From: a virus | Lineage: Duplodnaviria; Caudoviricetes | IMG/VR virus record: IMGVR_UViG_3300027586_001442 | Location: 1 to 54,992 of that record | DNA length: 54,992 bases | Direction: 5' to 3' (one strand) | In this document: positions 1-54,992 of the stretch, piece by piece | Layout: each line of letters begins with the position of its first letter | Numbering within the stretch: position 1 is the first letter of the stretch | The notes under the pieces: generated by a model | The model's input: the letters and a program-made list of their open reading frames with translations, nothing else | Told to the model about the DNA's origin: nothing | The model's database searches: none | Program-made: the position numbers and the translations under genes

Positions 1-195
1 GTGGGAGCCGGGCCGAACGTGAAACTCGCAGGAGATATTGTGGGAGCCGGGCCGAACGTGAAACTCGCGGGCGATATTGTGGGAGCGGCACCGAACGTGA
101 AACTTGCGGGCGATATTGTGGGAGCCGGACCGAACGTGAAACTCGCGGGCGATATTGTGGGAGCCGGGCCGAAAGTGAAACTGACAGGGGATATG
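1..195 (-). repeat. 39-bp tandem repeat, about 5 copies visible, coding PTISPASFTFGPA
   Basis: Unit GTGGGAGCCGGGCCGAACGTGAAACTCGCRGGMGATATT at 1, 40, 79, 118 and 157 (degenerate); may continue past the window edge. Confidence 0.95.
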
Positions 196-1352
196 CTCGG
201 AGGCACGAAGGATATCACCGGAGGAACAATGTTTATTATGCTTGGAATATTTATGTCTGTGCCGCCTATTGGCGTAACATTCAAGCATGGGAAGACTATC
301 TGCGGAAGTTCTATTTGCGGATTGGCCGGCACAAAGTCCGGGATTGTTATTTCCGGAAAATTGGGAACTTGAGGAATTTCTAATATAAAGGTAGTTGTTA
401 CGGGAATTTTCGGAACGGTGGATTTGTCTCTTGAGATGGGGGTTTGCACAACAGTGCAGTCGCTTCCGACGACGGTCACGACGGGATCTATATTCGCTCC
501 CGAGGCGTAGGTGTGTGTTCCTGATTGAATGGAACTGGTGGACTGTCCGTCACCAAAGTCAAGCATGAACGTGCTGAAAGTCCCGTTGACGATGACGCTA
601 TACTGCATCGTAGTTACCCTGCACCCCTCTGGATCTTGGGACACATTCGTCTCCAAGGTCACATCTGCACAGTAGGCGTCGTCCGAACAAACGGGTTCAT
701 CCTCCAGTTTGGCTATTTTGTCCTCCAGGTCAAATATGTACCTTTCTATTGACATGGTCGCATCTACAATTTGGTTGTGATGCTCCGCCACAACAAAGCC
801 CCGAACCCAAGTGCCGGAAGGATTGAATTTCGTGGGCTTGCCCCCCATGCTCCTCAGGCATCTTTTGAGCTTGAATGTCTTTCCCTCTAGTTCAAGTACC
901 GTAGATCCGTTCTCGTATCCTATTCCCGGCTTAACCACCTCCACTCTTTCTATTGATCCGCCCGACACAACAGCCTTCAGTCCGGCGCCCGTTCCCTTGC
1001 CCTTTACCGCGATCTCCGGGAGACAGTATCCTTGTCCCCCGCTCAGCACAGATATAGACAAGATGGAGCCCTTTGAATCCACCTTGACATTGCCGAATGT
1101 AGCGCCACTTCCTGCGGGAACATTTTTTTCCACCGCATCATAGTAAAACATCTCTCCGGATATGTTGGCGAAACCGTTTTCGGCCCATATCTCCTGCTGG
1201 CAGTCGCCCACCGGGACTATCCGTATCTCCTCTTCCCAGGCCGAGTTCTCTGCGGTGGTTCTGGCCTCGCTCGTGTTGTATACGAGGTAGAGGGTTCGGT
1301 CGGAGTCTAGTGCTAGCGGGTAAGCTATTTGTGGGGGGAATCCAGTTGGCAT
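1..1352 (-). CDS. Virion structural/fibre-like protein with PKD-like domain and 13-aa repeats; 3' end runs off the window
   Basis: Not in the ORF track (no stop in window). Manual translation from ATG at 1352: MPTGFPPQIAYPLALDSDRTLYLVYN...GTWVRGFVVAEHHNQIVDATMSIE...FMLDFGDGQSTS...GTHTY...(PTISPASFTFGPA)n. N-terminal domain is shared with the two upstream genes. Confidence 0.8.
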   Translation of the reverse strand, partial: MPTGFPPQIAYPLALDSDRTLYLVYNTSEARTTAENSAWEEEIRIVPVGDCQQEIWAENGFANISGEMFYYDAVEKNVPAGSGATFGNVKVDSKGSILSISVLSGGQGYCLPEIAVKGKGTGAGLKAVVSGGSIERVEVVKPGIGYENGSTVLELEGKTFKLKRCLRSMGGKPTKFNPSGTWVRGFVVAEHHNQIVDATMSIERYIFDLEDKIAKLEDEPVCSDDAYCADVTLETNVSQDPEGCRVTTMQYSVIVNGTFSTFMLDFGDGQSTSSIQSGTHTYASGANIDPVVTVVGSDCTVVQTPISRDKSTVPKIPVTTTFILEIPQVPNFPEITIPDFVPANPQIELPQIVFPCLNVTPIGGTDINIPSIINIVPPVISFVPPSISPVSFTFGPAPTISPASFTFGPAPTISPASFTFGAAPTISPASFTFGPAPTISPASFTFGPAP

Positions 1353-1362
1353 GGTTTGTTAT

Positions 1363-3636
1363 TTAGTAAATTCCCATCTTAAATTGGGACCCTGATGGTC
1401 TTGTCCTTACGACCGAAAAAGTCAGGTCTGTTCCATCGAATTTTATGAAGGCCTTGGGGCTGTAGTCGTAACTGAGGTATGCGGCCCTGTCTCCATCCGA
1501 AACCGCGAGGAGCGTGTTTGATCTGTCATCAAATCCCGACACGGAAAAGTCCTGCAGCGATCTGAAGGAGACCGAGGAGGAGTTTGCCCGCCCGACCTCC
1601 CATGTGAGGGAGGTGTCGTTCCAGGCGCATATTTCTCCAGTATTGTTGAACAGAAAGACTCCGTTGGAGAGCGCGACGAGCTGGCCCTCTAGTTTGACGG
1701 ATCCGACGATGCTGGGCAGCTTGGTGATTGTTCCGAACGGACTCGAGAGACTTCCGTTTGTTCTGTAGAAATCCGAAAGCCTGAAGAACTCATTCACTGA
1801 AGAATTGCGAATTATGTACCCCGAAGAATCCTTCCATGCCGTTCTGTAAACTGCGAAGTTGCCGTTGGTGGCCGTTCCCGACTCATCAAAAAACGAGGGG
1901 TGATTAAGAAGCTCGTCGGCACCATTTTCAAACGCAGAGAACTGCAGGGTTGTCGGCGTCAAGGCCGTCTGAGTCGCAAGGTCGTAGTCCAGTCTTTGCG
2001 GGAAGGCCATGTTCGTTCCTAACGGGCTTTGATCCTCCCCAAACAGAAAGTAGGTTTTGTCGGCAGAATTCAATGCCGCCCAGTTCCATGGCCTGTTAGA
2101 TATGTCTGGCACGCTTTCGTAGTGGTCATCAAATGCGTTGTACTTCTTTATGTGGATTTTCTTTCCGTCCACCACAGCCCCACCGCCCGCCCACATCAGA
2201 AGGGAATTCCCCCCGCCGCCCGAACTTCCGGTTCCAGCCTGGACGAATTCTACATTTCCGGCGAATTCCCTTTTCGACCTCGCCAGAGTATCGGAGTAGT
2301 AGTCCTCGGATCCGTAGTGTTCTAAAAATGAATTGTCTCTGCTTACCTGAAGCGTCTGTGAGCCGAGCGTCTTGAATGTCTCGCTCTGAAGGCCAAATTC
2401 ATAGGCCTTGACAACGCCGCTTCCGTTGGCATTCAAAGAGGTGTGGTTGAACATCCATAGGTTGCTTGATTCGACGATGTCAATTGAGTTCGTGTACTTG
2501 GTTATCCTGTAAGCCCCGTAGCTCGTGTCCACCCTGAGATTTATGTCGTAGTAACCCCCGAGGCTGTACGAGGCCTTGGCTATCCTGGAGTTGGAATGGG
2601 GAAGATCATCTCCCAAAGACCACGTGTACTCCTCGATCGGATCTATCGGACTTCCGTTGCCGTCAACTTTCTCTCCCGAGTACCTGTATCCCGGATTGGA
2701 GGGATTGAGACCGGAAGGCACCTCCATCTCCACGAAAGTGTTCGCCACAGATCTTATTCTCGGAAAGATTCCCTGAGCGACATCTCCCTGGTAGTAATTC
2801 TGCGAAGCCCTGTGGTTTATCTGTATCACAGCCGGATCGGGACAATCGCCTCTTGCGCTTATCATGTTCACGAACTCTACCGAATCGTCGCCGTGTTCAT
2901 TCTCCACCGTCAGCCTCACCGTATAAGTTCCGGGGGACAAGTATGTCTTTGTCACAGAGCCTCCCGATATGGAGACTCCTCCGACAAATTCGTTACTTGA
3001 CGTAAAATCCGAAGATCCGTCGTACTCCCGAATCAGGTCGGGCCCCTCCCCAAATCTCCAGGTCATTGTTATCTTGCCGTCGCCAAGTCTGAAACTCTCG
3101 TTTTTGAAAGTGACTTTCAGGGGGGCGAGCCCGACCGTCGAATCAGAGGAAAACCAGACCCTTGGGGAAAGGGCAAGCCTCTCCACGTATTTTATCCTTC
3201 CGGTGATGGTTTCGTCGTCCTCGCCGTCGTATCTCGTCCCTAGGAAGTACTGTGTTAAAATCAGGCCGTCTTTGAGATGATTGTGATGTCTGTCTATAAC
3301 ATTCATCGTGACATTTGTTGTTCTTCTTGGTTTGACAACATCAAGATCTTTGAACTCTTCTATGATTTCAAGTTCGTCAAAACTTGTGGATGTCTTGGAA
3401 TTGTAGTAGAAACTCAAAGCCCTCTTGTCTATGTCCTCGCACTGCTCCGTAAGCGTTATGAGTCCGTTCGGGGGAAACTTATACATGACTGACTCTTCGC
3501 CCTCTACTATTATTGAAGTGTCTCCGGGGCTGTAGTCCTCCAGAAGCCTGACCCTCAGCGCATCGTGGACAAGGAAGAGGTTTTTGTCGTCGTCAAAGGT
3601 CTTCGGGAAATCGCTGGTTTTCGGCATGTTGGCCAT
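1363..3636 (-). CDS. PKD-domain virion protein (757 aa)
   Basis: GLAPLKVTFKNES...WRFGEG...TYLSPGTYTVRLTVENEHG and WSLGDD...Y..GGYYDINLRV are PKD/Ig-like signatures; lies downstream of the baseplate genes. Confidence 0.75.
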   Translation of the reverse strand: MANMPKTSDFPKTFDDDKNLFLVHDALRVRLLEDYSPGDTSIIVEGEESVMYKFPPNGLITLTEQCEDIDKRALSFYYNSKTSTSFDELEIIEEFKDLDVVKPRRTTNVTMNVIDRHHNHLKDGLILTQYFLGTRYDGEDDETITGRIKYVERLALSPRVWFSSDSTVGLAPLKVTFKNESFRLGDGKITMTWRFGEGPDLIREYDGSSDFTSSNEFVGGVSISGGSVTKTYLSPGTYTVRLTVENEHGDDSVEFVNMISARGDCPDPAVIQINHRASQNYYQGDVAQGIFPRIRSVANTFVEMEVPSGLNPSNPGYRYSGEKVDGNGSPIDPIEEYTWSLGDDLPHSNSRIAKASYSLGGYYDINLRVDTSYGAYRITKYTNSIDIVESSNLWMFNHTSLNANGSGVVKAYEFGLQSETFKTLGSQTLQVSRDNSFLEHYGSEDYYSDTLARSKREFAGNVEFVQAGTGSSGGGGNSLLMWAGGGAVVDGKKIHIKKYNAFDDHYESVPDISNRPWNWAALNSADKTYFLFGEDQSPLGTNMAFPQRLDYDLATQTALTPTTLQFSAFENGADELLNHPSFFDESGTATNGNFAVYRTAWKDSSGYIIRNSSVNEFFRLSDFYRTNGSLSSPFGTITKLPSIVGSVKLEGQLVALSNGVFLFNNTGEICAWNDTSLTWEVGRANSSSVSFRSLQDFSVSGFDDRSNTLLAVSDGDRAAYLSYDYSPKAFIKFDGTDLTFSVVRTRPSGSQFKMGIY

Positions 3637-4622
3637 CAGGACACCTCCAGTATTTCGCTGAGAAAAACTCTTTTGACCTTGTCTCCCGCAAACACCAGCA
3701 GCAATGATGGCTCGTATAAACCTGGACTCTGGTACGTGTGAGACACTTCGTGCTTCGCCGGATCATCCTCCCTAAGGCTCTCCCCGTCGCCGAACACCCA
3801 GAACCTCTGAAGTATGTCCCCGTCCGACTGGTCAACCAAACTGTAAGTAAGAGCCGGCGAATTGAGTTTCTTTGCATAGAAGAAAGACGGCTTCTCGTCT
3901 TCCGAAACGGTCAGGCAATTGGTCTTCGTGGATATTCCCTGGGCTCCCGTACTTGTGACTATGTGAAGTCGCACCGTGTACACCCCTTCTTTGGCATAGG
4001 CGTAGGTCGGATTCTTTTCCGTGCTCTGTCCGCCGTCTCCGAAGTCCCAAAGGTTTCTGATTACATCTCCTTCGGAAAAGTTCTGGAACCTGATCGTACT
4101 TCCCGGCCTTACCACTCTCGGATACGACCTGAAAACCGCCTTGGGAGACAGAAATTTGAGTTCCATATTCTTCAGTCTTCTGTTGAGGCTCCCTGAATCG
4201 GGGTTGGTTTCAAGCCCCACTCTTTTTTCTATGTTTATGATCGCGTCCTTGACGGCGTTGTGCGGCTCGGCCGTCACTGCGTTTGTGGCCCAAGTTCCCG
4301 AAGGCCATTGGTTCTGTCTTGATCCGGCAAACCCCCTCACAAGATCCTTAAATGCATTTTCGGTCTTTGAGCCGTAGTAGATCAGCTCCGCCTCGCCCGC
4401 CACTCCCGAGGGCAATCCCACTCTTATTATGCCCGTCGGTGGAAAAAGGGATGTGTCCTCCACTATTATTTTCTTGCCGTTGTAGGGGAGTCCCGTCCTC
4501 AATACGGTCTCCGCGTTGTTCCTAACCTCGTACAGGCTGTCCTTGTCGTCCAAGACGTCGGGAAAAAGAGAAAGCTTCCCGGCCACATAACCCACATCCA
4601 AACTAGATGGTCTTTCACTCAT
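3636..4622 (-). CDS. Two-PKD-domain virion protein (328 aa)
   Basis: WDFGDGGQSTEKNPTYAYAKEGVYTVRL and WVFGDG...HTYQSPGLY; stop overlaps the next start. Confidence 0.8.
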   Translation of the reverse strand: MSERPSSLDVGYVAGKLSLFPDVLDDKDSLYEVRNNAETVLRTGLPYNGKKIIVEDTSLFPPTGIIRVGLPSGVAGEAELIYYGSKTENAFKDLVRGFAGSRQNQWPSGTWATNAVTAEPHNAVKDAIINIEKRVGLETNPDSGSLNRRLKNMELKFLSPKAVFRSYPRVVRPGSTIRFQNFSEGDVIRNLWDFGDGGQSTEKNPTYAYAKEGVYTVRLHIVTSTGAQGISTKTNCLTVSEDEKPSFFYAKKLNSPALTYSLVDQSDGDILQRFWVFGDGESLREDDPAKHEVSHTYQSPGLYEPSLLLVFAGDKVKRVFLSEILEVS

Positions 4623-5283
4623 CGTTTTTTTCCTTGACGGACAACTTCGCCTGCTCGCTGACGAGGAGTGCCCTGTTTTGTATCTGCTCCAATATTCCTA
4701 TCATTTCCTTTCTGGTCGCGGATTCCGAATCCATCGCAAGTATGCACTTCACCAAGTCCAGGTCCAGGGGCTTCTGCAAAAGAATCCTCAATTGAAGTTC
4801 CTGGGCAAAATTCTCATTCCAGTAGTGGGCGTTAGCTTCCGGGTCATCGTGCCTCTTGAGAGGCTCTATCTTCTCAAGCTGGCTGTAGGCTCCGAGGAAA
4901 AAGCTCGTCTCCTCCTCGGTCTCAAGGAGCTTCTTCCTCATGTCGTCGATGGTGTCCTGGAGAACGGCCTTTTTACGGGAAAGTTTCCTTTTCTGAATGG
5001 CTTTGTACTCCCTATGTAGTTCATTTTTCTCTTTCTTTTTTTCCAAAACAACCATTTTGAGACCAAGCATTTTTAGCTCATCCTCGGCCTCCTCGATGCC
5101 TAAAATCATTGATTTCATGGAACCTTTTCGGGCATCTATCTCGCGAAGACACTTCTGCATTTTGGCCTGCGTGGTGAGTTCCTTTCCAAGTACGAAATGC
5201 TTCAACTGGTAGAAAGTATGCCTAGAACAGACCGGCCTGGATTCAACAAGATCGCAGGCTAACTTATAAATTTCACTTGACAT
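4615..5283 (-). CDS. Hypothetical coiled-coil protein
   Basis: Long ORF; GGAG 7 nt upstream of ATG 5283 (track starts at TTG 5295); central helical, charged region. Confidence 0.7.
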   Translation of the reverse strand: MSSEIYKLACDLVESRPVCSRHTFYQLKHFVLGKELTTQAKMQKCLREIDARKGSMKSMILGIEEAEDELKMLGLKMVVLEKKKEKNELHREYKAIQKRKLSRKKAVLQDTIDDMRKKLLETEEETSFFLGAYSQLEKIEPLKRHDDPEANAHYWNENFAQELQLRILLQKPLDLDLVKCILAMDSESATRKEMIGILEQIQNRALLVSEQAKLSVKEKNDE

Positions 5284-5337
5284 TTTTTGCTCCAATGGGT
5301 ATTGTCTATCCTATTAGAGAAAAAATATCCAAAAAAC

Positions 5338-5874
5338 ATGAACAGACTCAGAAATCAGCGCGTCTACCTTGCTGGAGCCATAGATCGGGTGGCGGACAGG
5401 GGGTTCGGATGGAGGGACAGCATAACTCCCTTCTTGAAAGACCTCGGGGTGGTCGTATTCAACCCGCTTAATAAGCCAGGGGACCTCGGAGCCGAGGACG
5501 ACACCACCCACCAGGTGAAGAATCTCCTGAAGCAGAGCAAGAAATACGAAGAGTTCTCCAATATGATGAAGACCATCAGGGCAGTGGACCTAAGACTCGT
5601 CGATATAAGCGATTTTCTCATAGTCAATCTAGATATCAACACCCATCCCTGCGGAACCCTCGAGGAGATATTCCTGGCCAACCGCTCCAAGAAGCCGGTT
5701 CTGATAAGGATGGAGCAAGGAAAGAATCAAACCCCCGACTGGCTATTCGGGACACTGCCCCACAGCATGTTCTTTTCCACATGGGATGAGGTGAGGGAGT
5801 ATCTCTCGCACATAGATACAGACACATTCATCAACTGTGAAAACAGGTGGAGATTCTTCAATCTCCTTGTCTAG
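5338..5874 (+). CDS. Nucleoside 2-deoxyribosyltransferase-like protein
   Basis: VYLAGAID...VFNP...DLRLVDISDFLIV...GTLEEIFLA..SKKPV matches the NDT/Rcl N-glycosidase fold; likely start MNRLRNQ at 5338. Confidence 0.8.
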   Translation: MNRLRNQRVYLAGAIDRVADRGFGWRDSITPFLKDLGVVVFNPLNKPGDLGAEDDTTHQVKNLLKQSKKYEEFSNMMKTIRAVDLRLVDISDFLIVNLDINTHPCGTLEEIFLANRSKKPVLIRMEQGKNQTPDWLFGTLPHSMFFSTWDEVREYLSHIDTDTFINCENRWRFFNLLV

Positions 5875-6446
5875 CAGATTTTTATTCCGAGTATTGCCTT
5901 GAATGTGGCTCCCTTATCCGCCGCATCAAGCGACCAGAATTCGCGCGATATCTTCAGTGGATTTTCAGAAAGTTTACCCACTTTCAAGAAAAAATCTCTG
6001 TCCACCATGATTCCATTCAGGGTGCATTCCGCGAAGGTGTTGTAGATTTTCGTCGGGATACCCGCCTTGTCATAGTTCATCACTATGGGGAAAAGGATGT
6101 CGGTGTTCTTTTCCATCCAGCTTGAATATCTGTACTGGACGCTTCTTGGAAGCCACGCACCCTCAATTATCAACATCGTCCAGCCCGACTTGGAATTCTT
6201 GATGCCGTTGTTTATGAGGGATGTGATCGTCTCGCCCCCCCTGAACGCCGTACAAACCTCGTTCATCTCGTCCAACTGCGGTTTCTTGATGTCCTTTCTA
6301 ACAGAACAGACGATGTCCGCGTCCTCTTTGTAGTTATTCTTGATTGATCTGACAGTGCCCCTCAGACGGCCTATGTTGGGATCGGGCGACAGAATAACGA
6401 AGCTAATATCTATTTCCCTTTTTCCTCTGTACATCTGCCTTTTCAA
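5871..6446 (-). CDS. Degenerate GT-A (GT2-like) glycosyltransferase-fold protein
   Basis: ISFVILSP...LRGTVRSIK...LINNGIKNSKSGWTMLIIEG resembles the GT2 N-terminal half, but there is no DxD motif. Confidence 0.45.
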   Translation of the reverse strand: MKRQMYRGKREIDISFVILSPDPNIGRLRGTVRSIKNNYKEDADIVCSVRKDIKKPQLDEMNEVCTAFRGGETITSLINNGIKNSKSGWTMLIIEGAWLPRSVQYRYSSWMEKNTDILFPIVMNYDKAGIPTKIYNTFAECTLNGIMVDRDFFLKVGKLSENPLKISREFWSLDAADKGATFKAILGIKIC

Positions 6447-6505
6447 TTTGAGCTTGAACTGCTGCTTGGGTCCGAACTGGAACTGCTTGGGGTGTCAATG
6501 TCGTT

Positions 6506-8485
6506 TTAGGTTGAACTGCTAGCCGTGACATCTGCCGAGCCACCGGCATACCCAGATCTCGCATTCATGATCGTCGCGGTTGAACTCGTTCCAGGAGCCA
6601 CGCCGGTCACCGTGACCAGGCCAGTTCCGCTGATCGCTACCGAGCCCGATGCCGTTGCCGTACCGAACCATATGTAGGCGGCGTCATAGTTGCTGATCAC
6701 AACAGTGAAACCATCAGCCGTTGCTGTCGTGCTTCCAAATGTTGGAGTTAACGCAGCACCCGGCGGCGTGATCGCCGTGATATCTGCCGAGCCACCGGCA
6801 TACCCAGGCCTCGTCATCGTGATCGTCGCGGTTGAACTCGTTCCAGGAGCCACGCCGGTCACCGTGACCAAACCCGTGCTGCTGATCGCTACCGAGCCCG
6901 ATGTTACTGAACTGTCCCATGTGAAGTAGACGGCGTCGTAGTTGGTTATCTGGACCGTGAAGCCATCAGCCGTTACTGTTGTGCTTCCAAATTCTGGCAT
7001 CGGCGTTGGCCCCCACGCGTCCGGCATCGGCGTGAGCGTTGGCGTGGGTGTTGGCGTTTCTGGCATCGGCGTTGGTGGTATCCAAGGCCCCCACGCGTCC
7101 GGCGTGAGCGTTGGCGTGGGTGTTGGCGTTTGAGTTGGCGTGAGTGTAGGCGTTGGCGTTGAACTGCTTGAACTCGGGGATTCAGTGATAATCTCCGCGA
7201 CTTGACTTACTATCGTTTCTCCACCTAACACATAAAGTTCTACCCTATATTTTCTTCCCGGCACATACGATCCTGGGTTGGTTACAACCAACGAACCGTT
7301 AGCATTAATTATTCCATCTAAATTTATAGATGAAAAGAAAGTTCCTGCCGAGTCGGTCTCTAATAACCAAGTCACTCCATCATCGCTATATTTCCAAAGA
7401 CGATTTGGTATTTGTTTGCGAGTTTGATAAGAAAAATCAAACTCCACTTCTGACGACAAATATTGATTAGAAGGCTGTACAGTCCACTCAAAAGGCGTGG
7501 GCGTGGGTGTGGGCGTTTGAGTTGGCGTGCTTGTCAGTGTTGGAGTGAGTGTGGGCGTTGGTGTAGGCGGTGCGCTGCTTGAACTGCTTGAACTGCTTGA
7601 AACCGCGCCAGAGGAACTTGAACTGGACATGGCTTGTGGCGGGAGAATCATTTCATCAAAATCTATCCTTATCACATCGCTCGGCGAGAGCGACCTGTTT
7701 AGTTCAAACGTACCCTCCGCAGGGTTCTCCGATGCTATATTGGTGTTGATCCATGCGGCCGCGGGAAAGACGGCAATGCCACCCGAGTTGGGTATGGTGA
7801 CGGGGACGGACAAGTAGTTGAGAACCTTGACTGGAACACCCGTCATCCTCAGTCCGTTCACATAAACTCTGAGCGACCCCGTCTTGAACGGCGTGTTCAC
7901 CGCTGTGGTTCTGTAGTTTTTGAAGGTCGGTCCAGACGGAATGTCGTATGCAGGAATGAGGTTGTGGTTGTGCCTATGAGCCGCATCCGGCGGGAAAACG
8001 GAATGGAGGCGAACCGTATCTGGGTTCTGGAATTCCATGAATATTGTGGAAGACCTCCTGAACTTCAGCACTCCGTTGCTGCCTGAAGGCGGGATGGTTA
8101 CGAAATTATTTGATCCCGGCTCGTAGTCCTCTATCTCTATCTCCAGCTTGTTTGCCTCGCTCAAAACGCCCTGAAGCTTTGCGCGTTCACTATCGGTCAT
8201 GCGGACGAATCCGTCGCCATCCATGTGGCTTGCCATGCTGTGATTCGCGTCGTCCACCGCATCTGTCTTGATATTACCCGCCGCATCCAGCGAATTGTCA
8301 AGCCTGGCATTGAGGGATCCGGCACTGCCTGATGCCCCGCGGAGGATGTCGGTGTTTATGTCCACCTGTATGTTGACAAGGCCGATCCGGTCCAGGATGT
8401 TTCTCAGGGGAAGATTGTCATAGTGGACATGATAGGGCTGATCTGCCTGGTAAAGAACCTCGGGTATGCTTTGTATGTCGGGCAT
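6506..8485 (-). CDS. Modular virion/fibre protein: phage N-terminal part, Ser/PT linkers, Ig-like domain, duplicated beta-rich C-terminal domain
   Basis: SLRVYVNGLR...DVIRIDF phage module, then SSSSS/PTPT tracts, an Ig-like block (WTVQPS...WKYSDDGVTW...KYRV), and two copies of FGSTT.TADGFTV.I.NYDA.Y. Confidence 0.75.
   Translation of the reverse strand: MPDIQSIPEVLYQADQPYHVHYDNLPLRNILDRIGLVNIQVDINTDILRGASGSAGSLNARLDNSLDAAGNIKTDAVDDANHSMASHMDGDGFVRMTDSERAKLQGVLSEANKLEIEIEDYEPGSNNFVTIPPSGSNGVLKFRRSSTIFMEFQNPDTVRLHSVFPPDAAHRHNHNLIPAYDIPSGPTFKNYRTTAVNTPFKTGSLRVYVNGLRMTGVPVKVLNYLSVPVTIPNSGGIAVFPAAAWINTNIASENPAEGTFELNRSLSPSDVIRIDFDEMILPPQAMSSSSSSGAVSSSSSSSSSAPPTPTPTLTPTLTSTPTQTPTPTPTPFEWTVQPSNQYLSSEVEFDFSYQTRKQIPNRLWKYSDDGVTWLLETDSAGTFFSSINLDGIINANGSLVVTNPGSYVPGRKYRVELYVLGGETIVSQVAEIITESPSSSSSTPTPTLTPTQTPTPTPTLTPDAWGPWIPPTPMPETPTPTPTLTPMPDAWGPTPMPEFGSTTVTADGFTVQITNYDAVYFTWDSSVTSGSVAISSTGLVTVTGVAPGTSSTATITMTRPGYAGGSADITAITPPGAALTPTFGSTTATADGFTVVISNYDAAYIWFGTATASGSVAISGTGLVTVTGVAPGTSSTATIMNARSGYAGGSADVTASSST
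6526..6995 (-). repeat. About 250-bp direct repeat (two copies of an ~84-aa domain)
   Basis: ATCTGCCGAGCCACCGGCATACCCA at ~6530 and ~6782, with near identity extending ~200 bp. Confidence 0.9.
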
Positions 8486-8553
8486 TTCAGTCCTCTTGTC
8501 TTTTGGGTTTTCAAGCCGGATGGCACTCTATCTACGCCACCCGGACGGTGTTT

Positions 8554-9024
8554 TCAGAGGAATGAAATGCGCCAGTTGAAGGTCAGCTGCATCTGCTGCG
8601 TCTTGGATATGCCAGGGAAGGTCGCCATGCTGTACAGGTCGCCGTTCTGCATCTGAAGAGCCATCTCATTGAGATTGAACCCGTTTCCCTCGCTGAAGGC
8701 CACCACGGATGTGAATATCACCTGGGATTCGTTGTTGACGTCTATGTTTGCCACAACGGGCTTGGACACCCTCGTCGTTCCGAACAGGCCGTTCCTGTCA
8801 GTTTGAACCAACTTCGGAGCCGAGCCCGTGGTTCCTCCGTCTCCGAAGAGCATCCTGTTGACAAAGAAGTCAAAGTCGGAGCCGATTCTGTTGGCAAGCG
8901 ACAGAGCCAGTGCCTCCCTGCCCTTCTTCAGAATGGCATTGCGAAACTCCAGAACATCGCTCGTTCCGTCCTCGTAACCGACAACCATCTGCACATCGCC
9001 CCTGCACGCCTGTGATTCTTCCAT
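8554..9024 (-). CDS. Tail-fibre attachment/collar-like protein (DUF3751-like)
   Basis: NAILKKGREALA...FGDGG...LNEMAL...LYSMATFPGISK...FNWRISF pattern; directly follows the wedge gene. Confidence 0.55.
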   Translation of the reverse strand: MEESQACRGDVQMVVGYEDGTSDVLEFRNAILKKGREALALSLANRIGSDFDFFVNRMLFGDGGTTGSAPKLVQTDRNGLFGTTRVSKPVVANIDVNNESQVIFTSVVAFSEGNGFNLNEMALQMQNGDLYSMATFPGISKTQQMQLTFNWRISFL

Positions 9025-9036
9025 TTTCTTTCCTCG

Positions 9037-12000
9037 CTATTCGTTGTATTCTATTTCAAATTCTATTGATTCATTCTGGGACAAAAAATCAACGGATCCC
9101 TCGCTCCCTCCCATGGAGTTGAGGGCCATGGCCGTGAAGTGAACGTCGGCCTCCGTCCCCGAGAGGATTACGCCCCCTGAGCGGTCCACGGAGTTGAATC
9201 TGTGTCCCGGCACCGGGGGATGCTCCCTTCTAGGAACGTCCAGAACCTTCTTTTCAAACTTATAAACCGAAAAATTCACGCTCTGGCCTGAAATGCCCCA
9301 TTCTTCATGAGGACCGTTCAAAACAAGCGTGGAATCGTTTACGTCCGTTATAGAGTAGTATTTCCCGTCAATTATAACGAGGTAGTTATCCTTTATGTCA
9401 CCGGAATTGACGGACTGCGATGTGTTTCCCGATCCGTTGGACACCGGCAGAGACGCCTCTAGGTCGCCCCCCGCGACAAGGACTATTCCCTCGTAGCCCA
9501 GTCTTCCGACCTTCCTGTCAAGGACTCTCCTGTATGCCTTGGCGGCCTCACCCCCTACGGAACCCCCCTGATAGCCCTCTATGTAGAAGACTTCGCCGTC
9601 TACGCTGCTGAAGGACTTTATTCTGTACCTCTCTGTGGAAGAGTCCCAATTCAAATAGACGTAGTCGTCCGCTCTGAGTCCCTCCACGGCAGAGGGCGAC
9701 ACGACGCTGACCATGCCGTAATTCAATGTCGTCAGGGAGCCCGAAGGCGAGGATTTCATCAAAACGCCGTCCCTGAGGAGCTGCCAGCCGACCACCGCAC
9801 TGGCCGGCGATTCATAGGTCAGAAGCAGAGTTCCGTCCGGAAGCATGTCATACACGATGTATTGCGAACTTGCGTGCCTTGCCCTCCATACGGGAGCGGT
9901 CGCCACCCCAGCCTCCACGTCCCTCATTGTTGATATGTTTAACATTGAAAAATCAGTGTTGGGGTCGTTTAGCATCAGCTGATCTGCTTGCTCTATGTCC
10001 ACGACCATGTCCGCAATTTTGTTTGACACTCTGTACTCGAATGTCGGCCCCACCATCTGTGGGCTTACTGTTCCGGCCATGACCGCCCTGTCTCCGTCTA
10101 TGGATGAAAGGGTTCCGTAGGTCGTGGACGACCCGAGTATCTCCAGCAGATTGCTGTTGTCGAAAGCCCCTGAACCTACTGCCGATGTATTCACGTTCAG
10201 AGCTTCAAATCCCTGGGTCGTACCCCTTCTGTCTCCGTCGGAGAGGAACGATTCGGAGTTGGGGGCAGAGGGGTACAGGCACACCCTCTGATTGCGTATC
10301 GTTCCCGATTCTTCGGCAACGACCTCGAAATCGGCCAGAAGATTTCTTTTGACATTTAACATCTGGTCTCTGTCCATGTTCCTGCTGAATATGTTCTGCG
10401 CCTCTCCGGCAAGCGTGTATTCGTCTCCGAAGAAAGAAAGAAGAGTCTCTATTGTTTCAGTGGCGGGCTCAACAAACTCGTTCATGCCCCCGCTCACATT
10501 GAATGCGTGGACAACTGCATGGAAAGGCATGTACTCCTCCGTTATTTGCCTCGCCTCATTGAAGCTATCGTCGCTGAAGGCCTCCGCCTCAAGGTCAAGC
10601 GAAAACTTGCTGCTCTGGCACCTTCCGCACGAGTCCACAAACTCCTTGTCTATGTCGCACGGAATCAGGCTTTCCCTCTTGGATCCGTTGTATTCATCCA
10701 TGTTGTACGCGTTTTCGCTGTAAGGGAATTCGGTTCTGATCCTCCCCCATATCGTGGGATCAGCAAGCGGGTGGCGTACGGGGACGATGACATCGAACAT
10801 TGGATCGTCCTCCTCCAGGAGGTGGACGTTCCAATTTTTCGTGGGATATTCCTGGGCCCTCTCGTCCCGGTCGTCCATCAGCGGCAGACTTCTTATGTAA
10901 TTCTCATTGCTCTGCTGACCGGCGGGCATTGGAGCCGTCTTGTAGATAACTCTTATGGAATCCCCTTCTTCTAGAGCCGGACCGACCCATGTCACCTGCC
11001 CCTGGCTCCACTGGGCATTTGAGGCATTTGCTTCCGACCATGACTCTTGGTTTTTGTTTCTGCGCCACACCTTGAAATTGGAATCGGTCGGAAGCAGCGC
11101 GGTTTTGGAGAGATCAAAAACATTAGAGCCGGCGAAGTCAAAATGTTCCTGGCGGGTGTAGTCCGAGACCACCTGCCACATACGCGTCAGCTTCAGAAAC
11201 TTCATTCCTATGTCGCCCAGAGCCTCCTTCAGTCCCGATACGCTCCCCTTCTTCTTGAAGTTCGGGATGGCCTTCTTTATCTGCCTCCTCCACAATGTGG
11301 GATCGGACGATTTGAGTCGGAGATTGAAGAAGTTTGAAAGCAAGGGAAGGAACTGCTCATGGATTGCGTTCGCGTCCAGCAAGTCTATTATCTGGTTCGC
11401 CATGTTCTCCAAGGAGGTAAATCCGGCGGCGACGGATTCGTTTAGTCCCTTGATGACAACCGGACTTATGTCAGCCTCGGACAGGAAAGTCTTGAACATC
11501 TCCGGCAGATAGCGATCCATTAGTATTTCGTACTTGTTCGGTCGCGTGACATGGGTGGGTATGCTGGCGGTGAGCGAGCCATTTCCCTCAAGCGAAAAGC
11601 CGATGTGGGCGGACAGAACATCCCCGGCTAGATTTGGCATCCACGACCAGCAGACGAAGTAGTCGCCCTCCCTGCATTCCGCCGGATTCCATTCTAGGAC
11701 GAACTTGCCCTCGACTAACTCCCCGTCTTCCTCATGCTGAAACAGCATGTTGTCCGAGATCACCTTTGATCTTAGTTCTGGCGGAACCATGTCCGGGTTA
11801 AGCCAGGCCGGATATAGTTCTCCGGTTTCGGCATCTACGGAACCCCCAAAAACCTTCACAGGAACAGCATCCTTGTAGAAGAAATTGGAACTGAACTTTG
11901 ATTGCTCTATCTGGTTTTTCAGGGATGCAAGGAGGCTGGCCGAGTTATCGTCCGGGGAAGCCGGCGTCCCGTTCTCCGAGAATTTGATGAAAACAAGCGG

Positions 12001-12525
12001 CGTGGCTCCAAGGGTCACATCGGACTCCGCCTGAAGCATCCAGCCCGACCCTATGTTCTGTATGCCCTCGTCCACAAAGAGATACATCCCAGAGACGAAT
12101 TGCGAGGATTCGGATGTGTCGTCGGAACGGCTCCAGACGCCATTTTTTACCAAATATATCCCGTTCTCGGCCTTATTCGTCTGACCCTTCACCAGCGCCC
12201 TGTCCCCTTCCGAGAGACTTATTCCATCTATTGTCTGAAGTCCCGACAAGGTCGTTTGCGAGTTTGTCGCGACCCTGACATTGTTCTTGAACCGGAGGCA
12301 AAGGGATTTTTTGACCTGCTCGTACCTTTCCAGAAGGTCTTTCCTTTGGAAGTCTTTCTGATATTCAGAAACCGATGTGTCGGTGAACTCCCTGGAGACG
12401 AAATATACGGTCACGCTCGCGATCTGGTAGGGCGTGTGCAGACAGTCTCTTCCGTCCCTTGTTTCAAGGACAAATTTCAGATCGTCTGCTATCGTTATGT
12501 CTTTGTCTGTTCCTACTGTTTTCAT
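9037..12525 (-). CDS. Baseplate wedge protein with P2 gpI-like domain (gp7 equivalent)
   Basis: LLDANAIHEQFLPLLSNFF...WRRQIKKAIPNFKKKGSVSGLKEAL is Tail_P2_I-like; also carries a VRVAT...LSGLQTIDG...GDR.LVK.QT...ENGIY fibre module. Confidence 0.75.
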   Translation of the reverse strand: MKTVGTDKDITIADDLKFVLETRDGRDCLHTPYQIASVTVYFVSREFTDTSVSEYQKDFQRKDLLERYEQVKKSLCLRFKNNVRVATNSQTTLSGLQTIDGISLSEGDRALVKGQTNKAENGIYLVKNGVWSRSDDTSESSQFVSGMYLFVDEGIQNIGSGWMLQAESDVTLGATPLVFIKFSENGTPASPDDNSASLLASLKNQIEQSKFSSNFFYKDAVPVKVFGGSVDAETGELYPAWLNPDMVPPELRSKVISDNMLFQHEEDGELVEGKFVLEWNPAECREGDYFVCWSWMPNLAGDVLSAHIGFSLEGNGSLTASIPTHVTRPNKYEILMDRYLPEMFKTFLSEADISPVVIKGLNESVAAGFTSLENMANQIIDLLDANAIHEQFLPLLSNFFNLRLKSSDPTLWRRQIKKAIPNFKKKGSVSGLKEALGDIGMKFLKLTRMWQVVSDYTRQEHFDFAGSNVFDLSKTALLPTDSNFKVWRRNKNQESWSEANASNAQWSQGQVTWVGPALEEGDSIRVIYKTAPMPAGQQSNENYIRSLPLMDDRDERAQEYPTKNWNVHLLEEDDPMFDVIVPVRHPLADPTIWGRIRTEFPYSENAYNMDEYNGSKRESLIPCDIDKEFVDSCGRCQSSKFSLDLEAEAFSDDSFNEARQITEEYMPFHAVVHAFNVSGGMNEFVEPATETIETLLSFFGDEYTLAGEAQNIFSRNMDRDQMLNVKRNLLADFEVVAEESGTIRNQRVCLYPSAPNSESFLSDGDRRGTTQGFEALNVNTSAVGSGAFDNSNLLEILGSSTTYGTLSSIDGDRAVMAGTVSPQMVGPTFEYRVSNKIADMVVDIEQADQLMLNDPNTDFSMLNISTMRDVEAGVATAPVWRARHASSQYIVYDMLPDGTLLLTYESPASAVVGWQLLRDGVLMKSSPSGSLTTLNYGMVSVVSPSAVEGLRADDYVYLNWDSSTERYRIKSFSSVDGEVFYIEGYQGGSVGGEAAKAYRRVLDRKVGRLGYEGIVLVAGGDLEASLPVSNGSGNTSQSVNSGDIKDNYLVIIDGKYYSITDVNDSTLVLNGPHEEWGISGQSVNFSVYKFEKKVLDVPRREHPPVPGHRFNSVDRSGGVILSGTEADVHFTAMALNSMGGSEGSVDFLSQNESIEFEIEYNE

Positions 12526-12528
12526 TTT

Positions 12529-14103
12529 TTACTCGTACATGAACGCTATTTCCACCTGACCCGGCCTTATTATTTGAAAGAACTTGGTTCTGACGGCGGA
12601 TCCTGAATTGTCAGAATCGTCGGTGGTGAATACGATGTCGAATCCGTCCGCCTGCTTCACCGAGGCAAGAACCTTGATCAGGTCGCTGTCCCTCAACTCC
12701 TGTCCATATTCCCAGTTGGACAGCAGGAAGAATTCCTCCACTTTTCCCGATATGGAAGTTCTTATCTCCTGCTCGAATTTCTTGTTTATCCTGGACAGCG
12801 TCACTTCTATGCTGACGTCCGACTCTATGACGGTTCCATCCTTTATGCAGATGTAGTCGGTTATCATCTTCTTCAATTCTAGCATCTCCGCCAGTTCGGC
12901 CTTGAGACTGTCGTTGGCCTCCTGGAGTCCGTTGCTTCCGTCCCTGGCAAGTATGTATATGTCCACGACGTTGCCCGCACAGCCATGGTTTCTCAGGGCC
13001 GCGGTGGACTTGCCTATCTGGCCGTGATAGGGCGTCACGAACTGATCGGTGAGGTGCTTGTAGTCAAGACCCGTCACCGCCCTGTCCTGGGTCCTGAGAT
13101 AGGACGGAAGTTTTCTTCTTATGTCCTCTATGTTGTCGCCGTTGTATCCGAAGTCGCCCTTTGTATAGTTCTTGAAGGTGACCGGTACGTTGGAGCTTAT
13201 GCCGAAGATCGGAACCTGGCTCTGGTACTCCACGTAGCCAGTCACTATGTTGCCCCTCGTCCCTCCTCCCGTCCTTGCCCTGACTTCTATCTGGGCCCCC
13301 AGCGCAGGGCTCAGTCCCGCCCTGTTGTTTCCGAACATGATGTAGGCCCCGTAGGAGGAGTCAAACTCCACCCGGTACTCCCTCCTCGGCTGGGAGTCGC
13401 TGAAGTAGTCCACGCGTTCCCATAGTATTCCGTCAACCCTGACGCTTATTGAATCGTAAATGACCGGGGACTTGGAGGTGACCACGGACTGCAATGTCTG
13501 TCCCGTCCCCGTGAAGTTGTCCGTGAAAGTCCGCCCCTCCAGCCCCACTATTGATGAGTTGACAGTCATCCCCGAAGGTATGATTATGTCCTGGTCAAAC
13601 ACGGGGTTGTTCTTTGAGTCGGCGGGGAACAACTCTATACCTATCAGCCCATCCTCCGTCGCTATATCTATAGAAACCGGAGCATCTATCGTCAGATCAA
13701 GAGAGAGGGGGGCGTTTATCGTCGCCGTCCACCTGGAACTTGCTGGGATTGGGGGCGTGGGCTTGAACCCCACGAGCTGGCATATCCTGAATGCGTTGTC
13801 CGGCTCCGCGACCGTGTCTATGAAGAGTTCATTGACCATCTGATCCATCTTGAAGGACAGCGTGTCCGCTATGAACGCCCAGTTCTCCATGAGCATTATC
13901 GCTATGGACCCCTCCACCAGGTCGTTGAAGGTGTTGGGCAGTACGGTTCCGTTGTCGCCAAATCTCTCTTGTATGAACTGAACAAGCCTGGTCTTCATCG
14001 ACCAGAAGTCCTGGTTGGTGTAGTTCAGATTTAATATCTTTTCGTTTTTTATCGTATTGGAATTTGCGTACGGCTTTATTTCAAAAGGGCAGTTGTTCTG
14101 CAT
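12529..14103 (-). CDS. Baseplate wedge subunit (T4 gp6 / baseplate J-like)
   Basis: NYTNQDF...IADTLSFKMDQMVNELFIDT...FGNNRAG...GGGTRGN...QDRAVTGLDY. Confidence 0.9.
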   Translation of the reverse strand: MQNNCPFEIKPYANSNTIKNEKILNLNYTNQDFWSMKTRLVQFIQERFGDNGTVLPNTFNDLVEGSIAIMLMENWAFIADTLSFKMDQMVNELFIDTVAEPDNAFRICQLVGFKPTPPIPASSRWTATINAPLSLDLTIDAPVSIDIATEDGLIGIELFPADSKNNPVFDQDIIIPSGMTVNSSIVGLEGRTFTDNFTGTGQTLQSVVTSKSPVIYDSISVRVDGILWERVDYFSDSQPRREYRVEFDSSYGAYIMFGNNRAGLSPALGAQIEVRARTGGGTRGNIVTGYVEYQSQVPIFGISSNVPVTFKNYTKGDFGYNGDNIEDIRRKLPSYLRTQDRAVTGLDYKHLTDQFVTPYHGQIGKSTAALRNHGCAGNVVDIYILARDGSNGLQEANDSLKAELAEMLELKKMITDYICIKDGTVIESDVSIEVTLSRINKKFEQEIRTSISGKVEEFFLLSNWEYGQELRDSDLIKVLASVKQADGFDIVFTTDDSDNSGSAVRTKFFQIIRPGQVEIAFMYE

Positions 14104-14104
14104 T

Positions 14105-14527
14105 TCATCCTCCGAGGGGAACCTCTAACTTGAGTTCTTGAACCTGCTGTATGTTGTCAAAATCTGTGAATAGTATCCTTATGAGCAGTATGTGACCGAT
14201 GTCTTCCTTCTTGTCGGCGGGGTTCAGCGACTGTTCCATGGAGTCCTCCGAGTTGGTCACCTCTATCTGTGACACCGCTATCCTCGGTTCCCACATCTTT
14301 ATAGAGTTAGCAATCGTGTCTTTTACGGCATCCACGAGCGAGGAGGTGTTCGGCTCAAACAGGAACTTCTTGAGGGGGGTGCCGAATTCCGGAAGCATGA
14401 CCCGCTCCCCCGGCTCCGTCAGAAGAAGCACCAGGAGATCCGATTTGACCTGGTTCATCCCCCTCTGCGTTCTTAGCATGCCTAGCGGGTGTCTACTTAT
14501 TGGGTATGGAGCTCCTAGAAAGTTCAT
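14105..14527 (-). CDS. Baseplate gp25/GPW family protein
   Basis: LLLTEPGERVMLPEFGTPLKKFLFEP...WEPRI signature. Confidence 0.95.
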   Translation of the reverse strand: MNFLGAPYPISRHPLGMLRTQRGMNQVKSDLLVLLLTEPGERVMLPEFGTPLKKFLFEPNTSSLVDAVKDTIANSIKMWEPRIAVSQIEVTNSEDSMEQSLNPADKKEDIGHILLIRILFTDFDNIQQVQELKLEVPLGG

Positions 14528-14529
14528 TT

Positions 14530-16728
14530 TTATCCTTCAACCGGGTCTAACCGCCCTGCGGCGTTGGGCTCGAATCCCGAAGTGTATTCAGACGGCTGGC
14601 AGTTAATTCCTCCGCACTTGGTATACGGATTTAGGTTAAACATTGAAATGCACGGAGCCTCCTGGGATGCCGAGGCGAACACCCTGTCGCTGGCCACCAA
14701 CCTGCCGATCTTCGTCTTGGGATCGCCCAAGAGTACGGCCACTGGCCCCACGCACGGCCCGCACTCTTGATTGGGAGAATCGGGAGGGGGAGGACAGTCC
14801 TTTCCGGCCATAAGAAGTATTATCTTGTCGGCCAGGAACGCAGCTATCTCGGACTTGTTGAAATAGAAATTGCACGACCAGTGGACGGAGTGCTTGGAAA
14901 CCGCCGTAAACCAGTTTCTAGGGCCGAGACACCCCCCTTTACAGAAGTCGTCCTTGGGCGTGGTTTCGCCGACTCCCACCACCGTGATGTGGTCTCCTTC
15001 GGTCATGCACATGTAATCGCCTCCTGCTCTTACAAAGATGTAACCGCAGTTCATACTTTCCTGCATCCTGATGAAATGGGGCCCGCAGCACGCTCCCTCG
15101 GCGTCATCCTGCCCCTTTTGGGGAGCTGTTATTTGTATGTACTGCGTCTGGCAGTTCCTCTGGCTGTTGTCATCGGCCATCATCATTTCAAGACCATATC
15201 CCGTCCTTATTCTGATGAAGGCGTCCGTCGCTTTGTTTGTAGGCATTCCGCCTTCTCGACGATTGAGACTGCACTGGTCGTTGTTCTCGTCGACCATCTG
15301 AATCATGTGATTGGAGGTGCTGTGGAGTTCTATTCCCCTTCTCGGTCCGGCCCTGCACGACTTTCCCTTGGTGTCGTCGTTCATCTCAAACCGGTTGCCC
15401 GTGGCGGTGAGTATTCTGATGAAGTTCTCGGCGCTTCTTCCTTTGGGAGTTGCATCCGGCTCCACATCGCTCATCATCATCTGATGGCCGTGAGCGGACT
15501 TCCACACCGACTTGCCCTTGAAAACCTCGTCGCATCCGTAGTCAAACGGCTGCATGCCCTTCTCCCAGTTGTTCTTTCCCCTCGGCTCCATTACCGAATC
15601 ATCCATCCAGAAGGTGTGCCCGCTCAATGATGTCATCTGGATGCCGGACTGGGGCAGCGTGGTCTTGTCTACCTTGTTGTTTTGGGGATTGCCTGGTCCC
15701 GAATAGGGCCGGCATTCGCTGCGGTGTTTGAAGTAGGGGTTAGAACACTGCCCGGCCGCACTCCCGCTCTTGCTGACCTGCTCGTTTGCCTTCCCACTGC
15801 CGATCATCATGACTGCAGGAGCAACGGGCGTGTTGTCCCCCTGTGCCTGCGTCGGGCAGTTCTCCACCTTCTCTATTGGCTCGTCGCCCTCGTTGCACTT
15901 GCTCAGGTCGCCGCTTCCGCACCCGCAGTCGGGATTAGCCCATTGCGCCGACGGGTGAACCCTGTCGTCCTTGAATATCAGGTGGTTTCCTTGTGCCGAT
16001 TTCAGTTCCATCCTCTGCCAGCGGAAATTGCACTTGTAGTTTCCGTCAACCATCTTGATCATGTGCTTCTGGGGCGTCTTCCATCCGTAGATGTTCGGAT
16101 AGGTTATCTTGTTTCTTGCCTCGGGATCGTTTTCGAATTCGCTTATGGAATCAATGTCGTACCCGTTGTAGTTTTCCGTGTTCCATGGAGGAAAGACCTG
16201 TGTTTCGTCCTTGCCTACAAGATATCCCCCTCTGTGGCCCCTGTGTATCTTCTCGTATTCAGGAACAGGATAGTTCCACCCGCCCGTTCTGTCCCTGTCC
16301 CATGTGGTTCCCAGGTAATAAGGCCACTGCCTGTTGCCGGCCTCAAATATAAGACAGAGCTTGGAACCTGCCGGCGGAACCCAGGTGCATCCGCAGTCGT
16401 CGAATCCGCCCTGGCTGGAGATGGGATAGGCCCAAGGTAGCGACTTGACCGCAGCCTCTTTCATGTGCTGCAAGGGACTGAAATACCTCACTCTGCCCTG
16501 CTTCCATGGATCTATGGTTTCTATGCATATGGCTGTGTGCATTCCGTATATTGTTTCTTGTTGGGCGGGCGTTCTCCAACTTGTCTTGATTTCGCTTTTT
16601 ACAAGACCCTTTATGGAATAACCCATCTCGGAAAAACGCTCTTCTACCTGAGCAAGTCTCTGCTCAAGAATCTGGAGATTTTCGGGTATGGATCCATTTA
16701 ATGATGTTCTTATCGTGTTTTCTGCCAT
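14530..16728 (-). CDS. Baseplate central spike (gp5/VgrG-like OB fold), Cys-rich
   Basis: DPWKQGRVR...LPWAYP...VPPAGS..LIFEAGNRQWPYYLG OB fold, followed by repeated S.SGH....DD beta-strand motifs. Confidence 0.85.
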   Translation of the reverse strand: MAENTIRTSLNGSIPENLQILEQRLAQVEERFSEMGYSIKGLVKSEIKTSWRTPAQQETIYGMHTAICIETIDPWKQGRVRYFSPLQHMKEAAVKSLPWAYPISSQGGFDDCGCTWVPPAGSKLCLIFEAGNRQWPYYLGTTWDRDRTGGWNYPVPEYEKIHRGHRGGYLVGKDETQVFPPWNTENYNGYDIDSISEFENDPEARNKITYPNIYGWKTPQKHMIKMVDGNYKCNFRWQRMELKSAQGNHLIFKDDRVHPSAQWANPDCGCGSGDLSKCNEGDEPIEKVENCPTQAQGDNTPVAPAVMMIGSGKANEQVSKSGSAAGQCSNPYFKHRSECRPYSGPGNPQNNKVDKTTLPQSGIQMTSLSGHTFWMDDSVMEPRGKNNWEKGMQPFDYGCDEVFKGKSVWKSAHGHQMMMSDVEPDATPKGRSAENFIRILTATGNRFEMNDDTKGKSCRAGPRRGIELHSTSNHMIQMVDENNDQCSLNRREGGMPTNKATDAFIRIRTGYGLEMMMADDNSQRNCQTQYIQITAPQKGQDDAEGACCGPHFIRMQESMNCGYIFVRAGGDYMCMTEGDHITVVGVGETTPKDDFCKGGCLGPRNWFTAVSKHSVHWSCNFYFNKSEIAAFLADKIILLMAGKDCPPPPDSPNQECGPCVGPVAVLLGDPKTKIGRLVASDRVFASASQEAPCISMFNLNPYTKCGGINCQPSEYTSGFEPNAAGRLDPVEG

Positions 16729-16732
16729 TTTT

Positions 16733-16740
16733 TATTTATA
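16733..16740 (-). promoter_or_regulatory. T4-type late promoter TATAAATA
   Basis: Exact TATAAATA on the minus strand, 4 nt before the spike ATG (16728). Confidence 0.55.
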
Positions 16741-16743
16741 TTG

Positions 16744-18249
16744 TTATGGGCAAGTATTCTTTACCGTGGCTCCCTTACTTCCTGCTCCGCCCAAGGGATA
16801 CTTCTTCCTTAAGTTAGTGCCGGGATCAGCTAACATTAATTTTAAAGTTGTGGTATAGGAGCCTTCTTTTATGGAATGATTAACGCCCTTGGCTTGCCAA
16901 TTTTTATTGCTTAAAATCTCGTTACACCCAGGCTCTGCAAGCCAGTCGCCGCAACCACCGTTGCCACTCCCCTTTATTCTGAATGGATTTATTGCGACGA
17001 GAGAGACTGTATTTCCGCCCATCGGTTGGCAGAATTGCGCCCTTGGATCTCCTAGGATCACAAGATCCGCCTCTATCGCATCAATGTTGATGTCTGTGAG
17101 TCTGGACGCTTGCGTGTGAGCTTGTTGCGAACGCATTGTCTCAGTAAATGCATTTTTGGGCCCGTAGGCATCCCAAGCCTGTTGGGATATGGTAACCTGC
17201 TGTTGCAAACCCGCCGTTGAACCATGGTCTTTTTCTTGGTCTTCAATCTTCTCGTCTTCTTGAAATTTGTTGTTCGTGCTTGCCGGGCCCGATGTGCCAC
17301 CACCGGCACTAAACCCCGCGGCTGCCTTGAGCCAATTGAAAGTCGGATTGAATTCTATTACTGTGCTGCACTTCCCGCCGTTTACGATATAAGTTCCCAA
17401 TGATTTCCCGGTGCAGGCCGTTGATTCGTCCGGTCCCGTTGGATTCTCCAACAAAAGAAGCTCATCATATTCGGTCGGGGCAAATATAGGCAATATTCCC
17501 TTTCCATTTTCAGACCCGTCGTCTATTCTGAAACATTCCATCCACTTTGTTATAGATGCCACCCTATTTTGGTTATCTCCTTGCCATGTGGACTTTGGCC
17601 CTCCTTTGCCGAACTTTTTCCATTTGAACTTCACATCCTTAAGGGATCCGTCCTTTTGCCTCTGCACATATCTCACTCTCGTCGCGGGAGGCAGAGAACA
17701 AAGGTTTTCAATAGCCTCTTCTATGTTTATTTTTTTGTCATCTTCTCCTTTGGTGTTGTCTTCCCTCATGTCCTCATAGATGGGGGAATTTGCAGTTGCA
17801 TCTATTCTGTACTTTATCTTTCCCTGACTGTAACTCATTTCTAGGTTTATAATCTGATGTTTGAACTTCAAAGACGATATTTTTCTTTTGCTTCCTTCAC
17901 ATGTCGTGACAATCCATCCAAATTGGCTTACTAATTCTGTTCCTTTTCCTATAGAAGGCATGCATTTTCTTATAGAGTCAACTATGGCTCCCATTCTTCC
18001 GCCGTCCTCGTCCACTATTTCAACTGTGACTTTGGGCGTATCCACCCACCCCACTTCGTAGGACTTTACGCAGGCTGTGTTTGGATTCGCCGAAAAAGAT
18101 TTATTGCCAACCGTAATTTCCTTTCCGTCTACGCCCAATGTCACCCAGACCCAAGGGGCGAAACTCTCCGCTTGTTCGCCCGCCGGACCAGGGAGAACCA
18201 AAGAGCCACACAAATATTCAGATATACATCCAGCAAGACAATTAGGCAT
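16744..18249 (-). CDS. Baseplate hub-like protein (gp27/late control D position)
   Basis: Synteny between LysM and spike; C-terminal LVILGDP...W..KGVNHSI..GSYTTTLKL is typical of hub proteins. Confidence 0.65.
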   Translation of the reverse strand: MPNCLAGCISEYLCGSLVLPGPAGEQAESFAPWVWVTLGVDGKEITVGNKSFSANPNTACVKSYEVGWVDTPKVTVEIVDEDGGRMGAIVDSIRKCMPSIGKGTELVSQFGWIVTTCEGSKRKISSLKFKHQIINLEMSYSQGKIKYRIDATANSPIYEDMREDNTKGEDDKKINIEEAIENLCSLPPATRVRYVQRQKDGSLKDVKFKWKKFGKGGPKSTWQGDNQNRVASITKWMECFRIDDGSENGKGILPIFAPTEYDELLLLENPTGPDESTACTGKSLGTYIVNGGKCSTVIEFNPTFNWLKAAAGFSAGGGTSGPASTNNKFQEDEKIEDQEKDHGSTAGLQQQVTISQQAWDAYGPKNAFTETMRSQQAHTQASRLTDINIDAIEADLVILGDPRAQFCQPMGGNTVSLVAINPFRIKGSGNGGCGDWLAEPGCNEILSNKNWQAKGVNHSIKEGSYTTTLKLMLADPGTNLRKKYPLGGAGSKGATVKNTCP

Positions 18250-18568
18250 AAGCGTTCTCCGGTAGTATTATTGTTTTTCCCGCTTTAAAGTCAAAAATAT
18301 CATTCATCTTGTTTGCTTCTAAAATCTTCCACCAGAAGTCTGGAATTCCGTATTTTTCTTTTGACACCAAGTCTGGCCTGTATTCCATTCCAGCAGGTAT
18401 GACCGCGACCTGATCATTTTTTGACTCCTTGAATTCAGGTCTCTTGTATGTTTCAAAAGTCAATATCTTTTCGTCGGAATAATATATGACTCTGCTTGAA
18501 GCATATCTGCTTACCCTGGTCACAAAGTCGGTCGCGCTAAGATCTGTATATTCTATTTTATTAGCCAT
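18242..18568 (-). CDS. LysM-like baseplate wedge protein (gp53-like)
   Basis: YRPDLVSKEKYGIPDFWWKILEAN...DF..GKTIILP. Confidence 0.85.
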   Translation of the reverse strand: MANKIEYTDLSATDFVTRVSRYASSRVIYYSDEKILTFETYKRPEFKESKNDQVAVIPAGMEYRPDLVSKEKYGIPDFWWKILEANKMNDIFDFKAGKTIILPENAYA

Positions 18569-18569
18569 T

Positions 18570-19115
18570 TTATTTGCCTAGTTTATATATCCTTGACTGC
18601 CCCGGCAGGTCAGCGCTTTTGTAGACAACGTCCCAAGTCGTGTCTATGTCAAACTTAAATGGAGTAAATGTGTTTTCATCCCACGAAACCTCCGTTGGAA
18701 ATTTCACGGTATAACTCTTGAGTATAACGCACAAGTCTCCATCCGCAGACAAAAGTTGCCCGCATTTCATGCGACATATGGGGGGAGGAACAAACGGGGC
18801 TCCATCGGCTCCGTCCCTCGGATATGTCGCACTCTGAACGGCCCGCAAAGCTCTGAGGTTGTATTCCACGTCAGAAGGCTTCGAAACAATAAGATGAATC
18901 TGAAAGCTTATCGTTCTGTTGTCTGATTGCGAATATGTCTTCAAAGGAGAAGCTCGTCCTATGACGGTTTCGTCGTTGTACGAGGCTGTTTTTGAGTCCG
19001 TTATGTCGGGTAGATTATTTAGGACAAGCTTGAATTCCTCTCCTTCGTTCGGAATCACTATGTAACATTTTTCTATCGGTACTAAGGTACCGCCGGGAAT
19101 GGTGGCTGCAGGCAT
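18570..19115 (-). CDS. Tail tube initiator (gp48/54 or CIS tube-like)
   Basis: ITDSKTASYNDETVIGRASPLKTYSQSDNRTISF...PPPICRM..G...ILKSYTV; sits between the tape measure and LysM genes. Confidence 0.7.
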   Translation of the reverse strand: MPAATIPGGTLVPIEKCYIVIPNEGEEFKLVLNNLPDITDSKTASYNDETVIGRASPLKTYSQSDNRTISFQIHLIVSKPSDVEYNLRALRAVQSATYPRDGADGAPFVPPPICRMKCGQLLSADGDLCVILKSYTVKFPTEVSWDENTFTPFKFDIDTTWDVVYKSADLPGQSRIYKLGK

Positions 19116-19116
19116 A

Positions 19117-22100
19117 CTACACCTCTCCGTTGTTAATTAGGGACCTGTTTGCGTTTCCGCCCGCCTTGCCGTACTTCATCTTTCCGAACTGGGCTGCGTG
19201 CAAAGGTCTTCTTGGATCCTTGGTTCTTCCTGGGCCCATATCTCCAGTTCCACCGACAACACCAGTCCCCTTTGGCTTTAAGAGAGCCACCATTTCGCTT
19301 ATTCCTTGCTTTATCTGCTCTAATTCATCTACTTGGCGCAATGATGCTTCCTCTATTTTTGAAAGCTCGTCGCTCTGAATTTTACCCCTTCCCGAAGTCC
19401 CAGCCTTGTCTCTTAAGATGGATCCTGTAATGTCCTTCATATGGACGGGCTGTACAGAACCAACATCCGCACCCTCGCTCGGTTTGGCAATTGGGACTGC
19501 GTGCTGACCTACGGGCGTTGCGACCGCCACAGAGGCCTTCTCCATGGAAGCCGATGCGTTATTGGCGGCGGTGCCAGCCTGACTCTTTTTGCCAGCCACC
19601 GCATCGTAGGCAGTATCTGCAAAGTAACTGCCCGCCAACGAACCTATTAATCCGCCGATAGCAGTTCCTATAGGAATGCTAAGCCCAGCAGTAAGCGGAG
19701 CCAAAGCGAGTCCTATTGATCCCCCAGCATACGCCCCAGCAAGACCACCTCCCAATCCGCCAGCGGTTCCGACCGCAGCCTCGGCTGTGTCCTGACCAAT
19801 CGCCTTTCTTATTCCGAAATCTAGCAGGGGGCCAATTATCGGGAGTTTTTTTGCCGCCACACCCACGAATCCGGAAGCCTTACCAAGGAATCCAAGAGCC
19901 TTGGGAGCGGCCTTCAATATGTCGTCCGCACTTGACACCACCGTCTTCGCCGCGTCGTCGGCGAGGCCCGCTGCACCCTTTGCTGCGGCTCCCGCACCCT
20001 TTGCCGCGTCGTCGGCGAGGCCCGCTGCGCCCTTTGCTACGGCTCCCGCACCCTTCGCCGCGTCGTCGACGAGGCTCGCCGCGCCCTTTGCCCCGCCTCC
20101 AAGCCATTTCGGAATAAGGCTTGTCACTTTTTGCATCAAACCCGTCAGCGGCTTTATAAGAAAGTCGTCAGCCAATGACGCTATTTTTTGAAATGCTCCC
20201 GTTAAGGGCTTGATCAAGAAGTCGTCAACCAAAGTGACAATCTTGCCGCCGAGACTCGCTATCCCCTTGATCGCCTTGTCAAGCCACCCGCCCGAAAGGA
20301 AATTAAGAAACTTGTAGCCTTGCTTGAATGCCCCCATAGAGAAATCCACGAGGTAGCCTTTGAACGAAGTGAAGAAATCGCCCACCATCCTAGACATCAT
20401 GGAAAGACCCTTGTTGAATAGCCCTCCGCTCAGAAGGTTCATTGTCTTTCCAAATATCTTCAATGGCAATTTGACGAACGTCTTTATAAAACCGCCCATT
20501 ATCTTGAGTGGCAGCTTCAAGAAGAATTTGGCGGCCTTGAATACGAATGAGCCCAATCCCTTTATCACCTTCAACGCCATTCCGCCGAATATTCCGACTA
20601 TGGCAGTACACAAGTCCGGGATTATTGAATTTCCAACAAGAATATTAAACATCCATTTAAAAGGAGCTACAATGGCCTTAACAAGACCAGTGAAAATATT
20701 GACAAGGAATGTAACGGAATCCACAACTATTCCTATTACCTTGACAAGCGTCCACAAAATGGCGCCAAGTGGCACGCCCACTATCATGCCGATCGCCTGC
20801 CCTATGGGCTTTAGAACGCTGTAGAGCATCGCGAAGGCCGCGCCCGCATTCTTTGCCTCTCCTCCTCCGAATATGGAGGCCACGGCATTGAATAGTCCAA
20901 GCAAGGCGCTGCCCAATCCCGCAAGCGAGTCATAAAGGCTTTTGAGCGCCGGCTTGACCATGTCAATGGCCACCATGACTCCGCTGATGAAGCCCTCTAT
21001 TATGCTGAAGAATCCATAGAAAACTAAAGACAAGGTCTGCTCAAGGAAGTCGGCGACTCCTGTAAGCCTTAGCATTCCAAATGTGAGGCCGTCAAGTATG
21101 CCAACCAAGCCTCCCGCAATGGTGGAGGATGCATACATGCCCCAAGTCATGTCCTTTGTTGACTTGCCCATGGCCTTCATGACTCCCTCAAAGTTCTTGC
21201 CTGTGTTCTGAAAGCCGGTCACCGCACCAAACACCATGTCTATTGCGGCAAATATTATCTGGCTCATTCCAAGCGTGCCTCCAGCGAGGGCTCCCCTGAG
21301 TCCGGTGGCTATGCCCTTCATACCGCCCCTGAACAGCGGCCCAAACCCCTTTACAAGACCTCCAATGCCTCCGCTCATAACATTTTTTACGCCCTTGAAT
21401 AGACCGATTGCACCTCCCTTCAAAATTCCTGGGATGGATTTCAAGTTGCTTAATTTGAAGTTTTTTATGCCGTCAATAAAATAAGAAAATGTGGATCCCA
21501 CTTTTTTGATTGAAGGCCCGAAAATGGATGTGATCTTGTTTAGGGGCCGCATTCCACCCGTCAAAGAGGAAAAGAAACTGTCAATGCCCACTTTCAGAGA
21601 TGAAAATGTCTTGCTCACCTTGCCCGTTTTACCCATGAAGTTCAATTTCTTTCCATAGTCCAAAAACGAACTCTTTCCGGCATTAATCGCGCTCTTTAGG
21701 TGTGTCCCAAACAATCTAATGCGGGTTCCGAGTCTGTTGAACATCTTACTGCCCTTCTTCCCCACATCCTCAATGCCTTTTATGAGACCGCCCTTCATCG
21801 CATCGCCAAGTTCGTCAGTTCTCCCAAGCAAACCCTTCAGGCCGCCCTCGGGCATAATCTTGGAAAACATCCCCTTCATACCGCCCTTCGGGAACAGTCC
21901 TCCCAGCATGCCAGTGAGGTCAAAAAGACCCTTTCCTAAAGTTAAAGAAAGACCAGTAGCGAGAAGTCCAAGCTGAATAAGTAAAAGACCCATGGATCCT
22001 ATGTAATCAACCATTCCCCTTACAAATGAAGATGTGTATTTCCTGATTGTCTCGTTAAGTTCATTTATGCTTTGAGCAAGTGCCTCCTCGGGTGTTACAG

Positions 22101-24366
22101 CGGCCTTTTCGCCGATAGATATCTCGCTCGCCTTCTTACTGGCCTCCTCGGTAAGCGATCTGAATTCGGCAGAGCCAGCGTCACCTTTTGCGAGAGCCGC
22201 TTTCATTTCGCTTGCAAAGTCTTTCTCAAGAGTCATTCCCTGCTCTGCAGCCGCCTTGTTCAGCTGGTCGCCCAGGATTACCGCGTTTAATTCTGCGGCC
22301 TTTCTAGGATCTAGGCTGGCGAGTTGCTGCGACATCTGCTCGCTTGTGCCGCCTATTCCATAGGCGCTCTTCATTTCGGCCGTCATGGCTCCCGCCATCG
22401 CGGTGAAGTCTTGCCTCTTGTTTTTAAATTCATCGCTCGTGCTTGAATCCTTCAAAGCGCCCGAAAGACCCTTGTCCTTGGCATCTTCGCCTATGGCGGA
22501 CAAGTAGTCCAAAGAGGATCCCAGATACGCCTGGCTTTTTTGCTTGCCTGCCAGTTGCTTTTCCGCCTCGGTTGAAAACTCATTAGATCCTATTTTGTCT
22601 AGCGCCTCTATGTTTCCCGCCAAGCCTTTTGATGCCAACTCGTTTGTTCTTATGAGACTTTCCGCTTCTGCAATCGTCAGGCCGTACCCCCGCAGTCGCA
22701 AAGTCAGTTCTTTTTTCTGCTCCTTACTCAGCGTGTCAAAGTCCTTAAGTGAATTTATTGCTCCGTCAGAAAGGTCTCCAACAAGGCTCATTAACTCGGT
22801 GGAGAAACCAGCTAGGTTTTCCCTATCCTCCATGAAGGTTCCGGACAGCACGTCATTCGTCGCATCTCCGCCCATTCTATTTGAAATTGTGTATACCAAG
22901 CCTTGCGTTGCCGCATCCGCATCCATTATGCTCCCGGTGCTTGACAAGGCGGTGGCAACTTTATTTGTGATTTCTTCAAAGCCCGTCTTCTTTGCCTCCG
23001 CCATCATCCCTATGACAGTTTTGGCAACATCCGCCGTCAGATTTCCCTGATTTCTCAAGTTTTTAAGAATTCCTTCAGAAGACTTCATCGCTCCTAGAAG
23101 CTCATCTCCGGTTACTCCCGTGGTCAAGGCAACGTTTCTCATGCCTCGTGCAAGTTCGCCCATTTCGCCAGAGCTGAGCGCCAGTGTTCTGTGCCAGTCG
23201 CCAAAGAGATCTGCAGTCTGCTGGGCTTCCGATCCGATCATGGATGAAAGGAACAGGCTTGACTTCATCACCTTTTTGCCTTCAATATTATTCTTGAATC
23301 CCTTCTTGACATTGGACATATAGACCTTCTGCATGACGTTTACGCTCTTCCCAGTCTCCTTCGCCACCTGGCCAAGATCGGAAAACTCGCTCTGCATTCC
23401 CCTGAAATCGCCGGTTATCCCCTGGGTCTGGAAGGCGATCATCCTCATCTCTCTTTGGAACACCGTTGCGTCGGTTACTGATCCGGAAAAAAGCCCTTGC
23501 AAGAAATCAGCGCCTCCGCCCATCAATGCCGTGCTGATGCCGGTAGTCCATGAGGCTATTTCCTTGTTGCCTCCCTCCTTGAGTCCCTTGCCGATGTGTT
23601 TTGTTATTTGATTGCCTACCTTTTCGGCTTCTGCCGCGGCACCGGGGTCCAATGTGACAGTCTCGACGGCAACCCCGATACGGGTCTTGGCACCCATGTA
23701 TCCACTCACGGTATTGAAACCACTAGGTGCCGGAGCGGTGTCCCCTACTGATCCAGCCGTGCTGAAATATTTGGGTTTTACCAAACCGCCAAGACTGTAT
23801 CCTTTGTTAATTCGGTCAAGCACTCCTGAATTTCTTGAGGCTCCCTTGCGCCCGACGATGAACTCGCCGGGGGTTAGCATGGCTGGAACCTTATCCGTTC
23901 CCTTTGGCTTAAATCCCATATCTCCCAAGGAAAGTTTAGATTTTGAACCAATAGACGAACCGCCCGTTGTGTACTTTGCAATCTTGGCCGCCTGTGCCTT
24001 CTTCTGGTTCTCCAGAATCATGCCGAGTATTTTCGTTTGTTCCCTCTGAATTCCTTCAAAACTTCCTTTTGATTCTGCCCCGCTGCTTTGACGGGACTGC
24101 TTGGCTTTCTCAAAGGACTTAGTGGCCTCTTTTACTTCATTTACGAATTTCTCCGTCGCCTTCAAGCTTTCCTTAATATCGTCGCCGAGGTCTTCAAGAG
24201 CCTTAGATAGTTTTTCGTAGTCCTTTTCGGAACCGGATGACTTGGCCTGCTCGGAGGCGTACTTTACGGCCTTGCCCACAGCGGAATTCAGCATGGACGA
24301 AAGCTTCTCTATGGCTGCGTCCTGAAAATTCCCTATCCTTCCCATCTCGTCTTTTATCTCCGCCAT
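19117..24366 (-). CDS. Tape measure protein (1749 aa)
   Basis: Long Ala/Gly/Lys-rich helical ORF with hydrophobic segments and a GTDKVPAMLTPGEF motif; immediately upstream of the baseplate genes. Confidence 0.88.
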   Translation of the reverse strand: MAEIKDEMGRIGNFQDAAIEKLSSMLNSAVGKAVKYASEQAKSSGSEKDYEKLSKALEDLGDDIKESLKATEKFVNEVKEATKSFEKAKQSRQSSGAESKGSFEGIQREQTKILGMILENQKKAQAAKIAKYTTGGSSIGSKSKLSLGDMGFKPKGTDKVPAMLTPGEFIVGRKGASRNSGVLDRINKGYSLGGLVKPKYFSTAGSVGDTAPAPSGFNTVSGYMGAKTRIGVAVETVTLDPGAAAEAEKVGNQITKHIGKGLKEGGNKEIASWTTGISTALMGGGADFLQGLFSGSVTDATVFQREMRMIAFQTQGITGDFRGMQSEFSDLGQVAKETGKSVNVMQKVYMSNVKKGFKNNIEGKKVMKSSLFLSSMIGSEAQQTADLFGDWHRTLALSSGEMGELARGMRNVALTTGVTGDELLGAMKSSEGILKNLRNQGNLTADVAKTVIGMMAEAKKTGFEEITNKVATALSSTGSIMDADAATQGLVYTISNRMGGDATNDVLSGTFMEDRENLAGFSTELMSLVGDLSDGAINSLKDFDTLSKEQKKELTLRLRGYGLTIAEAESLIRTNELASKGLAGNIEALDKIGSNEFSTEAEKQLAGKQKSQAYLGSSLDYLSAIGEDAKDKGLSGALKDSSTSDEFKNKRQDFTAMAGAMTAEMKSAYGIGGTSEQMSQQLASLDPRKAAELNAVILGDQLNKAAAEQGMTLEKDFASEMKAALAKGDAGSAEFRSLTEEASKKASEISIGEKAAVTPEEALAQSINELNETIRKYTSSFVRGMVDYIGSMGLLLIQLGLLATGLSLTLGKGLFDLTGMLGGLFPKGGMKGMFSKIMPEGGLKGLLGRTDELGDAMKGGLIKGIEDVGKKGSKMFNRLGTRIRLFGTHLKSAINAGKSSFLDYGKKLNFMGKTGKVSKTFSSLKVGIDSFFSSLTGGMRPLNKITSIFGPSIKKVGSTFSYFIDGIKNFKLSNLKSIPGILKGGAIGLFKGVKNVMSGGIGGLVKGFGPLFRGGMKGIATGLRGALAGGTLGMSQIIFAAIDMVFGAVTGFQNTGKNFEGVMKAMGKSTKDMTWGMYASSTIAGGLVGILDGLTFGMLRLTGVADFLEQTLSLVFYGFFSIIEGFISGVMVAIDMVKPALKSLYDSLAGLGSALLGLFNAVASIFGGGEAKNAGAAFAMLYSVLKPIGQAIGMIVGVPLGAILWTLVKVIGIVVDSVTFLVNIFTGLVKAIVAPFKWMFNILVGNSIIPDLCTAIVGIFGGMALKVIKGLGSFVFKAAKFFLKLPLKIMGGFIKTFVKLPLKIFGKTMNLLSGGLFNKGLSMMSRMVGDFFTSFKGYLVDFSMGAFKQGYKFLNFLSGGWLDKAIKGIASLGGKIVTLVDDFLIKPLTGAFQKIASLADDFLIKPLTGLMQKVTSLIPKWLGGGAKGAASLVDDAAKGAGAVAKGAAGLADDAAKGAGAAAKGAAGLADDAAKTVVSSADDILKAAPKALGFLGKASGFVGVAAKKLPIIGPLLDFGIRKAIGQDTAEAAVGTAGGLGGGLAGAYAGGSIGLALAPLTAGLSIPIGTAIGGLIGSLAGSYFADTAYDAVAGKKSQAGTAANNASASMEKASVAVATPVGQHAVPIAKPSEGADVGSVQPVHMKDITGSILRDKAGTSGRGKIQSDELSKIEEASLRQVDELEQIKQGISEMVALLKPKGTGVVGGTGDMGPGRTKDPRRPLHAAQFGKMKYGKAGGNANRSLINNGEV
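19945..20095 (-). repeat. 54-bp tandem repeat in the tape measure gene (AKGAAGLADDAAKGAGAA)
   Basis: GCCGCGTCGTCGGCGAGGCCCGCTGC recurs at 54-bp spacing, about 3 copies. Confidence 0.85.
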
Positions 24367-24878
24367 CAGCCTCCGGTGGGCAACTGTTCGCCGCCCTGAC
24401 TTAAATTAGTCGCTTTTGGGTTGATTTGTTGTCTCATCTGCTCCTGAACCTGCCTTCTTATGATCTGGACCTCCGCTGGATCGAAGGTCCGCACCATGGT
24501 CATGACGTTGAGGAGGAACTTGTAGTCCAGTATCTTCACCTGCCTGATGCCGTTCCACTTGTATGACCTGTAGGATCCGGAGAGGTATCCGTCAGCGGAT
24601 ATTGACTTGTAGGAGAATGCGGGATTGCCCGCGCTGATCTCGAGCAGCTTTCTTATGTAGGGGAATGTGAGGTAGTGGATGTTCACTCCCCAGAGCTTGC
24701 CTATGTCCCTGTTACTTTCGCTCACAACGACGAGCGGGTATGCGTCATTTCTCCAGAACGCGTAGTTGAAGCTTATCAGACTGCCCTTCATGACCACGTT
24801 GCCACTCGCAAGTGAGGCATTGCGGCCGACGGGACTGAAGAACTGCTGCAGAATTCTGCTACGGGGTAGAGGTGGCAT
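24366..24878 (-). CDS. DNA end protector-like protein (T4 gp2 family)
   Basis: YPLVVV...LWGVNIHYL..YIRKLL...YRSY resembles the gp2 FPL...GLNLHYL motif. Confidence 0.6.
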   Translation of the reverse strand: MPPLPRSRILQQFFSPVGRNASLASGNVVMKGSLISFNYAFWRNDAYPLVVVSESNRDIGKLWGVNIHYLTFPYIRKLLEISAGNPAFSYKSISADGYLSGSYRSYKWNGIRQVKILDYKFLLNVMTMVRTFDPAEVQIIRRQVQEQMRQQINPKATNLSQGGEQLPTGG

Positions 24879-24911
24879 GGGCTTTTTTTGGAAAAGGAGG
24901 GATTGTCCAAA

Positions 24912-24917
24912 TATATA
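24912..24917 (-). promoter_or_regulatory. TATATA late-promoter-like motif heading the tail operon
   Basis: CTCTATATAT in the intergenic gap ~33 nt upstream of ATG 24878. Confidence 0.5.
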
Positions 24918-24955
24918 GAGGAAAGGACAAATTTTCCTCCGAAATGACGCTTAAA

Positions 24956-25423
24956 TCACGCGTTGGAAGTGTTTGAAAAGTCGCCAGCCCCACTTGATAC
25001 CACTATTTTGCTCTGTGGATCCGCTTTTCCGGAGTTCAGTTCGTCCTGTGCCTTGGAGCTCTTTTGGAAGAAATTTTTGAACTCCTCCACCACGGCCTTC
25101 TTGATCTCCTCCGCCGCATCGTCCTCCGACATGTCGGAGACAAGGTCTCCGAATAGATCCTCTATGTTCAGGGAGTAGGCGGCTCCGTACGGCTCGGTCT
25201 TGTTCTCCTTCTGAACCCTGTATGCCAGGTTTGATCCGACCTTGTATACCCTTACGCCCTCGAAATCTAGTCCGCCGTTCGTGCAGTTGACAAATATGTA
25301 GGGGCTTTCCTCCTTCAAGAAGTCCTCCACCTTGAATTCTCCCTCCGCGAGCATGTCCCGTATTATTCCGAGTTCACGCACGGACTGCTTATTCTTTTTG
25401 TCAAGGAAGCTAGAAAAACGCAT
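24956..25423 (-). CDS. Hypothetical protein
   Basis: Start MRFSSFLDKK at 25423 is coupled (TGATG) to the upstream stop. Confidence 0.7.
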   Translation of the reverse strand: MRFSSFLDKKNKQSVRELGIIRDMLAEGEFKVEDFLKEESPYIFVNCTNGGLDFEGVRVYKVGSNLAYRVQKENKTEPYGAAYSLNIEDLFGDLVSDMSEDDAAEEIKKAVVEEFKNFFQKSSKAQDELNSGKADPQSKIVVSSGAGDFSNTSNA

Positions 25424-26691
25424 CAGCATTGCCTCATGAGAAGGTCGTGGGTGCTGTAGACGCACCTCTTGAGAGCCTTTAGGTCGCTCGGGTTGCCGGC
25501 ATAAGGAACCTCCTTAAGTTCGGTTCCCTGCATTGATTCCGAGGCCTCCTTCATCGTCACGAGTCCGGCGGTGAGGAACAGCATGCCATTTCTTCTTTCC
25601 ATGAACTCTATCTCGTCCACCTCGGGGTTGCCGAACTCGTCCTGGCCTCCGGTCTCCTTCACGAAATATATTCTGAGGTCCACCATCGGCACTATCTGCC
25701 CGTCGTCGCTTATCATCGCCTCGGAATTCTCCGACTTGACCGCCTTGACAACGACCTTGCCCTCGGTATAGGCACCCCGCAGGGCGTTGCTCATATCCCA
25801 TCCGAGGTGGTATATCGTTCCTTCGTCATTGACGACATCTATGATGAACGACTGCTCCTCGAACTGCTTTGCGATTGACTCTATGACTATCCTTCGTCTT
25901 AGTATGTCGCGTTCCTGGGGACTGCCCTCGGAGAGCCTCTTCAGTTCGGGCGCGGACAGATAACGCTCTGGGTCGTCCTCGCGCAGGCTCCAACTCCCAA
26001 GGGCGACCTCGCCCCAGTCCGAGTTGAGCCTTGTGGCCATCTTTATGGAGTACTCCTTCTCATTGAATATTATGTTTTCCTTGTCGGGGCTGCTGCTGAC
26101 CTGGACGGATCCTGTCAGGGCGGCTATGAACTTCCTGTGGAGTTCCCCTTTGTTTCCGCTGTAGCCCATCATCTTTATGAAGGTCTCGTTCAGCGAGGGC
26201 ACGCTCTCCAGCGTGTTGAACATGTGGTTGACGACGCTCGTAGAGGGGTTGTTCTTGTCAAGCTGCTCCCTAATGCTCTTTCTTATCTGTTTGGAGGCCG
26301 AGGCCACATTGGAGTTCATTCTGAGAAGCTGTATGTTCCAGTTGTCGTCCACGAACTTCCTCTGGTAGGGTTCGAGCGCCTCCTTGTCCCTCATGGGTGA
26401 AATCATATCCATGAGCTTGCTTGCATCGCCCTTGGCGCTCTCCTTGAAGAAGTTTGACTTCCAGACCTCGAAGTCGGGAGACTCCTCCTTATCTTCGGGC
26501 ATGTCGGGAGCCTGGGGATCTTCCGACACATCCTCCTGATCTGGCGTCTTCTCCGCCTGCTGTGCGTCCTGTTCGGGCGTTTGCTGCTGTTCGTCACCTG
26601 GCGCAAGTGCTTCAGAATCTCCCCCGACCGCCGGTGGCGGCTGGATTTCTGCCTGGTCGGCCTCTAGCCAGAATTCAAGATTGTGGTTCAT
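25423..26691 (-). CDS. Hypothetical protein with acidic disordered N-terminus
   Basis: 422-aa ORF coupled to its neighbours. Confidence 0.75.
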   Translation of the reverse strand: MNHNLEFWLEADQAEIQPPPAVGGDSEALAPGDEQQQTPEQDAQQAEKTPDQEDVSEDPQAPDMPEDKEESPDFEVWKSNFFKESAKGDASKLMDMISPMRDKEALEPYQRKFVDDNWNIQLLRMNSNVASASKQIRKSIREQLDKNNPSTSVVNHMFNTLESVPSLNETFIKMMGYSGNKGELHRKFIAALTGSVQVSSSPDKENIIFNEKEYSIKMATRLNSDWGEVALGSWSLREDDPERYLSAPELKRLSEGSPQERDILRRRIVIESIAKQFEEQSFIIDVVNDEGTIYHLGWDMSNALRGAYTEGKVVVKAVKSENSEAMISDDGQIVPMVDLRIYFVKETGGQDEFGNPEVDEIEFMERRNGMLFLTAGLVTMKEASESMQGTELKEVPYAGNPSDLKALKRCVYSTHDLLMRQC

Positions 26692-27143
26692 CAGTTCTCC
26701 TCTTCCTTTCTTTCCTTCTGTATTCGTTCCATGAGTGACTTCCTGTTTATGCCGCTTGCGTCATAGATGTTTATCGTATTGCCCTTTTCCTTGCCCTTGC
26801 CCATCCACGGCTGGTAGGTGTCGGGCTGCTTCAGTTTTATCCTGGTCATGAGGTCGGCTATCCTTGTCATCTTTTCGCTCGTCTCTATTCTGGTCTTGAG
26901 GAGGTTCACAAGAGCCTCCTTGCTGGCCGTGGACGAATCCCCGTCGTTCAGCACCATGTTGGAAAAGGTGTCCACGAGGTTGGAAACCTGACTTCTGTCG
27001 TCTCGCAGGTTCTCCATGATCTCGCCATACACCCCCAGAAGCGACTCGTCGCTCACCAGGGATAGTTCCTTTTCCTGTACGGGCGCCACATCTACCTTTT
27101 CGCCCAGCAATTCTTCAGATCGTTCCGACAGTTCTTTGCCCAT
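26691..27143 (-). CDS. Hypothetical protein
   Basis: Likely start MGKELSE at 27143, just downstream of a TATATA motif; this avoids overlap with the divergent gene. Confidence 0.65.
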   Translation of the reverse strand: MGKELSERSEELLGEKVDVAPVQEKELSLVSDESLLGVYGEIMENLRDDRSQVSNLVDTFSNMVLNDGDSSTASKEALVNLLKTRIETSEKMTRIADLMTRIKLKQPDTYQPWMGKGKEKGNTINIYDASGINRKSLMERIQKERKEEEN

Positions 27144-27149
27144 ACTTTC

Positions 27150-27158
27150 TATATATAT
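27150..27158. promoter_or_regulatory. TATATA motif between divergent genes
   Basis: TATATATAT between starts 27143(-) and 27190(+). Confidence 0.55.
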
Positions 27159-27189
27159 CGTCCGTTTCCAATTGCTAAGGCAGTAATGC

Positions 27190-27537
27190 ATGTCAGAAGA
27201 AGACCTCAATCAATCCGCGGGGAATGACATCGTAAAAAGCCTTCGGGAGGCGGATTCGAGGATTGTTGAAAAGACTAAAGGGCTTGCGAGGGAGGTTAGG
27301 GACATTTCGGAATCCTGGCACGATCTCGAGGCCAGGATGAGGGTTCTGGAATCAAAGGATTTTGAGGAGATAAGAAACAGTCTGTATGGAATTGAAGGCC
27401 GAATGAAATCTCTGGAATCCCAAAACAATGACAGGAAGCAAAAATGGCAAATAGTGATAAACTTCGTAGTTCAGTTAATATGGGTCTCCATGGCGGCATG
27501 GGTGCTAACGAGGCTCGGGCTTCAAGGGCCTCTATGA
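27190..27537 (+). CDS. Coiled-coil protein with C-terminal TM helix (XhlA/holin-like architecture)
   Basis: Heptad region followed by hydrophobic WQIVINFVVQLIWVSMAAWVL. Confidence 0.6.
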   Translation: MSEEDLNQSAGNDIVKSLREADSRIVEKTKGLAREVRDISESWHDLEARMRVLESKDFEEIRNSLYGIEGRMKSLESQNNDRKQKWQIVINFVVQLIWVSMAAWVLTRLGLQGPL

Positions 27538-28244
27538 AATTCAGAGAGTGGCTGTGTAAGATAGAGGAAGCCGGCGGCAACGTAAAGCAATCGGCTGGCG
27601 CCGGATCCAACACGGATAGAAGCGCCCTGTACGGCCTTTCTGCCCAGTACGGACACAGGGGAACCCAACTTCCTATAAGTTTGGGATTGAACAATAAGGC
27701 AACCGCATCTTTGATCGCCGGAATCGGATCGGGAATCGGAGCGTCTCTGGACAGTTCGGGTTTTTCCGCTACCGCACCTCCAAACATAACGCCTTTCCCC
27801 ACGATGAAGAACCAGCTCGTCAGGCATTATTCCCTGCCGTTGCAACTCCCATACGAGGAAGGCGAGGACAGGCCAATCACCAAAGTATCAAACTCAAGTT
27901 ACAAAAGTCTCTTTATGAGACTTGGACAGATCATTCGGGACAGAGACCCTTTGAAGGATCCGAGGGTGAGACAAGCTGGGGACGATGGAAGCGAGGGGGG
28001 CAAGTTCAGACTCCCGAACAAGAACGACTACACCGAGATGTCACAAGCCAAGGAATTCACCAGGGGACTGATACACATGGTCATAGCCAACCAACTCTTC
28101 GGAGAGGGCATGATGGGCAAATACGACCTTCAGAACCCGGCAGTCGAGGCCGAGGGCACGAGGGAAGGCATGTTCATCTGCGCCCTGTCCTTCAAGAGAC
28201 TCAATGACATTCCCGACAACATCGGAAATAGGGAGGAAGAATGA
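27534..28244 (+). CDS. Hypothetical protein, putative internal head protein
   Basis: ATGA-coupled start MKFREWLCKIEEA at 27534. Confidence 0.7.
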   Translation: MKFREWLCKIEEAGGNVKQSAGAGSNTDRSALYGLSAQYGHRGTQLPISLGLNNKATASLIAGIGSGIGASLDSSGFSATAPPNITPFPTMKNQLVRHYSLPLQLPYEEGEDRPITKVSNSSYKSLFMRLGQIIRDRDPLKDPRVRQAGDDGSEGGKFRLPNKNDYTEMSQAKEFTRGLIHMVIANQLFGEGMMGKYDLQNPAVEAEGTREGMFICALSFKRLNDIPDNIGNREEE

Positions 28245-29746
28245 AGTCATTTGGCGAATTCGTAGCGGATAAAAAGTCGCTTTTGGCTGAAGCTGAAAAA
28301 TCAAAGGGCGACTGGAAAAAAGAGTATGTGAAGTTGGAGAAGGGTTTCGTACCCCCGAGCAACATGAGGCCCGTAGTGCAGGCGTTCCTTGACAGCGGCA
28401 GCATAGAACTCACCTCCGACACTTCCTCCAAGGTGACCATGCCCAAGAAGTCTCTGTTTCTTGTCGGGGGACCTGTGAGGGATTTCCTTCTCGGCAAGAA
28501 GCCCAAGGACCTTGACATGGCAACGAACGCAACCCCCGAACAGATCGCAATGATTCTCCATAATGCCGGATTCTGCATAGTAAAGGAGGACCCCGATTGG
28601 GATCTTCCTTTCAAGTCCAGAGTCTGCGGTGACGACAAGAAGAAATATTATCTCAAGGGGAGAGACTCAACGGGCAAGCCGTTCGTCATAGGCGCGGTCG
28701 TCAACGGCGAGGAGTTTGACATAGCGACCTTCAGAAAGGACGCCAAGACAGTCAACGGCCAGTCGGAGGTTGACTTCGTGGACAATCCCCATGAGGACGC
28801 CGCCCGCAGGGATCTCACCATCAACGCCATGTACATAGAACTCAACAAGGCTGAAGGAGATAACACAAAGCTCTACGACCCGACCAAACAAGGATACCAC
28901 GACGTCCACAGCAACAAGGTGAGAACCGTGGGCAAGGCCGAGGAGCGATTCGGCGAGGACAAGCTCAGGGTCATGAGGGCAATCAGATTCCAATGCAAGT
29001 TCGGAAAAGACCAGCCGATTGACCCGGAAATAAAGGCCGCAGTCCCCAAGTTCATAGATCTTGAAGGCGTGGCCCTAGAACGCGTAAGGGAGGAGTTCCT
29101 CAAGGGGCTTGACGATTCCGAGATAGATCCCAAAAAGTATGTTTCGCTCTATTCTTCCATGGGACTTCTCAAGAAAGTCCTTCCCGGAGTTATTTTGAAC
29201 GTCAACGTGCCCACGCAGCTCAGGGACAAAAAAGACAGATTCCTTTCGCTCGCATGGATACTTCAAGACAATCCGGTGGAGAAAGTGGAGGCCGTTCTTT
29301 CGCCCTCGAGATCCCAGGGCGGAAAGGAAGTTAACACGGGGTGGTCCAACCAGGAGAGAGGCATAATATCCTACCTTCTGAAACTGAAGGAGTTTGATCC
29401 GGACAACCTGGAGGAACTCCTGAATAAGAAGAAAATTCTTGGCGTCACGAAAGACCAGATAAAGAGGTGGGTTGATCTTTTTGACGTGGTGGACGGATCG
29501 CAGGTGAGAAGCGTCCGTCCCAACTGGTCAAAGAGGGTCAGATCGTTCGCAGATTTCAGCCCGGATCCCACCAAGCTTGTGAGCTGGTTCTCCCGTGACG
29601 AGGGCGGCAAGCCGACCCAGGAGATACATCCGGAAATAAGGATGCAGAACCTTGCCGACGTGCCTCCCCACTTCCGTGGATCTGTGGTGAAGGATATGAA
29701 CAAAAAGAGGCTCCGCCAGATGTTCAACGACATTGAGGCCGCCTGA
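28241..29746 (+). CDS. cca: CCA tRNA nucleotidyltransferase (class II, PcnB/CCA family)
   Basis: LVGGPVRDFLLG..PKDLDMAT, DAARRDLTINAM, RFGEDKLRVMRAIRF (EDxxR nucleotide template), ERVREEF. Confidence 0.88.
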   Translation: MKSFGEFVADKKSLLAEAEKSKGDWKKEYVKLEKGFVPPSNMRPVVQAFLDSGSIELTSDTSSKVTMPKKSLFLVGGPVRDFLLGKKPKDLDMATNATPEQIAMILHNAGFCIVKEDPDWDLPFKSRVCGDDKKKYYLKGRDSTGKPFVIGAVVNGEEFDIATFRKDAKTVNGQSEVDFVDNPHEDAARRDLTINAMYIELNKAEGDNTKLYDPTKQGYHDVHSNKVRTVGKAEERFGEDKLRVMRAIRFQCKFGKDQPIDPEIKAAVPKFIDLEGVALERVREEFLKGLDDSEIDPKKYVSLYSSMGLLKKVLPGVILNVNVPTQLRDKKDRFLSLAWILQDNPVEKVEAVLSPSRSQGGKEVNTGWSNQERGIISYLLKLKEFDPDNLEELLNKKKILGVTKDQIKRWVDLFDVVDGSQVRSVRPNWSKRVRSFADFSPDPTKLVSWFSRDEGGKPTQEIHPEIRMQNLADVPPHFRGSVVKDMNKKRLRQMFNDIEAA

Positions 29747-29748
29747 AG

Positions 29749-30627
29749 TCACGTTCCCCTGCGGGCGTTGTATGACTTTATCACTTCGTGGACGTACGCC
29801 GTGTTGGGAGTGGGGTTGTGTTCCATGATAACTTCAAACGGACATCTTCCCACATTCGCCGAAACATCATCGAACTTAAAGAACTTCTTGTGGAACACCG
29901 GGGGTATTCCATTTTTATAATGAATGAAGTTCGTGTCGGTTTCGTCGCTCATCAAGGGGGCTGCCATGAACTCGCTCTTGACGGAGCAGTGCTGGAATGA
30001 TTCGGCAAGCGTGAGTTCCCATGCGGCTCTCTCGCAGGGAAAATCGCCCCCCTTGGCCTCAATCAAGTCCTCCGTGTTAGATTGAAGCCTCGCAAAGAAG
30101 ACATCTGACAATTGCCCGAAGGACTCATTGAATACTATTGGGGCGGAAAAAGCTGGTATCTCGGGCAAGTCCGCCGTCACGATGTTTCTTTCCTCCGCGA
30201 TCCTGGTCAGTCCCGGCACGATTGCGTCCTTGATATCCTGTCTCATCTTCTCCGAAGTTTCTTCAAGGCTGTTCACAACCATACCGTAGCCCGGACAAAA
30301 TCCTTCTTCTGGAAAGGGCTTTCTGAGAATCATATCCGAATGTATGACTGAAAAAGGAAAACCAATCATTCCTTCTGCGAGCGCGGTTCGAATGGCGACG
30401 GCTCTGTTCAAAGGAAGATGCCCCGCCTCCAGACCGGAGTTTGAATGAATGAACTTTTTTCCGTATCTCACAAGGTTGCTGGAATATCCCTTTATTTTCG
30501 GACGGTCATTTTCAGCCACGGCGATGACCAGATTGTCCTGCAGTCCGCACATGAAAAAACTCTCTATGAGAAGTTCCGCCTGCCAGTAGAAAAAACTGGA
30601 GTTTTCTATGCTTACAAAATACTGCAT
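29749..30627 (-). CDS. Glycosyltransferase resembling peptidyl-Ser galactosyl- / Hyp arabinosyltransferases (GT96/GT95-like)
   Basis: YFVSIENSSFFYWQAELLIESF...PLNRAVAI...IHSDMILRKP...FIHY parallels the SERGT/HPAT motifs; AAGGA upstream of ATG 30627. Confidence 0.55.
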   Translation of the reverse strand: MQYFVSIENSSFFYWQAELLIESFFMCGLQDNLVIAVAENDRPKIKGYSSNLVRYGKKFIHSNSGLEAGHLPLNRAVAIRTALAEGMIGFPFSVIHSDMILRKPFPEEGFCPGYGMVVNSLEETSEKMRQDIKDAIVPGLTRIAEERNIVTADLPEIPAFSAPIVFNESFGQLSDVFFARLQSNTEDLIEAKGGDFPCERAAWELTLAESFQHCSVKSEFMAAPLMSDETDTNFIHYKNGIPPVFHKKFFKFDDVSANVGRCPFEVIMEHNPTPNTAYVHEVIKSYNARRGT

Positions 30628-30700
30628 CTTATTCCTTTTGATGCAATAATCTAGTTTGCGGGCGATCTTTTTGATTGCGAACGACTGTGGACTCGCAATA

Positions 30701-31468
30701 CTAGACGTTCTGGTCAACAAAACCGAAACAGACTGTGCAGTAATTTTCACTAACTGTGTAGTTGAACGTCACGCTATCCATTGTGCCGTCAATGCGAATG
30801 ATGTTAAAACCTTCTTCGCCAGTAAATTGCGTGTATTGAGTGGCGCCTACCGGATTTTGATATGTCGTTTCCCCGCCTGACTCCCAGATCGGCGTAAACG
30901 GTTTTGGGTCGCCATTCTCGTCAAGCACGATTACCGTAACAGGCGTGTTGCCTTGGCCGACACTCGCAAAGGCGACTAGGGCATCTGTGACCGGCGCACT
31001 AAATATCGCGGTAAATATCCCCGCCTGCGTGTTTGCGATCTGTGCACCACCAGTCGGCACGCCGTATTCTGACGGAAAATACTGTGGCTGGTACATGCCA
31101 CCATGCAAAAACATGCCTCCACCACTTTGAGCAATCGCGACTGTAATGTTGTTTTGACCGATTCCAGACGCCGTGGAGCCCGACACATTATTGATCGTCA
31201 TCCACTGAAACCCGGAACTGCCAAACGTGGTAGTAGAAGTGGGAGTGGGAGTCAGTGTGGGAGTGGTAGTAGAAGTGGGAGTGGGAGTCAGTGTGGGAGT
31301 TGGAGTGGGAGTGGGAGTGGGGTTTTGGTTGGGGTTGACGCCGCCCTCCAAAAATGGATGCTTGTTTTCGCCTCCCGTAGACACTTCAAAGGAACAATAG
31401 AAAGACCAGAGCCTTTTGAGCAGACCCCTAGTTAAAACATATCTTCCGGAACTGCTCCATTTTCTCAT
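30701..31468 (-). CDS. PT-linker protein with C-terminal beta-rich extracellular-type domain
   Basis: Short N-terminus, (PT)n tract containing a 36-bp duplication, then FSAPVTDALVAFASVG...GEEGFNIIRIDG. Confidence 0.7.
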   Translation of the reverse strand: MRKWSSSGRYVLTRGLLKRLWSFYCSFEVSTGGENKHPFLEGGVNPNQNPTPTPTPTPTLTPTPTSTTTPTLTPTPTSTTTFGSSGFQWMTINNVSGSTASGIGQNNITVAIAQSGGGMFLHGGMYQPQYFPSEYGVPTGGAQIANTQAGIFTAIFSAPVTDALVAFASVGQGNTPVTVIVLDENGDPKPFTPIWESGGETTYQNPVGATQYTQFTGEEGFNIIRIDGTMDSVTFNYTVSENYCTVCFGFVDQNV

Positions 31469-31477
31469 AATGAAATC

Positions 31478-32296
31478 CTAGTCAGGCGAAATAATGTCGC
31501 CCTCTTGGAGAACATGGGGGACTTCGGTCACTTGGGACGGGTTCGTCTTGGCGCCGGCATATTGATACTGTATTTTACGGGCGAAATCCCCGGCCGCAGA
31601 TCCCGCCGAGTATTCTATTATCTGTGTAATCCTGTCGCTCGCGTCCACCGTGAGCTTCTGAAATGTAAACAGTCCCGACCTTCCACTGAGAAGTTCGTAG
31701 TCTTCCCTGGCCACAGAATCAAAGCCCGCTTCCTGTATCACCACTTCGTCAACCGGATTTGCGGGGTCAAGTTTTATCAGCATTCCCACGCTGTCCTGAA
31801 ATGCATTCCTGTTCGCTATGGTGTGCCTGCCGAAATATTCGGGCATTTCAGCCACTCCGGCATGCTTGTTGAACCTTAGTTTTGTTTCCGCGCCGGCATT
31901 GCCGAAATACATTCTTCCGTTCTTCTTCTTGGCGGGGTTCTTGGAGATTCCAACCGAATCGCCTCCATCAACCCCCACGACGGACGCGATGTACATGGAC
32001 GAGAACATGGGGTCGACATTGAGAGCCGAGGCGACCTCGCCGGGCGTGGTGGCCTCCGTATTTGCTCCGGAAACGTCTATGGAAACGGAAGCCCAGTTCT
32101 TGAATTCGGGATCCCAGCAGAAATTGAACTCAAGAACGCCTGAGACGGACAGATCATAGGGGCCTGGGTTCCATGCGATCATTTTTGACTGCATGTTCTT
32201 GTTTGGCGGAGCCTTAAATGTGAGCGAAAGCTTCCTGTCCCCCAAAACCAGGTATCCCTGGTATTCCTGGTCAAAAACATTTTGGAAAAAAGCCAT
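31478..32296 (-). CDS. Hypothetical, probably virion-associated protein
   Basis: 272-aa ORF with AAGGA RBS and upstream TATATA; beta-rich. Confidence 0.7.
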   Translation of the reverse strand: MAFFQNVFDQEYQGYLVLGDRKLSLTFKAPPNKNMQSKMIAWNPGPYDLSVSGVLEFNFCWDPEFKNWASVSIDVSGANTEATTPGEVASALNVDPMFSSMYIASVVGVDGGDSVGISKNPAKKKNGRMYFGNAGAETKLRFNKHAGVAEMPEYFGRHTIANRNAFQDSVGMLIKLDPANPVDEVVIQEAGFDSVAREDYELLSGRSGLFTFQKLTVDASDRITQIIEYSAGSAAGDFARKIQYQYAGAKTNPSQVTEVPHVLQEGDIISPD

Positions 32297-32328
32297 TTTT
32301 CTGTCCTTTTGCGAGGTTAACTACCCAT

Positions 32329-32334
32329 TATATA
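32329..32334. promoter_or_regulatory. TATATA motif between divergent genes
   Basis: Between starts 32296(-) and 32411(+). Confidence 0.5.
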
Positions 32335-32362
32335 GCTCAAGGGTGCTCAAAAATGATTGGGG

Positions 32363-32390
32363 TTGCGGCGGCGGCCGTTCAGAGTACAAT
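32363..32390 (+). promoter_or_regulatory. Possible sigma70-type promoter
   Basis: TTGCGG-16 nt-TACAAT upstream of the gene at 32411. Confidence 0.3.
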
Positions 32391-32410
32391 GAAGACACAA
32401 GGGGTGAAAA

Positions 32411-33283
32411 GTGAATATCAACATATGGGAAGTTCATCCGAAGGCGTGCAGGATAGAACCCGCCGAAAAGACGTGCATGGGCAAGGCAAACAAGGGCGCG
32501 ACGCAGTGGTGCGGTCCATATGTGAATGCCAACGAGTCCGGATTCTGGGTCTATCCCCCCGTGGACATGGAATTCGTCCTTTCGGATGATGGGTTTAAGG
32601 TGCTGAATTGCGAGGAATATGGGGATGATGATTTCAGATTAGTCGAATCTCTCATAAGGCAGGATGACCAGTCCGACTTCCAGAAATGGACGTTTCCCGG
32701 CACCGGAAGGACCAAGATGACCTTCGGACTTGTTGAGCCGAATGTCATTCAGATATGGACGGGGCTGATATTTGAGACGGCCCCGGGATGGTGCCTCCAC
32801 ATAAGAAGCCCTATAAACATGCCCAACGAGGACTTCACAATCGTGGAGGCCGTGCTTGAAACAGACTGGATGCAGTACGATATCTGGATGAATCTGTCTG
32901 TAAATGCAAAGAACAAGCCCATATCGATAAGAAAGCAAGTCCCCATAGCCCAACTTGTCCCCACCAGAAGAGAGACATTCAAGGGGGAATGGAGTCTGAA
33001 GAGAAGCATGATGAACAGGGACACGCCGGAAGCCGAAAGAGTTTTTGAATACTGGCTCCGTTACAACAAACAAAAGTTTGAAAATGGCGGCAATCAGGCC
33101 TTGAGCGAGACTCTCACCAAGGATTCCACTACATATTTGCGGGAGAGGAGCAGGATTCTTGGAAAAGAGATGGAACCCTCACAGAGCAAATGTCCTTTTG
33201 CTCATTTCCATGAGATCAAAAAACCTATTTTTGAGCCCCTTGAAGAGTCGCCCCTGCTGAGGAAGTTTTCAAGAAAAACCTAG
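32411..33283 (+). CDS. DUF6065-family protein
   Basis: CGPYVNANESGFWVYPP...TGLIFETAPGW...RSPIN...EAVLETDW...PIAQLVP. Confidence 0.7.
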   Translation: MNINIWEVHPKACRIEPAEKTCMGKANKGATQWCGPYVNANESGFWVYPPVDMEFVLSDDGFKVLNCEEYGDDDFRLVESLIRQDDQSDFQKWTFPGTGRTKMTFGLVEPNVIQIWTGLIFETAPGWCLHIRSPINMPNEDFTIVEAVLETDWMQYDIWMNLSVNAKNKPISIRKQVPIAQLVPTRRETFKGEWSLKRSMMNRDTPEAERVFEYWLRYNKQKFENGGNQALSETLTKDSTTYLRERSRILGKEMEPSQSKCPFAHFHEIKKPIFEPLEESPLLRKFSRKT

Positions 33284-33472
33284 TTCCGTGCAGATTTTAT
33301 CGTAGTCCTTGCGACTTAAGGACATTTTCTTCTTCTCCATCTCCTTCTTTACATCCTCATAGGATGGAGGAGTTCTGGCCATTATGCACTTTATCCAGTC
33401 TGTTTTTTCCCTATAGACAGATTCGAACAAGTCATACTTCGCTTCTTCTGAATAATCTGTTTCCTCTATCAT
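33269..33472 (-). CDS. Hypothetical protein
   Basis: ATGA-coupled small ORF. Confidence 0.6.
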   Translation of the reverse strand: MIEETDYSEEAKYDLFESVYREKTDWIKCIMARTPPSYEDVKKEMEKKKMSLSRKDYDKICTELGFS

Positions 33473-33900
33473 TTTGGAATTCCGCTTATGTCCCAGGTTC
33501 CTTTTTCACCCACATTGGCCGCGTAGTCCTTGTTTGCCGCAGGCTTTTCCTTTCCGCCTTTCAGATGGGCTATGTTCCATATGCCCTTCTCTCCCGCCTT
33601 CGCAGCATAATCCTTCCCCACGGGATGGCTGGGCTTTCCATCAAGATGGGATATGTCCCACAGCGGTCCTTCGCCACTATCTAATTTCTTTTCTGATGGC
33701 TCTGGTAGTTTTTTTAGTCTCGGATGATCTTTTCCTTTGTAAATTCTATCGTCAAGTGATAAGTAAAAAATTGCGTCCGCACTTCTCGTTAAATACCACT
33801 GGGGCGGATAAAGACCTATTCCCCCATATCCAAGAGGATACAAGCCTGTTTTGGCACCTTCTTGCGCTTCTTTTAACAACCAATCTTTAAAGTTCATCAC
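33469..33900 (-). CDS. Hypothetical protein with three GE.G.W(D/N)I repeats
   Basis: MMNFKDWLLKEA start; GEGPLWDISHL / GEKGIWNIAHL / GEKGTWDISGI. Confidence 0.75.
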   Translation of the reverse strand: MMNFKDWLLKEAQEGAKTGLYPLGYGGIGLYPPQWYLTRSADAIFYLSLDDRIYKGKDHPRLKKLPEPSEKKLDSGEGPLWDISHLDGKPSHPVGKDYAAKAGEKGIWNIAHLKGGKEKPAANKDYAANVGEKGTWDISGIPK

Positions 33901-34112
33901 TCGCCCCGATTGGATTTTTCAATCTCGTTTCTGTTATTTCCGCCCCTGACTCCCTTGTGCTTGTCCGTTTCTATGGTTCCGGAACGCCCGTGCTTCATGT
34001 CGTGCATGCTCTTTTTTGCGGCGAGCTGAAACAATTCAAAATTGGTCTTCCTTTTGGGCATCTTTGTGGCGGTTCTCTGGTTTCTTTCCACAAGCCACTT
34101 GGTGAATTTCAT
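33897..34112 (-). CDS. Small basic protein
   Basis: MKFTKWLVE start, overlapping neighbours by 4 nt on both sides. Confidence 0.7.
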   Translation of the reverse strand: MKFTKWLVERNQRTATKMPKRKTNFELFQLAAKKSMHDMKHGRSGTIETDKHKGVRGGNNRNEIEKSNRGE

Positions 34113-34927
34113 TTCAGAAGCCTCCTTATTCCTCTTTTATCTAGTACGCCGTAGTTGGACTTGCCGTACTCAACCCCTTCCTTGCACCTGTTGAATTCGA
34201 TAGTCTCAAAGGGCGTCTCGTTGGGCTGGACGAGGTGGATTTTTATTCCCTTGTAGCCGACCTCGCCCTCGTTTTTAAGGCATCGGTTGATGTCTCGCAT
34301 CATTATCTCGTTGAGGCTGATGTCCAGGGCCCTGAAGGCCATCTTCACGGCTCGCATGAAGCCCGTTGGAATCTCCCACTTGTCTATTTCAAATCTTCTG
34401 CCCATAATCACATAAATGTCACTGCACCCGGCCTCTATGCACTGTTCGAGAGGAGCTAGTTGTCTGCTTCCCGCGTCAACCCATCCGCCGCGATCCTCTA
34501 CCAGGGCGGTTATGGCGACACTGCCTAAAACGGCCTCGGCAAACTCATCGGGCGTGACAGACTTGTTTGACACATAATCCATCCGACCGTCTTCTATGTT
34601 CATCCTGACCACCACGCTCTCGCATATTGCAGGATTCTTGATTGCGTTATATACAATCTTCTCCATGGGCTTCTGGTTCATAATGCCTGTTTTCCACAAA
34701 AAGTTGTAGTTGATGCCGAATACATCAAATATGTTTGAAATGTCATTCCACATGTCGGCCAGCCCTTGGGGGCCAAGATGAGAATACGAGGCTGCGCATA
34801 TGGATCCCGACGAAACTCCGATTGTGAAGTCTGCGTCGATGCCTTTTTCATGAAGCCCAATCGCAATTCCCGCCTGAACCGATCCTCTTGCGCCCTCTCC
34901 TGTGAAGCAGAATCCAATTTTGCTCAT
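34109..34927 (-). CDS. Patatin-like phospholipase
   Basis: GEGARG oxyanion loop, GVSSG nucleophile, DAG acid; real start MSKIGF at 34927 (ATGA coupling). Confidence 0.88.
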   Translation of the reverse strand: MSKIGFCFTGEGARGSVQAGIAIGLHEKGIDADFTIGVSSGSICAASYSHLGPQGLADMWNDISNIFDVFGINYNFLWKTGIMNQKPMEKIVYNAIKNPAICESVVVRMNIEDGRMDYVSNKSVTPDEFAEAVLGSVAITALVEDRGGWVDAGSRQLAPLEQCIEAGCSDIYVIMGRRFEIDKWEIPTGFMRAVKMAFRALDISLNEIMMRDINRCLKNEGEVGYKGIKIHLVQPNETPFETIEFNRCKEGVEYGKSNYGVLDKRGIRRLLK

Positions 34928-35238
34928 TTTTTCTTTTTCCTCTTTCTCTTTTTTTTGCAATTTTTGCATCCGCAATTTGGATAACAATACCCGCAACCAA
35001 TGACGGATGGCCTAAAGGCTATCGAACCAGATGTTGTTCCTTGGCTCGGTGGAGTCACCACGCCCCCAGATGTTCCACCACCGGCCTCACCCCCAGATGT
35101 TCCACCACCGGCCTCACCTCCAGATGTTCCACCACCGGCCTCACCTCCAGATGCCCCACCAGCGGTGCCTCCAGATGTTCCACCACCGGCGGCACCAGCA
35201 TCCTCTTTAAGTCTCATCCATTCTGTGAATTTCAGCAT
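34924..35238 (-). CDS. Gly-rich protein with Cys cluster and basic tail
   Basis: MLKFTEWMRLKE, 27-bp repeats (GGEAGGGTS), CGYCYPNCGCKNC, KKKRKRKKKK. Confidence 0.7.
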   Translation of the reverse strand: MLKFTEWMRLKEDAGAAGGGTSGGTAGGASGGEAGGGTSGGEAGGGTSGGEAGGGTSGGVVTPPSQGTTSGSIAFRPSVIGCGYCYPNCGCKNCKKKRKRKKKK

Positions 35239-35254
35239 GTTTTTTCTCCATTAC

Positions 35255-35260
35255 TATATA
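35255..35260. promoter_or_regulatory. TATATA motif between divergent genes
   Basis: Between starts 35238(-) and 35284(+). Confidence 0.5.
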
Positions 35261-35283
35261 CTTAATACACCGAGGAATTAATT

Positions 35284-35481
35284 ATGAAGTACGAATACAA
35301 ATATGTGATATGCTTTCTTGATGAAAGCAATTCCTCAATCAAGCAGCTGGATAAACTGCTCCAGGAGGGCTGGGAACCCTTCAGGGAGACTGCAATGCCC
35401 TCAAGCGGATCCAATTACTCCGAGAACGCACAGCCTCCAACCTGCATGTGCTTGATTCGAAGACCGATCACCAGTGCCTGA
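35284..35481 (+). CDS. Small hypothetical protein
   Basis: GAGG RBS; YEYKYV...LDKLLQEGWE pattern (DUF4177/DUF1737-like). Confidence 0.65.
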   Translation: MKYEYKYVICFLDESNSSIKQLDKLLQEGWEPFRETAMPSSGSNYSENAQPPTCMCLIRRPITSA

Positions 35482-35659
35482 TGACGCTTGCTATGACGAA
35501 CCCGCAGGTGATGAAGTTCACGGCGACTATCAAAAGCCTCACCAGGAAAGCAAACCAAGCCTCATCCATTGGGAGAATGGGAAGATCGGGCTTGTCGTCG
35601 TCTGTGATGCCTATTCTATAGTCCATCGCCCTCGCAAGGATAAGCAGAAATCTTTTCAT
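35468..35659 (-). CDS. Small membrane protein
   Basis: MKRFLLILARAM...hydrophobic C-terminus ending VIRHW. Confidence 0.6.
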   Translation of the reverse strand: MKRFLLILARAMDYRIGITDDDKPDLPILPMDEAWFAFLVRLLIVAVNFITCGFVIASVIRHW

Positions 35660-35676
35660 GCGGATATGTATGGACT

Positions 35677-36180
35677 TCAGAGCGGTTTGAATACCTGCGT
35701 CGTGCATGAGTTGGGAAGTTCTGCCGCATGTCCAAAAACGTTTTTCGAGGTGACTTCCTTCTTGGAAATGTCTATTCTCTCTCTGTTCTTGAAGTAATTG
35801 GGCCCGTAGCTCACGAATATCTCCTCGTCCTTCTCTATCCTGCGCAGCGATTTTATGTCGGCTATTTCGTTCTTCAGATCAAAGCTGATCGAGGCGCTGT
35901 TGTCTTCCTGATGGTTGTATATCTGTCCGTACCCCATCACCATGAGAAAGTGACCCCCGTGCCTCTTGCACTCCTCGCAAGGACAACTATTGGTAAACAT
36001 GTAGGACCAAATCAACGGATCCTTGTGGTAGTTCATCCTGAATCCCATGACCTTTAATGGGCATCTTTCTATGATTTCGCCGGACTCTATGTCCTCTGTT
36101 GCGAAAACGCCCTTCCCATGTATGGGGGAGTAGTCAAGCCGAATTTTTCTCTTCAGATTTAGCGGAGGTTTTTCTTCCAT
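35677..36180 (-). CDS. SET-domain protein (putative lysine methyltransferase)
   Basis: SPIHGKGVFATEDI..GEIIE, IYNH, IEKDEEIFVSYG..YF. Confidence 0.9.
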   Translation of the reverse strand: MEEKPPLNLKRKIRLDYSPIHGKGVFATEDIESGEIIERCPLKVMGFRMNYHKDPLIWSYMFTNSCPCEECKRHGGHFLMVMGYGQIYNHQEDNSASISFDLKNEIADIKSLRRIEKDEEIFVSYGPNYFKNRERIDISKKEVTSKNVFGHAAELPNSCTTQVFKPL

Positions 36181-36195
36181 GAAAGTAATATAGTT

Positions 36196-36393
36196 TCATG
36201 CAAACCAATTATCCCAGTCGTCGGCCTCTTTTTCGACCGCCTTTGCCATGAGGCCGAGAGTCGCCTCCCCGTATGCCTTGGCCGCCTTCCTGAGCATTTT
36301 GCTTCTTGTGCCGTCCGTAGTGGCCCTGGCGACCCTGACGATCTCATCCGCCCTCTCTATCAACTCGTTCCTTACAAATGGAGCCAGTCCCAT
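36196..36393 (-). CDS. Hypothetical protein
   Basis: GGAGG RBS before MGLAPFVR at 36393. Confidence 0.6.
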   Translation of the reverse strand: MGLAPFVRNELIERADEIVRVARATTDGTRSKMLRKAAKAYGEATLGLMAKAVEKEADDWDNWFA

Positions 36394-36453
36394 GTGCGTT
36401 CCTCCGGCATTATTTATCCTTTCGGAACTACAGAAAAAAGGATTTTTCGCCAA

Positions 36454-37461
36454 TCAGCACCTCGTCTCCGCCATCCTGAAAACCTGATCGAGGCTCATGC
36501 CATCGGAATCAGCCTCGGATCCAGGCCCCAGAATCTTTGCCCTGGTCTCGGCGTCAGGATTGCCAAACTCCCTGACAAATTTGAATCTAGAGGGTCTGTT
36601 TTTCAGCGCATCGTCAACCTTGCCTATGTCGTTGACCGTCATGATGAATGCGACGTTTTCGTGGGTGGTATACACGCCGTCAAGGGCGTTCAGTATGATG
36701 TCAAATGTGAACTTTATGTTCTTGTTGTCTCCGCCCAGTATGCATTTTCGTCCATCAAAGTAGTTGTCGAAGTCTTCTAAAAGCACGATGCATCTCTTTG
36801 GAATCTGTGAAAATATGAGGAGCAGATCGTGATTCGTCCAGTCGGGACTCAACGTGAAGATCATGATCGGAATCTTGTGTTTGGTGGCGAGATATTTTAT
36901 CAGGTGCGTCTTGCCATTTCCGGGAGGTCCATAAAGCAGGGCGCTTGTTTTTCTCCTCTTGCCGTTTGAAACCTCCAGGACCTCTTCCTCAAAATCCTTC
37001 CACAGATCTGCTTTGACGGCGGGTTCGCTAAAAACCTCCTTCAGAGACCCTATCTTGTCGGCTCCGTAGGGAAGCATCAACTGGACGGGGACGCCAAGCG
37101 TGCACAGCTGCATCTCCGTCATTTTTATTTTTATGAAATCCTTGAGTCGCCTATATCTCCACCGGAAGCACGTGATCGTTGTGACATGGTCTTTATCATT
37201 GAAACCGGCCTGCATCAGCCTTTCGGAATGATTGATGAAAAACCAAGGCGAATCCTTCAAGAAACAAAAGGCCACATATGAAACGGGGTGCCTGTTTTCC
37301 GAAACGAGTTCCTCGTATATTATTATCTTTTTGTCATCCTTGCACAGATCGTAGAAGGTCTTGTAGATGTTCGCGTCCACCCTCGTCTCTATTAGAAGCA
37401 CATACTTGAAAAATGCGAAAGTTCCGAAGATAGACGCCAACACGGTTATGAATGCAGCCAT
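36454..37461 (-). CDS. BCS1-like AAA+ ATPase with N-terminal TM anchor
   Basis: LLYGPPGNGKT (Walker A), LLEDFD (Walker B), LNALDGV, RPSRF; hydrophobic N-terminus. Confidence 0.88.
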   Translation of the reverse strand: MAAFITVLASIFGTFAFFKYVLLIETRVDANIYKTFYDLCKDDKKIIIYEELVSENRHPVSYVAFCFLKDSPWFFINHSERLMQAGFNDKDHVTTITCFRWRYRRLKDFIKIKMTEMQLCTLGVPVQLMLPYGADKIGSLKEVFSEPAVKADLWKDFEEEVLEVSNGKRRKTSALLYGPPGNGKTHLIKYLATKHKIPIMIFTLSPDWTNHDLLLIFSQIPKRCIVLLEDFDNYFDGRKCILGGDNKNIKFTFDIILNALDGVYTTHENVAFIMTVNDIGKVDDALKNRPSRFKFVREFGNPDAETRAKILGPGSEADSDGMSLDQVFRMAETRC

Positions 37462-37497
37462 GACTTGAATATAGTACGAATCATCATTTTAATCAAG

Positions 37498-39960
37498 TCA
37501 CGCGGGTACAAAAGGACCTTCGCCTGTGGGGTTGGAAGAGACCGGAGTGGGGTCTGCGTCGCTTTGAGTCGCGTACTTCCAGTATCCGCCTAGTCCCCCA
37601 TTTTTGGCCATCGAGAAGTATGCGGCCTTGTACCATTCGTTTTCTGTTGGAATCCAATACGAAGCCCCGGAAATCTTTGTCGCGCTTGTTCCACTGATGG
37701 CGTAGGCCCCGTTTTCTGTGGTGCTTGCGTTTTGTAATCCGGTCGGCCTGCCGTTGTGCAGCCAATTGCAGTACCTGGCGCATGCCAACCAGTTGACAAA
37801 GTTCACGGGCTTGCCTCCCATGCTGGCCTTGACGGAATGAAAATAACTCCCAGCAACGCTACTGCGGGTTATTCCTCCGCGGGATTCACTGGCCATGTTC
37901 GTGCTGTAGAGTCCATAGGTGTCCGTAGACGCCACGGCATTCAAAAATTCAACATACTGACTTTGAGTTACAGTATATTTGGAAATTTGATAGGTATAAT
38001 TAACAGAGCCGTACGCGGTGGTGTCGGCCGATCCGAGTACATCTCCCACACTTACGAAGTCTGAAATGCTCAATGGATTAAGGGAACTCGCCACTCTGAA
38101 TCCAACATCATATGACCTGTTGCTCACTCCGTAGAAAGTTCTGTATGAACTAGAGATATAGAAAGTCTGAAAATCCACAGATGGAGCGACGCTGACCCAA
38201 GAGCCACCGCGAATGCACCGGCTCGTTCCCGATGCGGCCTCGTTCCACTCCCAAACATTTCCGCTCTGATCCAATGTTCCGTAATAGCTGGGACCTCCGT
38301 TTGTTCCCACGGTCGTCAGGTTTCCATCCTGCCCGTTCCAGTCCGCCACTCTGTTGTAATTGGCGTAATTGTACCCAATTTGCGTGGGCGTTGGTGTCTG
38401 GGTTGGTGTGGCTGTAGCCGTTGGAGTTGAAGTAGGTGTCTGGGTTGGCGTGGCTGTCGCTGTAGGTGTTGAAGTAGGTGTCTGAGTTGGCGTGGCTGTT
38501 GCCGTGGGCGTTGAAGTTGGTGTGGCTGTCGCCGTAGGCGTTGCCGTAGGTGTCTGGGTTGGTGTGGCTGTCGCTGTAGGTGTTGCCGTAGGTGTCTGGG
38601 TTGGTGTGGCTGTTGCCGTTGGAGTGCGTGTGGGTGTGGCTGTAGCCGTTGGAGTTGGAGTTGAAGTAGGTGTCTGGGTTGGTGTGGCTGTCGCTGTAGG
38701 TGTTGCCGTAGGTGATGAAGGATTTACAAGCGTCAAAACTCCGACTGGAACACTAATCGTATTGTTTCCACTTGGTGTCATAGCGGGCCATGTGGAACTT
38801 ATTCCATTGGCAGTTCCGGAACTCGCATTTCCTGTGTACTGATATACCGGCCTTCCATTTACAATCAAATGTCTGTTCAGGCCTTCTGTAATTGTTGCAG
38901 ATATACCCGCACCCACTTGAAGTGCGCCTTGTATAAGAACATACGGCCACGCCGATCCCGCGTAGGAAGGAGACGAGTTTGAGTCGGGAGCAAATTTGTA
39001 TATGGTCCTCAATTGTGATGTCGCCGAACCACCACTGGTGGGGCCAGCATACGCATTTGAAACTTGCAAATATTCATTTCCAACATCATCATATGATATG
39101 TGAAGCGTGGTGTTGATATCTTGCTCTGCTTGCGTGGAAGTCGGAGTGTTTGTGGGCGTTGCTGTGAGAGTAGGGGTGGAAGTCGGAGTGCTTGTGGGCG
39201 TTGCTGTGAGAGTAGGAGTGGAAGTTACAGTAAGTGTCGGGGTCGGAGTCGGCGTGGGTACGAGCGGATAGAAGTCAACGCGACCCGGAGCGTTGAATGA
39301 CCCCACAAATGTTGACTGATATTCAACTGAACTCCCATTTGAAATTGCGGCGAATGCAAATGGCATTCCGAGGTAAGGATGAGTGAACGTAACCGTTGCG
39401 ACCTGAACATCCGACACATATATGTTCATGTTGGCAGGCAGGCCACTGAAGTCGTACAGGGAATTAAAAGAAAGAGTATTGCCCGGTTCGGAAACAAGCA
39501 CCACTCCAAATTGAGCGGGGGACACTCCGCCCGGAGGTGAAGTCATGACTATGTAGGGAGCGGGGGTGGAGGTCAGTGTGGGCGTGAGGGTCGGGGTCGG
39601 GGTCAGCGTAGACGTCGGTGTGCGAGTGGGCGTCGATGTCGGCGTGAGTGTGGGGGTCGGGGTCAGTGTGGACGTCGGTGTCGGTGTGGGAGGCAACAGA
39701 TTCGGAGGTACCTGATCGGGTTCCGAATAAAGAACGTATCCAAGATTGTTTCTGTCGCTTTGCAAGAAGTAGAATTCAAACTTTTCCAAAGAGTCAAATG
39801 AATTGAATATTGAATCGCTTTCCCAAAGATCCAAAGAAAGTCCGTCCGCGCTGACCTTCCAAGCCGCAATCATGTAGGGCCGGCCCAGCAGAGAGTCTAT
39901 TGGCCGAGAGTCAGTCAAAAACTGTATGAACTCCAATTTTCTCGTGATTACCTTCGGCAT
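37498..39960 (-). CDS. Modular adhesin-like protein (820 aa): PT linkers, GRVDF domain, COG4315-like domain, circularly permuted FGE/CLec domain
   Basis: GNVWEW...RGGSW...GFRVAS precedes [18 protein letters not shown]...[11 protein letters not shown]; long (TP/TA)n tracts. Confidence 0.85.
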
Positions 39961-39968
39961 CGCTCTCC

Positions 39969-42900
39969 TTAGAAATCCACCCTTCCATCGGCCTCAAAGG
40001 AACCCAGGTATACAGCTCCAGTACTTCTTGTGAATTTGAACCCTTGGCCGATGTAAGCATTCGTCACGGAAAGTGAGGCGACCTGCACGTTTGACACCCA
40101 TATTTTGATGCTCGTGAACGATTGAGACCCGGTTGAACTTATCGTGTTGTAAGAAATGCTGCTGCCCGCGGTGGAATTAAGAGTTATTCCGTCTCCGTTG
40201 ACCGTGCTCGTCCCAGTTGGAATCGTGATAGTGGTGTTGTAGATTGAGCCATTGTTTGTTGGTGTCAATGTAGGTGTGGGAGTTTGAGTTGGCGTGGGTG
40301 TGCTTGTACTTGTCGGAGTCAATGTGGGCGTCGGGGTTGGTGCTATTACGCTCAAATATATGAATTCACTCTCTACCGCATATCCCTCTCTTGAGTCACT
40401 ACTAATCACTACAAAACGAGCATTGTTCAATGATGAGGTTGCCGTAAATCTTAAGTAGCCAACAATCGCTCCTGGCCCCGTGCCATTAGCGATTTGAGAA
40501 TTTTCATAGTCTGGATGGATGTATGTGATGTTATCACCTTGGAATTCCACTATGGTAGTCCATTGAGATTGAACCGGGTCAAAAACTCTCCAATGTGTAA
40601 TTTGTGGAAACTCATAAGATGAATTAACCAACATCATAGTGTAATCAAGGGTAACAGACGATCCAAGCTCTGCCACCCTTGGATTTTCAGCCGAACTGGG
40701 AAATTGTTGTGGCAAGAAATAGGCGCCAACTGGCTCTGTCGGTGTTTGAGTCGGCGTGAGTGTAGGCGTGCTTGTCCTTGTTGGCGTGAGTGTAGGCGTT
40801 GATGTAGGAGTCGGAGTCGGAGTCGGAGTGGGGGTTGGCACAGGACAGGACGAGATGCTTGCGAGACGAAAACCGATGATGCTGCTCCCGAACGACAGAC
40901 CGATGAAGTTGCGACTCGAGGACGACACAACGCTGGAATAGTTGCCCCAATTGCCGCCCCGGAGCCCACGAGACGACCCGGCGGTGCCATCCAGATCGTT
41001 CCACTGAGATACGTTGCCTGTTTGGTCAAAAGTGCCGTAGAAACTTCCGCTGCCACTAAACGAGTCCACGTCAGTACTGTGGCCGATGGCACCATTGTAG
41101 TTGGCCTGATTGGCACTGCTGCCGATCGTGGTGCCGGGGGCAGAGTTACTCTGCGTGGCGAAAGCATAGTAGCCGCCGATACCAGAGCCACCGTAATTGG
41201 GCGAGTAGTACGCCGCCTTGTACCACTCGTTCTCAAGCGGTATTCGGAATATCGGAGCCAAGCCCGTATTCGGGTTGGTGGCGTTGGCGGCCACGGCATT
41301 GCCTGAAGTGGCGCCGTTCAAGTTGTAAGCGCCGTTTTCAGTCGTCGTGCTGGTCTGGGCTCCGCTTGGCTGGCCGTTGCTCATCCAGTTGGAAAACCTC
41401 GCACAGTCAAACCAGCTCACATACGAAATCGGACGGTTGCCAGTGCTGTTTAGAACGGTGTACGTGTAACTTCCAGTGGTGCCAGAGCGGCTGATTTGGG
41501 CAACATCGGTGTCTGTGCCCATGCTTGCGTTGTAGAGACCGTAGGTGTCGGTCGCGGCTACGGCATTTAAGAACGCCGTGTACTGCGAGCCCGTCACGTC
41601 GTACTTCCCGATCTGGTACGAGTACGACACGGCACCATACAGGCCGTCGGCGGCGTTGCCAGGATTGCCAACCGTCACCATAGTCATATTAAATAGGGGC
41701 GTGTCGGTGGCGTCTCCATCTATTGTCGCCTGAACTGGTTTTGGAATCAAATCGCTTTGGGTAGCATAAACCCAATAGCCAGCATTAGTACTTCCACCCT
41801 TATAATAAGCCGCTTTATACCATTCATTTTCATTGGGAATGTAATAGAGAGCTCCGGAATTTTTAGTTACAGCATTTTGACCAGTTAGTTCAACTAGCGT
41901 ATATGCCCCAGTTTCTGTACTGCCATTACCCTTCTCGTTATGAAGCCAATTACAATATCGGGCGCAGTCAAACCAAGAAACATAATTTACTGGTTTGTTT
42001 TCATAGTTGTTTTTCACAACATAGGTATAACCTCCAGAACTTCCAGATCTAGTAATTCCCCCTCTGGAAGCACCCATATTCGCATGATATAATTCATGAG
42101 AGTCGGTTTTGGCCACAGCATTCAAAAATTCAGCATACTCGGTGTTGGTAACAAGAAGCGCTCCAATTTTATAATCATAAGCAACGGCACCATAACTGGG
42201 GTAACTACTACTGCTGGACGAACTGCCGCCACGGCTCGTATCAGCGGCGTTCTCGGCATCTCCCACATCTACAAAATTAGGAAGACCTAAAAGATTAAGA
42301 GAGGATGCGATACGAAAACCTATGGTGACGGCGTACCCGTACGGCGGGGCCAAGTTGTTGTGATACGAGGACGACAAGCTGTCGGAACTGTTGCTCCAGC
42401 TGCCGCCCCGGTAGCCAACATGACCCATATTGAGTGGCTGGTACAGATCATACCATTGAGATACGTTGCCGGTTTGGTCATATGTCCCATAAGCAGAAGG
42501 CCCGCCATTGGTTCCAACACTTGTGACGTTACCATCTTGACCGTCCCAGTCCGCAACGCTGTTGTAGTTACCAGAATTGCATCCTGCTATTATGCCGGAC
42601 GAACTGCTGCTGGATGAACTGCTGCCGGACGAACTGCCGCTGGATGAACCGCCGCTGGATGAACTGCTACTGGATGAACTGCTACTGGATGAACTGCTAC
42701 TGGATGAACTGCTACTGGATGAACTGCTACTGGATGAACTGCTACTGGATGAACTGCTACTGGATGAACTGCTACTGGATGAACCACCGCCGCTGGATGA
42801 ACTGCTACTGGATGAACTGCTACTGGATGAACCACCACCGCTGGATGAACCGCTACTGGATGAACTGCTACTGAATGAGCCGCTACTGGATGAACTGCTA

Positions 42901-45341
42901 CTGAATGAACCGCCGCTGGATGAACTGCTGCTGCCGCTGCTGATGCTTGAGCCACCACCACCATTTGGCCCGCCACCGCCGTCGTCACCAGATGCCTCAC
43001 ATCCCGTGTTGTCGCCGTTTGCTTTGTAGCCCTCTTCGCAATAGCATGATCCATCATTGCCCAACACGGTGTTCGCGGGACATCCACCTGGTCCTGGTCC
43101 TGGTCCTGCACCACCTGGACCACCACCTGGCACGCCACCACCACCTGGCACGGCACCACCACCATTTGGCCCGCCACCGCCGCCACCCGGTCCAACCGGG
43201 CCTGCCTCTCCCTGTGCGGGGCAACCGGCGAGCGAGAATACGTCCGCCATGAAATCAGCCGGTACCGGCTGTCTGGTCGCGTTGCACAAGCACAAGCATT
43301 CGCCTTGGAAAACTCCGCCCGTCTGTCCGACAGGGCATTCCTTCAGATTTGGAACGCACTTGGTTCTACCAATTTCATCAGGATCGGGGACTAACTTCTG
43401 GCAAGGGTTTGTGCATTTGCACTCGCATTCGCCATTTAAAACCTCGCCCGTCTGTCCGACAGAGCAAAATGGCACGCACTCGTCTCCGTCTTGATTCCCC
43501 AACATAAACTCGCAAGGATCTGTGCACTTGCAGTCACCGGCTACGCAAGTTGATCCGGCCGGACACGTCTTGGGAACACATACTCCATCTTCATTTTTTT
43601 CTTCACACGGGCCAACACATGCGCATTCGCAAGGAGAAGGGCCGGAGTCTGAATTTCGTTCTTGTCCGTCCGGACATGCTGGATGGCATTTTTGGCCGCA
43701 ATATGTTTCGGGGTCAACGCACGCGACACAATCTCCGGTATTAGGATCCCTCGCTGGAGTGGGATCGGAGCAAATGGGTGCGCAACGTTCTGAATTCTGT
43801 CCTTGTTTATTCCATATTGTTGTTCCCGGAGGGCAACATTGGCAAGGCGTGTCATCGCCGCCAGAGTACCCCTCGGCATTCAGTCTTCCCGGCCCGCCAA
43901 CGGCGCATGGCTCGTAACACTCACTGCTACAGTTCACCATGCCATTGACGGGGGATACATCAGTTCCGCCGTAGCAATCTTTGCATTCGCACTCATTTGT
44001 TTGGGAATTAAACTTCGGGGCCTTGTCCATACCACACTGGTCCACACACTCGCCTGTCGGAGAACCATAACACAGTTGTTCTTCACAAGGACAAATACCC
44101 GCCGGATCGGGCTGGGAACAGCTGGACGAGCCAGGTGTCAATGTGAGCGTTGGCGTGGGTGTTTGAGTTGGCGTGAGTGTTGGTGTTTGATTTGGCGTTG
44201 ATGTCGGCGTGAGTGTGGGGGTTGGGGTCGGGGCTTTACAAGCCTTGTAGCACGCGTCATAGGTCTTGAATTCGGCCGAACCATTCACCTCTTTGCATTC
44301 TAAATTCACGCAATCGTAGTTTGCGCAACCCAACTTGAGGCATTCCTCTTCGGAGCTATATGATCCCTGGGGGTCTTGTTCGCATTTATATGTAAAGGTG
44401 TTGCATTTGTATTTAAATTCGCTTGCGCTTGCTGTTGGCGTTAGTGTTGGCGTTGGTGCCGGTGTTTGTGTTGGCGTCGTGCATGGGTATCCGTATACAT
44501 TTTTGCACGGCACTAGACCGCCGGTATACGTATTTTCTCCGCACTGACAGCAGCAATCCCGTTCGCTATCATATTGACCGTCTACTCTCTTTTTGCAAGT
44601 TCCATTTATACATGAATATTTCGTACAACTGACCGCTTGCATTGTAACGCCATCAAAGGAAGTCGACGAGCATCTTCCTTCGGCGTAGGAGATTGCAAAT
44701 AGATCTCCTTCCAATTCGGCTCGCATAACATATTCTTCGTAGCAGCCATCTACGCAGCCACTTTCCTCACACCAGTTTACAATCTTGCAACTCGAGGATG
44801 ACGAACTTGAACCGCTTGAACTGGAGGTGCTAGAGGGTTCTTTGGGCTCTTTGGGCTCTTCGGACGACGAACTTGAGCCCGACGAACTTGAACCCGACGA
44901 GCTTGAACCCGACGAACTTGAACCCGACGAACTTGAACCCGTGGAGCTTGAACCCGTGGAGCTTGAACCCGTGGAACTTGAACCCGTGGAACTTGAACCC
45001 GTGGAACTCGAGGATTCCGATGTGCTCGAGGATTCCGACGTGCTTGAACCCGACGTGCTTGAGGGATCGGGTGGATTGGGTATTTGCCTGCAAACCCCGT
45101 CGGCTCCAAAGGTGAATATCGTTTGGGCGTTCACCGTCGGCACTTCCGAAGAAGATTCCAAGGGCATTCCTGCAAGATAACCCATGGGCGCGCCCACGCC
45201 CACGCAACCCTCTTTGCATGCAAACCCAACAGTCCAGTTTGGGACCCTGCATTCTGCGGTGGTAGAGCTTCCTTCGCTATGCTTATCTAGCGTGAATACC
45301 AGTTCCTCGAATAATTTTCTGATGTTTTGGCCAAGTCTCAT
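39969..45341 (-). CDS. Giant mosaic adhesin-like protein (1790 aa): Cys-rich repeats, poly-Ser, permuted plus canonical FGE/CLec domains, Ig-like domain, GRVDF domain
   Basis: Continuous ORF; two ENEWYKAAY and two GNVSQW...RGG.W...GFR motif sets; many CxC and CP.G repeats. Confidence 0.88.
42595..42935 (-). repeat. 15-bp tandem array coding poly-Ser/Gly
   Basis: TGGATGAACTGCTAC and variants, about 22 units, with a perfect run at ~42655-42785. Confidence 0.95.
44865..45062 (-). repeat. 15-bp tandem array coding [10 protein letters not shown]
   Basis: GAACTTGAACCCG(AC/TG) units, plus a few 18-bp variants. Confidence 0.92.
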
Positions 45342-45429
45342 GTGTTTTTAAAATCCATGCCGGCTCAAGTGGCGGAACGGCGTGGTTCAAAACATTCCTT
45401 GTTTGCGACAATTACTTCCCTGCCGGTGG

Positions 45430-45437
45430 TATATATA
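45430..45437. promoter_or_regulatory. TATATA motif between divergent genes
   Basis: TATATATA between starts 45341(-) and 45475(+). Confidence 0.55.
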
Positions 45438-45474
45438 GATAAAATTACAATTTGACACCGAAAGGAATCTTAAA

Positions 45475-46908
45475 ATGAGATTTTCCACGTGGCTTTTTGC
45501 CGAGGAACAGCAGAACACGGCGATAAGAAGCAGAAAAGACCCTAATCCAAAAGACCCCAACAAGAGCTTTCTTGTTCTCTATGGGAATACGGCTCCCATT
45601 TCGTCCGAACTCAAGAGGCTCGGCTTCGGTTTCTTCAGACCGGCGGCCACATGGTCTACCTCGTCGCTTCGAGTTGACGACCAGATGAGGGAAAGGCTCA
45701 AGTCGCTCGGCATAGACATGAGCGGATACGATTCTCCCGTAGAAACACCTAGGACGCCCCTTCAGGTACAGCCAGAAACGCCGGCAGACGAAACCCTGGA
45801 AAGAATGCACGGGGAGCTTGGCAAGGTCTTCGCGGACGACCCGAAGACACAAGAACTCATCAATAGCATTGATAGCATGATAGAGAGGATAGCCAACAGC
45901 ACCGATGAGGCGGCGAAACAGGCCTTCATCAGGAATTTTTTCCAATTCTCGGGCAAGTTCTACAACTACAGCATGCACAACCAGTTCTTGATTTGGATAC
46001 AGACCAAGGGAAGGGCCAACCACGTGGCCGGAGCGAAGCAGTGGGAACAGAAGTTCGGCCGGTCCGTTAGAGACTGGAAATCTTCCATCTCTATCCTCAT
46101 GCCGATCACTAAAGAAAAAGAATCGCTAAATGCGAAGACGGGCGAGCTCCAGACAGACAAGAGGGTCTTCTTCAAGACCACAAAAGTGTACGACGTGAGT
46201 GCCACCGTGCCGATCCCCGGACACCCCAGCTCCTTCGAGCCCATGACCAGGAAACAGTGGAGTGTGGACTCGAACGAGGACGCTGAGGAAATAAACAAAT
46301 ATATAAAGGCCGCCGAAGACTGGGCCCAAGACCAAGGCATAGAAGTTACTTACGAGAAGTTGGATCCCGAGACGGGAGGCTACTCCGCCGGCGGACGCAT
46401 CGTGATAAACATAGACTTCAAGGGAATAAACCGCTTCAGCACGCTCGTCCACGAATTGGCTCACGAAATTCTTCACTGGAAGGATAAAGACAAAACCTCA
46501 AGCCGAACGGAAAAAGAGATAGACGCCGAACCCAGCGCCGCCATCGTGCTGAGTCACTTCGGCTTCCAGACCAAAGACACGCCCAACTACCTCGCCCTAT
46601 TCGGAGCCAAGGGAGATGACGTACGCTCGAGAAAAACCAACCTACACAAGGCCGCCAAAGAAATAATCAATGGAATAAAAAGCCGGATGGAGAAGTCGGA
46701 GATGAAAGAGAGCCACGATCGTTCTTCCTTGAACATATCATTCGCGGCTTTCGCCAAGGATGGAACCATCATAGCCATAGTCGACGGCAAGAGAAAGAAA
46801 TTCGTCGTAGATGCGATCAACCACGAAAGTCTAAAGAAAATGAAGCCTCTTGATGCCTATGCCAAAATCATGGATATGGTGGCAAATGGTTACGCCCTTG
46901 AAATTTAG
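45475..46908 (+). CDS. ArdC-like ssDNA-binding N-domain fused to an ImmA/IrrE-type zinc metallopeptidase domain
   Basis: FYNYSMHNQFLIWIQ...VAGAKQW...GRSV...ISILMP...FKTTKVYDVSAT; TLVHELAH...EIDAE. Confidence 0.82.
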   Translation: MRFSTWLFAEEQQNTAIRSRKDPNPKDPNKSFLVLYGNTAPISSELKRLGFGFFRPAATWSTSSLRVDDQMRERLKSLGIDMSGYDSPVETPRTPLQVQPETPADETLERMHGELGKVFADDPKTQELINSIDSMIERIANSTDEAAKQAFIRNFFQFSGKFYNYSMHNQFLIWIQTKGRANHVAGAKQWEQKFGRSVRDWKSSISILMPITKEKESLNAKTGELQTDKRVFFKTTKVYDVSATVPIPGHPSSFEPMTRKQWSVDSNEDAEEINKYIKAAEDWAQDQGIEVTYEKLDPETGGYSAGGRIVINIDFKGINRFSTLVHELAHEILHWKDKDKTSSRTEKEIDAEPSAAIVLSHFGFQTKDTPNYLALFGAKGDDVRSRKTNLHKAAKEIINGIKSRMEKSEMKESHDRSSLNISFAAFAKDGTIIAIVDGKRKKFVVDAINHESLKKMKPLDAYAKIMDMVANGYALEI

Positions 46909-47534
46909 AAGTATTTCTTGAAGACGGACTTGTACTTCTGATGAAGTGGTTTTTTATTCTTGATCCCCCTCGTAATCTTTTTGTTGATTTCGGTGGACAT
47001 GTAGGCCTGTATCTCGTCCTTCATGACTCCGGGGCAATAGCCGATGGCCTCAAGGTTTCTCTTGAACCTTGACATGCTGAAGTCGGATAGCCCTCTTGTG
47101 ATGTAGTCCATTTCCGACTTGTATTCAAGATCCGAATAATAAAGAGCGTGGGCAAGTTCGTGCCGGAATGTGGTGTTCTTGAGGGAATCCACGCCCATGA
47201 GGTAATTCCTTTTTCCGTCATCATACAGATCGTCAACTATCTTCTTCATTTCTATGTCGTAGGGCGTCTCAAGTTCATTCATCTCGTAGCATTTCTTCGC
47301 CACCACCAAGGGAAAATTGAAACCTACGAAGTCGTTGGGATAGGAAAACGATCCGAAGTTCTGCTTGCTGTACCACCTGAAGTAGTCCCATATGGAGAAC
47401 TTCTTGTCGCGGAAAGAGCTTCTGGGGCTCTCGTAGAACTCTTGAACCCTGCAGAAGAGCATTGCCCGTTCATAATCGTCCTTGACGACCACCGCGAATA
47501 TGTTCGGCCTTATTTCCTTGATTTTGTATTTCAT
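46905..47534 (-). CDS. Hypothetical protein with HExxH motif
   Basis: Start MKYKIKEI is ATGA-coupled; RHELAHALY...DEIQAY zincin-like motif. Confidence 0.7.
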   Translation of the reverse strand: MKYKIKEIRPNIFAVVVKDDYERAMLFCRVQEFYESPRSSFRDKKFSIWDYFRWYSKQNFGSFSYPNDFVGFNFPLVVAKKCYEMNELETPYDIEMKKIVDDLYDDGKRNYLMGVDSLKNTTFRHELAHALYYSDLEYKSEMDYITRGLSDFSMSRFKRNLEAIGYCPGVMKDEIQAYMSTEINKKITRGIKNKKPLHQKYKSVFKKYF

Positions 47535-48481
47535 CGGAGTGGGAGAGGTATGTAATTGGCACCGAACTCCCCCCCCGTACCGCCCCACTCCGTGATCGGA
47601 ATCGTCTGGGCGTATGCCGGGCCGAATAAAAGCTCGTTGAACATAGAGTTATCGGGAAGGATTTTGTAGTAGGGCTGCTGCCCGCTCTTCCCATGGCTCT
47701 CCGCGAACTTCTTGAGGAACTCCCCGACGGTCATCTCCTTGTCGCCCCGGACGGCCTTGAAGGTGGATGCGAGCCTTGCCGCAAACGCCCCCCGGACAGA
47801 CAGGTCTTCGACACTAGAGGAACTTATGATCAATATCTGATCATAAGCCCCCGAATCCTCTCCGTAATCTATCTCGGAATCAAAAATCCGTCCGTTTCCC
47901 GGCACGACATTCATGAAGAAGGCTGTGAAAGGAAGTTCCTTGCGGGAGTAGGAGGAGGGAAGTTCGGGAAGGAATGAAGTCGGCTTCGCCGTCTTGATCC
48001 CCCGCAGCAAATCCCCGTCCTGTTTCAGACTGTCCTGGATGCTCCCTTCGGCATGGCATGTGTCTACAAGGAGTATGAGCCGGCCTATGGTCTTTCCAGA
48101 CTTCTTGAGAGCCGCCAGCCCCTTGCCAAACTTGAAGCTTCCTCCCTCGGCAGTCATGCCAAATCTGTCTCCGCTTCCTCCTCCGTGGCTGTTGAAGTAA
48201 AGAAGTAGCGTGGCGTTCTCATCAAGATTTGAGGCTAGTTCCGTCATCTTTGAATAGATGAACGACGACGACACGTTGTGGTGCCTGCCAACGGAAAATC
48301 CAAGCGAACCGTCCTTGAATATGCTCTCCATGAGGTCTAGGTTCCTCAATCTCCCATCCTCGTTCGTCATCGTGAAGAGAGCCGCCACATTATTGGCGGA
48401 TGGGTCTATTGCTATTCCCGTCTTCTCTTGGGCATGAGCCACCCCGCACATCAGAATCAAAATAAACACAATAGTTTTCAT
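47531..48481 (-). CDS. Caspase/clan CD family peptidase with signal peptide
   Basis: LLLYFNSHGG (catalytic His) and LLVDTCHAEG (catalytic Cys); N-terminus MKTIVFILILMCGVAHA. Confidence 0.75.
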   Translation of the reverse strand: MKTIVFILILMCGVAHAQEKTGIAIDPSANNVAALFTMTNEDGRLRNLDLMESIFKDGSLGFSVGRHHNVSSSFIYSKMTELASNLDENATLLLYFNSHGGGSGDRFGMTAEGGSFKFGKGLAALKKSGKTIGRLILLVDTCHAEGSIQDSLKQDGDLLRGIKTAKPTSFLPELPSSYSRKELPFTAFFMNVVPGNGRIFDSEIDYGEDSGAYDQILIISSSSVEDLSVRGAFAARLASTFKAVRGDKEMTVGEFLKKFAESHGKSGQQPYYKILPDNSMFNELLFGPAYAQTIPITEWGGTGGEFGANYIPLPLR

Positions 48482-48483
48482 TT

Positions 48484-48636
48484 TCAGTTTCCTTCTATTT
48501 CTTTAAACTCGTTGGGCGAGAACGCGACAACATCGCCGCTATCCAGCCATATTTCATACAAATTTGCATTCAACCTTCTTGTGATGCACCCTCTTTCGCC
48601 CGTCTCATTAATTATCACGACTGCGCAGTTTGCCAT
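48484..48636 (-). CDS. Small hypothetical protein (50 aa)
   Basis: Below the track cutoff; manual translation MANCAVVIINETGERGCITRRLNANLYEIWLDSGDVVAFSPNEFKEIEGN with AAGGA RBS; fills the operon gap. Confidence 0.6.
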   Translation of the reverse strand: MANCAVVIINETGERGCITRRLNANLYEIWLDSGDVVAFSPNEFKEIEGN

Positions 48637-49063
48637 TATTCCTTCCGAGGTGACTTATAAGTTTGTTAGCAATTTCGTTCGTCATTCCCACGTCCGGGTC
48701 GGTCATGAAAAATTTCTTGCCCGCACCGCATCCGGCGTCGGGATCGCAATCCAAGATCGCGTACTTCTTCACTTTCGGATGCCTATCAAGCCACTCGCTT
48801 ATCTCGTCGCATCTGTGGCTTGCCGCGATCTTCTTGGTCCAGTCTAAGAGTTTTATTCCAAACCTTGATAAGGAGGCTTTTACAAGGTTCCTGTTTCGCT
48901 CTTGAAGCCTCCTTATGGAACTCAAAACGACCTCGGATCCCGTCTTGTTCACTACGGTAGCAAGAAGTTCTAGAAGGCCTTCGTCTATGTAATCAAATCC
49001 ATAATGGTAGATCAGAACATGGCTGTTCAAAACACCATCCACATCAAGAAAAATGACTTTCAA
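48608..49063 (-). CDS. HAD phosphatase of the Swiss-army-knife RNA-repair type (HAD_SAK-like)
   Basis: KVIFLDVDGVLN...VVLSS..R...RCDEISEWL...YAILD; GGAGG before TTG 49063. Confidence 0.8.
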   Translation of the reverse strand: MKVIFLDVDGVLNSHVLIYHYGFDYIDEGLLELLATVVNKTGSEVVLSSIRRLQERNRNLVKASLSRFGIKLLDWTKKIAASHRCDEISEWLDRHPKVKKYAILDCDPDAGCGAGKKFFMTDPDVGMTNEIANKLISHLGRNNGKLRSRDN

Positions 49064-49263
49064 AACCACCTCCCGCAAACATATCCTAGTGGGAAAAAAT
49101 TATTTTGAAAACACAATGAGACAAAGTACCAGAATTAGCGAAAAAATAAACATCCAACGCAAGGGAAGTATTTTGTGTCTGTCCACCATGGGTTCACTCC
49201 GACGAATGATATTGCATTCTACAATGAAATCTATATGATTGCAATCTCATCAAAAAACAAAAT

Positions 49264-50304
49264 ATGCGTCTCTTGGAACTTTTCTCCGGTATAGGAGCCC
49301 AGTCAAAAGCCCTGAAGAATCTGGGCGTGGATCATCAGGCGATAGCGTGTGAAATTGACAAGCGCATACACGCGGTTTACGAGTCAATCCACGGACCCAC
49401 GCCAAACTTGGGCGATATAACTAAAGTTCAGTCTTTGCCGGAATGCGATATTCTCACCTACTCTTTTCCTTGCCAGGATCTCTCCATACTGGGCAACAGA
49501 AAGGGTCTGGAAAGGAATTCCGGAACGCGTTCAAGCCTTCTGTGGGAGGTGGAGAGATTGCTCAGGGCGAGCGACAGACTGCCTGATATTCTCGTCCTTG
49601 AAAATGTGAAACAGCTCGCATCTCCGAAACACACGGCGAATTTTCAGCTCTGGCTTAAGACATTAGAGAGCATCGGGTACAAAAACTCGTGGAAGGTCGT
49701 CAGTTCCGGGGACTTTGGGCTCCCCCAGAAAAGGGAGAGGGTCTTCGTGGTATCCTCTTTGAAAGAGGAGTTCGTTTTCTCCGAGGGATCAAAGGGGGCG
49801 AGGTTGGGGGAGTTCATGAAGGGCGACGCCGAAGTCCGTGCCGAATACGGCGACAGTCTCCATTTCAGATGTCCTAAGATGGCGGAAAGAATCTGGAAGA
49901 CAATAAACAACACCCAGTCCACGAACAGCACCAACAGGATTTACGGGAAAAAGGGAGTCACGCACGCCCTCACTACGCAGGGAAGCCATCCTGGCAACTT
50001 CGGGGCCGTACTTTACTCATCGGAACTAGACGACAATTTCCCATTGCGTGAAAAGACCAAGGGATTGAGCATGGAAAATCTCAAAAAGAAGAGCCTTGGT
50101 TTTGATATCAATTCCATAAGGCTAATGTCCCCTAGGGAGTCCATGCTTCTGATGGGATTCTCCGAGGAGGATTGCAATAATGCCAAGCAACACATGAAGG
50201 ATAGAAAGATGAAAGAAACATTCCTCTACCATGTTGCCGGCAACAGCATAGCCGTTCCCGTTCTGGAATCCATATTCAACTCTATTTTAGGCGGCTCCGA
50301 ATGA
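49264..50304 (+). CDS. DNA (cytosine-5) methyltransferase, orphan
   Basis: LELFSGIGA, SFPCQ, LENV, PQKRERVF, AGNSI motifs. Confidence 0.95.
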   Translation: MRLLELFSGIGAQSKALKNLGVDHQAIACEIDKRIHAVYESIHGPTPNLGDITKVQSLPECDILTYSFPCQDLSILGNRKGLERNSGTRSSLLWEVERLLRASDRLPDILVLENVKQLASPKHTANFQLWLKTLESIGYKNSWKVVSSGDFGLPQKRERVFVVSSLKEEFVFSEGSKGARLGEFMKGDAEVRAEYGDSLHFRCPKMAERIWKTINNTQSTNSTNRIYGKKGVTHALTTQGSHPGNFGAVLYSSELDDNFPLREKTKGLSMENLKKKSLGFDINSIRLMSPRESMLLMGFSEEDCNNAKQHMKDRKMKETFLYHVAGNSIAVPVLESIFNSILGGSE

Positions 50305-50476
50305 AGGATGCGGTTTCCGCCACTCCTTTTGCCAAATAGCTGAAGCACATGAGCGATATGGCAAAAAAGGGAAGTCCTTCGGATATCTTGCCGCTTGAGA
50401 TGTATACAAGACCCAGCCACGAGGTCAGTATGACCGGCTCAAGGGCCACAAGAAAAACAAGCACTTTGAACATCAT
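50282..50476 (-). CDS. Small two-TM membrane protein
   Basis: Two hydrophobic segments; ATGA-coupled. Confidence 0.55.
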   Translation of the reverse strand: MMFKVLVFLVALEPVILTSWLGLVYISSGKISEGLPFFAISLMCFSYLAKGVAETASFIRSRLK

Positions 50477-50901
50477 TCACCTGCTTTGCTCACTGAGAGC
50501 ATTGAGTTCTCTATCCTTTCTAGGGTGGCTTTTGCCGTCCTTATCTCGCCATCCTTGTTCATATATCCGGGCCTTCCCGGCATCGTTTCTGGGGCGTTGG
50601 CAATTATATGGCGAGCAAGTTCTCCGAGGTTTGCAATCTCCTCGTTGGATGCCTTCACCGTAACCCAGTCGACGCTGTCGCCGCGCCGGTACAGCAGTTT
50701 TTCGGCAAGATGATATCTCGGCCCCACGTACCGATTGAAAACGTTGTAGGTGTCGTAGCCTAGCCTTATAGGTATGATTTGGAATTCGTCTTGCTTGGGA
50801 AGAATCTTGAAATGTCCTCTCTGTGAGACCGGGGCTTTGGCCGGAACATCAAACTCCGGATTGATGGATATCTCATGAAGAAATTCGCCGAATGTGATCA
50901 T
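50473..50901 (-). CDS. Hypothetical protein, putative internal head protein
   Basis: Likely start MITFGEFLHE at 50901, 4 nt after TATATA. Confidence 0.7.
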   Translation of the reverse strand: MITFGEFLHEISINPEFDVPAKAPVSQRGHFKILPKQDEFQIIPIRLGYDTYNVFNRYVGPRYHLAEKLLYRRGDSVDWVTVKASNEEIANLGELARHIIANAPETMPGRPGYMNKDGEIRTAKATLERIENSMLSVSKAGE

Positions 50902-50972
50902 GGAGTATATAAGCATTTCAAATGGAGGATGCCAAAATGTGCAAATGCGAATGTCTGCCGCGCAAGAAGTAA

Positions 50973-53078
50973 TTACTTCTTGCCGCCGAAAACACGCTTG
51001 ACGAACTCGTGGGACATGTCCCTGACCTTCTGATCGTAAACGAAGGCGTCCAGCAGTACGCCGTAGGTCTTGCCATATTTCTTGGAGGGTGCGCCCTTCT
51101 CCAATGAGTCTGTTACGTAGTCAAACATCTCAAGCGTCTTGTCCTTCATTTCCTCGTAATGCTTGGGATTCATGGGATTCTTAAAGTCCTTGACGACTTC
51201 AGCAACATCCATGTTCTTTACCTCCTCGCGCTTCTTCTTCAGAAACGGCAGGAATGGCCGTCCATTTTCAAATAGACTTGAAATCCCCCATCCTAGAGTT
51301 CCTATGCCTCCTGCCTCTTCCCATTTCGGAAGCAAGCCCTCGTAAAATCTCTGTACGGTAGGCGTGTCTGTGTTTGTGATGCCGAAGACATGAATGGCAT
51401 GCCTTACCACGGTATTCTTGGATTGGATCGCCTGTGAAGCGTGTTTTTTAGCGACATCGTCGTACATTTGATTGTCCCATCGGTACTCGCCGTTGGGCGA
51501 AAGTTTTAGTCGGTCGGCTCCGTTCGCAAAGTCCACGAGCCTTCTCGCGAGCCTGTCGGGGATCGGCTTGAAGCTGGATATCTTGTCCATGGTTGTTGTG
51601 ATATTGTGTTGGATCTCCCACACACTCCTAGCGCCACCCCTTCCCGAGAGCGCGTCAGGATCGCCTTCCCTCACGGAAAAATCAGGGTTGTCCAGTTTCA
51701 GATTCTGCTCAACATCGTCTTCCAGCATGGCAAGGTGATGTGATGAAAGGGATGGAACCTTTTCGGCTATGCGCGAGGCCATCCTAGAGTCCTTCGCGGC
51801 CCTGAGCATATCCTTTTCGGCGAACTGGGGGAATTCCTCCGCAAGTTTTTCTGCCATCTCGGCCTGGTTTGCATTGTTTATGGCGTAGGTGAACGCGTGT
51901 ACGAAATGAGGCTTTGTTATGACTTCTGGGAACCTGAGCGCGAACTTCGGAACGAACTGTTGGGTGTTCTGGTTCCATCCCTTTTTCACGAGTATGGTGG
52001 ATCCTTCAAAACCACGACGCGATCCATACTCATACTCGGGTTCTTCGCCCGTTTGTTTGCCAAAAAGGAAATCCCTGACCTTGAGAACGAAGTCCTTGGG
52101 ATAATCGCCCCTTGAAGAAACCAATGACGCAAGAGCCTGAATCACGTATCGCGAATAGCGGGACTGCTTGTCTCTCTTCATGCCCATCCACTTGTTTATC
52201 CATCTCATTATCGTCTCATTGTCCTCGGATTCAGGCCTCACAAAATGGCCGCGATCCGATCCGAAGGTGTCCGAATAGGCTCCGCCGACCCTCTTGTAGG
52301 GTCCTGGCTTTAAATTGCCCTGAACCTTTTCAAGCCAGGACCTGACGGTCTGTAGGAAGCCCTCTTTGTCCGTGCCATAGACGCTTTCCTCTGGGACGGC
52401 CACCGATCGCCCGGACTTGTTGTCAAATCTTCTGATGTGGATTCTAGCTAGAGGCCTCTTTACATCTTGGTCTTCCTTGCGTATCAGGTAAGAAACGAAG
52501 CCTCCGTTCCTCACCTCGCAGTAGACATCCTTCTTGTGCGCCCCGTCCTGAAGATTCATGCACGAGCTCCAACCCCTGCCCGTACTCATGCTTGCGAGGT
52601 CGTGCGGATTCATGCTGACGACGATTGATAGTTCGGAACCGGCTCTGAACGTCATATTCTCAAATTCGGACTTGGTTTCCTCGTAGTGCTTTTCTGTCAG
52701 CTTCTTTTCCGAATCGTATTTGATTTGAGACACCTCGCCGGCAACCCTCTGCCTCTCCAGTTCCTTGATGTCCTTGTACCGAAGGGTATCCAGAAGCTTT
52801 CCGACCCTAACAAGGTTGTTCTTGCCCTTCTGCCGGGCATATCCGGCCTTGATGTCAACCAGTTCGTAGCCGTGGTCGGCCAGGGTTACGCCCAGCCAAT
52901 GAACGACCTTCTTGTCCTCGTCCGACATGTCGTCAGATGCGAAGGGCAGAAATATCCTCCCGTTCTGGTCTGCGTCCGCGAACAGATGTCTGAATGCAAA
53001 GCTCCTCGGCTGAGCATCTATTCTTGCCTTGTAAGGCTCGTACTCCTCTATCCCCTCAAGCCACGCCTTGAATTCCAT
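50973..53078 (-). CDS. Large hypothetical protein with SMS.GRGWSSCM domain, putative internal head protein
   Basis: 701-aa ORF; MEFKAWLEGIEE start; SMNPHDLASMSTGRGWSSCMNL...PLARIHI...VYG. Confidence 0.8.
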   Translation of the reverse strand: MEFKAWLEGIEEYEPYKARIDAQPRSFAFRHLFADADQNGRIFLPFASDDMSDEDKKVVHWLGVTLADHGYELVDIKAGYARQKGKNNLVRVGKLLDTLRYKDIKELERQRVAGEVSQIKYDSEKKLTEKHYEETKSEFENMTFRAGSELSIVVSMNPHDLASMSTGRGWSSCMNLQDGAHKKDVYCEVRNGGFVSYLIRKEDQDVKRPLARIHIRRFDNKSGRSVAVPEESVYGTDKEGFLQTVRSWLEKVQGNLKPGPYKRVGGAYSDTFGSDRGHFVRPESEDNETIMRWINKWMGMKRDKQSRYSRYVIQALASLVSSRGDYPKDFVLKVRDFLFGKQTGEEPEYEYGSRRGFEGSTILVKKGWNQNTQQFVPKFALRFPEVITKPHFVHAFTYAINNANQAEMAEKLAEEFPQFAEKDMLRAAKDSRMASRIAEKVPSLSSHHLAMLEDDVEQNLKLDNPDFSVREGDPDALSGRGGARSVWEIQHNITTTMDKISSFKPIPDRLARRLVDFANGADRLKLSPNGEYRWDNQMYDDVAKKHASQAIQSKNTVVRHAIHVFGITNTDTPTVQRFYEGLLPKWEEAGGIGTLGWGISSLFENGRPFLPFLKKKREEVKNMDVAEVVKDFKNPMNPKHYEEMKDKTLEMFDYVTDSLEKGAPSKKYGKTYGVLLDAFVYDQKVRDMSHEFVKRVFGGKK

Positions 53079-53083
53079 GCGAA

Positions 53084-53089
53084 TATATA
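53084..53089 (-). promoter_or_regulatory. TATATA motif 5 nt upstream of ATG
   Basis: TCTATATATTCGC-ATG; same geometry at 50906 and 54822. Confidence 0.55.
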
Positions 53090-53091
53090 GA

Positions 53092-53829
53092 TTATGCCCG
53101 CAAATATCGCAGAAGTTCGTCGCATTCGGAAAGACCCTTGTAGTTCCTCTGCTCGTCCGACATGGCCTCTATCACCTCTGCAAGGCGGAGTTTGTCCACA
53201 TTCTTCACGAGATACTGTCTCAATATGAAAAGGCAGAAATTGTGTTTTGAAAAGCCAACGGTCACCTGACGCTCCACCTTTATAAGGACCTTCGGGTTGT
53301 TCGGATCAAACTTGCTGTACGGCAGCCTCGGATGAAAGTTGTGGCGTTCGTCATGAACCACGCTCCATACGAACCTCTCAAAAATCCCCCCGTGGATCAT
53401 TGCATGAACAAGTTTCTTGCTGTTATTTAGGTTCATCGGAACCGGCTGGTGAATCTCGTCAAACGATCGTCCGATCTTGTCTTCGGGACGCCAGTGGCTT
53501 GCGAAGCAAACATGGGCGCTGCTCAGCCAGTCCTTGTCGCCATCCATTCTGTGTATCAGGAAGTCCTCGGGAGCCTCCCTCGCGATTTCAAAATAGTCCC
53601 GCCCAACAAATGGACGCGGGTAGTTCTTTGATATCCAATCCGCACATGTTTCATAGATTGAAGGATCGTGGTTCGCCTCCATGAAGCAGTACTGATTTCT
53701 TAATGCCTCGTCCTTCTCGCACATGATGGAATCCATGTCGGAACAGCCCCTCTCGAAGACCTCGCCCTCGGTCAACTTTTTCAGATTGGGAAGCGTGCTG
53801 TATCCCTTCTTGTACACATCTTCATACAT
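53092..53829 (-). CDS. DUF3445 / heme-dependent oxidative N-demethylase alpha-subunit-like protein
   Basis: EDFLI...HVCFASHWRPEDKIGRSFDEIHQPVP...ERFVWSV...VERQ...YKGL; start placed at MYEDVY (53829) to avoid overlap, so the start is uncertain. Confidence 0.78.
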   Translation of the reverse strand: MYEDVYKKGYSTLPNLKKLTEGEVFERGCSDMDSIMCEKDEALRNQYCFMEANHDPSIYETCADWISKNYPRPFVGRDYFEIAREAPEDFLIHRMDGDKDWLSSAHVCFASHWRPEDKIGRSFDEIHQPVPMNLNNSKKLVHAMIHGGIFERFVWSVVHDERHNFHPRLPYSKFDPNNPKVLIKVERQVTVGFSKHNFCLFILRQYLVKNVDKLRLAEVIEAMSDEQRNYKGLSECDELLRYLRA

Positions 53830-53860
53830 ATGCTTAAACGAGCTCCCATCAAAGGAAAAC

Positions 53861-54442
53861 ATGTTGCCGATTATGTTCCTGTTGTATTTTTCACCCATAC
53901 TGGCCTTGTATCTCTTGATTTGCCTGACATCCCCGTTCATCAAGGTCGGCCAGAAAAAGCCGGGGAAGGGAATCAAATTCCACATCGTCAGAAACATGAT
54001 CCACTCGGACTACCTGTTTGACTCCAAACTTTGGAAGGACATGTTTCCAACCAAAGGCAAGTATGTGAAGATAGGATGGGGAGACAGAAAGATTTTCCTA
54101 GAAACAAAGACCTGGAACGATCTCCGGATAGAAGACGTCCTGACAGCCTTTTTCGGACTCAACAAGACTGTGCTGAAGGTGGAATTCATGGAGGAGATTC
54201 CCAGCGGGTCAAAACCCATGGAGATAGACGAAAGACAACTTGCAGTAATCAAGGAACATGTAAAATATTCCTTTCGCGGAAAACCAATAGAGAAAAAGGC
54301 GACCCACTGCCAGACGGGAGATTATTACGAGTCCGGCCTCAGATACAACTGCTTCACCAACTGCAACAACTGGGTCAACTACGGGCTTTACCTCGGCAGG
54401 GCAACAAACAGAATATGGTGTCCGTTCAGTTTCTGGATCTAA
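53861..54442 (+). CDS. DUF2459 (TIGR02117-like) membrane-anchored protein
   Basis: N-terminal TM; IHSD...IGWGDRKIFLETKTW...Y..FTNCNNWV; AAGGA before ATG 53861. Confidence 0.72.
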   Translation: MLPIMFLLYFSPILALYLLICLTSPFIKVGQKKPGKGIKFHIVRNMIHSDYLFDSKLWKDMFPTKGKYVKIGWGDRKIFLETKTWNDLRIEDVLTAFFGLNKTVLKVEFMEEIPSGSKPMEIDERQLAVIKEHVKYSFRGKPIEKKATHCQTGDYYESGLRYNCFTNCNNWVNYGLYLGRATNRIWCPFSFWI

Positions 54443-54444
54443 AA

Positions 54445-54816
54445 TCAGTGAAGGAAAACAGCCTTCCTCCACCAGTTATTACCCAACAATAAGAAGCCAC
54501 GATGTATATAATTTGATGCATCATCGGGCGCCACAAATTCACACACGCCAGCACCATCATAAGCAATGTAATCATCATGGCCTGGCAACTTCGCTATGAA
54601 CTTTGAACCTTGATTCATCACCTTGCCATCGTTGTTCACAGTAGAGGGACTTTTCTCAAATTGCATGTCCACAGATGATACCAGATTATTTCCTATCATC
54701 AAATCATGAGGAAAGCTGAAACTTGCCATTTCAAAGTACCGCCGAAATGCCATGATACCAGTATCATCGCACTCTTTTAGGAAGTCAAGTTTGCTGCCGA
54801 CATGTTCGTTCTTCAT
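54445..54816 (-). CDS. Hypothetical protein
   Basis: ORF with TATATA 5 nt upstream of the ATG; alternative start MAFRRYFE at 54753. Confidence 0.65.
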   Translation of the reverse strand: MKNEHVGSKLDFLKECDDTGIMAFRRYFEMASFSFPHDLMIGNNLVSSVDMQFEKSPSTVNNDGKVMNQGSKFIAKLPGHDDYIAYDGAGVCEFVAPDDASNYIHRGFLLLGNNWWRKAVFLH

Positions 54817-54961
54817 ACTGTTATATATCTATACTCGGCGGCGGGAGAACGCGCAACAGCGCCATGGAAGAGGCGTTCTGGAAAAGAAAATTAATTTACC
54901 CCTCTAGCCAAGGATAGATATATGCAGGACAGGGATGTCCGAACATGGCAAGGAGGTCTCT

Positions 54962-54992
54962 ATGAAAACAGGAATTATTTTGCTTATTTCGG
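54962..54992 (+). CDS. Start of a gene running off the window (possible signal peptide)
   Basis: AAGGAGG RBS, then ATG MKTGIILLIS. Confidence 0.55.
   Translation, partial: MKTGIILLIS

Follow-up and report, generated by a model that had tools for sequence, protein, structure and literature searches.

The DNA considered here (the window, a 54,992-nt viral fragment estimated to be 11% complete) encodes two large proteins in which the parts of a domain of the formylglycine-generating enzyme (FGE) type have seemingly changed places, and it raises the question of whether this is a true circular permutation and, if so, where the permuted form came from and what it does. The source of the two proteins, P0001 and P0002, is a very large freshwater phage. 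Baseplate-wedge and tape-measure-like genes are present in the window, a tRNA scan found none, and searches of INPHARED phage records returned no match either to positions 9000-27000 (megablast) or to the permuted unit (tblastn). The genes for P0001 and P0002 are flanked by an AAA ATPase and an ArdC-like gene.

The gene for P0001 (820 aa; 37498..39960, minus strand, from the list of open reading frames and its translation) matches Pfam family PF03781 with an E value of 4.6e-13 (49.9 bits over the full protein; cut-off, 23.3). Its product runs from an N-terminal region through PT-rich linkers, two small domains and a long PT/AT linker to a permuted FGE-like domain at the C-terminus; residues 135-240 are 32-36% identical to the C-terminal domain of P0002. 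The first part of this domain, its C segment (residues 526-628; 38077..38385, minus strand; Pfam profile 150-254 and a local C-segment HMM), reads ANYN...GNVWEW...RGGSW...GFR and, although placed first, is the counterpart of the closing third of a canonical FGE domain. A junction (residues 623-634; 38059..38094, minus strand; from the sequence and DSSP of a structural model) bridges the two strands that were formerly terminal, GFR at the C-terminal end and FVSV at the N-terminal end. The N segment (residues 631-807; 37540..38070, minus strand; Pfam profile 36-124 and a local N-segment HMM) reads FVSVGD...FLNAVA...ENEWYKAAY...YATQSD, the first two-thirds of the canonical domain. Motifs lie on the minus strand at 38361 (NYN), 38262 (GNV), 38103 (GFR), 38088 (SSLN), 37644 (ENEWYKAAY) and 37572 (ATQS); a stop codon comes after the last of these, and the protein ends 13 residues beyond the N segment. 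We refer to this swapped order, C segment then N segment, as CN and to the canonical order as NC.

P0002 (1790 aa; 39969..45341, minus strand, again from the open reading frame list and translation) matches PF03781 in three stretches (E 2.1e-36, 126.3 bits). Ser-rich and PT-rich linkers, Cys-rich modules, a Gly-rich stretch and a long poly-Ser run are followed by the permuted and then the canonical unit, after which come a PT linker and two more small domains. The permuted unit (41733..42599, minus strand), recognized by the Pfam profile, local HMMs and tree placement with phage CN units, is made of a C segment (residues 915-1016; 42294-42599, minus) and an N segment (residues 1019-1203; 41733-42287, minus), with motifs on the minus strand at 42569 (NYN), 42470 (GNV), 42320 (GFR), 42305 (SSLN), 41831 (ENEWYKAAY) and 41765 (ATQS). 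The canonical unit (40848..41696, minus strand; one stretch of Pfam profile 35-254) has its N segment first (residues 1216-1405; 41127-41696, minus) and its C segment second (residues 1406-1498; 40848-41126, minus). Here, IGKYDVT precedes ENEWYKAAY (41234), ATQS (41159), NYN (41102), GNV (41018) and GFR (40874), all on the minus strand. A single-sequence PDB search with this canonical copy gave no match.

An earlier note, made from the letters alone, had described this difference in motif order and expected PF03781 to match P0001 and the first P0002 copy in split, swapped pieces. Both points hold: the translations and motif coordinates place all motifs in that order and at those positions, and a fragment search matched P0001 residues 533-624 to profile positions 150-254 (E 2.1e-5) and residues 656-782 to 36-124 (E 4.1e-10), with P0002 residues 919-1012 matching 145-254 (E 7.9e-7) and 1055-1189 matching 35-131 (E 4e-11). 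Only in the canonical copy at 40848-41696 does the profile run in linear order, N part before C part (35-125, then 153-254). Fragment scores ranged from 21.8 to 43.5 bits, one C fragment (21.8) being under the cut-off on its own, and a six-frame search of the record found the same five pieces. A profile search of the PDB likewise led from the unit's first part to SUMF2 198-266 and TvpA 213-292 and from its later part to SUMF2 35-146. The swapped pattern is far beyond chance, and two of the three modules are true circular permutations.

The note had also suggested surveying whether the permuted form is confined to phages. In the best 80 loci per collection, chosen by similarity to the window queries, the form is essentially phage-side: 69 of the 78 IMG/VR loci contain a complete C-to-N pair with tight spacing (68 of the 69 without an N-to-C pair), whereas 73 of the 80 bacterial and archaeal loci carry N-to-C pairs and none a C-to-N pair alone. 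Counted by open reading frame, the register is N..C in 76/80 bacterial and C..N in 74/77 phage cases; canonical units are also found in viral contigs (25 open reading frames). On a tree of 82 de-permuted units (44 CN and 38 NC), one branch separates the two orders (SH-aLRT 94), and the order changes once, also with segment ends dropped. Both permuted copies of the window group with phage CN units. The canonical copy nests inside a Planctomycetota clade at 68-70% identity, and an AU test of a group named after the tree had been seen rejects its union with the permuted copies (p = 0.0115). Tandem duplication, the route that the note called classic, stands only in part: an array precursor is plausible since junction lengths match (GFR-to-FVxVG spacing of 8-11 residues in 20 of 23 bacterial NCNC tandem junctions, 9-13 residues in 71 of 91 phage CN junctions), but tree placement and the AU test speak against the adjacent canonical copy as the source. 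We take the permuted form to be a single lineage carried by large phages, in which it is common; most likely it began as a C-N window inside a tandem array of closely packed canonical domains. Arrays of this kind occur in surface proteins of Planctomycetota and Verrucomicrobiota. The canonical module of P0002 would be a separate, more recent arrival of bacterial type.

Our main reading, to which we assign a probability of roughly 0.75 as the best explanation of the whole, is that the P0001 and P0002 modules are non-catalytic, FGE/SUMF1-type binding modules whose permutation arose in a single phage lineage. The two proteins are large and linker-rich and would carry ligand-binding modules with a C-type-lectin-like fold. 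Within a permuted unit, the former C-terminal third (GNVxEW, RGGSW, variable stretch, GFR) comes first, a hairpin of ~10 residues joins the old C-terminal to the old N-terminal strand, and the N-terminal two-thirds follow; the new termini fall in the loop between YATQS and ANYN, and the unit would fold alone as one compact domain. P0001 and P0002 may be flexible surface fibers or adhesins of the virion whose variable stretch binds a ligand on the host envelope, probably a glycan. The permutation may shift the tether point on the domain surface and might, as the earlier note proposed, let the variable site be displayed from a stalk. A place on the virion is something we infer rather than read off, because neither protein has a tail-fiber PHROG match (only linker matches and, for the FGE part, 'kinase' matches) and both lie ~10 kb from the structural module of tape-measure and baseplate genes. 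In related phages, 3 of 10 open reading frames neighboring CN genes do match tail-fiber PHROGs, and in homologues the unit shares a protein with Pfam domains of adhesion type (Laminin_G_3, cadherin-like, DUF1566 and RCC1). The earlier idea of a non-catalytic binding domain is upheld in its first half by the absent Cys pair discussed below; its second half, a role in binding, fits linker-rich, multidomain phage proteins.

A more elaborate version of events is tentative, and taken whole we would sooner doubt than adopt it. CN units would constitute a distinct, single-origin, phage-specific family of lectin-fold receptor-binding modules, founded by phage uptake of an inner stretch from a host's tandem array of FGE domains. 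The permutation would move the tether point and also take the hypervariable binding stretch off the 3' end of the gene, leaving specificity to evolve through the shuffling of modules, with no retroelement involved. Such a family would have been overlooked because its members are annotated as formylglycine-generating enzymes. If all of this were true, the CN family would mark host-recognition genes in large freshwater phages of Planctomycetota- or Verrucomicrobiota-like hosts.

For the main reading, it matters whether the two halves of a permuted unit make one domain. The earlier note had assumed as much, and fragment Pfam matches, lone CN proteins, AlphaFold2 and alignments of the halves agree. 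With a 68-row alignment, AlphaFold2 gave a mean pLDDT of 94.7 and a pTM of 0.93 (93.3-94.7 over five models), superseding a 27-row run; confidence in the fold depends on alignment depth, because that shallower run reached a pLDDT of only 63.1, with the C segment below 50. DSSP places strands near the junction at unit residues 96-97, 101-102 and 112-115. The top ten Foldseek structures for the model all belong to the FGE family, TvpA (2y3c) being the best at E 0.013, with no match at E <= 0.001. In VIA-align comparisons, residues 104-292 of the model, the N segment, aligned with N-terminal parts of CarF (Z 6.2), TvpA (55-241; Z 5.5) and human FGE (86-279; Z 4.5-4.6), and residues 5-109, the C segment, with C-terminal parts of Streptomyces coelicolor FGE (187-306; Z 5.4) and human FGE (252-374; Z 4.8), all middling scores (4.5-6.2). 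Because of the pTM and these two half-alignments, the halves are predicted to pack exactly as in the canonical fold, and the model points to an FGE-type, C-type-lectin-like fold for the CN unit.

It is nevertheless conceivable, if unlikely, that the C and N segments, instead of making one self-contained domain, remain from a tandem array and complement each other in trans, between neighboring units or the subunits of an oligomeric fiber, by domain swapping. Relatives often carry units in a row (CNCN in 27/237 database proteins and CNCNCN in 9/237), co-variation as used by AlphaFold2 cannot separate contacts within a chain from those between chains, the 27-row model placed the C segment poorly, and trimers are known among the lectin-fold receptor-binding proteins of phages, Mtd being an example. 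Against this, 28 of the 237 proteins contain just one complete C segment and, after it, one complete N segment (another 37 are CNCN, CNCNCN or CNCNCNCN), 58 viral open reading frames, some of them cut by locus ends, are lone CN, and the P0001 unit is itself solitary and terminal. A link of ~10 residues suffices for a hairpin between strands that are paired in the canonical fold, and the pTM of 0.93 was obtained for a monomer. In repeat proteins such as P0003, the C-to-N junction measures 2-3 residues by HMM envelope and the spacers from N to the next C about 15 to about 130 residues.

The likely seat of binding is the stretch between RGGSW and GFR, in P0001 residues 584-622 (38095..38211, minus strand; drawn from column entropy and the TvpA alignment, with no Cys). 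Column entropy across homologues peaks at unit residues about 77-96, and the stretch is equivalent to the ligand region of TvpA, residues 213-292 of 2y3c aligning there in the profile search. Judged from sequence, the binding-site equivalent appears to be kept in the CN unit. FGE-type lectin-fold domains are classic targets of diversity-generating retroelements (DGRs), and the best Foldseek match is to one, TvpA; the equivalent of the variable region is the most variable stretch, and the record is only about 11% complete, so the modules might be DGR targets whose reverse transcriptase and template repeat lie outside the 55-kb fragment. We regard this as a little less probable than complementation in trans. 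RVT_1 is absent from the 54,992-nt window, itself ~11% of a genome, and from all 41 related viral records that have CN units (at least 90% complete in 11 cases). No DGR template repeat was found among the window's direct repeats, which include no long near-repeat of the variable stretch, and the three copies of the GNV region are only 65-83% alike. Target genes of DGRs have their variable region at the 3' end, but in permuted units the variable stretch is internal. Diversity would come from ordinary mutation and module shuffling and not from a DGR.

Database names raise the further prospect that the units are enzymes of the FGE/EgtB/PvdO group: the source annotations of relatives read 'formylglycine-generating enzyme required for sulfatase activity', and their Pfam family is PF03781. 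We consider this very improbable. The catalytic Cys pair, which we take to lie a few residues past RGGS(F/W) as C336/C341 in human FGE, was tallied over the motif-bounded stretch from RGGxW to GFR. C336/C341 mutants of human FGE are named in the titles of PDB entries 2aft and 2afy. Between RGG(S/N)W and GFR there is no Cys in any of the three window copies, as the earlier note had observed, and none of the 68 aligned CN units has two. NCBIfam models gave sub-threshold noise only (EgtB, 9.8-11.8 bits against a cut-off of 360; SenA, 10.8-13.4 against 420), Pfam found PF03781 alone with no DinB-type partner domain, and the architecture is one of repeated modules on PT/Ser linkers within phage genomes. 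The P0001 C segment on its own found only pFGE, at E 9e-4, and gave no usable alignment to catalytic FGE.

The view that misassembly of the repeated domains produced the swapped order, an objection foreseen in the earlier note, has next to no chance of being right: the region does contain three related copies, Logan contigs break within the canonical one (41061-41607, short pieces only) and show odd low-support joints between copies, but single contigs from three runs of different studies (X1 with 0 differences, X2 and X4) cover the P0001 unit in full together with its downstream gene, a single X1 contig spans the permuted unit of P0002 (41607-42684, 0 differences), and this order is shared by 69 of 78 independent IMG/VR loci as well as by many database proteins. 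The low-support joints, with sides of only 21-45 letters, were judged uninformative. Contig depth over the canonical copy is 10-100x that of its flanks in four lake metagenomes.

A natural circular permutation with a visible precursor (tight tandem arrays), a clear product and a clean host/virus split is a rare teaching case, and such cases teach how new domain topologies arise. A full-text literature search found no paper on a permuted FGE-type domain, no dedicated model for the permuted unit turned up in Pfam or NCBIfam, and the ESM Atlas returned ordinary FGE-sulfatase clusters only. A comparison of 224 jumbo phages reported that it found none of the FGE-type ('FGS') lectin domains in them (PMC7824862); the metagenomic phages studied here show that such domains do occur in large phages. 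Thousands of metagenomic proteins bear the name 'formylglycine-generating enzyme' (8193 representatives at E <= 0.001 for the query used, canonical relatives included). Those of them that are permuted probably serve large phages as binding modules, and filing the permuted form as an enzyme is almost certainly wrong. A dedicated model of this unit would pick out candidate genes for host recognition among large phages that have not been cultured.

Among known systems, FGE-sulfatase/SUMF1-like domains (human FGE, SUMF2 1y4j, 2q17, 6muj) match the window copies in motifs and in both halves of the fold, and pFGE (SUMF2) likewise lacks the catalytic Cys pair. Unlike these domains, two of the three window copies begin with what is canonically the last third; the copies occur as repeats, set on long flexible linkers within phage proteins, and show no enzyme signature. 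TvpA of Treponema denticola (2y3c) is similarly a non-catalytic, lectin-fold binding module with a variable surface between RGGSW-like and GFR-like motifs; in contrast to TvpA and other FGE-type DGR proteins, neither a reverse transcriptase nor a template repeat turned up in the window or in 41 related phage records, and the permuted units have their variable stretch inside the gene. Mtd of Bordetella phage BPP-1 (1yu0, 1yu3) is also a phage receptor-binding protein with a lectin-type fold, whose C-terminal part aligns weakly with the first segment of the CN model (Z 3.2-3.8), but it is a distant relative of canonical order, DGR-diversified and part of a tail fiber with known function. Planctomycetota and Verrucomicrobiota have tandem FGE-domain surface proteins (NCNC, in many cases with PEP-CTERM PF07589), which differ in being encoded by bacterial chromosomal genes and in their N..C register, yet share 40-50% identity per unit with the window copies and the same GFR-to-FVxVG junction length as the phage CN unit.

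Two adjoining minus-strand genes, encoding the 820-aa protein P0001 (37498-39960) and the 1790-aa protein P0002 (39969-45341), both match the FGE-sulfatase family (Pfam PF03781). Every motif of the earlier note was recovered from their translations in the order and at the places claimed, and the split matches in swapped order that it had anticipated were found in P0001 and in the first copy in P0002. When fragments were run separately, P0001 residues 533-624 aligned with profile positions 150-254 (E = 2.1e-5) and residues 656-782 with positions 36-124 (E = 4.1e-10), while in P0002 residues 919-1012 aligned with 145-254 (E = 7.9e-7) and residues 1055-1189 with 35-131 (E = 4e-11). A canonical copy follows the permuted one in P0002, matching positions 35-125 and then 153-254, and a six-frame search of the record returned the same five pieces. 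With N for the first two-thirds and C for the last third of the canonical domain, P0001 is laid out as C-N followed by a stop codon and P0002 as C-N-N-C. Because the gene downstream of P0001 (36454-37461) encodes an AAA ATPase, the P0001 domain is not continued in the next gene.

Both proteins consist of small domains on PT-, Ser-, and Gly-rich linkers. One small domain is common to the two (the P0002 C-terminal domain, ~1690-1790 [39969-40280], and P0001 135-240 [39250-39560], are homologous at 32 to 36% identity); no family match was found for it, and it may be structural or anchoring. P0002 also carries a very long poly-Ser run at 42550-42990, the coding DNA of which repeats with a 15-nt period. 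A second repeat, of the SSSG type, lies close to the N terminus (44780-45030), and Cys-rich modules lacking a Pfam match are found between the two (~residues 420-760).

Misassembly as the cause of the swapped order, raised in the earlier note as a way in which the observation could fail, is made unlikely by Logan contigs of four lake/freshwater metagenome runs placed on 37400-42700: single contigs from runs X1 (0 differences), X2, and X4 bridge the whole P0001 unit and continue into the downstream gene, and an X1 contig (41607-42684) takes in all of the P0002 permuted unit and the beginning of the canonical one. A further contig of X1 (38685-41061) extends into the C part of that canonical unit, the middle of which (41061-41607) is covered by short pieces only.

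A second alternative is that the two halves do not form one domain. We built local N and C segment HMMs from the three window copies and scanned 237 proteins, comprising P0001, P0002, and the best matches of two database searches. In 28 of these, a single complete C preceded a single complete N; the arrangement was CNCN in 27, CNCNCN in 9, CNCNCNCN in 1, and the canonical NCNC in 85. In CN proteins the C-to-N junction spans 2 to 3 residues by HMM envelope, N-to-next-C spacers are variable (~15 to ~130 residues in the homologue P0003), and many proteins stop just past an N, all of which, together with the lone CN proteins, is what C-N as the folding unit would predict. AlphaFold2 performed poorly with a 27-row alignment (pLDDT of 63.1, below 50 in the C segment); with clean CN units aligned in 68 rows, the mean pLDDT was 94.7 and the pTM 0.93 (five models, 93.3 to 94.7). 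The lone CN proteins and this confident model argue that the halves fold together.

The top ten rows of a Foldseek search of the model against the PDB were all FGE-family members (TvpA [2y3c], pFGE [1y4j], PorK, CarF, and several FGEs). Only ~100 to 114 columns were aligned, with a best E-value of 0.013, as is usual when a sequential aligner is given a permuted query. Half-by-half VIA-align alignments of the predicted structure show the permutation directly. Model residues 104-292 correspond to the N-terminal part of CarF (2-177; Z = 6.2), TvpA (55-241; Z = 5.5), and human FGE (86-279; Z = 4.5 to 4.6), and residues 5-109 to the C-terminal part of Streptomyces coelicolor FGE (187-306; Z = 5.4), CalU17 (178-307; Z = 5.0), and human FGE (252-374; Z = 4.8). 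Since no alignment takes in more than part of the domain, Z scores are middling; a PDB profile search agrees with the permutation at the sequence level. The new termini are by construction adjacent, as the old ones were, and the permutation therefore shifts the point at which linkers enter and leave the domain. In a 747-aa "nCNCN" family (loci L222 and L242; proteins P0024 to P0029 and P0035), a partial N piece of ~80 aa lies ahead of the first C, so that the cut of the first unit may lie elsewhere, or this unit may itself be what is left of the ancestral array. The cluster of P0124 contains proteins that share 96% identity with the P0001 unit at lengths of 191 to 438 aa (versus 820 aa), in which linkers and N-terminal parts differ strongly among near-identical terminal domains; some of the short proteins are probably fragments.

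A survey of whether the permuted form is restricted to phages, as the earlier note had proposed, separated the two orders clearly. Searching IMG/VR with the P0001 unit gave 78 loci on 70 contigs of up to 244 kb, and searching one prokaryotic genome per species gave 566 confirmed stretches, of which the best 80 derive mostly from Planctomycetota and Verrucomicrobiota metagenome-assembled genomes (MAGs). A C-to-N pair without an N-to-C pair occurred in 68 viral loci and in none of these best 80 of 566, both being samples picked for their likeness to window queries rather than a full count. Tight complete C-to-N pairs were present in 69/78 viral loci and in 20/80 of the same prokaryotic sample, all of the latter in tandem NCNC arrays; N-to-C pairs were found in 1 viral locus and in 73/80 of the prokaryotic stretches. 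Among open reading frames (ORFs) with at least two complete segments, the order was C..N in 74/77 viral and 0/80 bacterial or archaeal cases (again the best 80 of 566) and N..C in 0/77 and 76/80, respectively. A phage-type "cN" junction is found on one contig of 1.6 kb (L091) that was assigned to an archaeal MAG. Canonical units are also present in viruses: querying viral contigs with the window's canonical unit gave 25 NC ORFs beside 57 CN ORFs in a best-80 sample. Two IMG/VR loci of 6 to 12 kb (L169 and L170) hold three to five consecutive single-domain NC genes of ~300 to 340 aa each, an organization unlike that of the linker-rich phage proteins.

For the origin of the permuted unit, N and C segments were aligned apart and joined in canonical order, and a tree was made of 82 units at <90% identity (42 viral CN, 37 bacterial NC, and the three window units). 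A single branch (SH-aLRT of 94) places all 38 NC rows on one side and all 44 CN rows on the other, so that order changes once on this unrooted tree, which gives no direction of change; dropping segment ends (206 columns) left the same split. The window's two CN units fall among phage CN units (61 to 66% best identity), and its canonical unit nests in a starred Planctomycetota/Verrucomicrobiota clade, at 68 to 70% identity to a Pirellulales sequence. This placement speaks against the canonical neighbor as the parent of the permuted copy, and forcing it into the CN group, a group named after seeing the tree, cost 57.5 log-likelihood units (AU test, P = 0.0115). Tandem duplication, the route suggested in the earlier note, is not supported as far as the neighboring copy is concerned; a tandem NCNC array nevertheless stands as a plausible precursor of the CN unit, judging from junction lengths. 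The GFR-to-next-FVxVG spacing is 8 to 11 residues in 20/23 junctions of bacterial NCNC arrays and 9 to 13 residues in 71/91 junctions of phage CN units, with similar flanking motifs. In P0002, a module of the phage lineage stands beside one of the bacterial type. At 40940-41650, within the canonical unit, contig depth at ≥90% likeness was 10 to 100 times that of the flanks in the four runs, and very similar DNA must therefore be abundant there in other organisms, which fits recent exchange with Planctomycetota-like bacteria.

The catalytic cysteine pair of FGE lies shortly after RGGSF/W; PDB titles name the FGE mutants C336S and C341S. In agreement with the absence of this pair claimed earlier, the three window copies contain no cysteine between RGG(S/N)W and GFR, and in the RGGxW-GFR stretch two cysteines occur in 0/68 aligned CN units and one in 3/68. 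Scores of P0001 and P0002 against the EgtB and SenA NCBIfam models were far below cutoffs. The most variable stretch across the 68 CN units (unit residues 77-96) lies inside RGGSW-to-GFR, with which the variable C-terminal region of TvpA aligns. Neither RVT_1 nor a template-like repeat was found in the window, and RVT_1 was found in 0/41 related viral records, a set in which 11 reach a completeness of at least 90%. Relatives are fused with adhesion-type Pfam domains, and 3/10 neighboring ORFs tested in related phages match tail-fiber PHROGs (L030, 1.3e-27; L022, 1.2e-8; L008, 3.9e-7). Taking the cysteines, the variable stretch, the RVT_1 and template-repeat searches, the adhesion fusions, and the tail-fiber neighbors together, we read these units as putative non-catalytic modules for ligand binding, borne by flexible surface proteins of the phages and diversified with no retroelement involved. 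Their place in the virion, what they bind, and a possible benefit of the permuted topology are inferences.

P0001 and P0002 themselves had no tail PHROG match. The window includes a baseplate-wedge gene (12529-14103; phrog_219, E = 7e-27), a gene for a 1749-aa tape-measure-like protein, and a 1162-aa protein (9037-12525) whose residues 77-189 match a domain common to tail fiber, head decoration, and virion structural PHROGs (E down to 4e-29); from this match, it may be another surface-display protein. The window is an entire IMG/VR virus record of 54,992 bases; its CheckV completeness of 11% marks it as a piece of a very large phage, with an implied genome of several hundred kilobases. Two related records with CN units are similarly incomplete, those of L028 (83 kb) at 16% and of L037 (59 kb) at 12%, and complete relatives are 131 to 244 kb. 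The accessory genes at 28241-37461 and 45475-50304 are an unusual set for a phage, encoding a poly(A)-polymerase/CCA-type nucleotidyltransferase (28241-29746), a patatin-like lipase (34109-34996), a SET-domain protein (35677-36180), the AAA ATPase, an ArdC-N plus M78 peptidase protein (45475-46908), a caspase-like peptidase whose start resembles a signal peptide (47531-48481), and a C5 cytosine methylase (49264-50304). The record begins with a 39-nt tandem repeat (1-182; 4.7 copies, 92% matches) within an open-ended minus-strand ORF (3-1352).

Neither Pfam nor NCBIfam has a dedicated model for the permuted unit, relatives carry database names such as "formylglycine-generating enzyme...," and an ESM Atlas search returned ordinary FGE-sulfatase clusters. 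Full-text literature searches turned up no account of an FGE-type domain in permuted form, and Iyer et al. (2021; PMC7824862) report that they found no "FGS" lectin-fold domains in 224 jumbo phages. CN units belong with the FGE-sulfatase family by sequence and fold but depart from it in collinearity and in the enzyme's cysteine pair. The closest known systems are this family, its non-catalytic members pFGE and TvpA, and the surface proteins of PVC bacteria that carry FGE domains in tandem.

What the first reader, a model, noticed from the sequence alone, without database searches (positions are those of the whole stretch)
40860..42410. Two internal FGE/CLec ligand-binding segments carry a DGR-like mutational signature, with no RT or template in view
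Seen: the RGG.W...GFR segments at 40860-40961 and 42306-42410 (minus strand) align codon for codon with one indel. Of 26 aligned codons, 17 change amino acid, yet the third base is identical in 21, and TCC, TCG TCC TCG and GGG are unchanged. Examples: GGC/AGC, TAT/AGT, AGC/GAC, AGT/TAT, TTC/AAC, TTC/TAC, AGC/TAC, AGC/GCC, ATC/GTC. This is the reverse of neutral drift. Established: DGRs mutate adenines of AAC/AAT template codons to give NNC/NNT, and FGE-type CLec folds are known DGR targets in this segment. Inference: both derive from a template like CGG GGC GGC AAY TGG AAC AAC AAT TCC AAC AAY NTG TCG TCC TCG AAT CGC AAC AAC...AAC ATC GGT TTT CGT. A few differences (CTG/CCG, TCG/CCG) are not adenine-explicable, so some drift has followed. 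Unusually, both segments lie mid-protein in one 1790-aa ORF. The phage may use a remote DGR (its own or the host's), or it may have captured domains already diversified by a host DGR.
Basis: partly seen in the sequence, partly recalled or inferred. Interest (0 to 1): 0.88.

Follow-up and report, generated by a model that had tools for sequence, protein, structure and literature searches.

The report
Retroelement-written variable regions, writer out of view
Two ligand-binding loops inside one giant phage protein carry the adenine-only mutation pattern of a diversity-generating retroelement, and a matching template with its reverse transcriptase turns up on a related lake contig but not in this 55-kb fragment.

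Summary
Over 34 aligned codons of 42306-42410 and 40860-40961 (minus strand), 18 change the amino acid but 29 keep the third base. 14 of 15 identical residues use the identical codon, against 31 of 93 in the rest of the two FGE units.

The window has no RT, Avd or template. A degenerate pattern built from the shared bases found five metagenome contigs. One, L081, is an avd-RT-TR cassette.

- **VR2:** differs from that TR at 17 of 32 adenines and 3 of 70 other sites.
- **VR1:** 15 of 32 and 7 of 70, plus one extra codon.
- **Control:** a third FGE unit in the next gene lacks the scaffold (25 of 70).

VR1 lies in a circularly permuted FGE domain, common in phage contigs that lack an RT. Related contigs also have mid-protein VRs, and some lack the cassette.

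Verdict: both segments were written by a DGR. Present activity is unresolved. I favour orphaned, frozen VRs (about 0.55) over an unseen cassette in the missing ~89% of the genome (about 0.3). This is a new variant of a known kind.

The parts
39969..45341 (-). 1790-aa ORF (P0001). Ser-rich and Cys-rich repeats and PT linkers, then two FGE/CLec units, another PT linker, and about 296 aa with no Pfam match.
41637..42599 (-). FGE unit 1 (residues 915-1235), circularly permuted: the C-terminal part of the fold, which carries VR1, comes first, followed by a linker and the N-terminal part.
   Evidence: Pfam on pieces: residues ~911-1021 match FGE-sulfatase profile positions 145-254, and residues 1022-1231 match positions 35-132. 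AlphaFold2 gives one compact domain, pLDDT 88.3, pTM 0.88. VIA-align puts model residues 101-303 on the N-terminal parts of FGE-fold chains (Z 5-6.2) and model 5-100 on the C-terminal part of 8vig (Z 5.3). 79 colinear full-length matches in viral loci.
42306..42410 (-). VR1 core, 35 codons (residues 978-1012), inside the permuted unit.
   Evidence: Against the L081 TR: 15 of 32 adenine sites and 7 of 70 other sites differ, plus one extra codon in the AAC run. 13 of 14 TR-AAY codons are NNY. 14 of 15 codons identical with VR2 at identical residues.
40860..41648 (-). FGE unit 2, in canonical order, carrying VR2 at its end. 81-87% nucleotide identity to FGE units on L078, L079, L080 and L082.
   Evidence: Pfam profile positions 36-254; blastn
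40860..40961 (-). VR2 core, 34 codons (residues 1461-1494).
   Evidence: Against the L081 TR with no gap: 17 of 32 adenine sites and 3 of 70 other sites differ, p = 4e-8. 14 of 14 TR-AAY codons are NNY.
40857..40981 (-). Full stretch homologous to the L081 template repeat (125 nt). Homology with the TR and with the related target genes stops at the 3' end of VR2.
37498..39960 (-). Neighbouring 820-aa ORF (P0002) ending in a third, also permuted, FGE unit. Its VR-equivalent segment (38089-38211) lacks the DGR scaffold and serves as an internal control.
   Evidence: (25 of 70 non-adenine differences from the TR; 27 of 41 codons NNY)

Best explanation
Both segments are variable regions (VRs) written by a diversity-generating retroelement (DGR).

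Mechanism: an Avd-RT complex copies an invariant template repeat (TR) into cDNA, misreads template adenines, and the cDNA overwrites the homologous stretch that encodes the ligand-binding face of an FGE-type C-type-lectin domain. AAY codons of the template therefore become NNY codons, while every non-adenine base, including silent third bases, stays fixed.

The writer belongs to a DGR clade shared by lake viral contigs and Planctomycetota/Verrucomicrobiota genomes. The closest template found, on L081, is a near-cognate of VR2.

In this phage the two VR-bearing FGE modules, one of them circularly permuted, have been built into the middle of a 1790-aa putative adhesion or host-recognition protein. 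No cassette lies within 40 kb on one side or 14 kb on the other.

My committed reading is that they are now orphan VRs: frozen products of past retrohoming, probably written by two related templates and carried along by module shuffling.

- Shown: the signature, the matching TR with Avd and RT on a relative, and the absence of a cassette in the window.
- Inferred: that writing happened in this lineage or a donor lineage, and that it has stopped.
- Odds: DGR origin about 0.9 for VR2 and about 0.7 for VR1; 'orphaned now' about 0.55. The confidence given for this explanation is that of the full committed reading, orphan status included.
For: **DGR origin**
- L081 carries Avd (NF033474, 100.1 bits against cut-off 80; PF22296) and an RT (RVT_1, 72.4 bits against 29.6), with a 125-nt AAY-rich repeat starting 24 nt after the RT stop.
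- VR2 against this TR: 17 of 32 adenine sites and 3 of 70 other sites differ. VR1: 15 of 32 and 7 of 70.
- VRs on the related contigs: 12-20 of 32 adenine sites and 0-2 of 70 other sites (L079d, L080, L079e, L082).
- Homologues from viral records where no RT was found: 12-18 of 70.
- The third FGE unit of this genome: 25 of 70.
- TRs with the same scaffold, and RTs 52-57% identical to L081's, sit in bacterial genomes. 29 of the 40 pattern hits are titled Planctomycetota or Verrucomicrobiota.

**Orphan status**
- No RT, Avd or TR in the window. The tblastn has positive controls: L009, L063 and the bacterial loci ring.
- L079 has about 92 nt with a terminator-like hairpin where L080/L081 have about 2.15 kb of avd-RT-TR. 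L078 diverges before avd.
- G021 (230 kb) and G035 (153 kb), both estimated 100% complete, each hold exactly one copy of the scaffold and no RT. The same query rings in G009 at 4e-52.
- VR1 and VR2 differ in length and at scaffold positions.
- VR1 is covered with 0 differences by contigs of three other runs from three other studies. Two cover it fully and one covers 84 of 105 nt (records 16, 24, 32).
- No hairpin lies downstream of either VR.
- VR2's 3' flank lacks the short motif TCCGGTC that follows all five related VRs.
Against: - Only about 11% of the genome (CheckV estimate) is in hand, so a cassette elsewhere cannot be excluded.
- Silent sites of the VR2 scaffold show almost no drift from the TR (3 of 70), as expected for a recently written VR.
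- Against relatives, codon identity in the VR2 core (17 of 17 to 17 of 19) is not significantly above the flank (152 of 189 to 163 of 204). Time since writing therefore cannot be judged.
- VR1's 7 of 70 is not statistically separable from VR2's 3 of 70 (p = 0.33), nor from the nearest homologues' 12 of 70 (p = 0.32).
- With a protein-guided alignment VR1 scores 12 of 70.
- Completeness of G021 and G035 is an estimate for linear contigs.
- The RVT_1 scan missed a truncated RT in G009, so RT-negative calls are not absolute.
- Only assembled contigs could be laid, not reads. Minor VR alleles would not show.
Confidence: 0.55

Rival explanations
1. Live targets of the phage's own remote DGR. An avd-RT-TR cassette lies in the unseen ~89% of the genome and still rewrites VR2, and perhaps VR1 through a second TR or through RT slippage in the AAC run.
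For: - The fragment is about 11% of the genome.
- VR2 is as close to the TR at non-adenine sites (3 of 70) as the VRs of cassette-bearing relatives (0-2 of 70).
- Non-adjacent targets are documented. For phage-associated DGRs they lie nearly always within 50 kb of the RT (Wu et al. 2018, PMC5758913, passages read).
- Avd, TR and RT work in trans from a plasmid (same passages).
- L079 holds two near-perfect VRs of different length (37 and 35 codons) on one contig, so unequal lengths do not by themselves exclude activity.
Against: - No cassette within 40 kb on one side or 14 kb on the other.
- VR1 is identical in contigs of three other runs.
- No downstream hairpin, whereas BPP-1 needs a 24-bp hairpin-forming element (Guo et al. 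2011, PMC3240598, abstract read).
- VR2's 3' flank is coding PT linker and lacks the motif conserved after the related VRs.
- Relatives and RT-free phage records show that orphan VRs exist in this family.
Confidence: 0.3
2. Live targets served in trans by a DGR of the host (a Planctomycetota or Verrucomicrobiota bacterium) or of a co-resident element. The phage carries only VRs and borrows the writer during infection.
For: - TRs with the same nucleotide scaffold, and RTs 52-57% identical to L081's, are common in Planctomycetota and Verrucomicrobiota genomes.
- Phage records estimated complete keep the exact scaffold without an RT. [quoted passage not shown]
Against: - The nearest bacterial TRs differ from the window VRs at 9-14 of about 54-69 non-adenine sites, too many for a cognate template.
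- A scan of 185,579 species genomes for the VR2/TR core pattern found nothing.
- The host is unknown.
- No case of a host DGR writing a phage gene came up in the two paper searches made on this point.
Confidence: 0.07
3. No retroelement is involved. The two cores are alike through gene conversion or a shared conserved motif with biased codons, and diversifying selection changed the binding residues.
For: - With only two sequences, any difference can be assigned to a hypothetical template adenine.
- NNY codons are common throughout these domains (0.66-0.68 of codons).
- Binding-site residues (N, S, Y, D, F, G) are mostly NNY-coded.
- 838 of 1079 codons at TR-AAY positions are NNY even in distant homologues.
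Against: - An independently found TR predicts which sites vary: 17 of 32 against 3 of 70.
- The third FGE unit of the same genome encodes the same conserved residues with different codons (2 of 15 and 2 of 17 identical).
- Rare codons (GGT TTT CGT) are fixed across contigs whose domains are only about 55-60% identical.
- The rest of the two units shows 31 of 93 identical codons against 14 of 15 in the core.
Confidence: 0.05

Closest known systems
Bordetella phage BPP-1 DGR (Mtd target, avd-TR-brt); target-site rules from Guo et al. 2011 (PMC3240598, abstract read)
   Same: Adenine-specific TR-to-VR differences, a C-type-lectin-fold binding domain, a phage surface protein, and an Avd plus RT plus TR cassette (seen on relative L081).
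   Different: - In BPP-1 the VR ends the gene, is followed by IMH and a hairpin, and the cassette is adjacent.
- Here both VRs are mid-protein, no hairpin is predicted, and no cassette lies within 14-40 kb.
- The fold subtype here is FGE-sulfatase, not Mtd (the Mtd subtype is recalled).
Treponema denticola TvpA (PDB 2y3c), the FGE-type CLec variable protein of a DGR with several remote targets
   Same: - FGE-type CLec domain with the VR in the RGG.W...GFR stretch (that TvpA's VR lies there is recalled).
- 2y3c is the top Foldseek hit of the permuted-unit model and rank 3 by VIA-align (Z 5.9).
- Remote targets are known for that DGR (Wu et al. 2018, passages read).
   Different: - TvpA has canonical domain order with a C-terminal VR, and its RT and TR are in the same genome.
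- Here one unit is circularly permuted, and neither RT nor TR is in the sequence held.
DGRs of Planctomycetota and Verrucomicrobiota genomes and small lake viral contigs
   Same: - Same TR scaffold (RGGNWNNNSNN[LV]SSS.RNNN.P.NENNNIGFR type).
- Avd 48-58% and RT 52-57% identical to L081's in the nearest bacterial loci.
- Order target-avd-RT-TR.
   Different: Their TRs differ from the window VRs at 9-25 of about 54-72 non-adenine sites, against 3 of 70 for L081. They are family members, not the writer.
General organisation of DGR targets (Roux et al. 2021, PMC8144416, passages read)
   Same: A multi-domain target with a C-Lec VR domain. Modular fusion of other domains to a C-Lec region is proposed there.
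   Different: - That survey finds VRs at the C-termini nearly universally and explains this by the need for non-coding cis elements.
- It could not detect remote targets.
- Here, and in relatives L082 and L079e, the VR is followed by hundreds of further codons.

Membership tests
Diversity-generating retroelement (complete system) | DGR-type reverse transcriptase encoded in the same replicon | tested here: inconclusive
   None in the 54,992 nt held: RVT_1 HMM, and tblastn with the L081 RT at E <= 0.01 (which has positive controls). About 89% of the genome is not held.
Diversity-generating retroelement (complete system) | Template repeat: an invariant, near-identical copy of the VR in the same replicon | tested here: inconclusive
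   None in the window. A near-cognate TR exists on metagenome contig L081, next to Avd and RT.
Diversity-generating retroelement (complete system) | TR-to-VR differences restricted to template adenines | tested here: met
   VR2: 17 of 32 adenine sites against 3 of 70 other sites. VR1: 15 of 32 against 7 of 70, plus one codon. The template used comes from a relative, not from this genome.
Diversity-generating retroelement (complete system) | Accessory protein Avd | tested here: inconclusive
   None in the window. Present on L081 (NF033474, 100.1 bits). Most of the genome is unseen.
Diversity-generating retroelement (complete system) | VR at the 3' end of the target gene, followed by IMH and a hairpin or cruciform | tested here: not met
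   Both VRs are mid-ORF. The 70 nt starting at the last 15 nt of each VR and running downstream fold no better than shuffles: VR2 -0.7 kcal/mol, z +1.96; VR1 -4.5 kcal/mol, z -0.61. Related VRs show no significant hairpin either, so the rule may not hold in this clade.
Diversity-generating retroelement (complete system) | Hypervariability of the VR within or between populations | tested here: inconclusive
   Only assembled contigs could be laid. VR1 is unchanged in contigs of three other runs (two cover it fully, one 84 of 105 nt). VR2 is unchanged in the best holder, and not resolved elsewhere.
FGE-sulfatase / C-type-lectin-fold domain (PF03781) | Match to the family profile above the curated cut-off | tested here: met
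   P0001 scores 126.3 bits against cut-off 23.3. Pieces score 29.3, 43.4 and 69.2 bits.
FGE-sulfatase / C-type-lectin-fold domain (PF03781) | Canonical order of the fold's N- and C-terminal parts | tested here: not met
   Unit 1 runs profile positions 145-254 and then 35-132. The structure model agrees. Unit 2 is canonical.
FGE-sulfatase / C-type-lectin-fold domain (PF03781) | Catalytic cysteines and copper site of true formylglycine-generating enzymes | not tested
   Not examined. The VR-type C-terminal stretch points to a binding role rather than an enzymatic one (inference).

The most novel reading that the evidence does not exclude
A guild of large freshwater phages carries DGR-formatted variable regions without owning a reverse transcriptase. 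The VRs sit mid-protein, some in circularly permuted C-type-lectin domains. They are rewritten in trans by DGR cassettes of their Planctomycetota or Verrucomicrobiota hosts, or of small co-infecting elements such as the L081-type cassette, which is itself gained and lost between neighbouring target genes. Retrohoming into internal VRs would then not need the non-coding hairpin thought to confine VRs to gene ends.
Probability: 0.1. Interest if true: 0.9.

Novelty: new variant of a known kind. Interest (0 to 1): 0.62.

Why it matters
DGRs and FGE-type targets are well known, so the core finding is a new member of that kind. Three features go beyond the textbook picture.

1. **Internal VRs.** The VRs lie in the middle of very long ORFs, both here and in relatives that sit beside a real cassette. 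Large surveys find VRs almost always at C-termini and explain this by non-coding cis elements.
2. **A permuted carrier domain.** One VR is carried by a circularly permuted FGE/CLec domain. This form is widespread: 79 colinear copies in the viral loci fetched.
3. **VRs without a writer.** DGR-formatted VRs occur without any writer in phage records estimated complete. In close relatives the avd-RT-TR cassette is present or absent at the same site.

If such VRs are frozen, they mark past hypermutation and domain capture between hosts and phages. If they are still written, DGRs can act across replicons and on internal targets. That would widen both their biology and their use as in-vivo diversification tools.

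RT-centred DGR surveys would miss all of these loci.

Tried and rejected
- **Pattern scans of viral contigs.** The VR/TR core pattern and two TR-specific AAY patterns each gave 0 hits. IMG/VR therefore holds no close TR or VR of this type, apart from records that may be left out by design.
- **Genome contigs.** The core pattern gave 0 hits.
- **The search for related loci with the L081 RT alone.** 4 stretches matched a peptide pattern but none was confirmed. An RT alignment (A2) then found 18 loci, whose TRs are further from the window VRs.
- **Self-BLAST screen for adenine-biased repeat pairs.** Run on 78 sources. 7 loci gave pairs, mostly PT or low-complexity repeats. The window gave none, and I followed none of the pairs up.
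- **Silent-site test of VR2 against relatives.** Core 17 of 18, 17 of 17 and 17 of 19, against flank 152 of 189, 161 of 194 and 163 of 204. Not significant (p = 0.08-0.54), so it cannot date the last writing.
- **Read laying.**
  - The FGE region attracts hundreds of contigs from relatives (depth up to thousands), and only contigs were available.
  - Contigs of X2 and X4 that match 40737-40887 and 40737-40872 stop inside VR2. They also have unaligned ends in the PT linker.
  - A 161-nt contig of X3 spans VR2 with 12 differences whose positions were not listed.
  - None of this can be read as VR2 variation or as its absence.
  - Loose ends at 40947 show many VR variants, but they belong to high-depth relatives.
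- **Hairpin search downstream of VRs.** Nothing significant in the window or in relatives.
- **Foldseek against PDB.** No hit at E <= 0.001. The top rows are FGE-fold chains with short alignments, as expected for a permuted domain. VIA-align gave Z 5-6.2, which is modest. I rest the permutation mainly on Pfam and the colinear homologues.
- **RVT_1 scan of 39 related viral records.** 0 hits, but it missed the truncated RT of G009, found later. I therefore treat it as a weak negative.
- **Rejected idea: one TR wrote both VRs.** The reasons are the scaffold differences and the unequal length. RT slippage in the AAC run could still explain the length.
- **Paper searches.** For circular permutation with CLec/DGR, and for orphan, cryptic or degenerate VRs or loss of the DGR, no DGR paper in the library used those terms in this sense.
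Full report
**1. What is at the coordinates**

The window is a complete IMG/VR record of 54,992 nt. It is linear and estimated 11% complete. Nearby genes match tape-measure/tail-lysin families, a baseplate spike OB domain and tail-fibre or virion-protein families.

ORF 39969..45341 (-) encodes 1790 aa. Its only Pfam family is FGE-sulfatase (126 bits).

The two RGG.W...GFR segments are residues 978-1012 (42306-42410, 'VR1') and 1461-1494 (40860-40961, 'VR2'). They align codon for codon with one extra codon in VR1.

| Comparison | Identical codons at identical residues | Third bases identical |
|---|---|---|
| VR1 vs VR2 core | 14 of 15 | 29 of 34 |
| N-halves of the two units | 21 of 74 | 46 of 156 |
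| Flank upstream of the core | 10 of 19 | 22 of 42 |

- Of the 34 core codons, 18 change the amino acid, and 14 of those keep the third base.
- Core against the rest: p = 1.2e-5 for codons and 2.5e-8 for third bases.

**2.

The next gene (37498..39960, 820 aa) ends in a third FGE unit. Its equivalent segment (38089-38211) encodes the same conserved residues with different codons.
- It shares 2 of 15 identical codons with VR1 and 2 of 17 with VR2.
- Third bases are identical at 6 of 31 and 10 of 34.

**3. No writer in the window**

- No RVT_1 match.
- No tblastn match to a DGR RT or Avd at E <= 0.01, while the same queries hit L009, L063 and many bacterial loci.
- No third copy of either segment. 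The ungapped scan found nothing above 50% identity except the other VR. Permissive blastn found only the two VRs matching each other. The screen for adenine-biased repeats found nothing in the window.

**4. Finding the template**

I turned the bases shared by VR1 and VR2 into a degenerate pattern with 22 specified bases.
- Viral contigs: 0 hits.
- Genome contigs: 0 hits.
- Metagenome contigs: 5 contigs, L078-L082.

L081 (2228 nt) carries, in order:
- an Avd gene (NF033474, 100.1 bits against cut-off 80; PF22296);
- an RT gene (RVT_1, 72.4 bits; it has the YMDD box and the IGNLTSQ motif);
- 24 nt after the RT stop, a 125-nt repeat whose 102-nt core reads RGGNWNNNSNNVSSSNRNNNDPSNENNNIGFRLA with 14 AAY codons.

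Differences from the L081 TR core:

| Segment | At adenine sites | At other sites |
|---|---|---|
| VR2 (no gap, p = 4e-8) | 17 of 32 | 3 of 70 |
| VR1 (one extra codon in the AAC run) | 15 of 32 | 7 of 70 |
| L079d | 18 of 32 | 0 of 70 |
| L080 | 20 of 32 | 1 of 70 |
| L079e | 17 of 32 | 2 of 70 |
| L082 | 12 of 32 | 2 of 70 |
| Homologues from viral records where no RT was found | - | 12-18 of 70 |
| Third unit of the window | 17 of 32 | 25 of 70 |

With a protein-guided alignment VR1 scores 12 of 70.

**5. The relatives**

- L078, L079, L080 and L082 carry FGE units 81-87% identical in DNA to window 40858-41681. They also carry repeats like window 6522-6997.
- In L080, L079d and L078 the VR ends the gene.
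- In L082 and L079e the ORF runs on for hundreds of codons into repeat domains. Mid-protein VRs are therefore a trait of this lineage.
- The end of L080 overlaps the start of L081 (33 nt, 100%), giving the order target-avd-RT-TR.
- At the same place L079 has about 92 nt with a terminator-like inverted repeat instead of about 2.15 kb. It then rejoins the sequence downstream of the L081 TR. L078 diverges before avd.
- The cassette is thus present or absent between otherwise homologous target genes.
- L079 also holds two near-perfect VRs of 37 and 35 codons, against 34 in the L081 TR.

**6. VR1 sits in a circularly permuted domain**

- Residues ~911-1021 match FGE-sulfatase profile positions 145-254. 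Residues 1022-1231 match positions 35-132.
- The same C-part-then-N-part order occurs in 79 colinear full-length matches in the viral loci. Several copies can sit on one contig.
- An AlphaFold2 model built on 61 such sequences is one compact domain (pLDDT 88.3, pTM 0.88).
- VIA-align places model 101-303 on the N-terminal parts of FGE-fold chains (CarF, PorK, TvpA, FGE; Z 5-6.2). It places model 5-100 on the C-terminal part of an EgtB FGE-like domain (Z 5.3). These Z values are modest. Foldseek alone gave no hit at E <= 0.001.

**7. The scaffold without a writer**

A subgroup of permuted domains (L025, L011, L019, L021, L040, L035) has the same nucleotide scaffold as VR1, with mostly NNC codons between the fixed blocks.

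Against window VR1, their cores keep identical codons at identical residues more often than the rest of the domain:

| Locus | Core | Rest of domain | p |
|---|---|---|---|
| L025 | 15 of 15 | 72 of 146 | 6e-5 |
| L040 | 13 of 15 | 73 of 140 | 0.013 |
| L011 | 12 of 15 | 61 of 134 | 0.014 |
| L039 | 1 of 15 | - | - |
| L020 | 4 of 12 | - | - |
| L024 | 3 of 12 | - | - |

- Other permuted copies (L039, L020, L024) therefore do not show this.
- G021 (230 kb) and G035 (153 kb), both estimated 100% complete, hold exactly one copy of the scaffold pattern. They have no RT by RVT_1 or by the L081 RT, whereas G009 rings at 4e-52 with the same query.
- The RVT_1 run had missed G009's truncated RT, so negatives are not absolute.
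- VR1 shares TTG at codon 12 with this subgroup, whereas VR2, the L081 TR and all five related VRs have GTG. It shares ATC near the 3' end with L019 alone.

**8. The wider clade**

- A TR-type pattern hit 40 places in species-representative genomes. 29 are titled Planctomycetota or Verrucomicrobiota.
- Many of these hits are TRs of the same scaffold. The nearest are 9-14 non-adenine differences from the window VRs.
- RTs in nine of these loci are 52-57% identical to L081's. Avd in eight is 48-58% identical.
- Eighteen viral contigs found with an RT alignment include small VR-avd-RT-TR units. Their TRs lie 19-24 of about 70 non-adenine differences from the window VRs.
- L081 remains by far the closest template.

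**9. Is it active now?**

Only assembled contigs could be laid.
- VR1 is covered with 0 differences by contigs of three other runs from three studies. Two cover it fully and one covers 84 of 105 nt.
- VR2 is unchanged in the best holder, which may be the source sample. It is not resolved elsewhere.
- Neither VR is followed by a hairpin. In BPP-1 a 24-bp hairpin-forming element is needed for efficient homing (PMC3240598, abstract). Related VRs show none either.
- Homology of VR2 with the TR and with relatives stops at the VR's 3' end. The short motif that follows all five related VRs is missing.
- Silent-site comparison with relatives cannot date the last writing.

**10. Reading**

| Claim | Odds |
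|---|---|
| DGR origin of VR2 | about 0.9 |
| DGR origin of VR1 | about 0.7 |
| Orphaned, frozen VRs on shuffled modules | about 0.55 |
| Unseen cassette in the same genome | about 0.3 |
| Writing in trans by a host or co-resident DGR | about 0.07 |
| No retroelement involved | about 0.05 |

**11. Against what is known**

- DGRs with FGE-type CLec targets are established.
- Non-adjacent and remote targets are known. For phage-associated DGRs they lie nearly always within 50 kb of the RT (PMC5758913, passages).
- A global survey finds VRs at C-termini almost universally and could not detect remote targets (PMC8144416, passages).
- A review of 224 jumbo phages reports no FGE-type domain in them (PMC7824862, passage).
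- My searches found no paper describing a circularly permuted CLec/FGE VR domain, or orphan VRs under the terms tried.
- I therefore rate this a new variant of a known kind.

**12. Limits**

- The template comes from a relative, not from this genome.
- Completeness values are estimates.
- No raw reads were available.

Noticed in passing
window 37498-39960 (-), VR-equivalent 38089-38211: A third FGE unit, also circularly permuted, ends the neighbouring 820-aa ORF. Its RGG.W...GFR segment is 41 codons long and lacks the DGR nucleotide scaffold (25 of 70 non-adenine differences from the L081 TR). The ORF also shares a C-terminal-type domain ending in GRVDF with the 1790-aa protein.
   Followed up: partly
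L079 3933-4200 versus L080 and L081: The roughly 2.15-kb avd-RT-TR cassette is a presence/absence polymorphism between two target genes. L079 has about 92 nt with a perfect terminator-like inverted repeat in its place, and L078 diverges about 40 nt before avd.
   Followed up: partly
window 6506-8485 (-), especially 6522-6997: A 659-aa ORF with no Pfam or PHROG match is built of repeats. These are 75-83% identical in DNA to the many tandem repeat domains (about 85 aa each) that follow the internal VRs in L079 and L082, and that fill the 2490-aa ORF of L002.
   Followed up: no
viral loci L001-L077, e.g. L020: The permuted FGE unit is widespread in large phage contigs: 79 colinear copies overall, and 7 within about 20 kb of L020. 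Most copies lack the DGR scaffold, which suggests diversification by paralogy rather than by a retroelement.
   Followed up: partly
G021 (L021/L086) and G035 (L035/L083): Phage records estimated 100% complete hold a single VR-formatted segment with the DGR nucleotide scaffold, no second copy and no RT.
   Followed up: partly
G009 (L009, L131, L146): The RVT_1 family scan reported no match in this record. It nevertheless holds Avd and a truncated DGR RT at its end, found by tblastn and by the protein search. Family scans can miss cut genes at contig ends.
   Followed up: yes
L091-L130: TRs of the RGGNWNNN type with a shared nucleotide scaffold are concentrated in Planctomycetota and Verrucomicrobiota genomes (29 of 40 pattern hits). 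This hints at the host range of this phage group. A few hits (Psychrobacillus, Ruminococcus, Fusibacter) are Asn-rich repeats, not TRs.
   Followed up: partly
window 42550-42992 and 44786-45062: Long 15-nt-period tandem repeats encode poly-Ser and SSSG runs in the 1790-aa ORF. PT-linker repeats occur at 40245-40346, 40737-40838 and 44136-44479.
   Followed up: no
window 28241-29746 (+) and 49264-50304 (+): A poly(A) polymerase/nucleotidyltransferase-head protein and a C-5 cytosine DNA methylase are encoded in the fragment.
   Followed up: no
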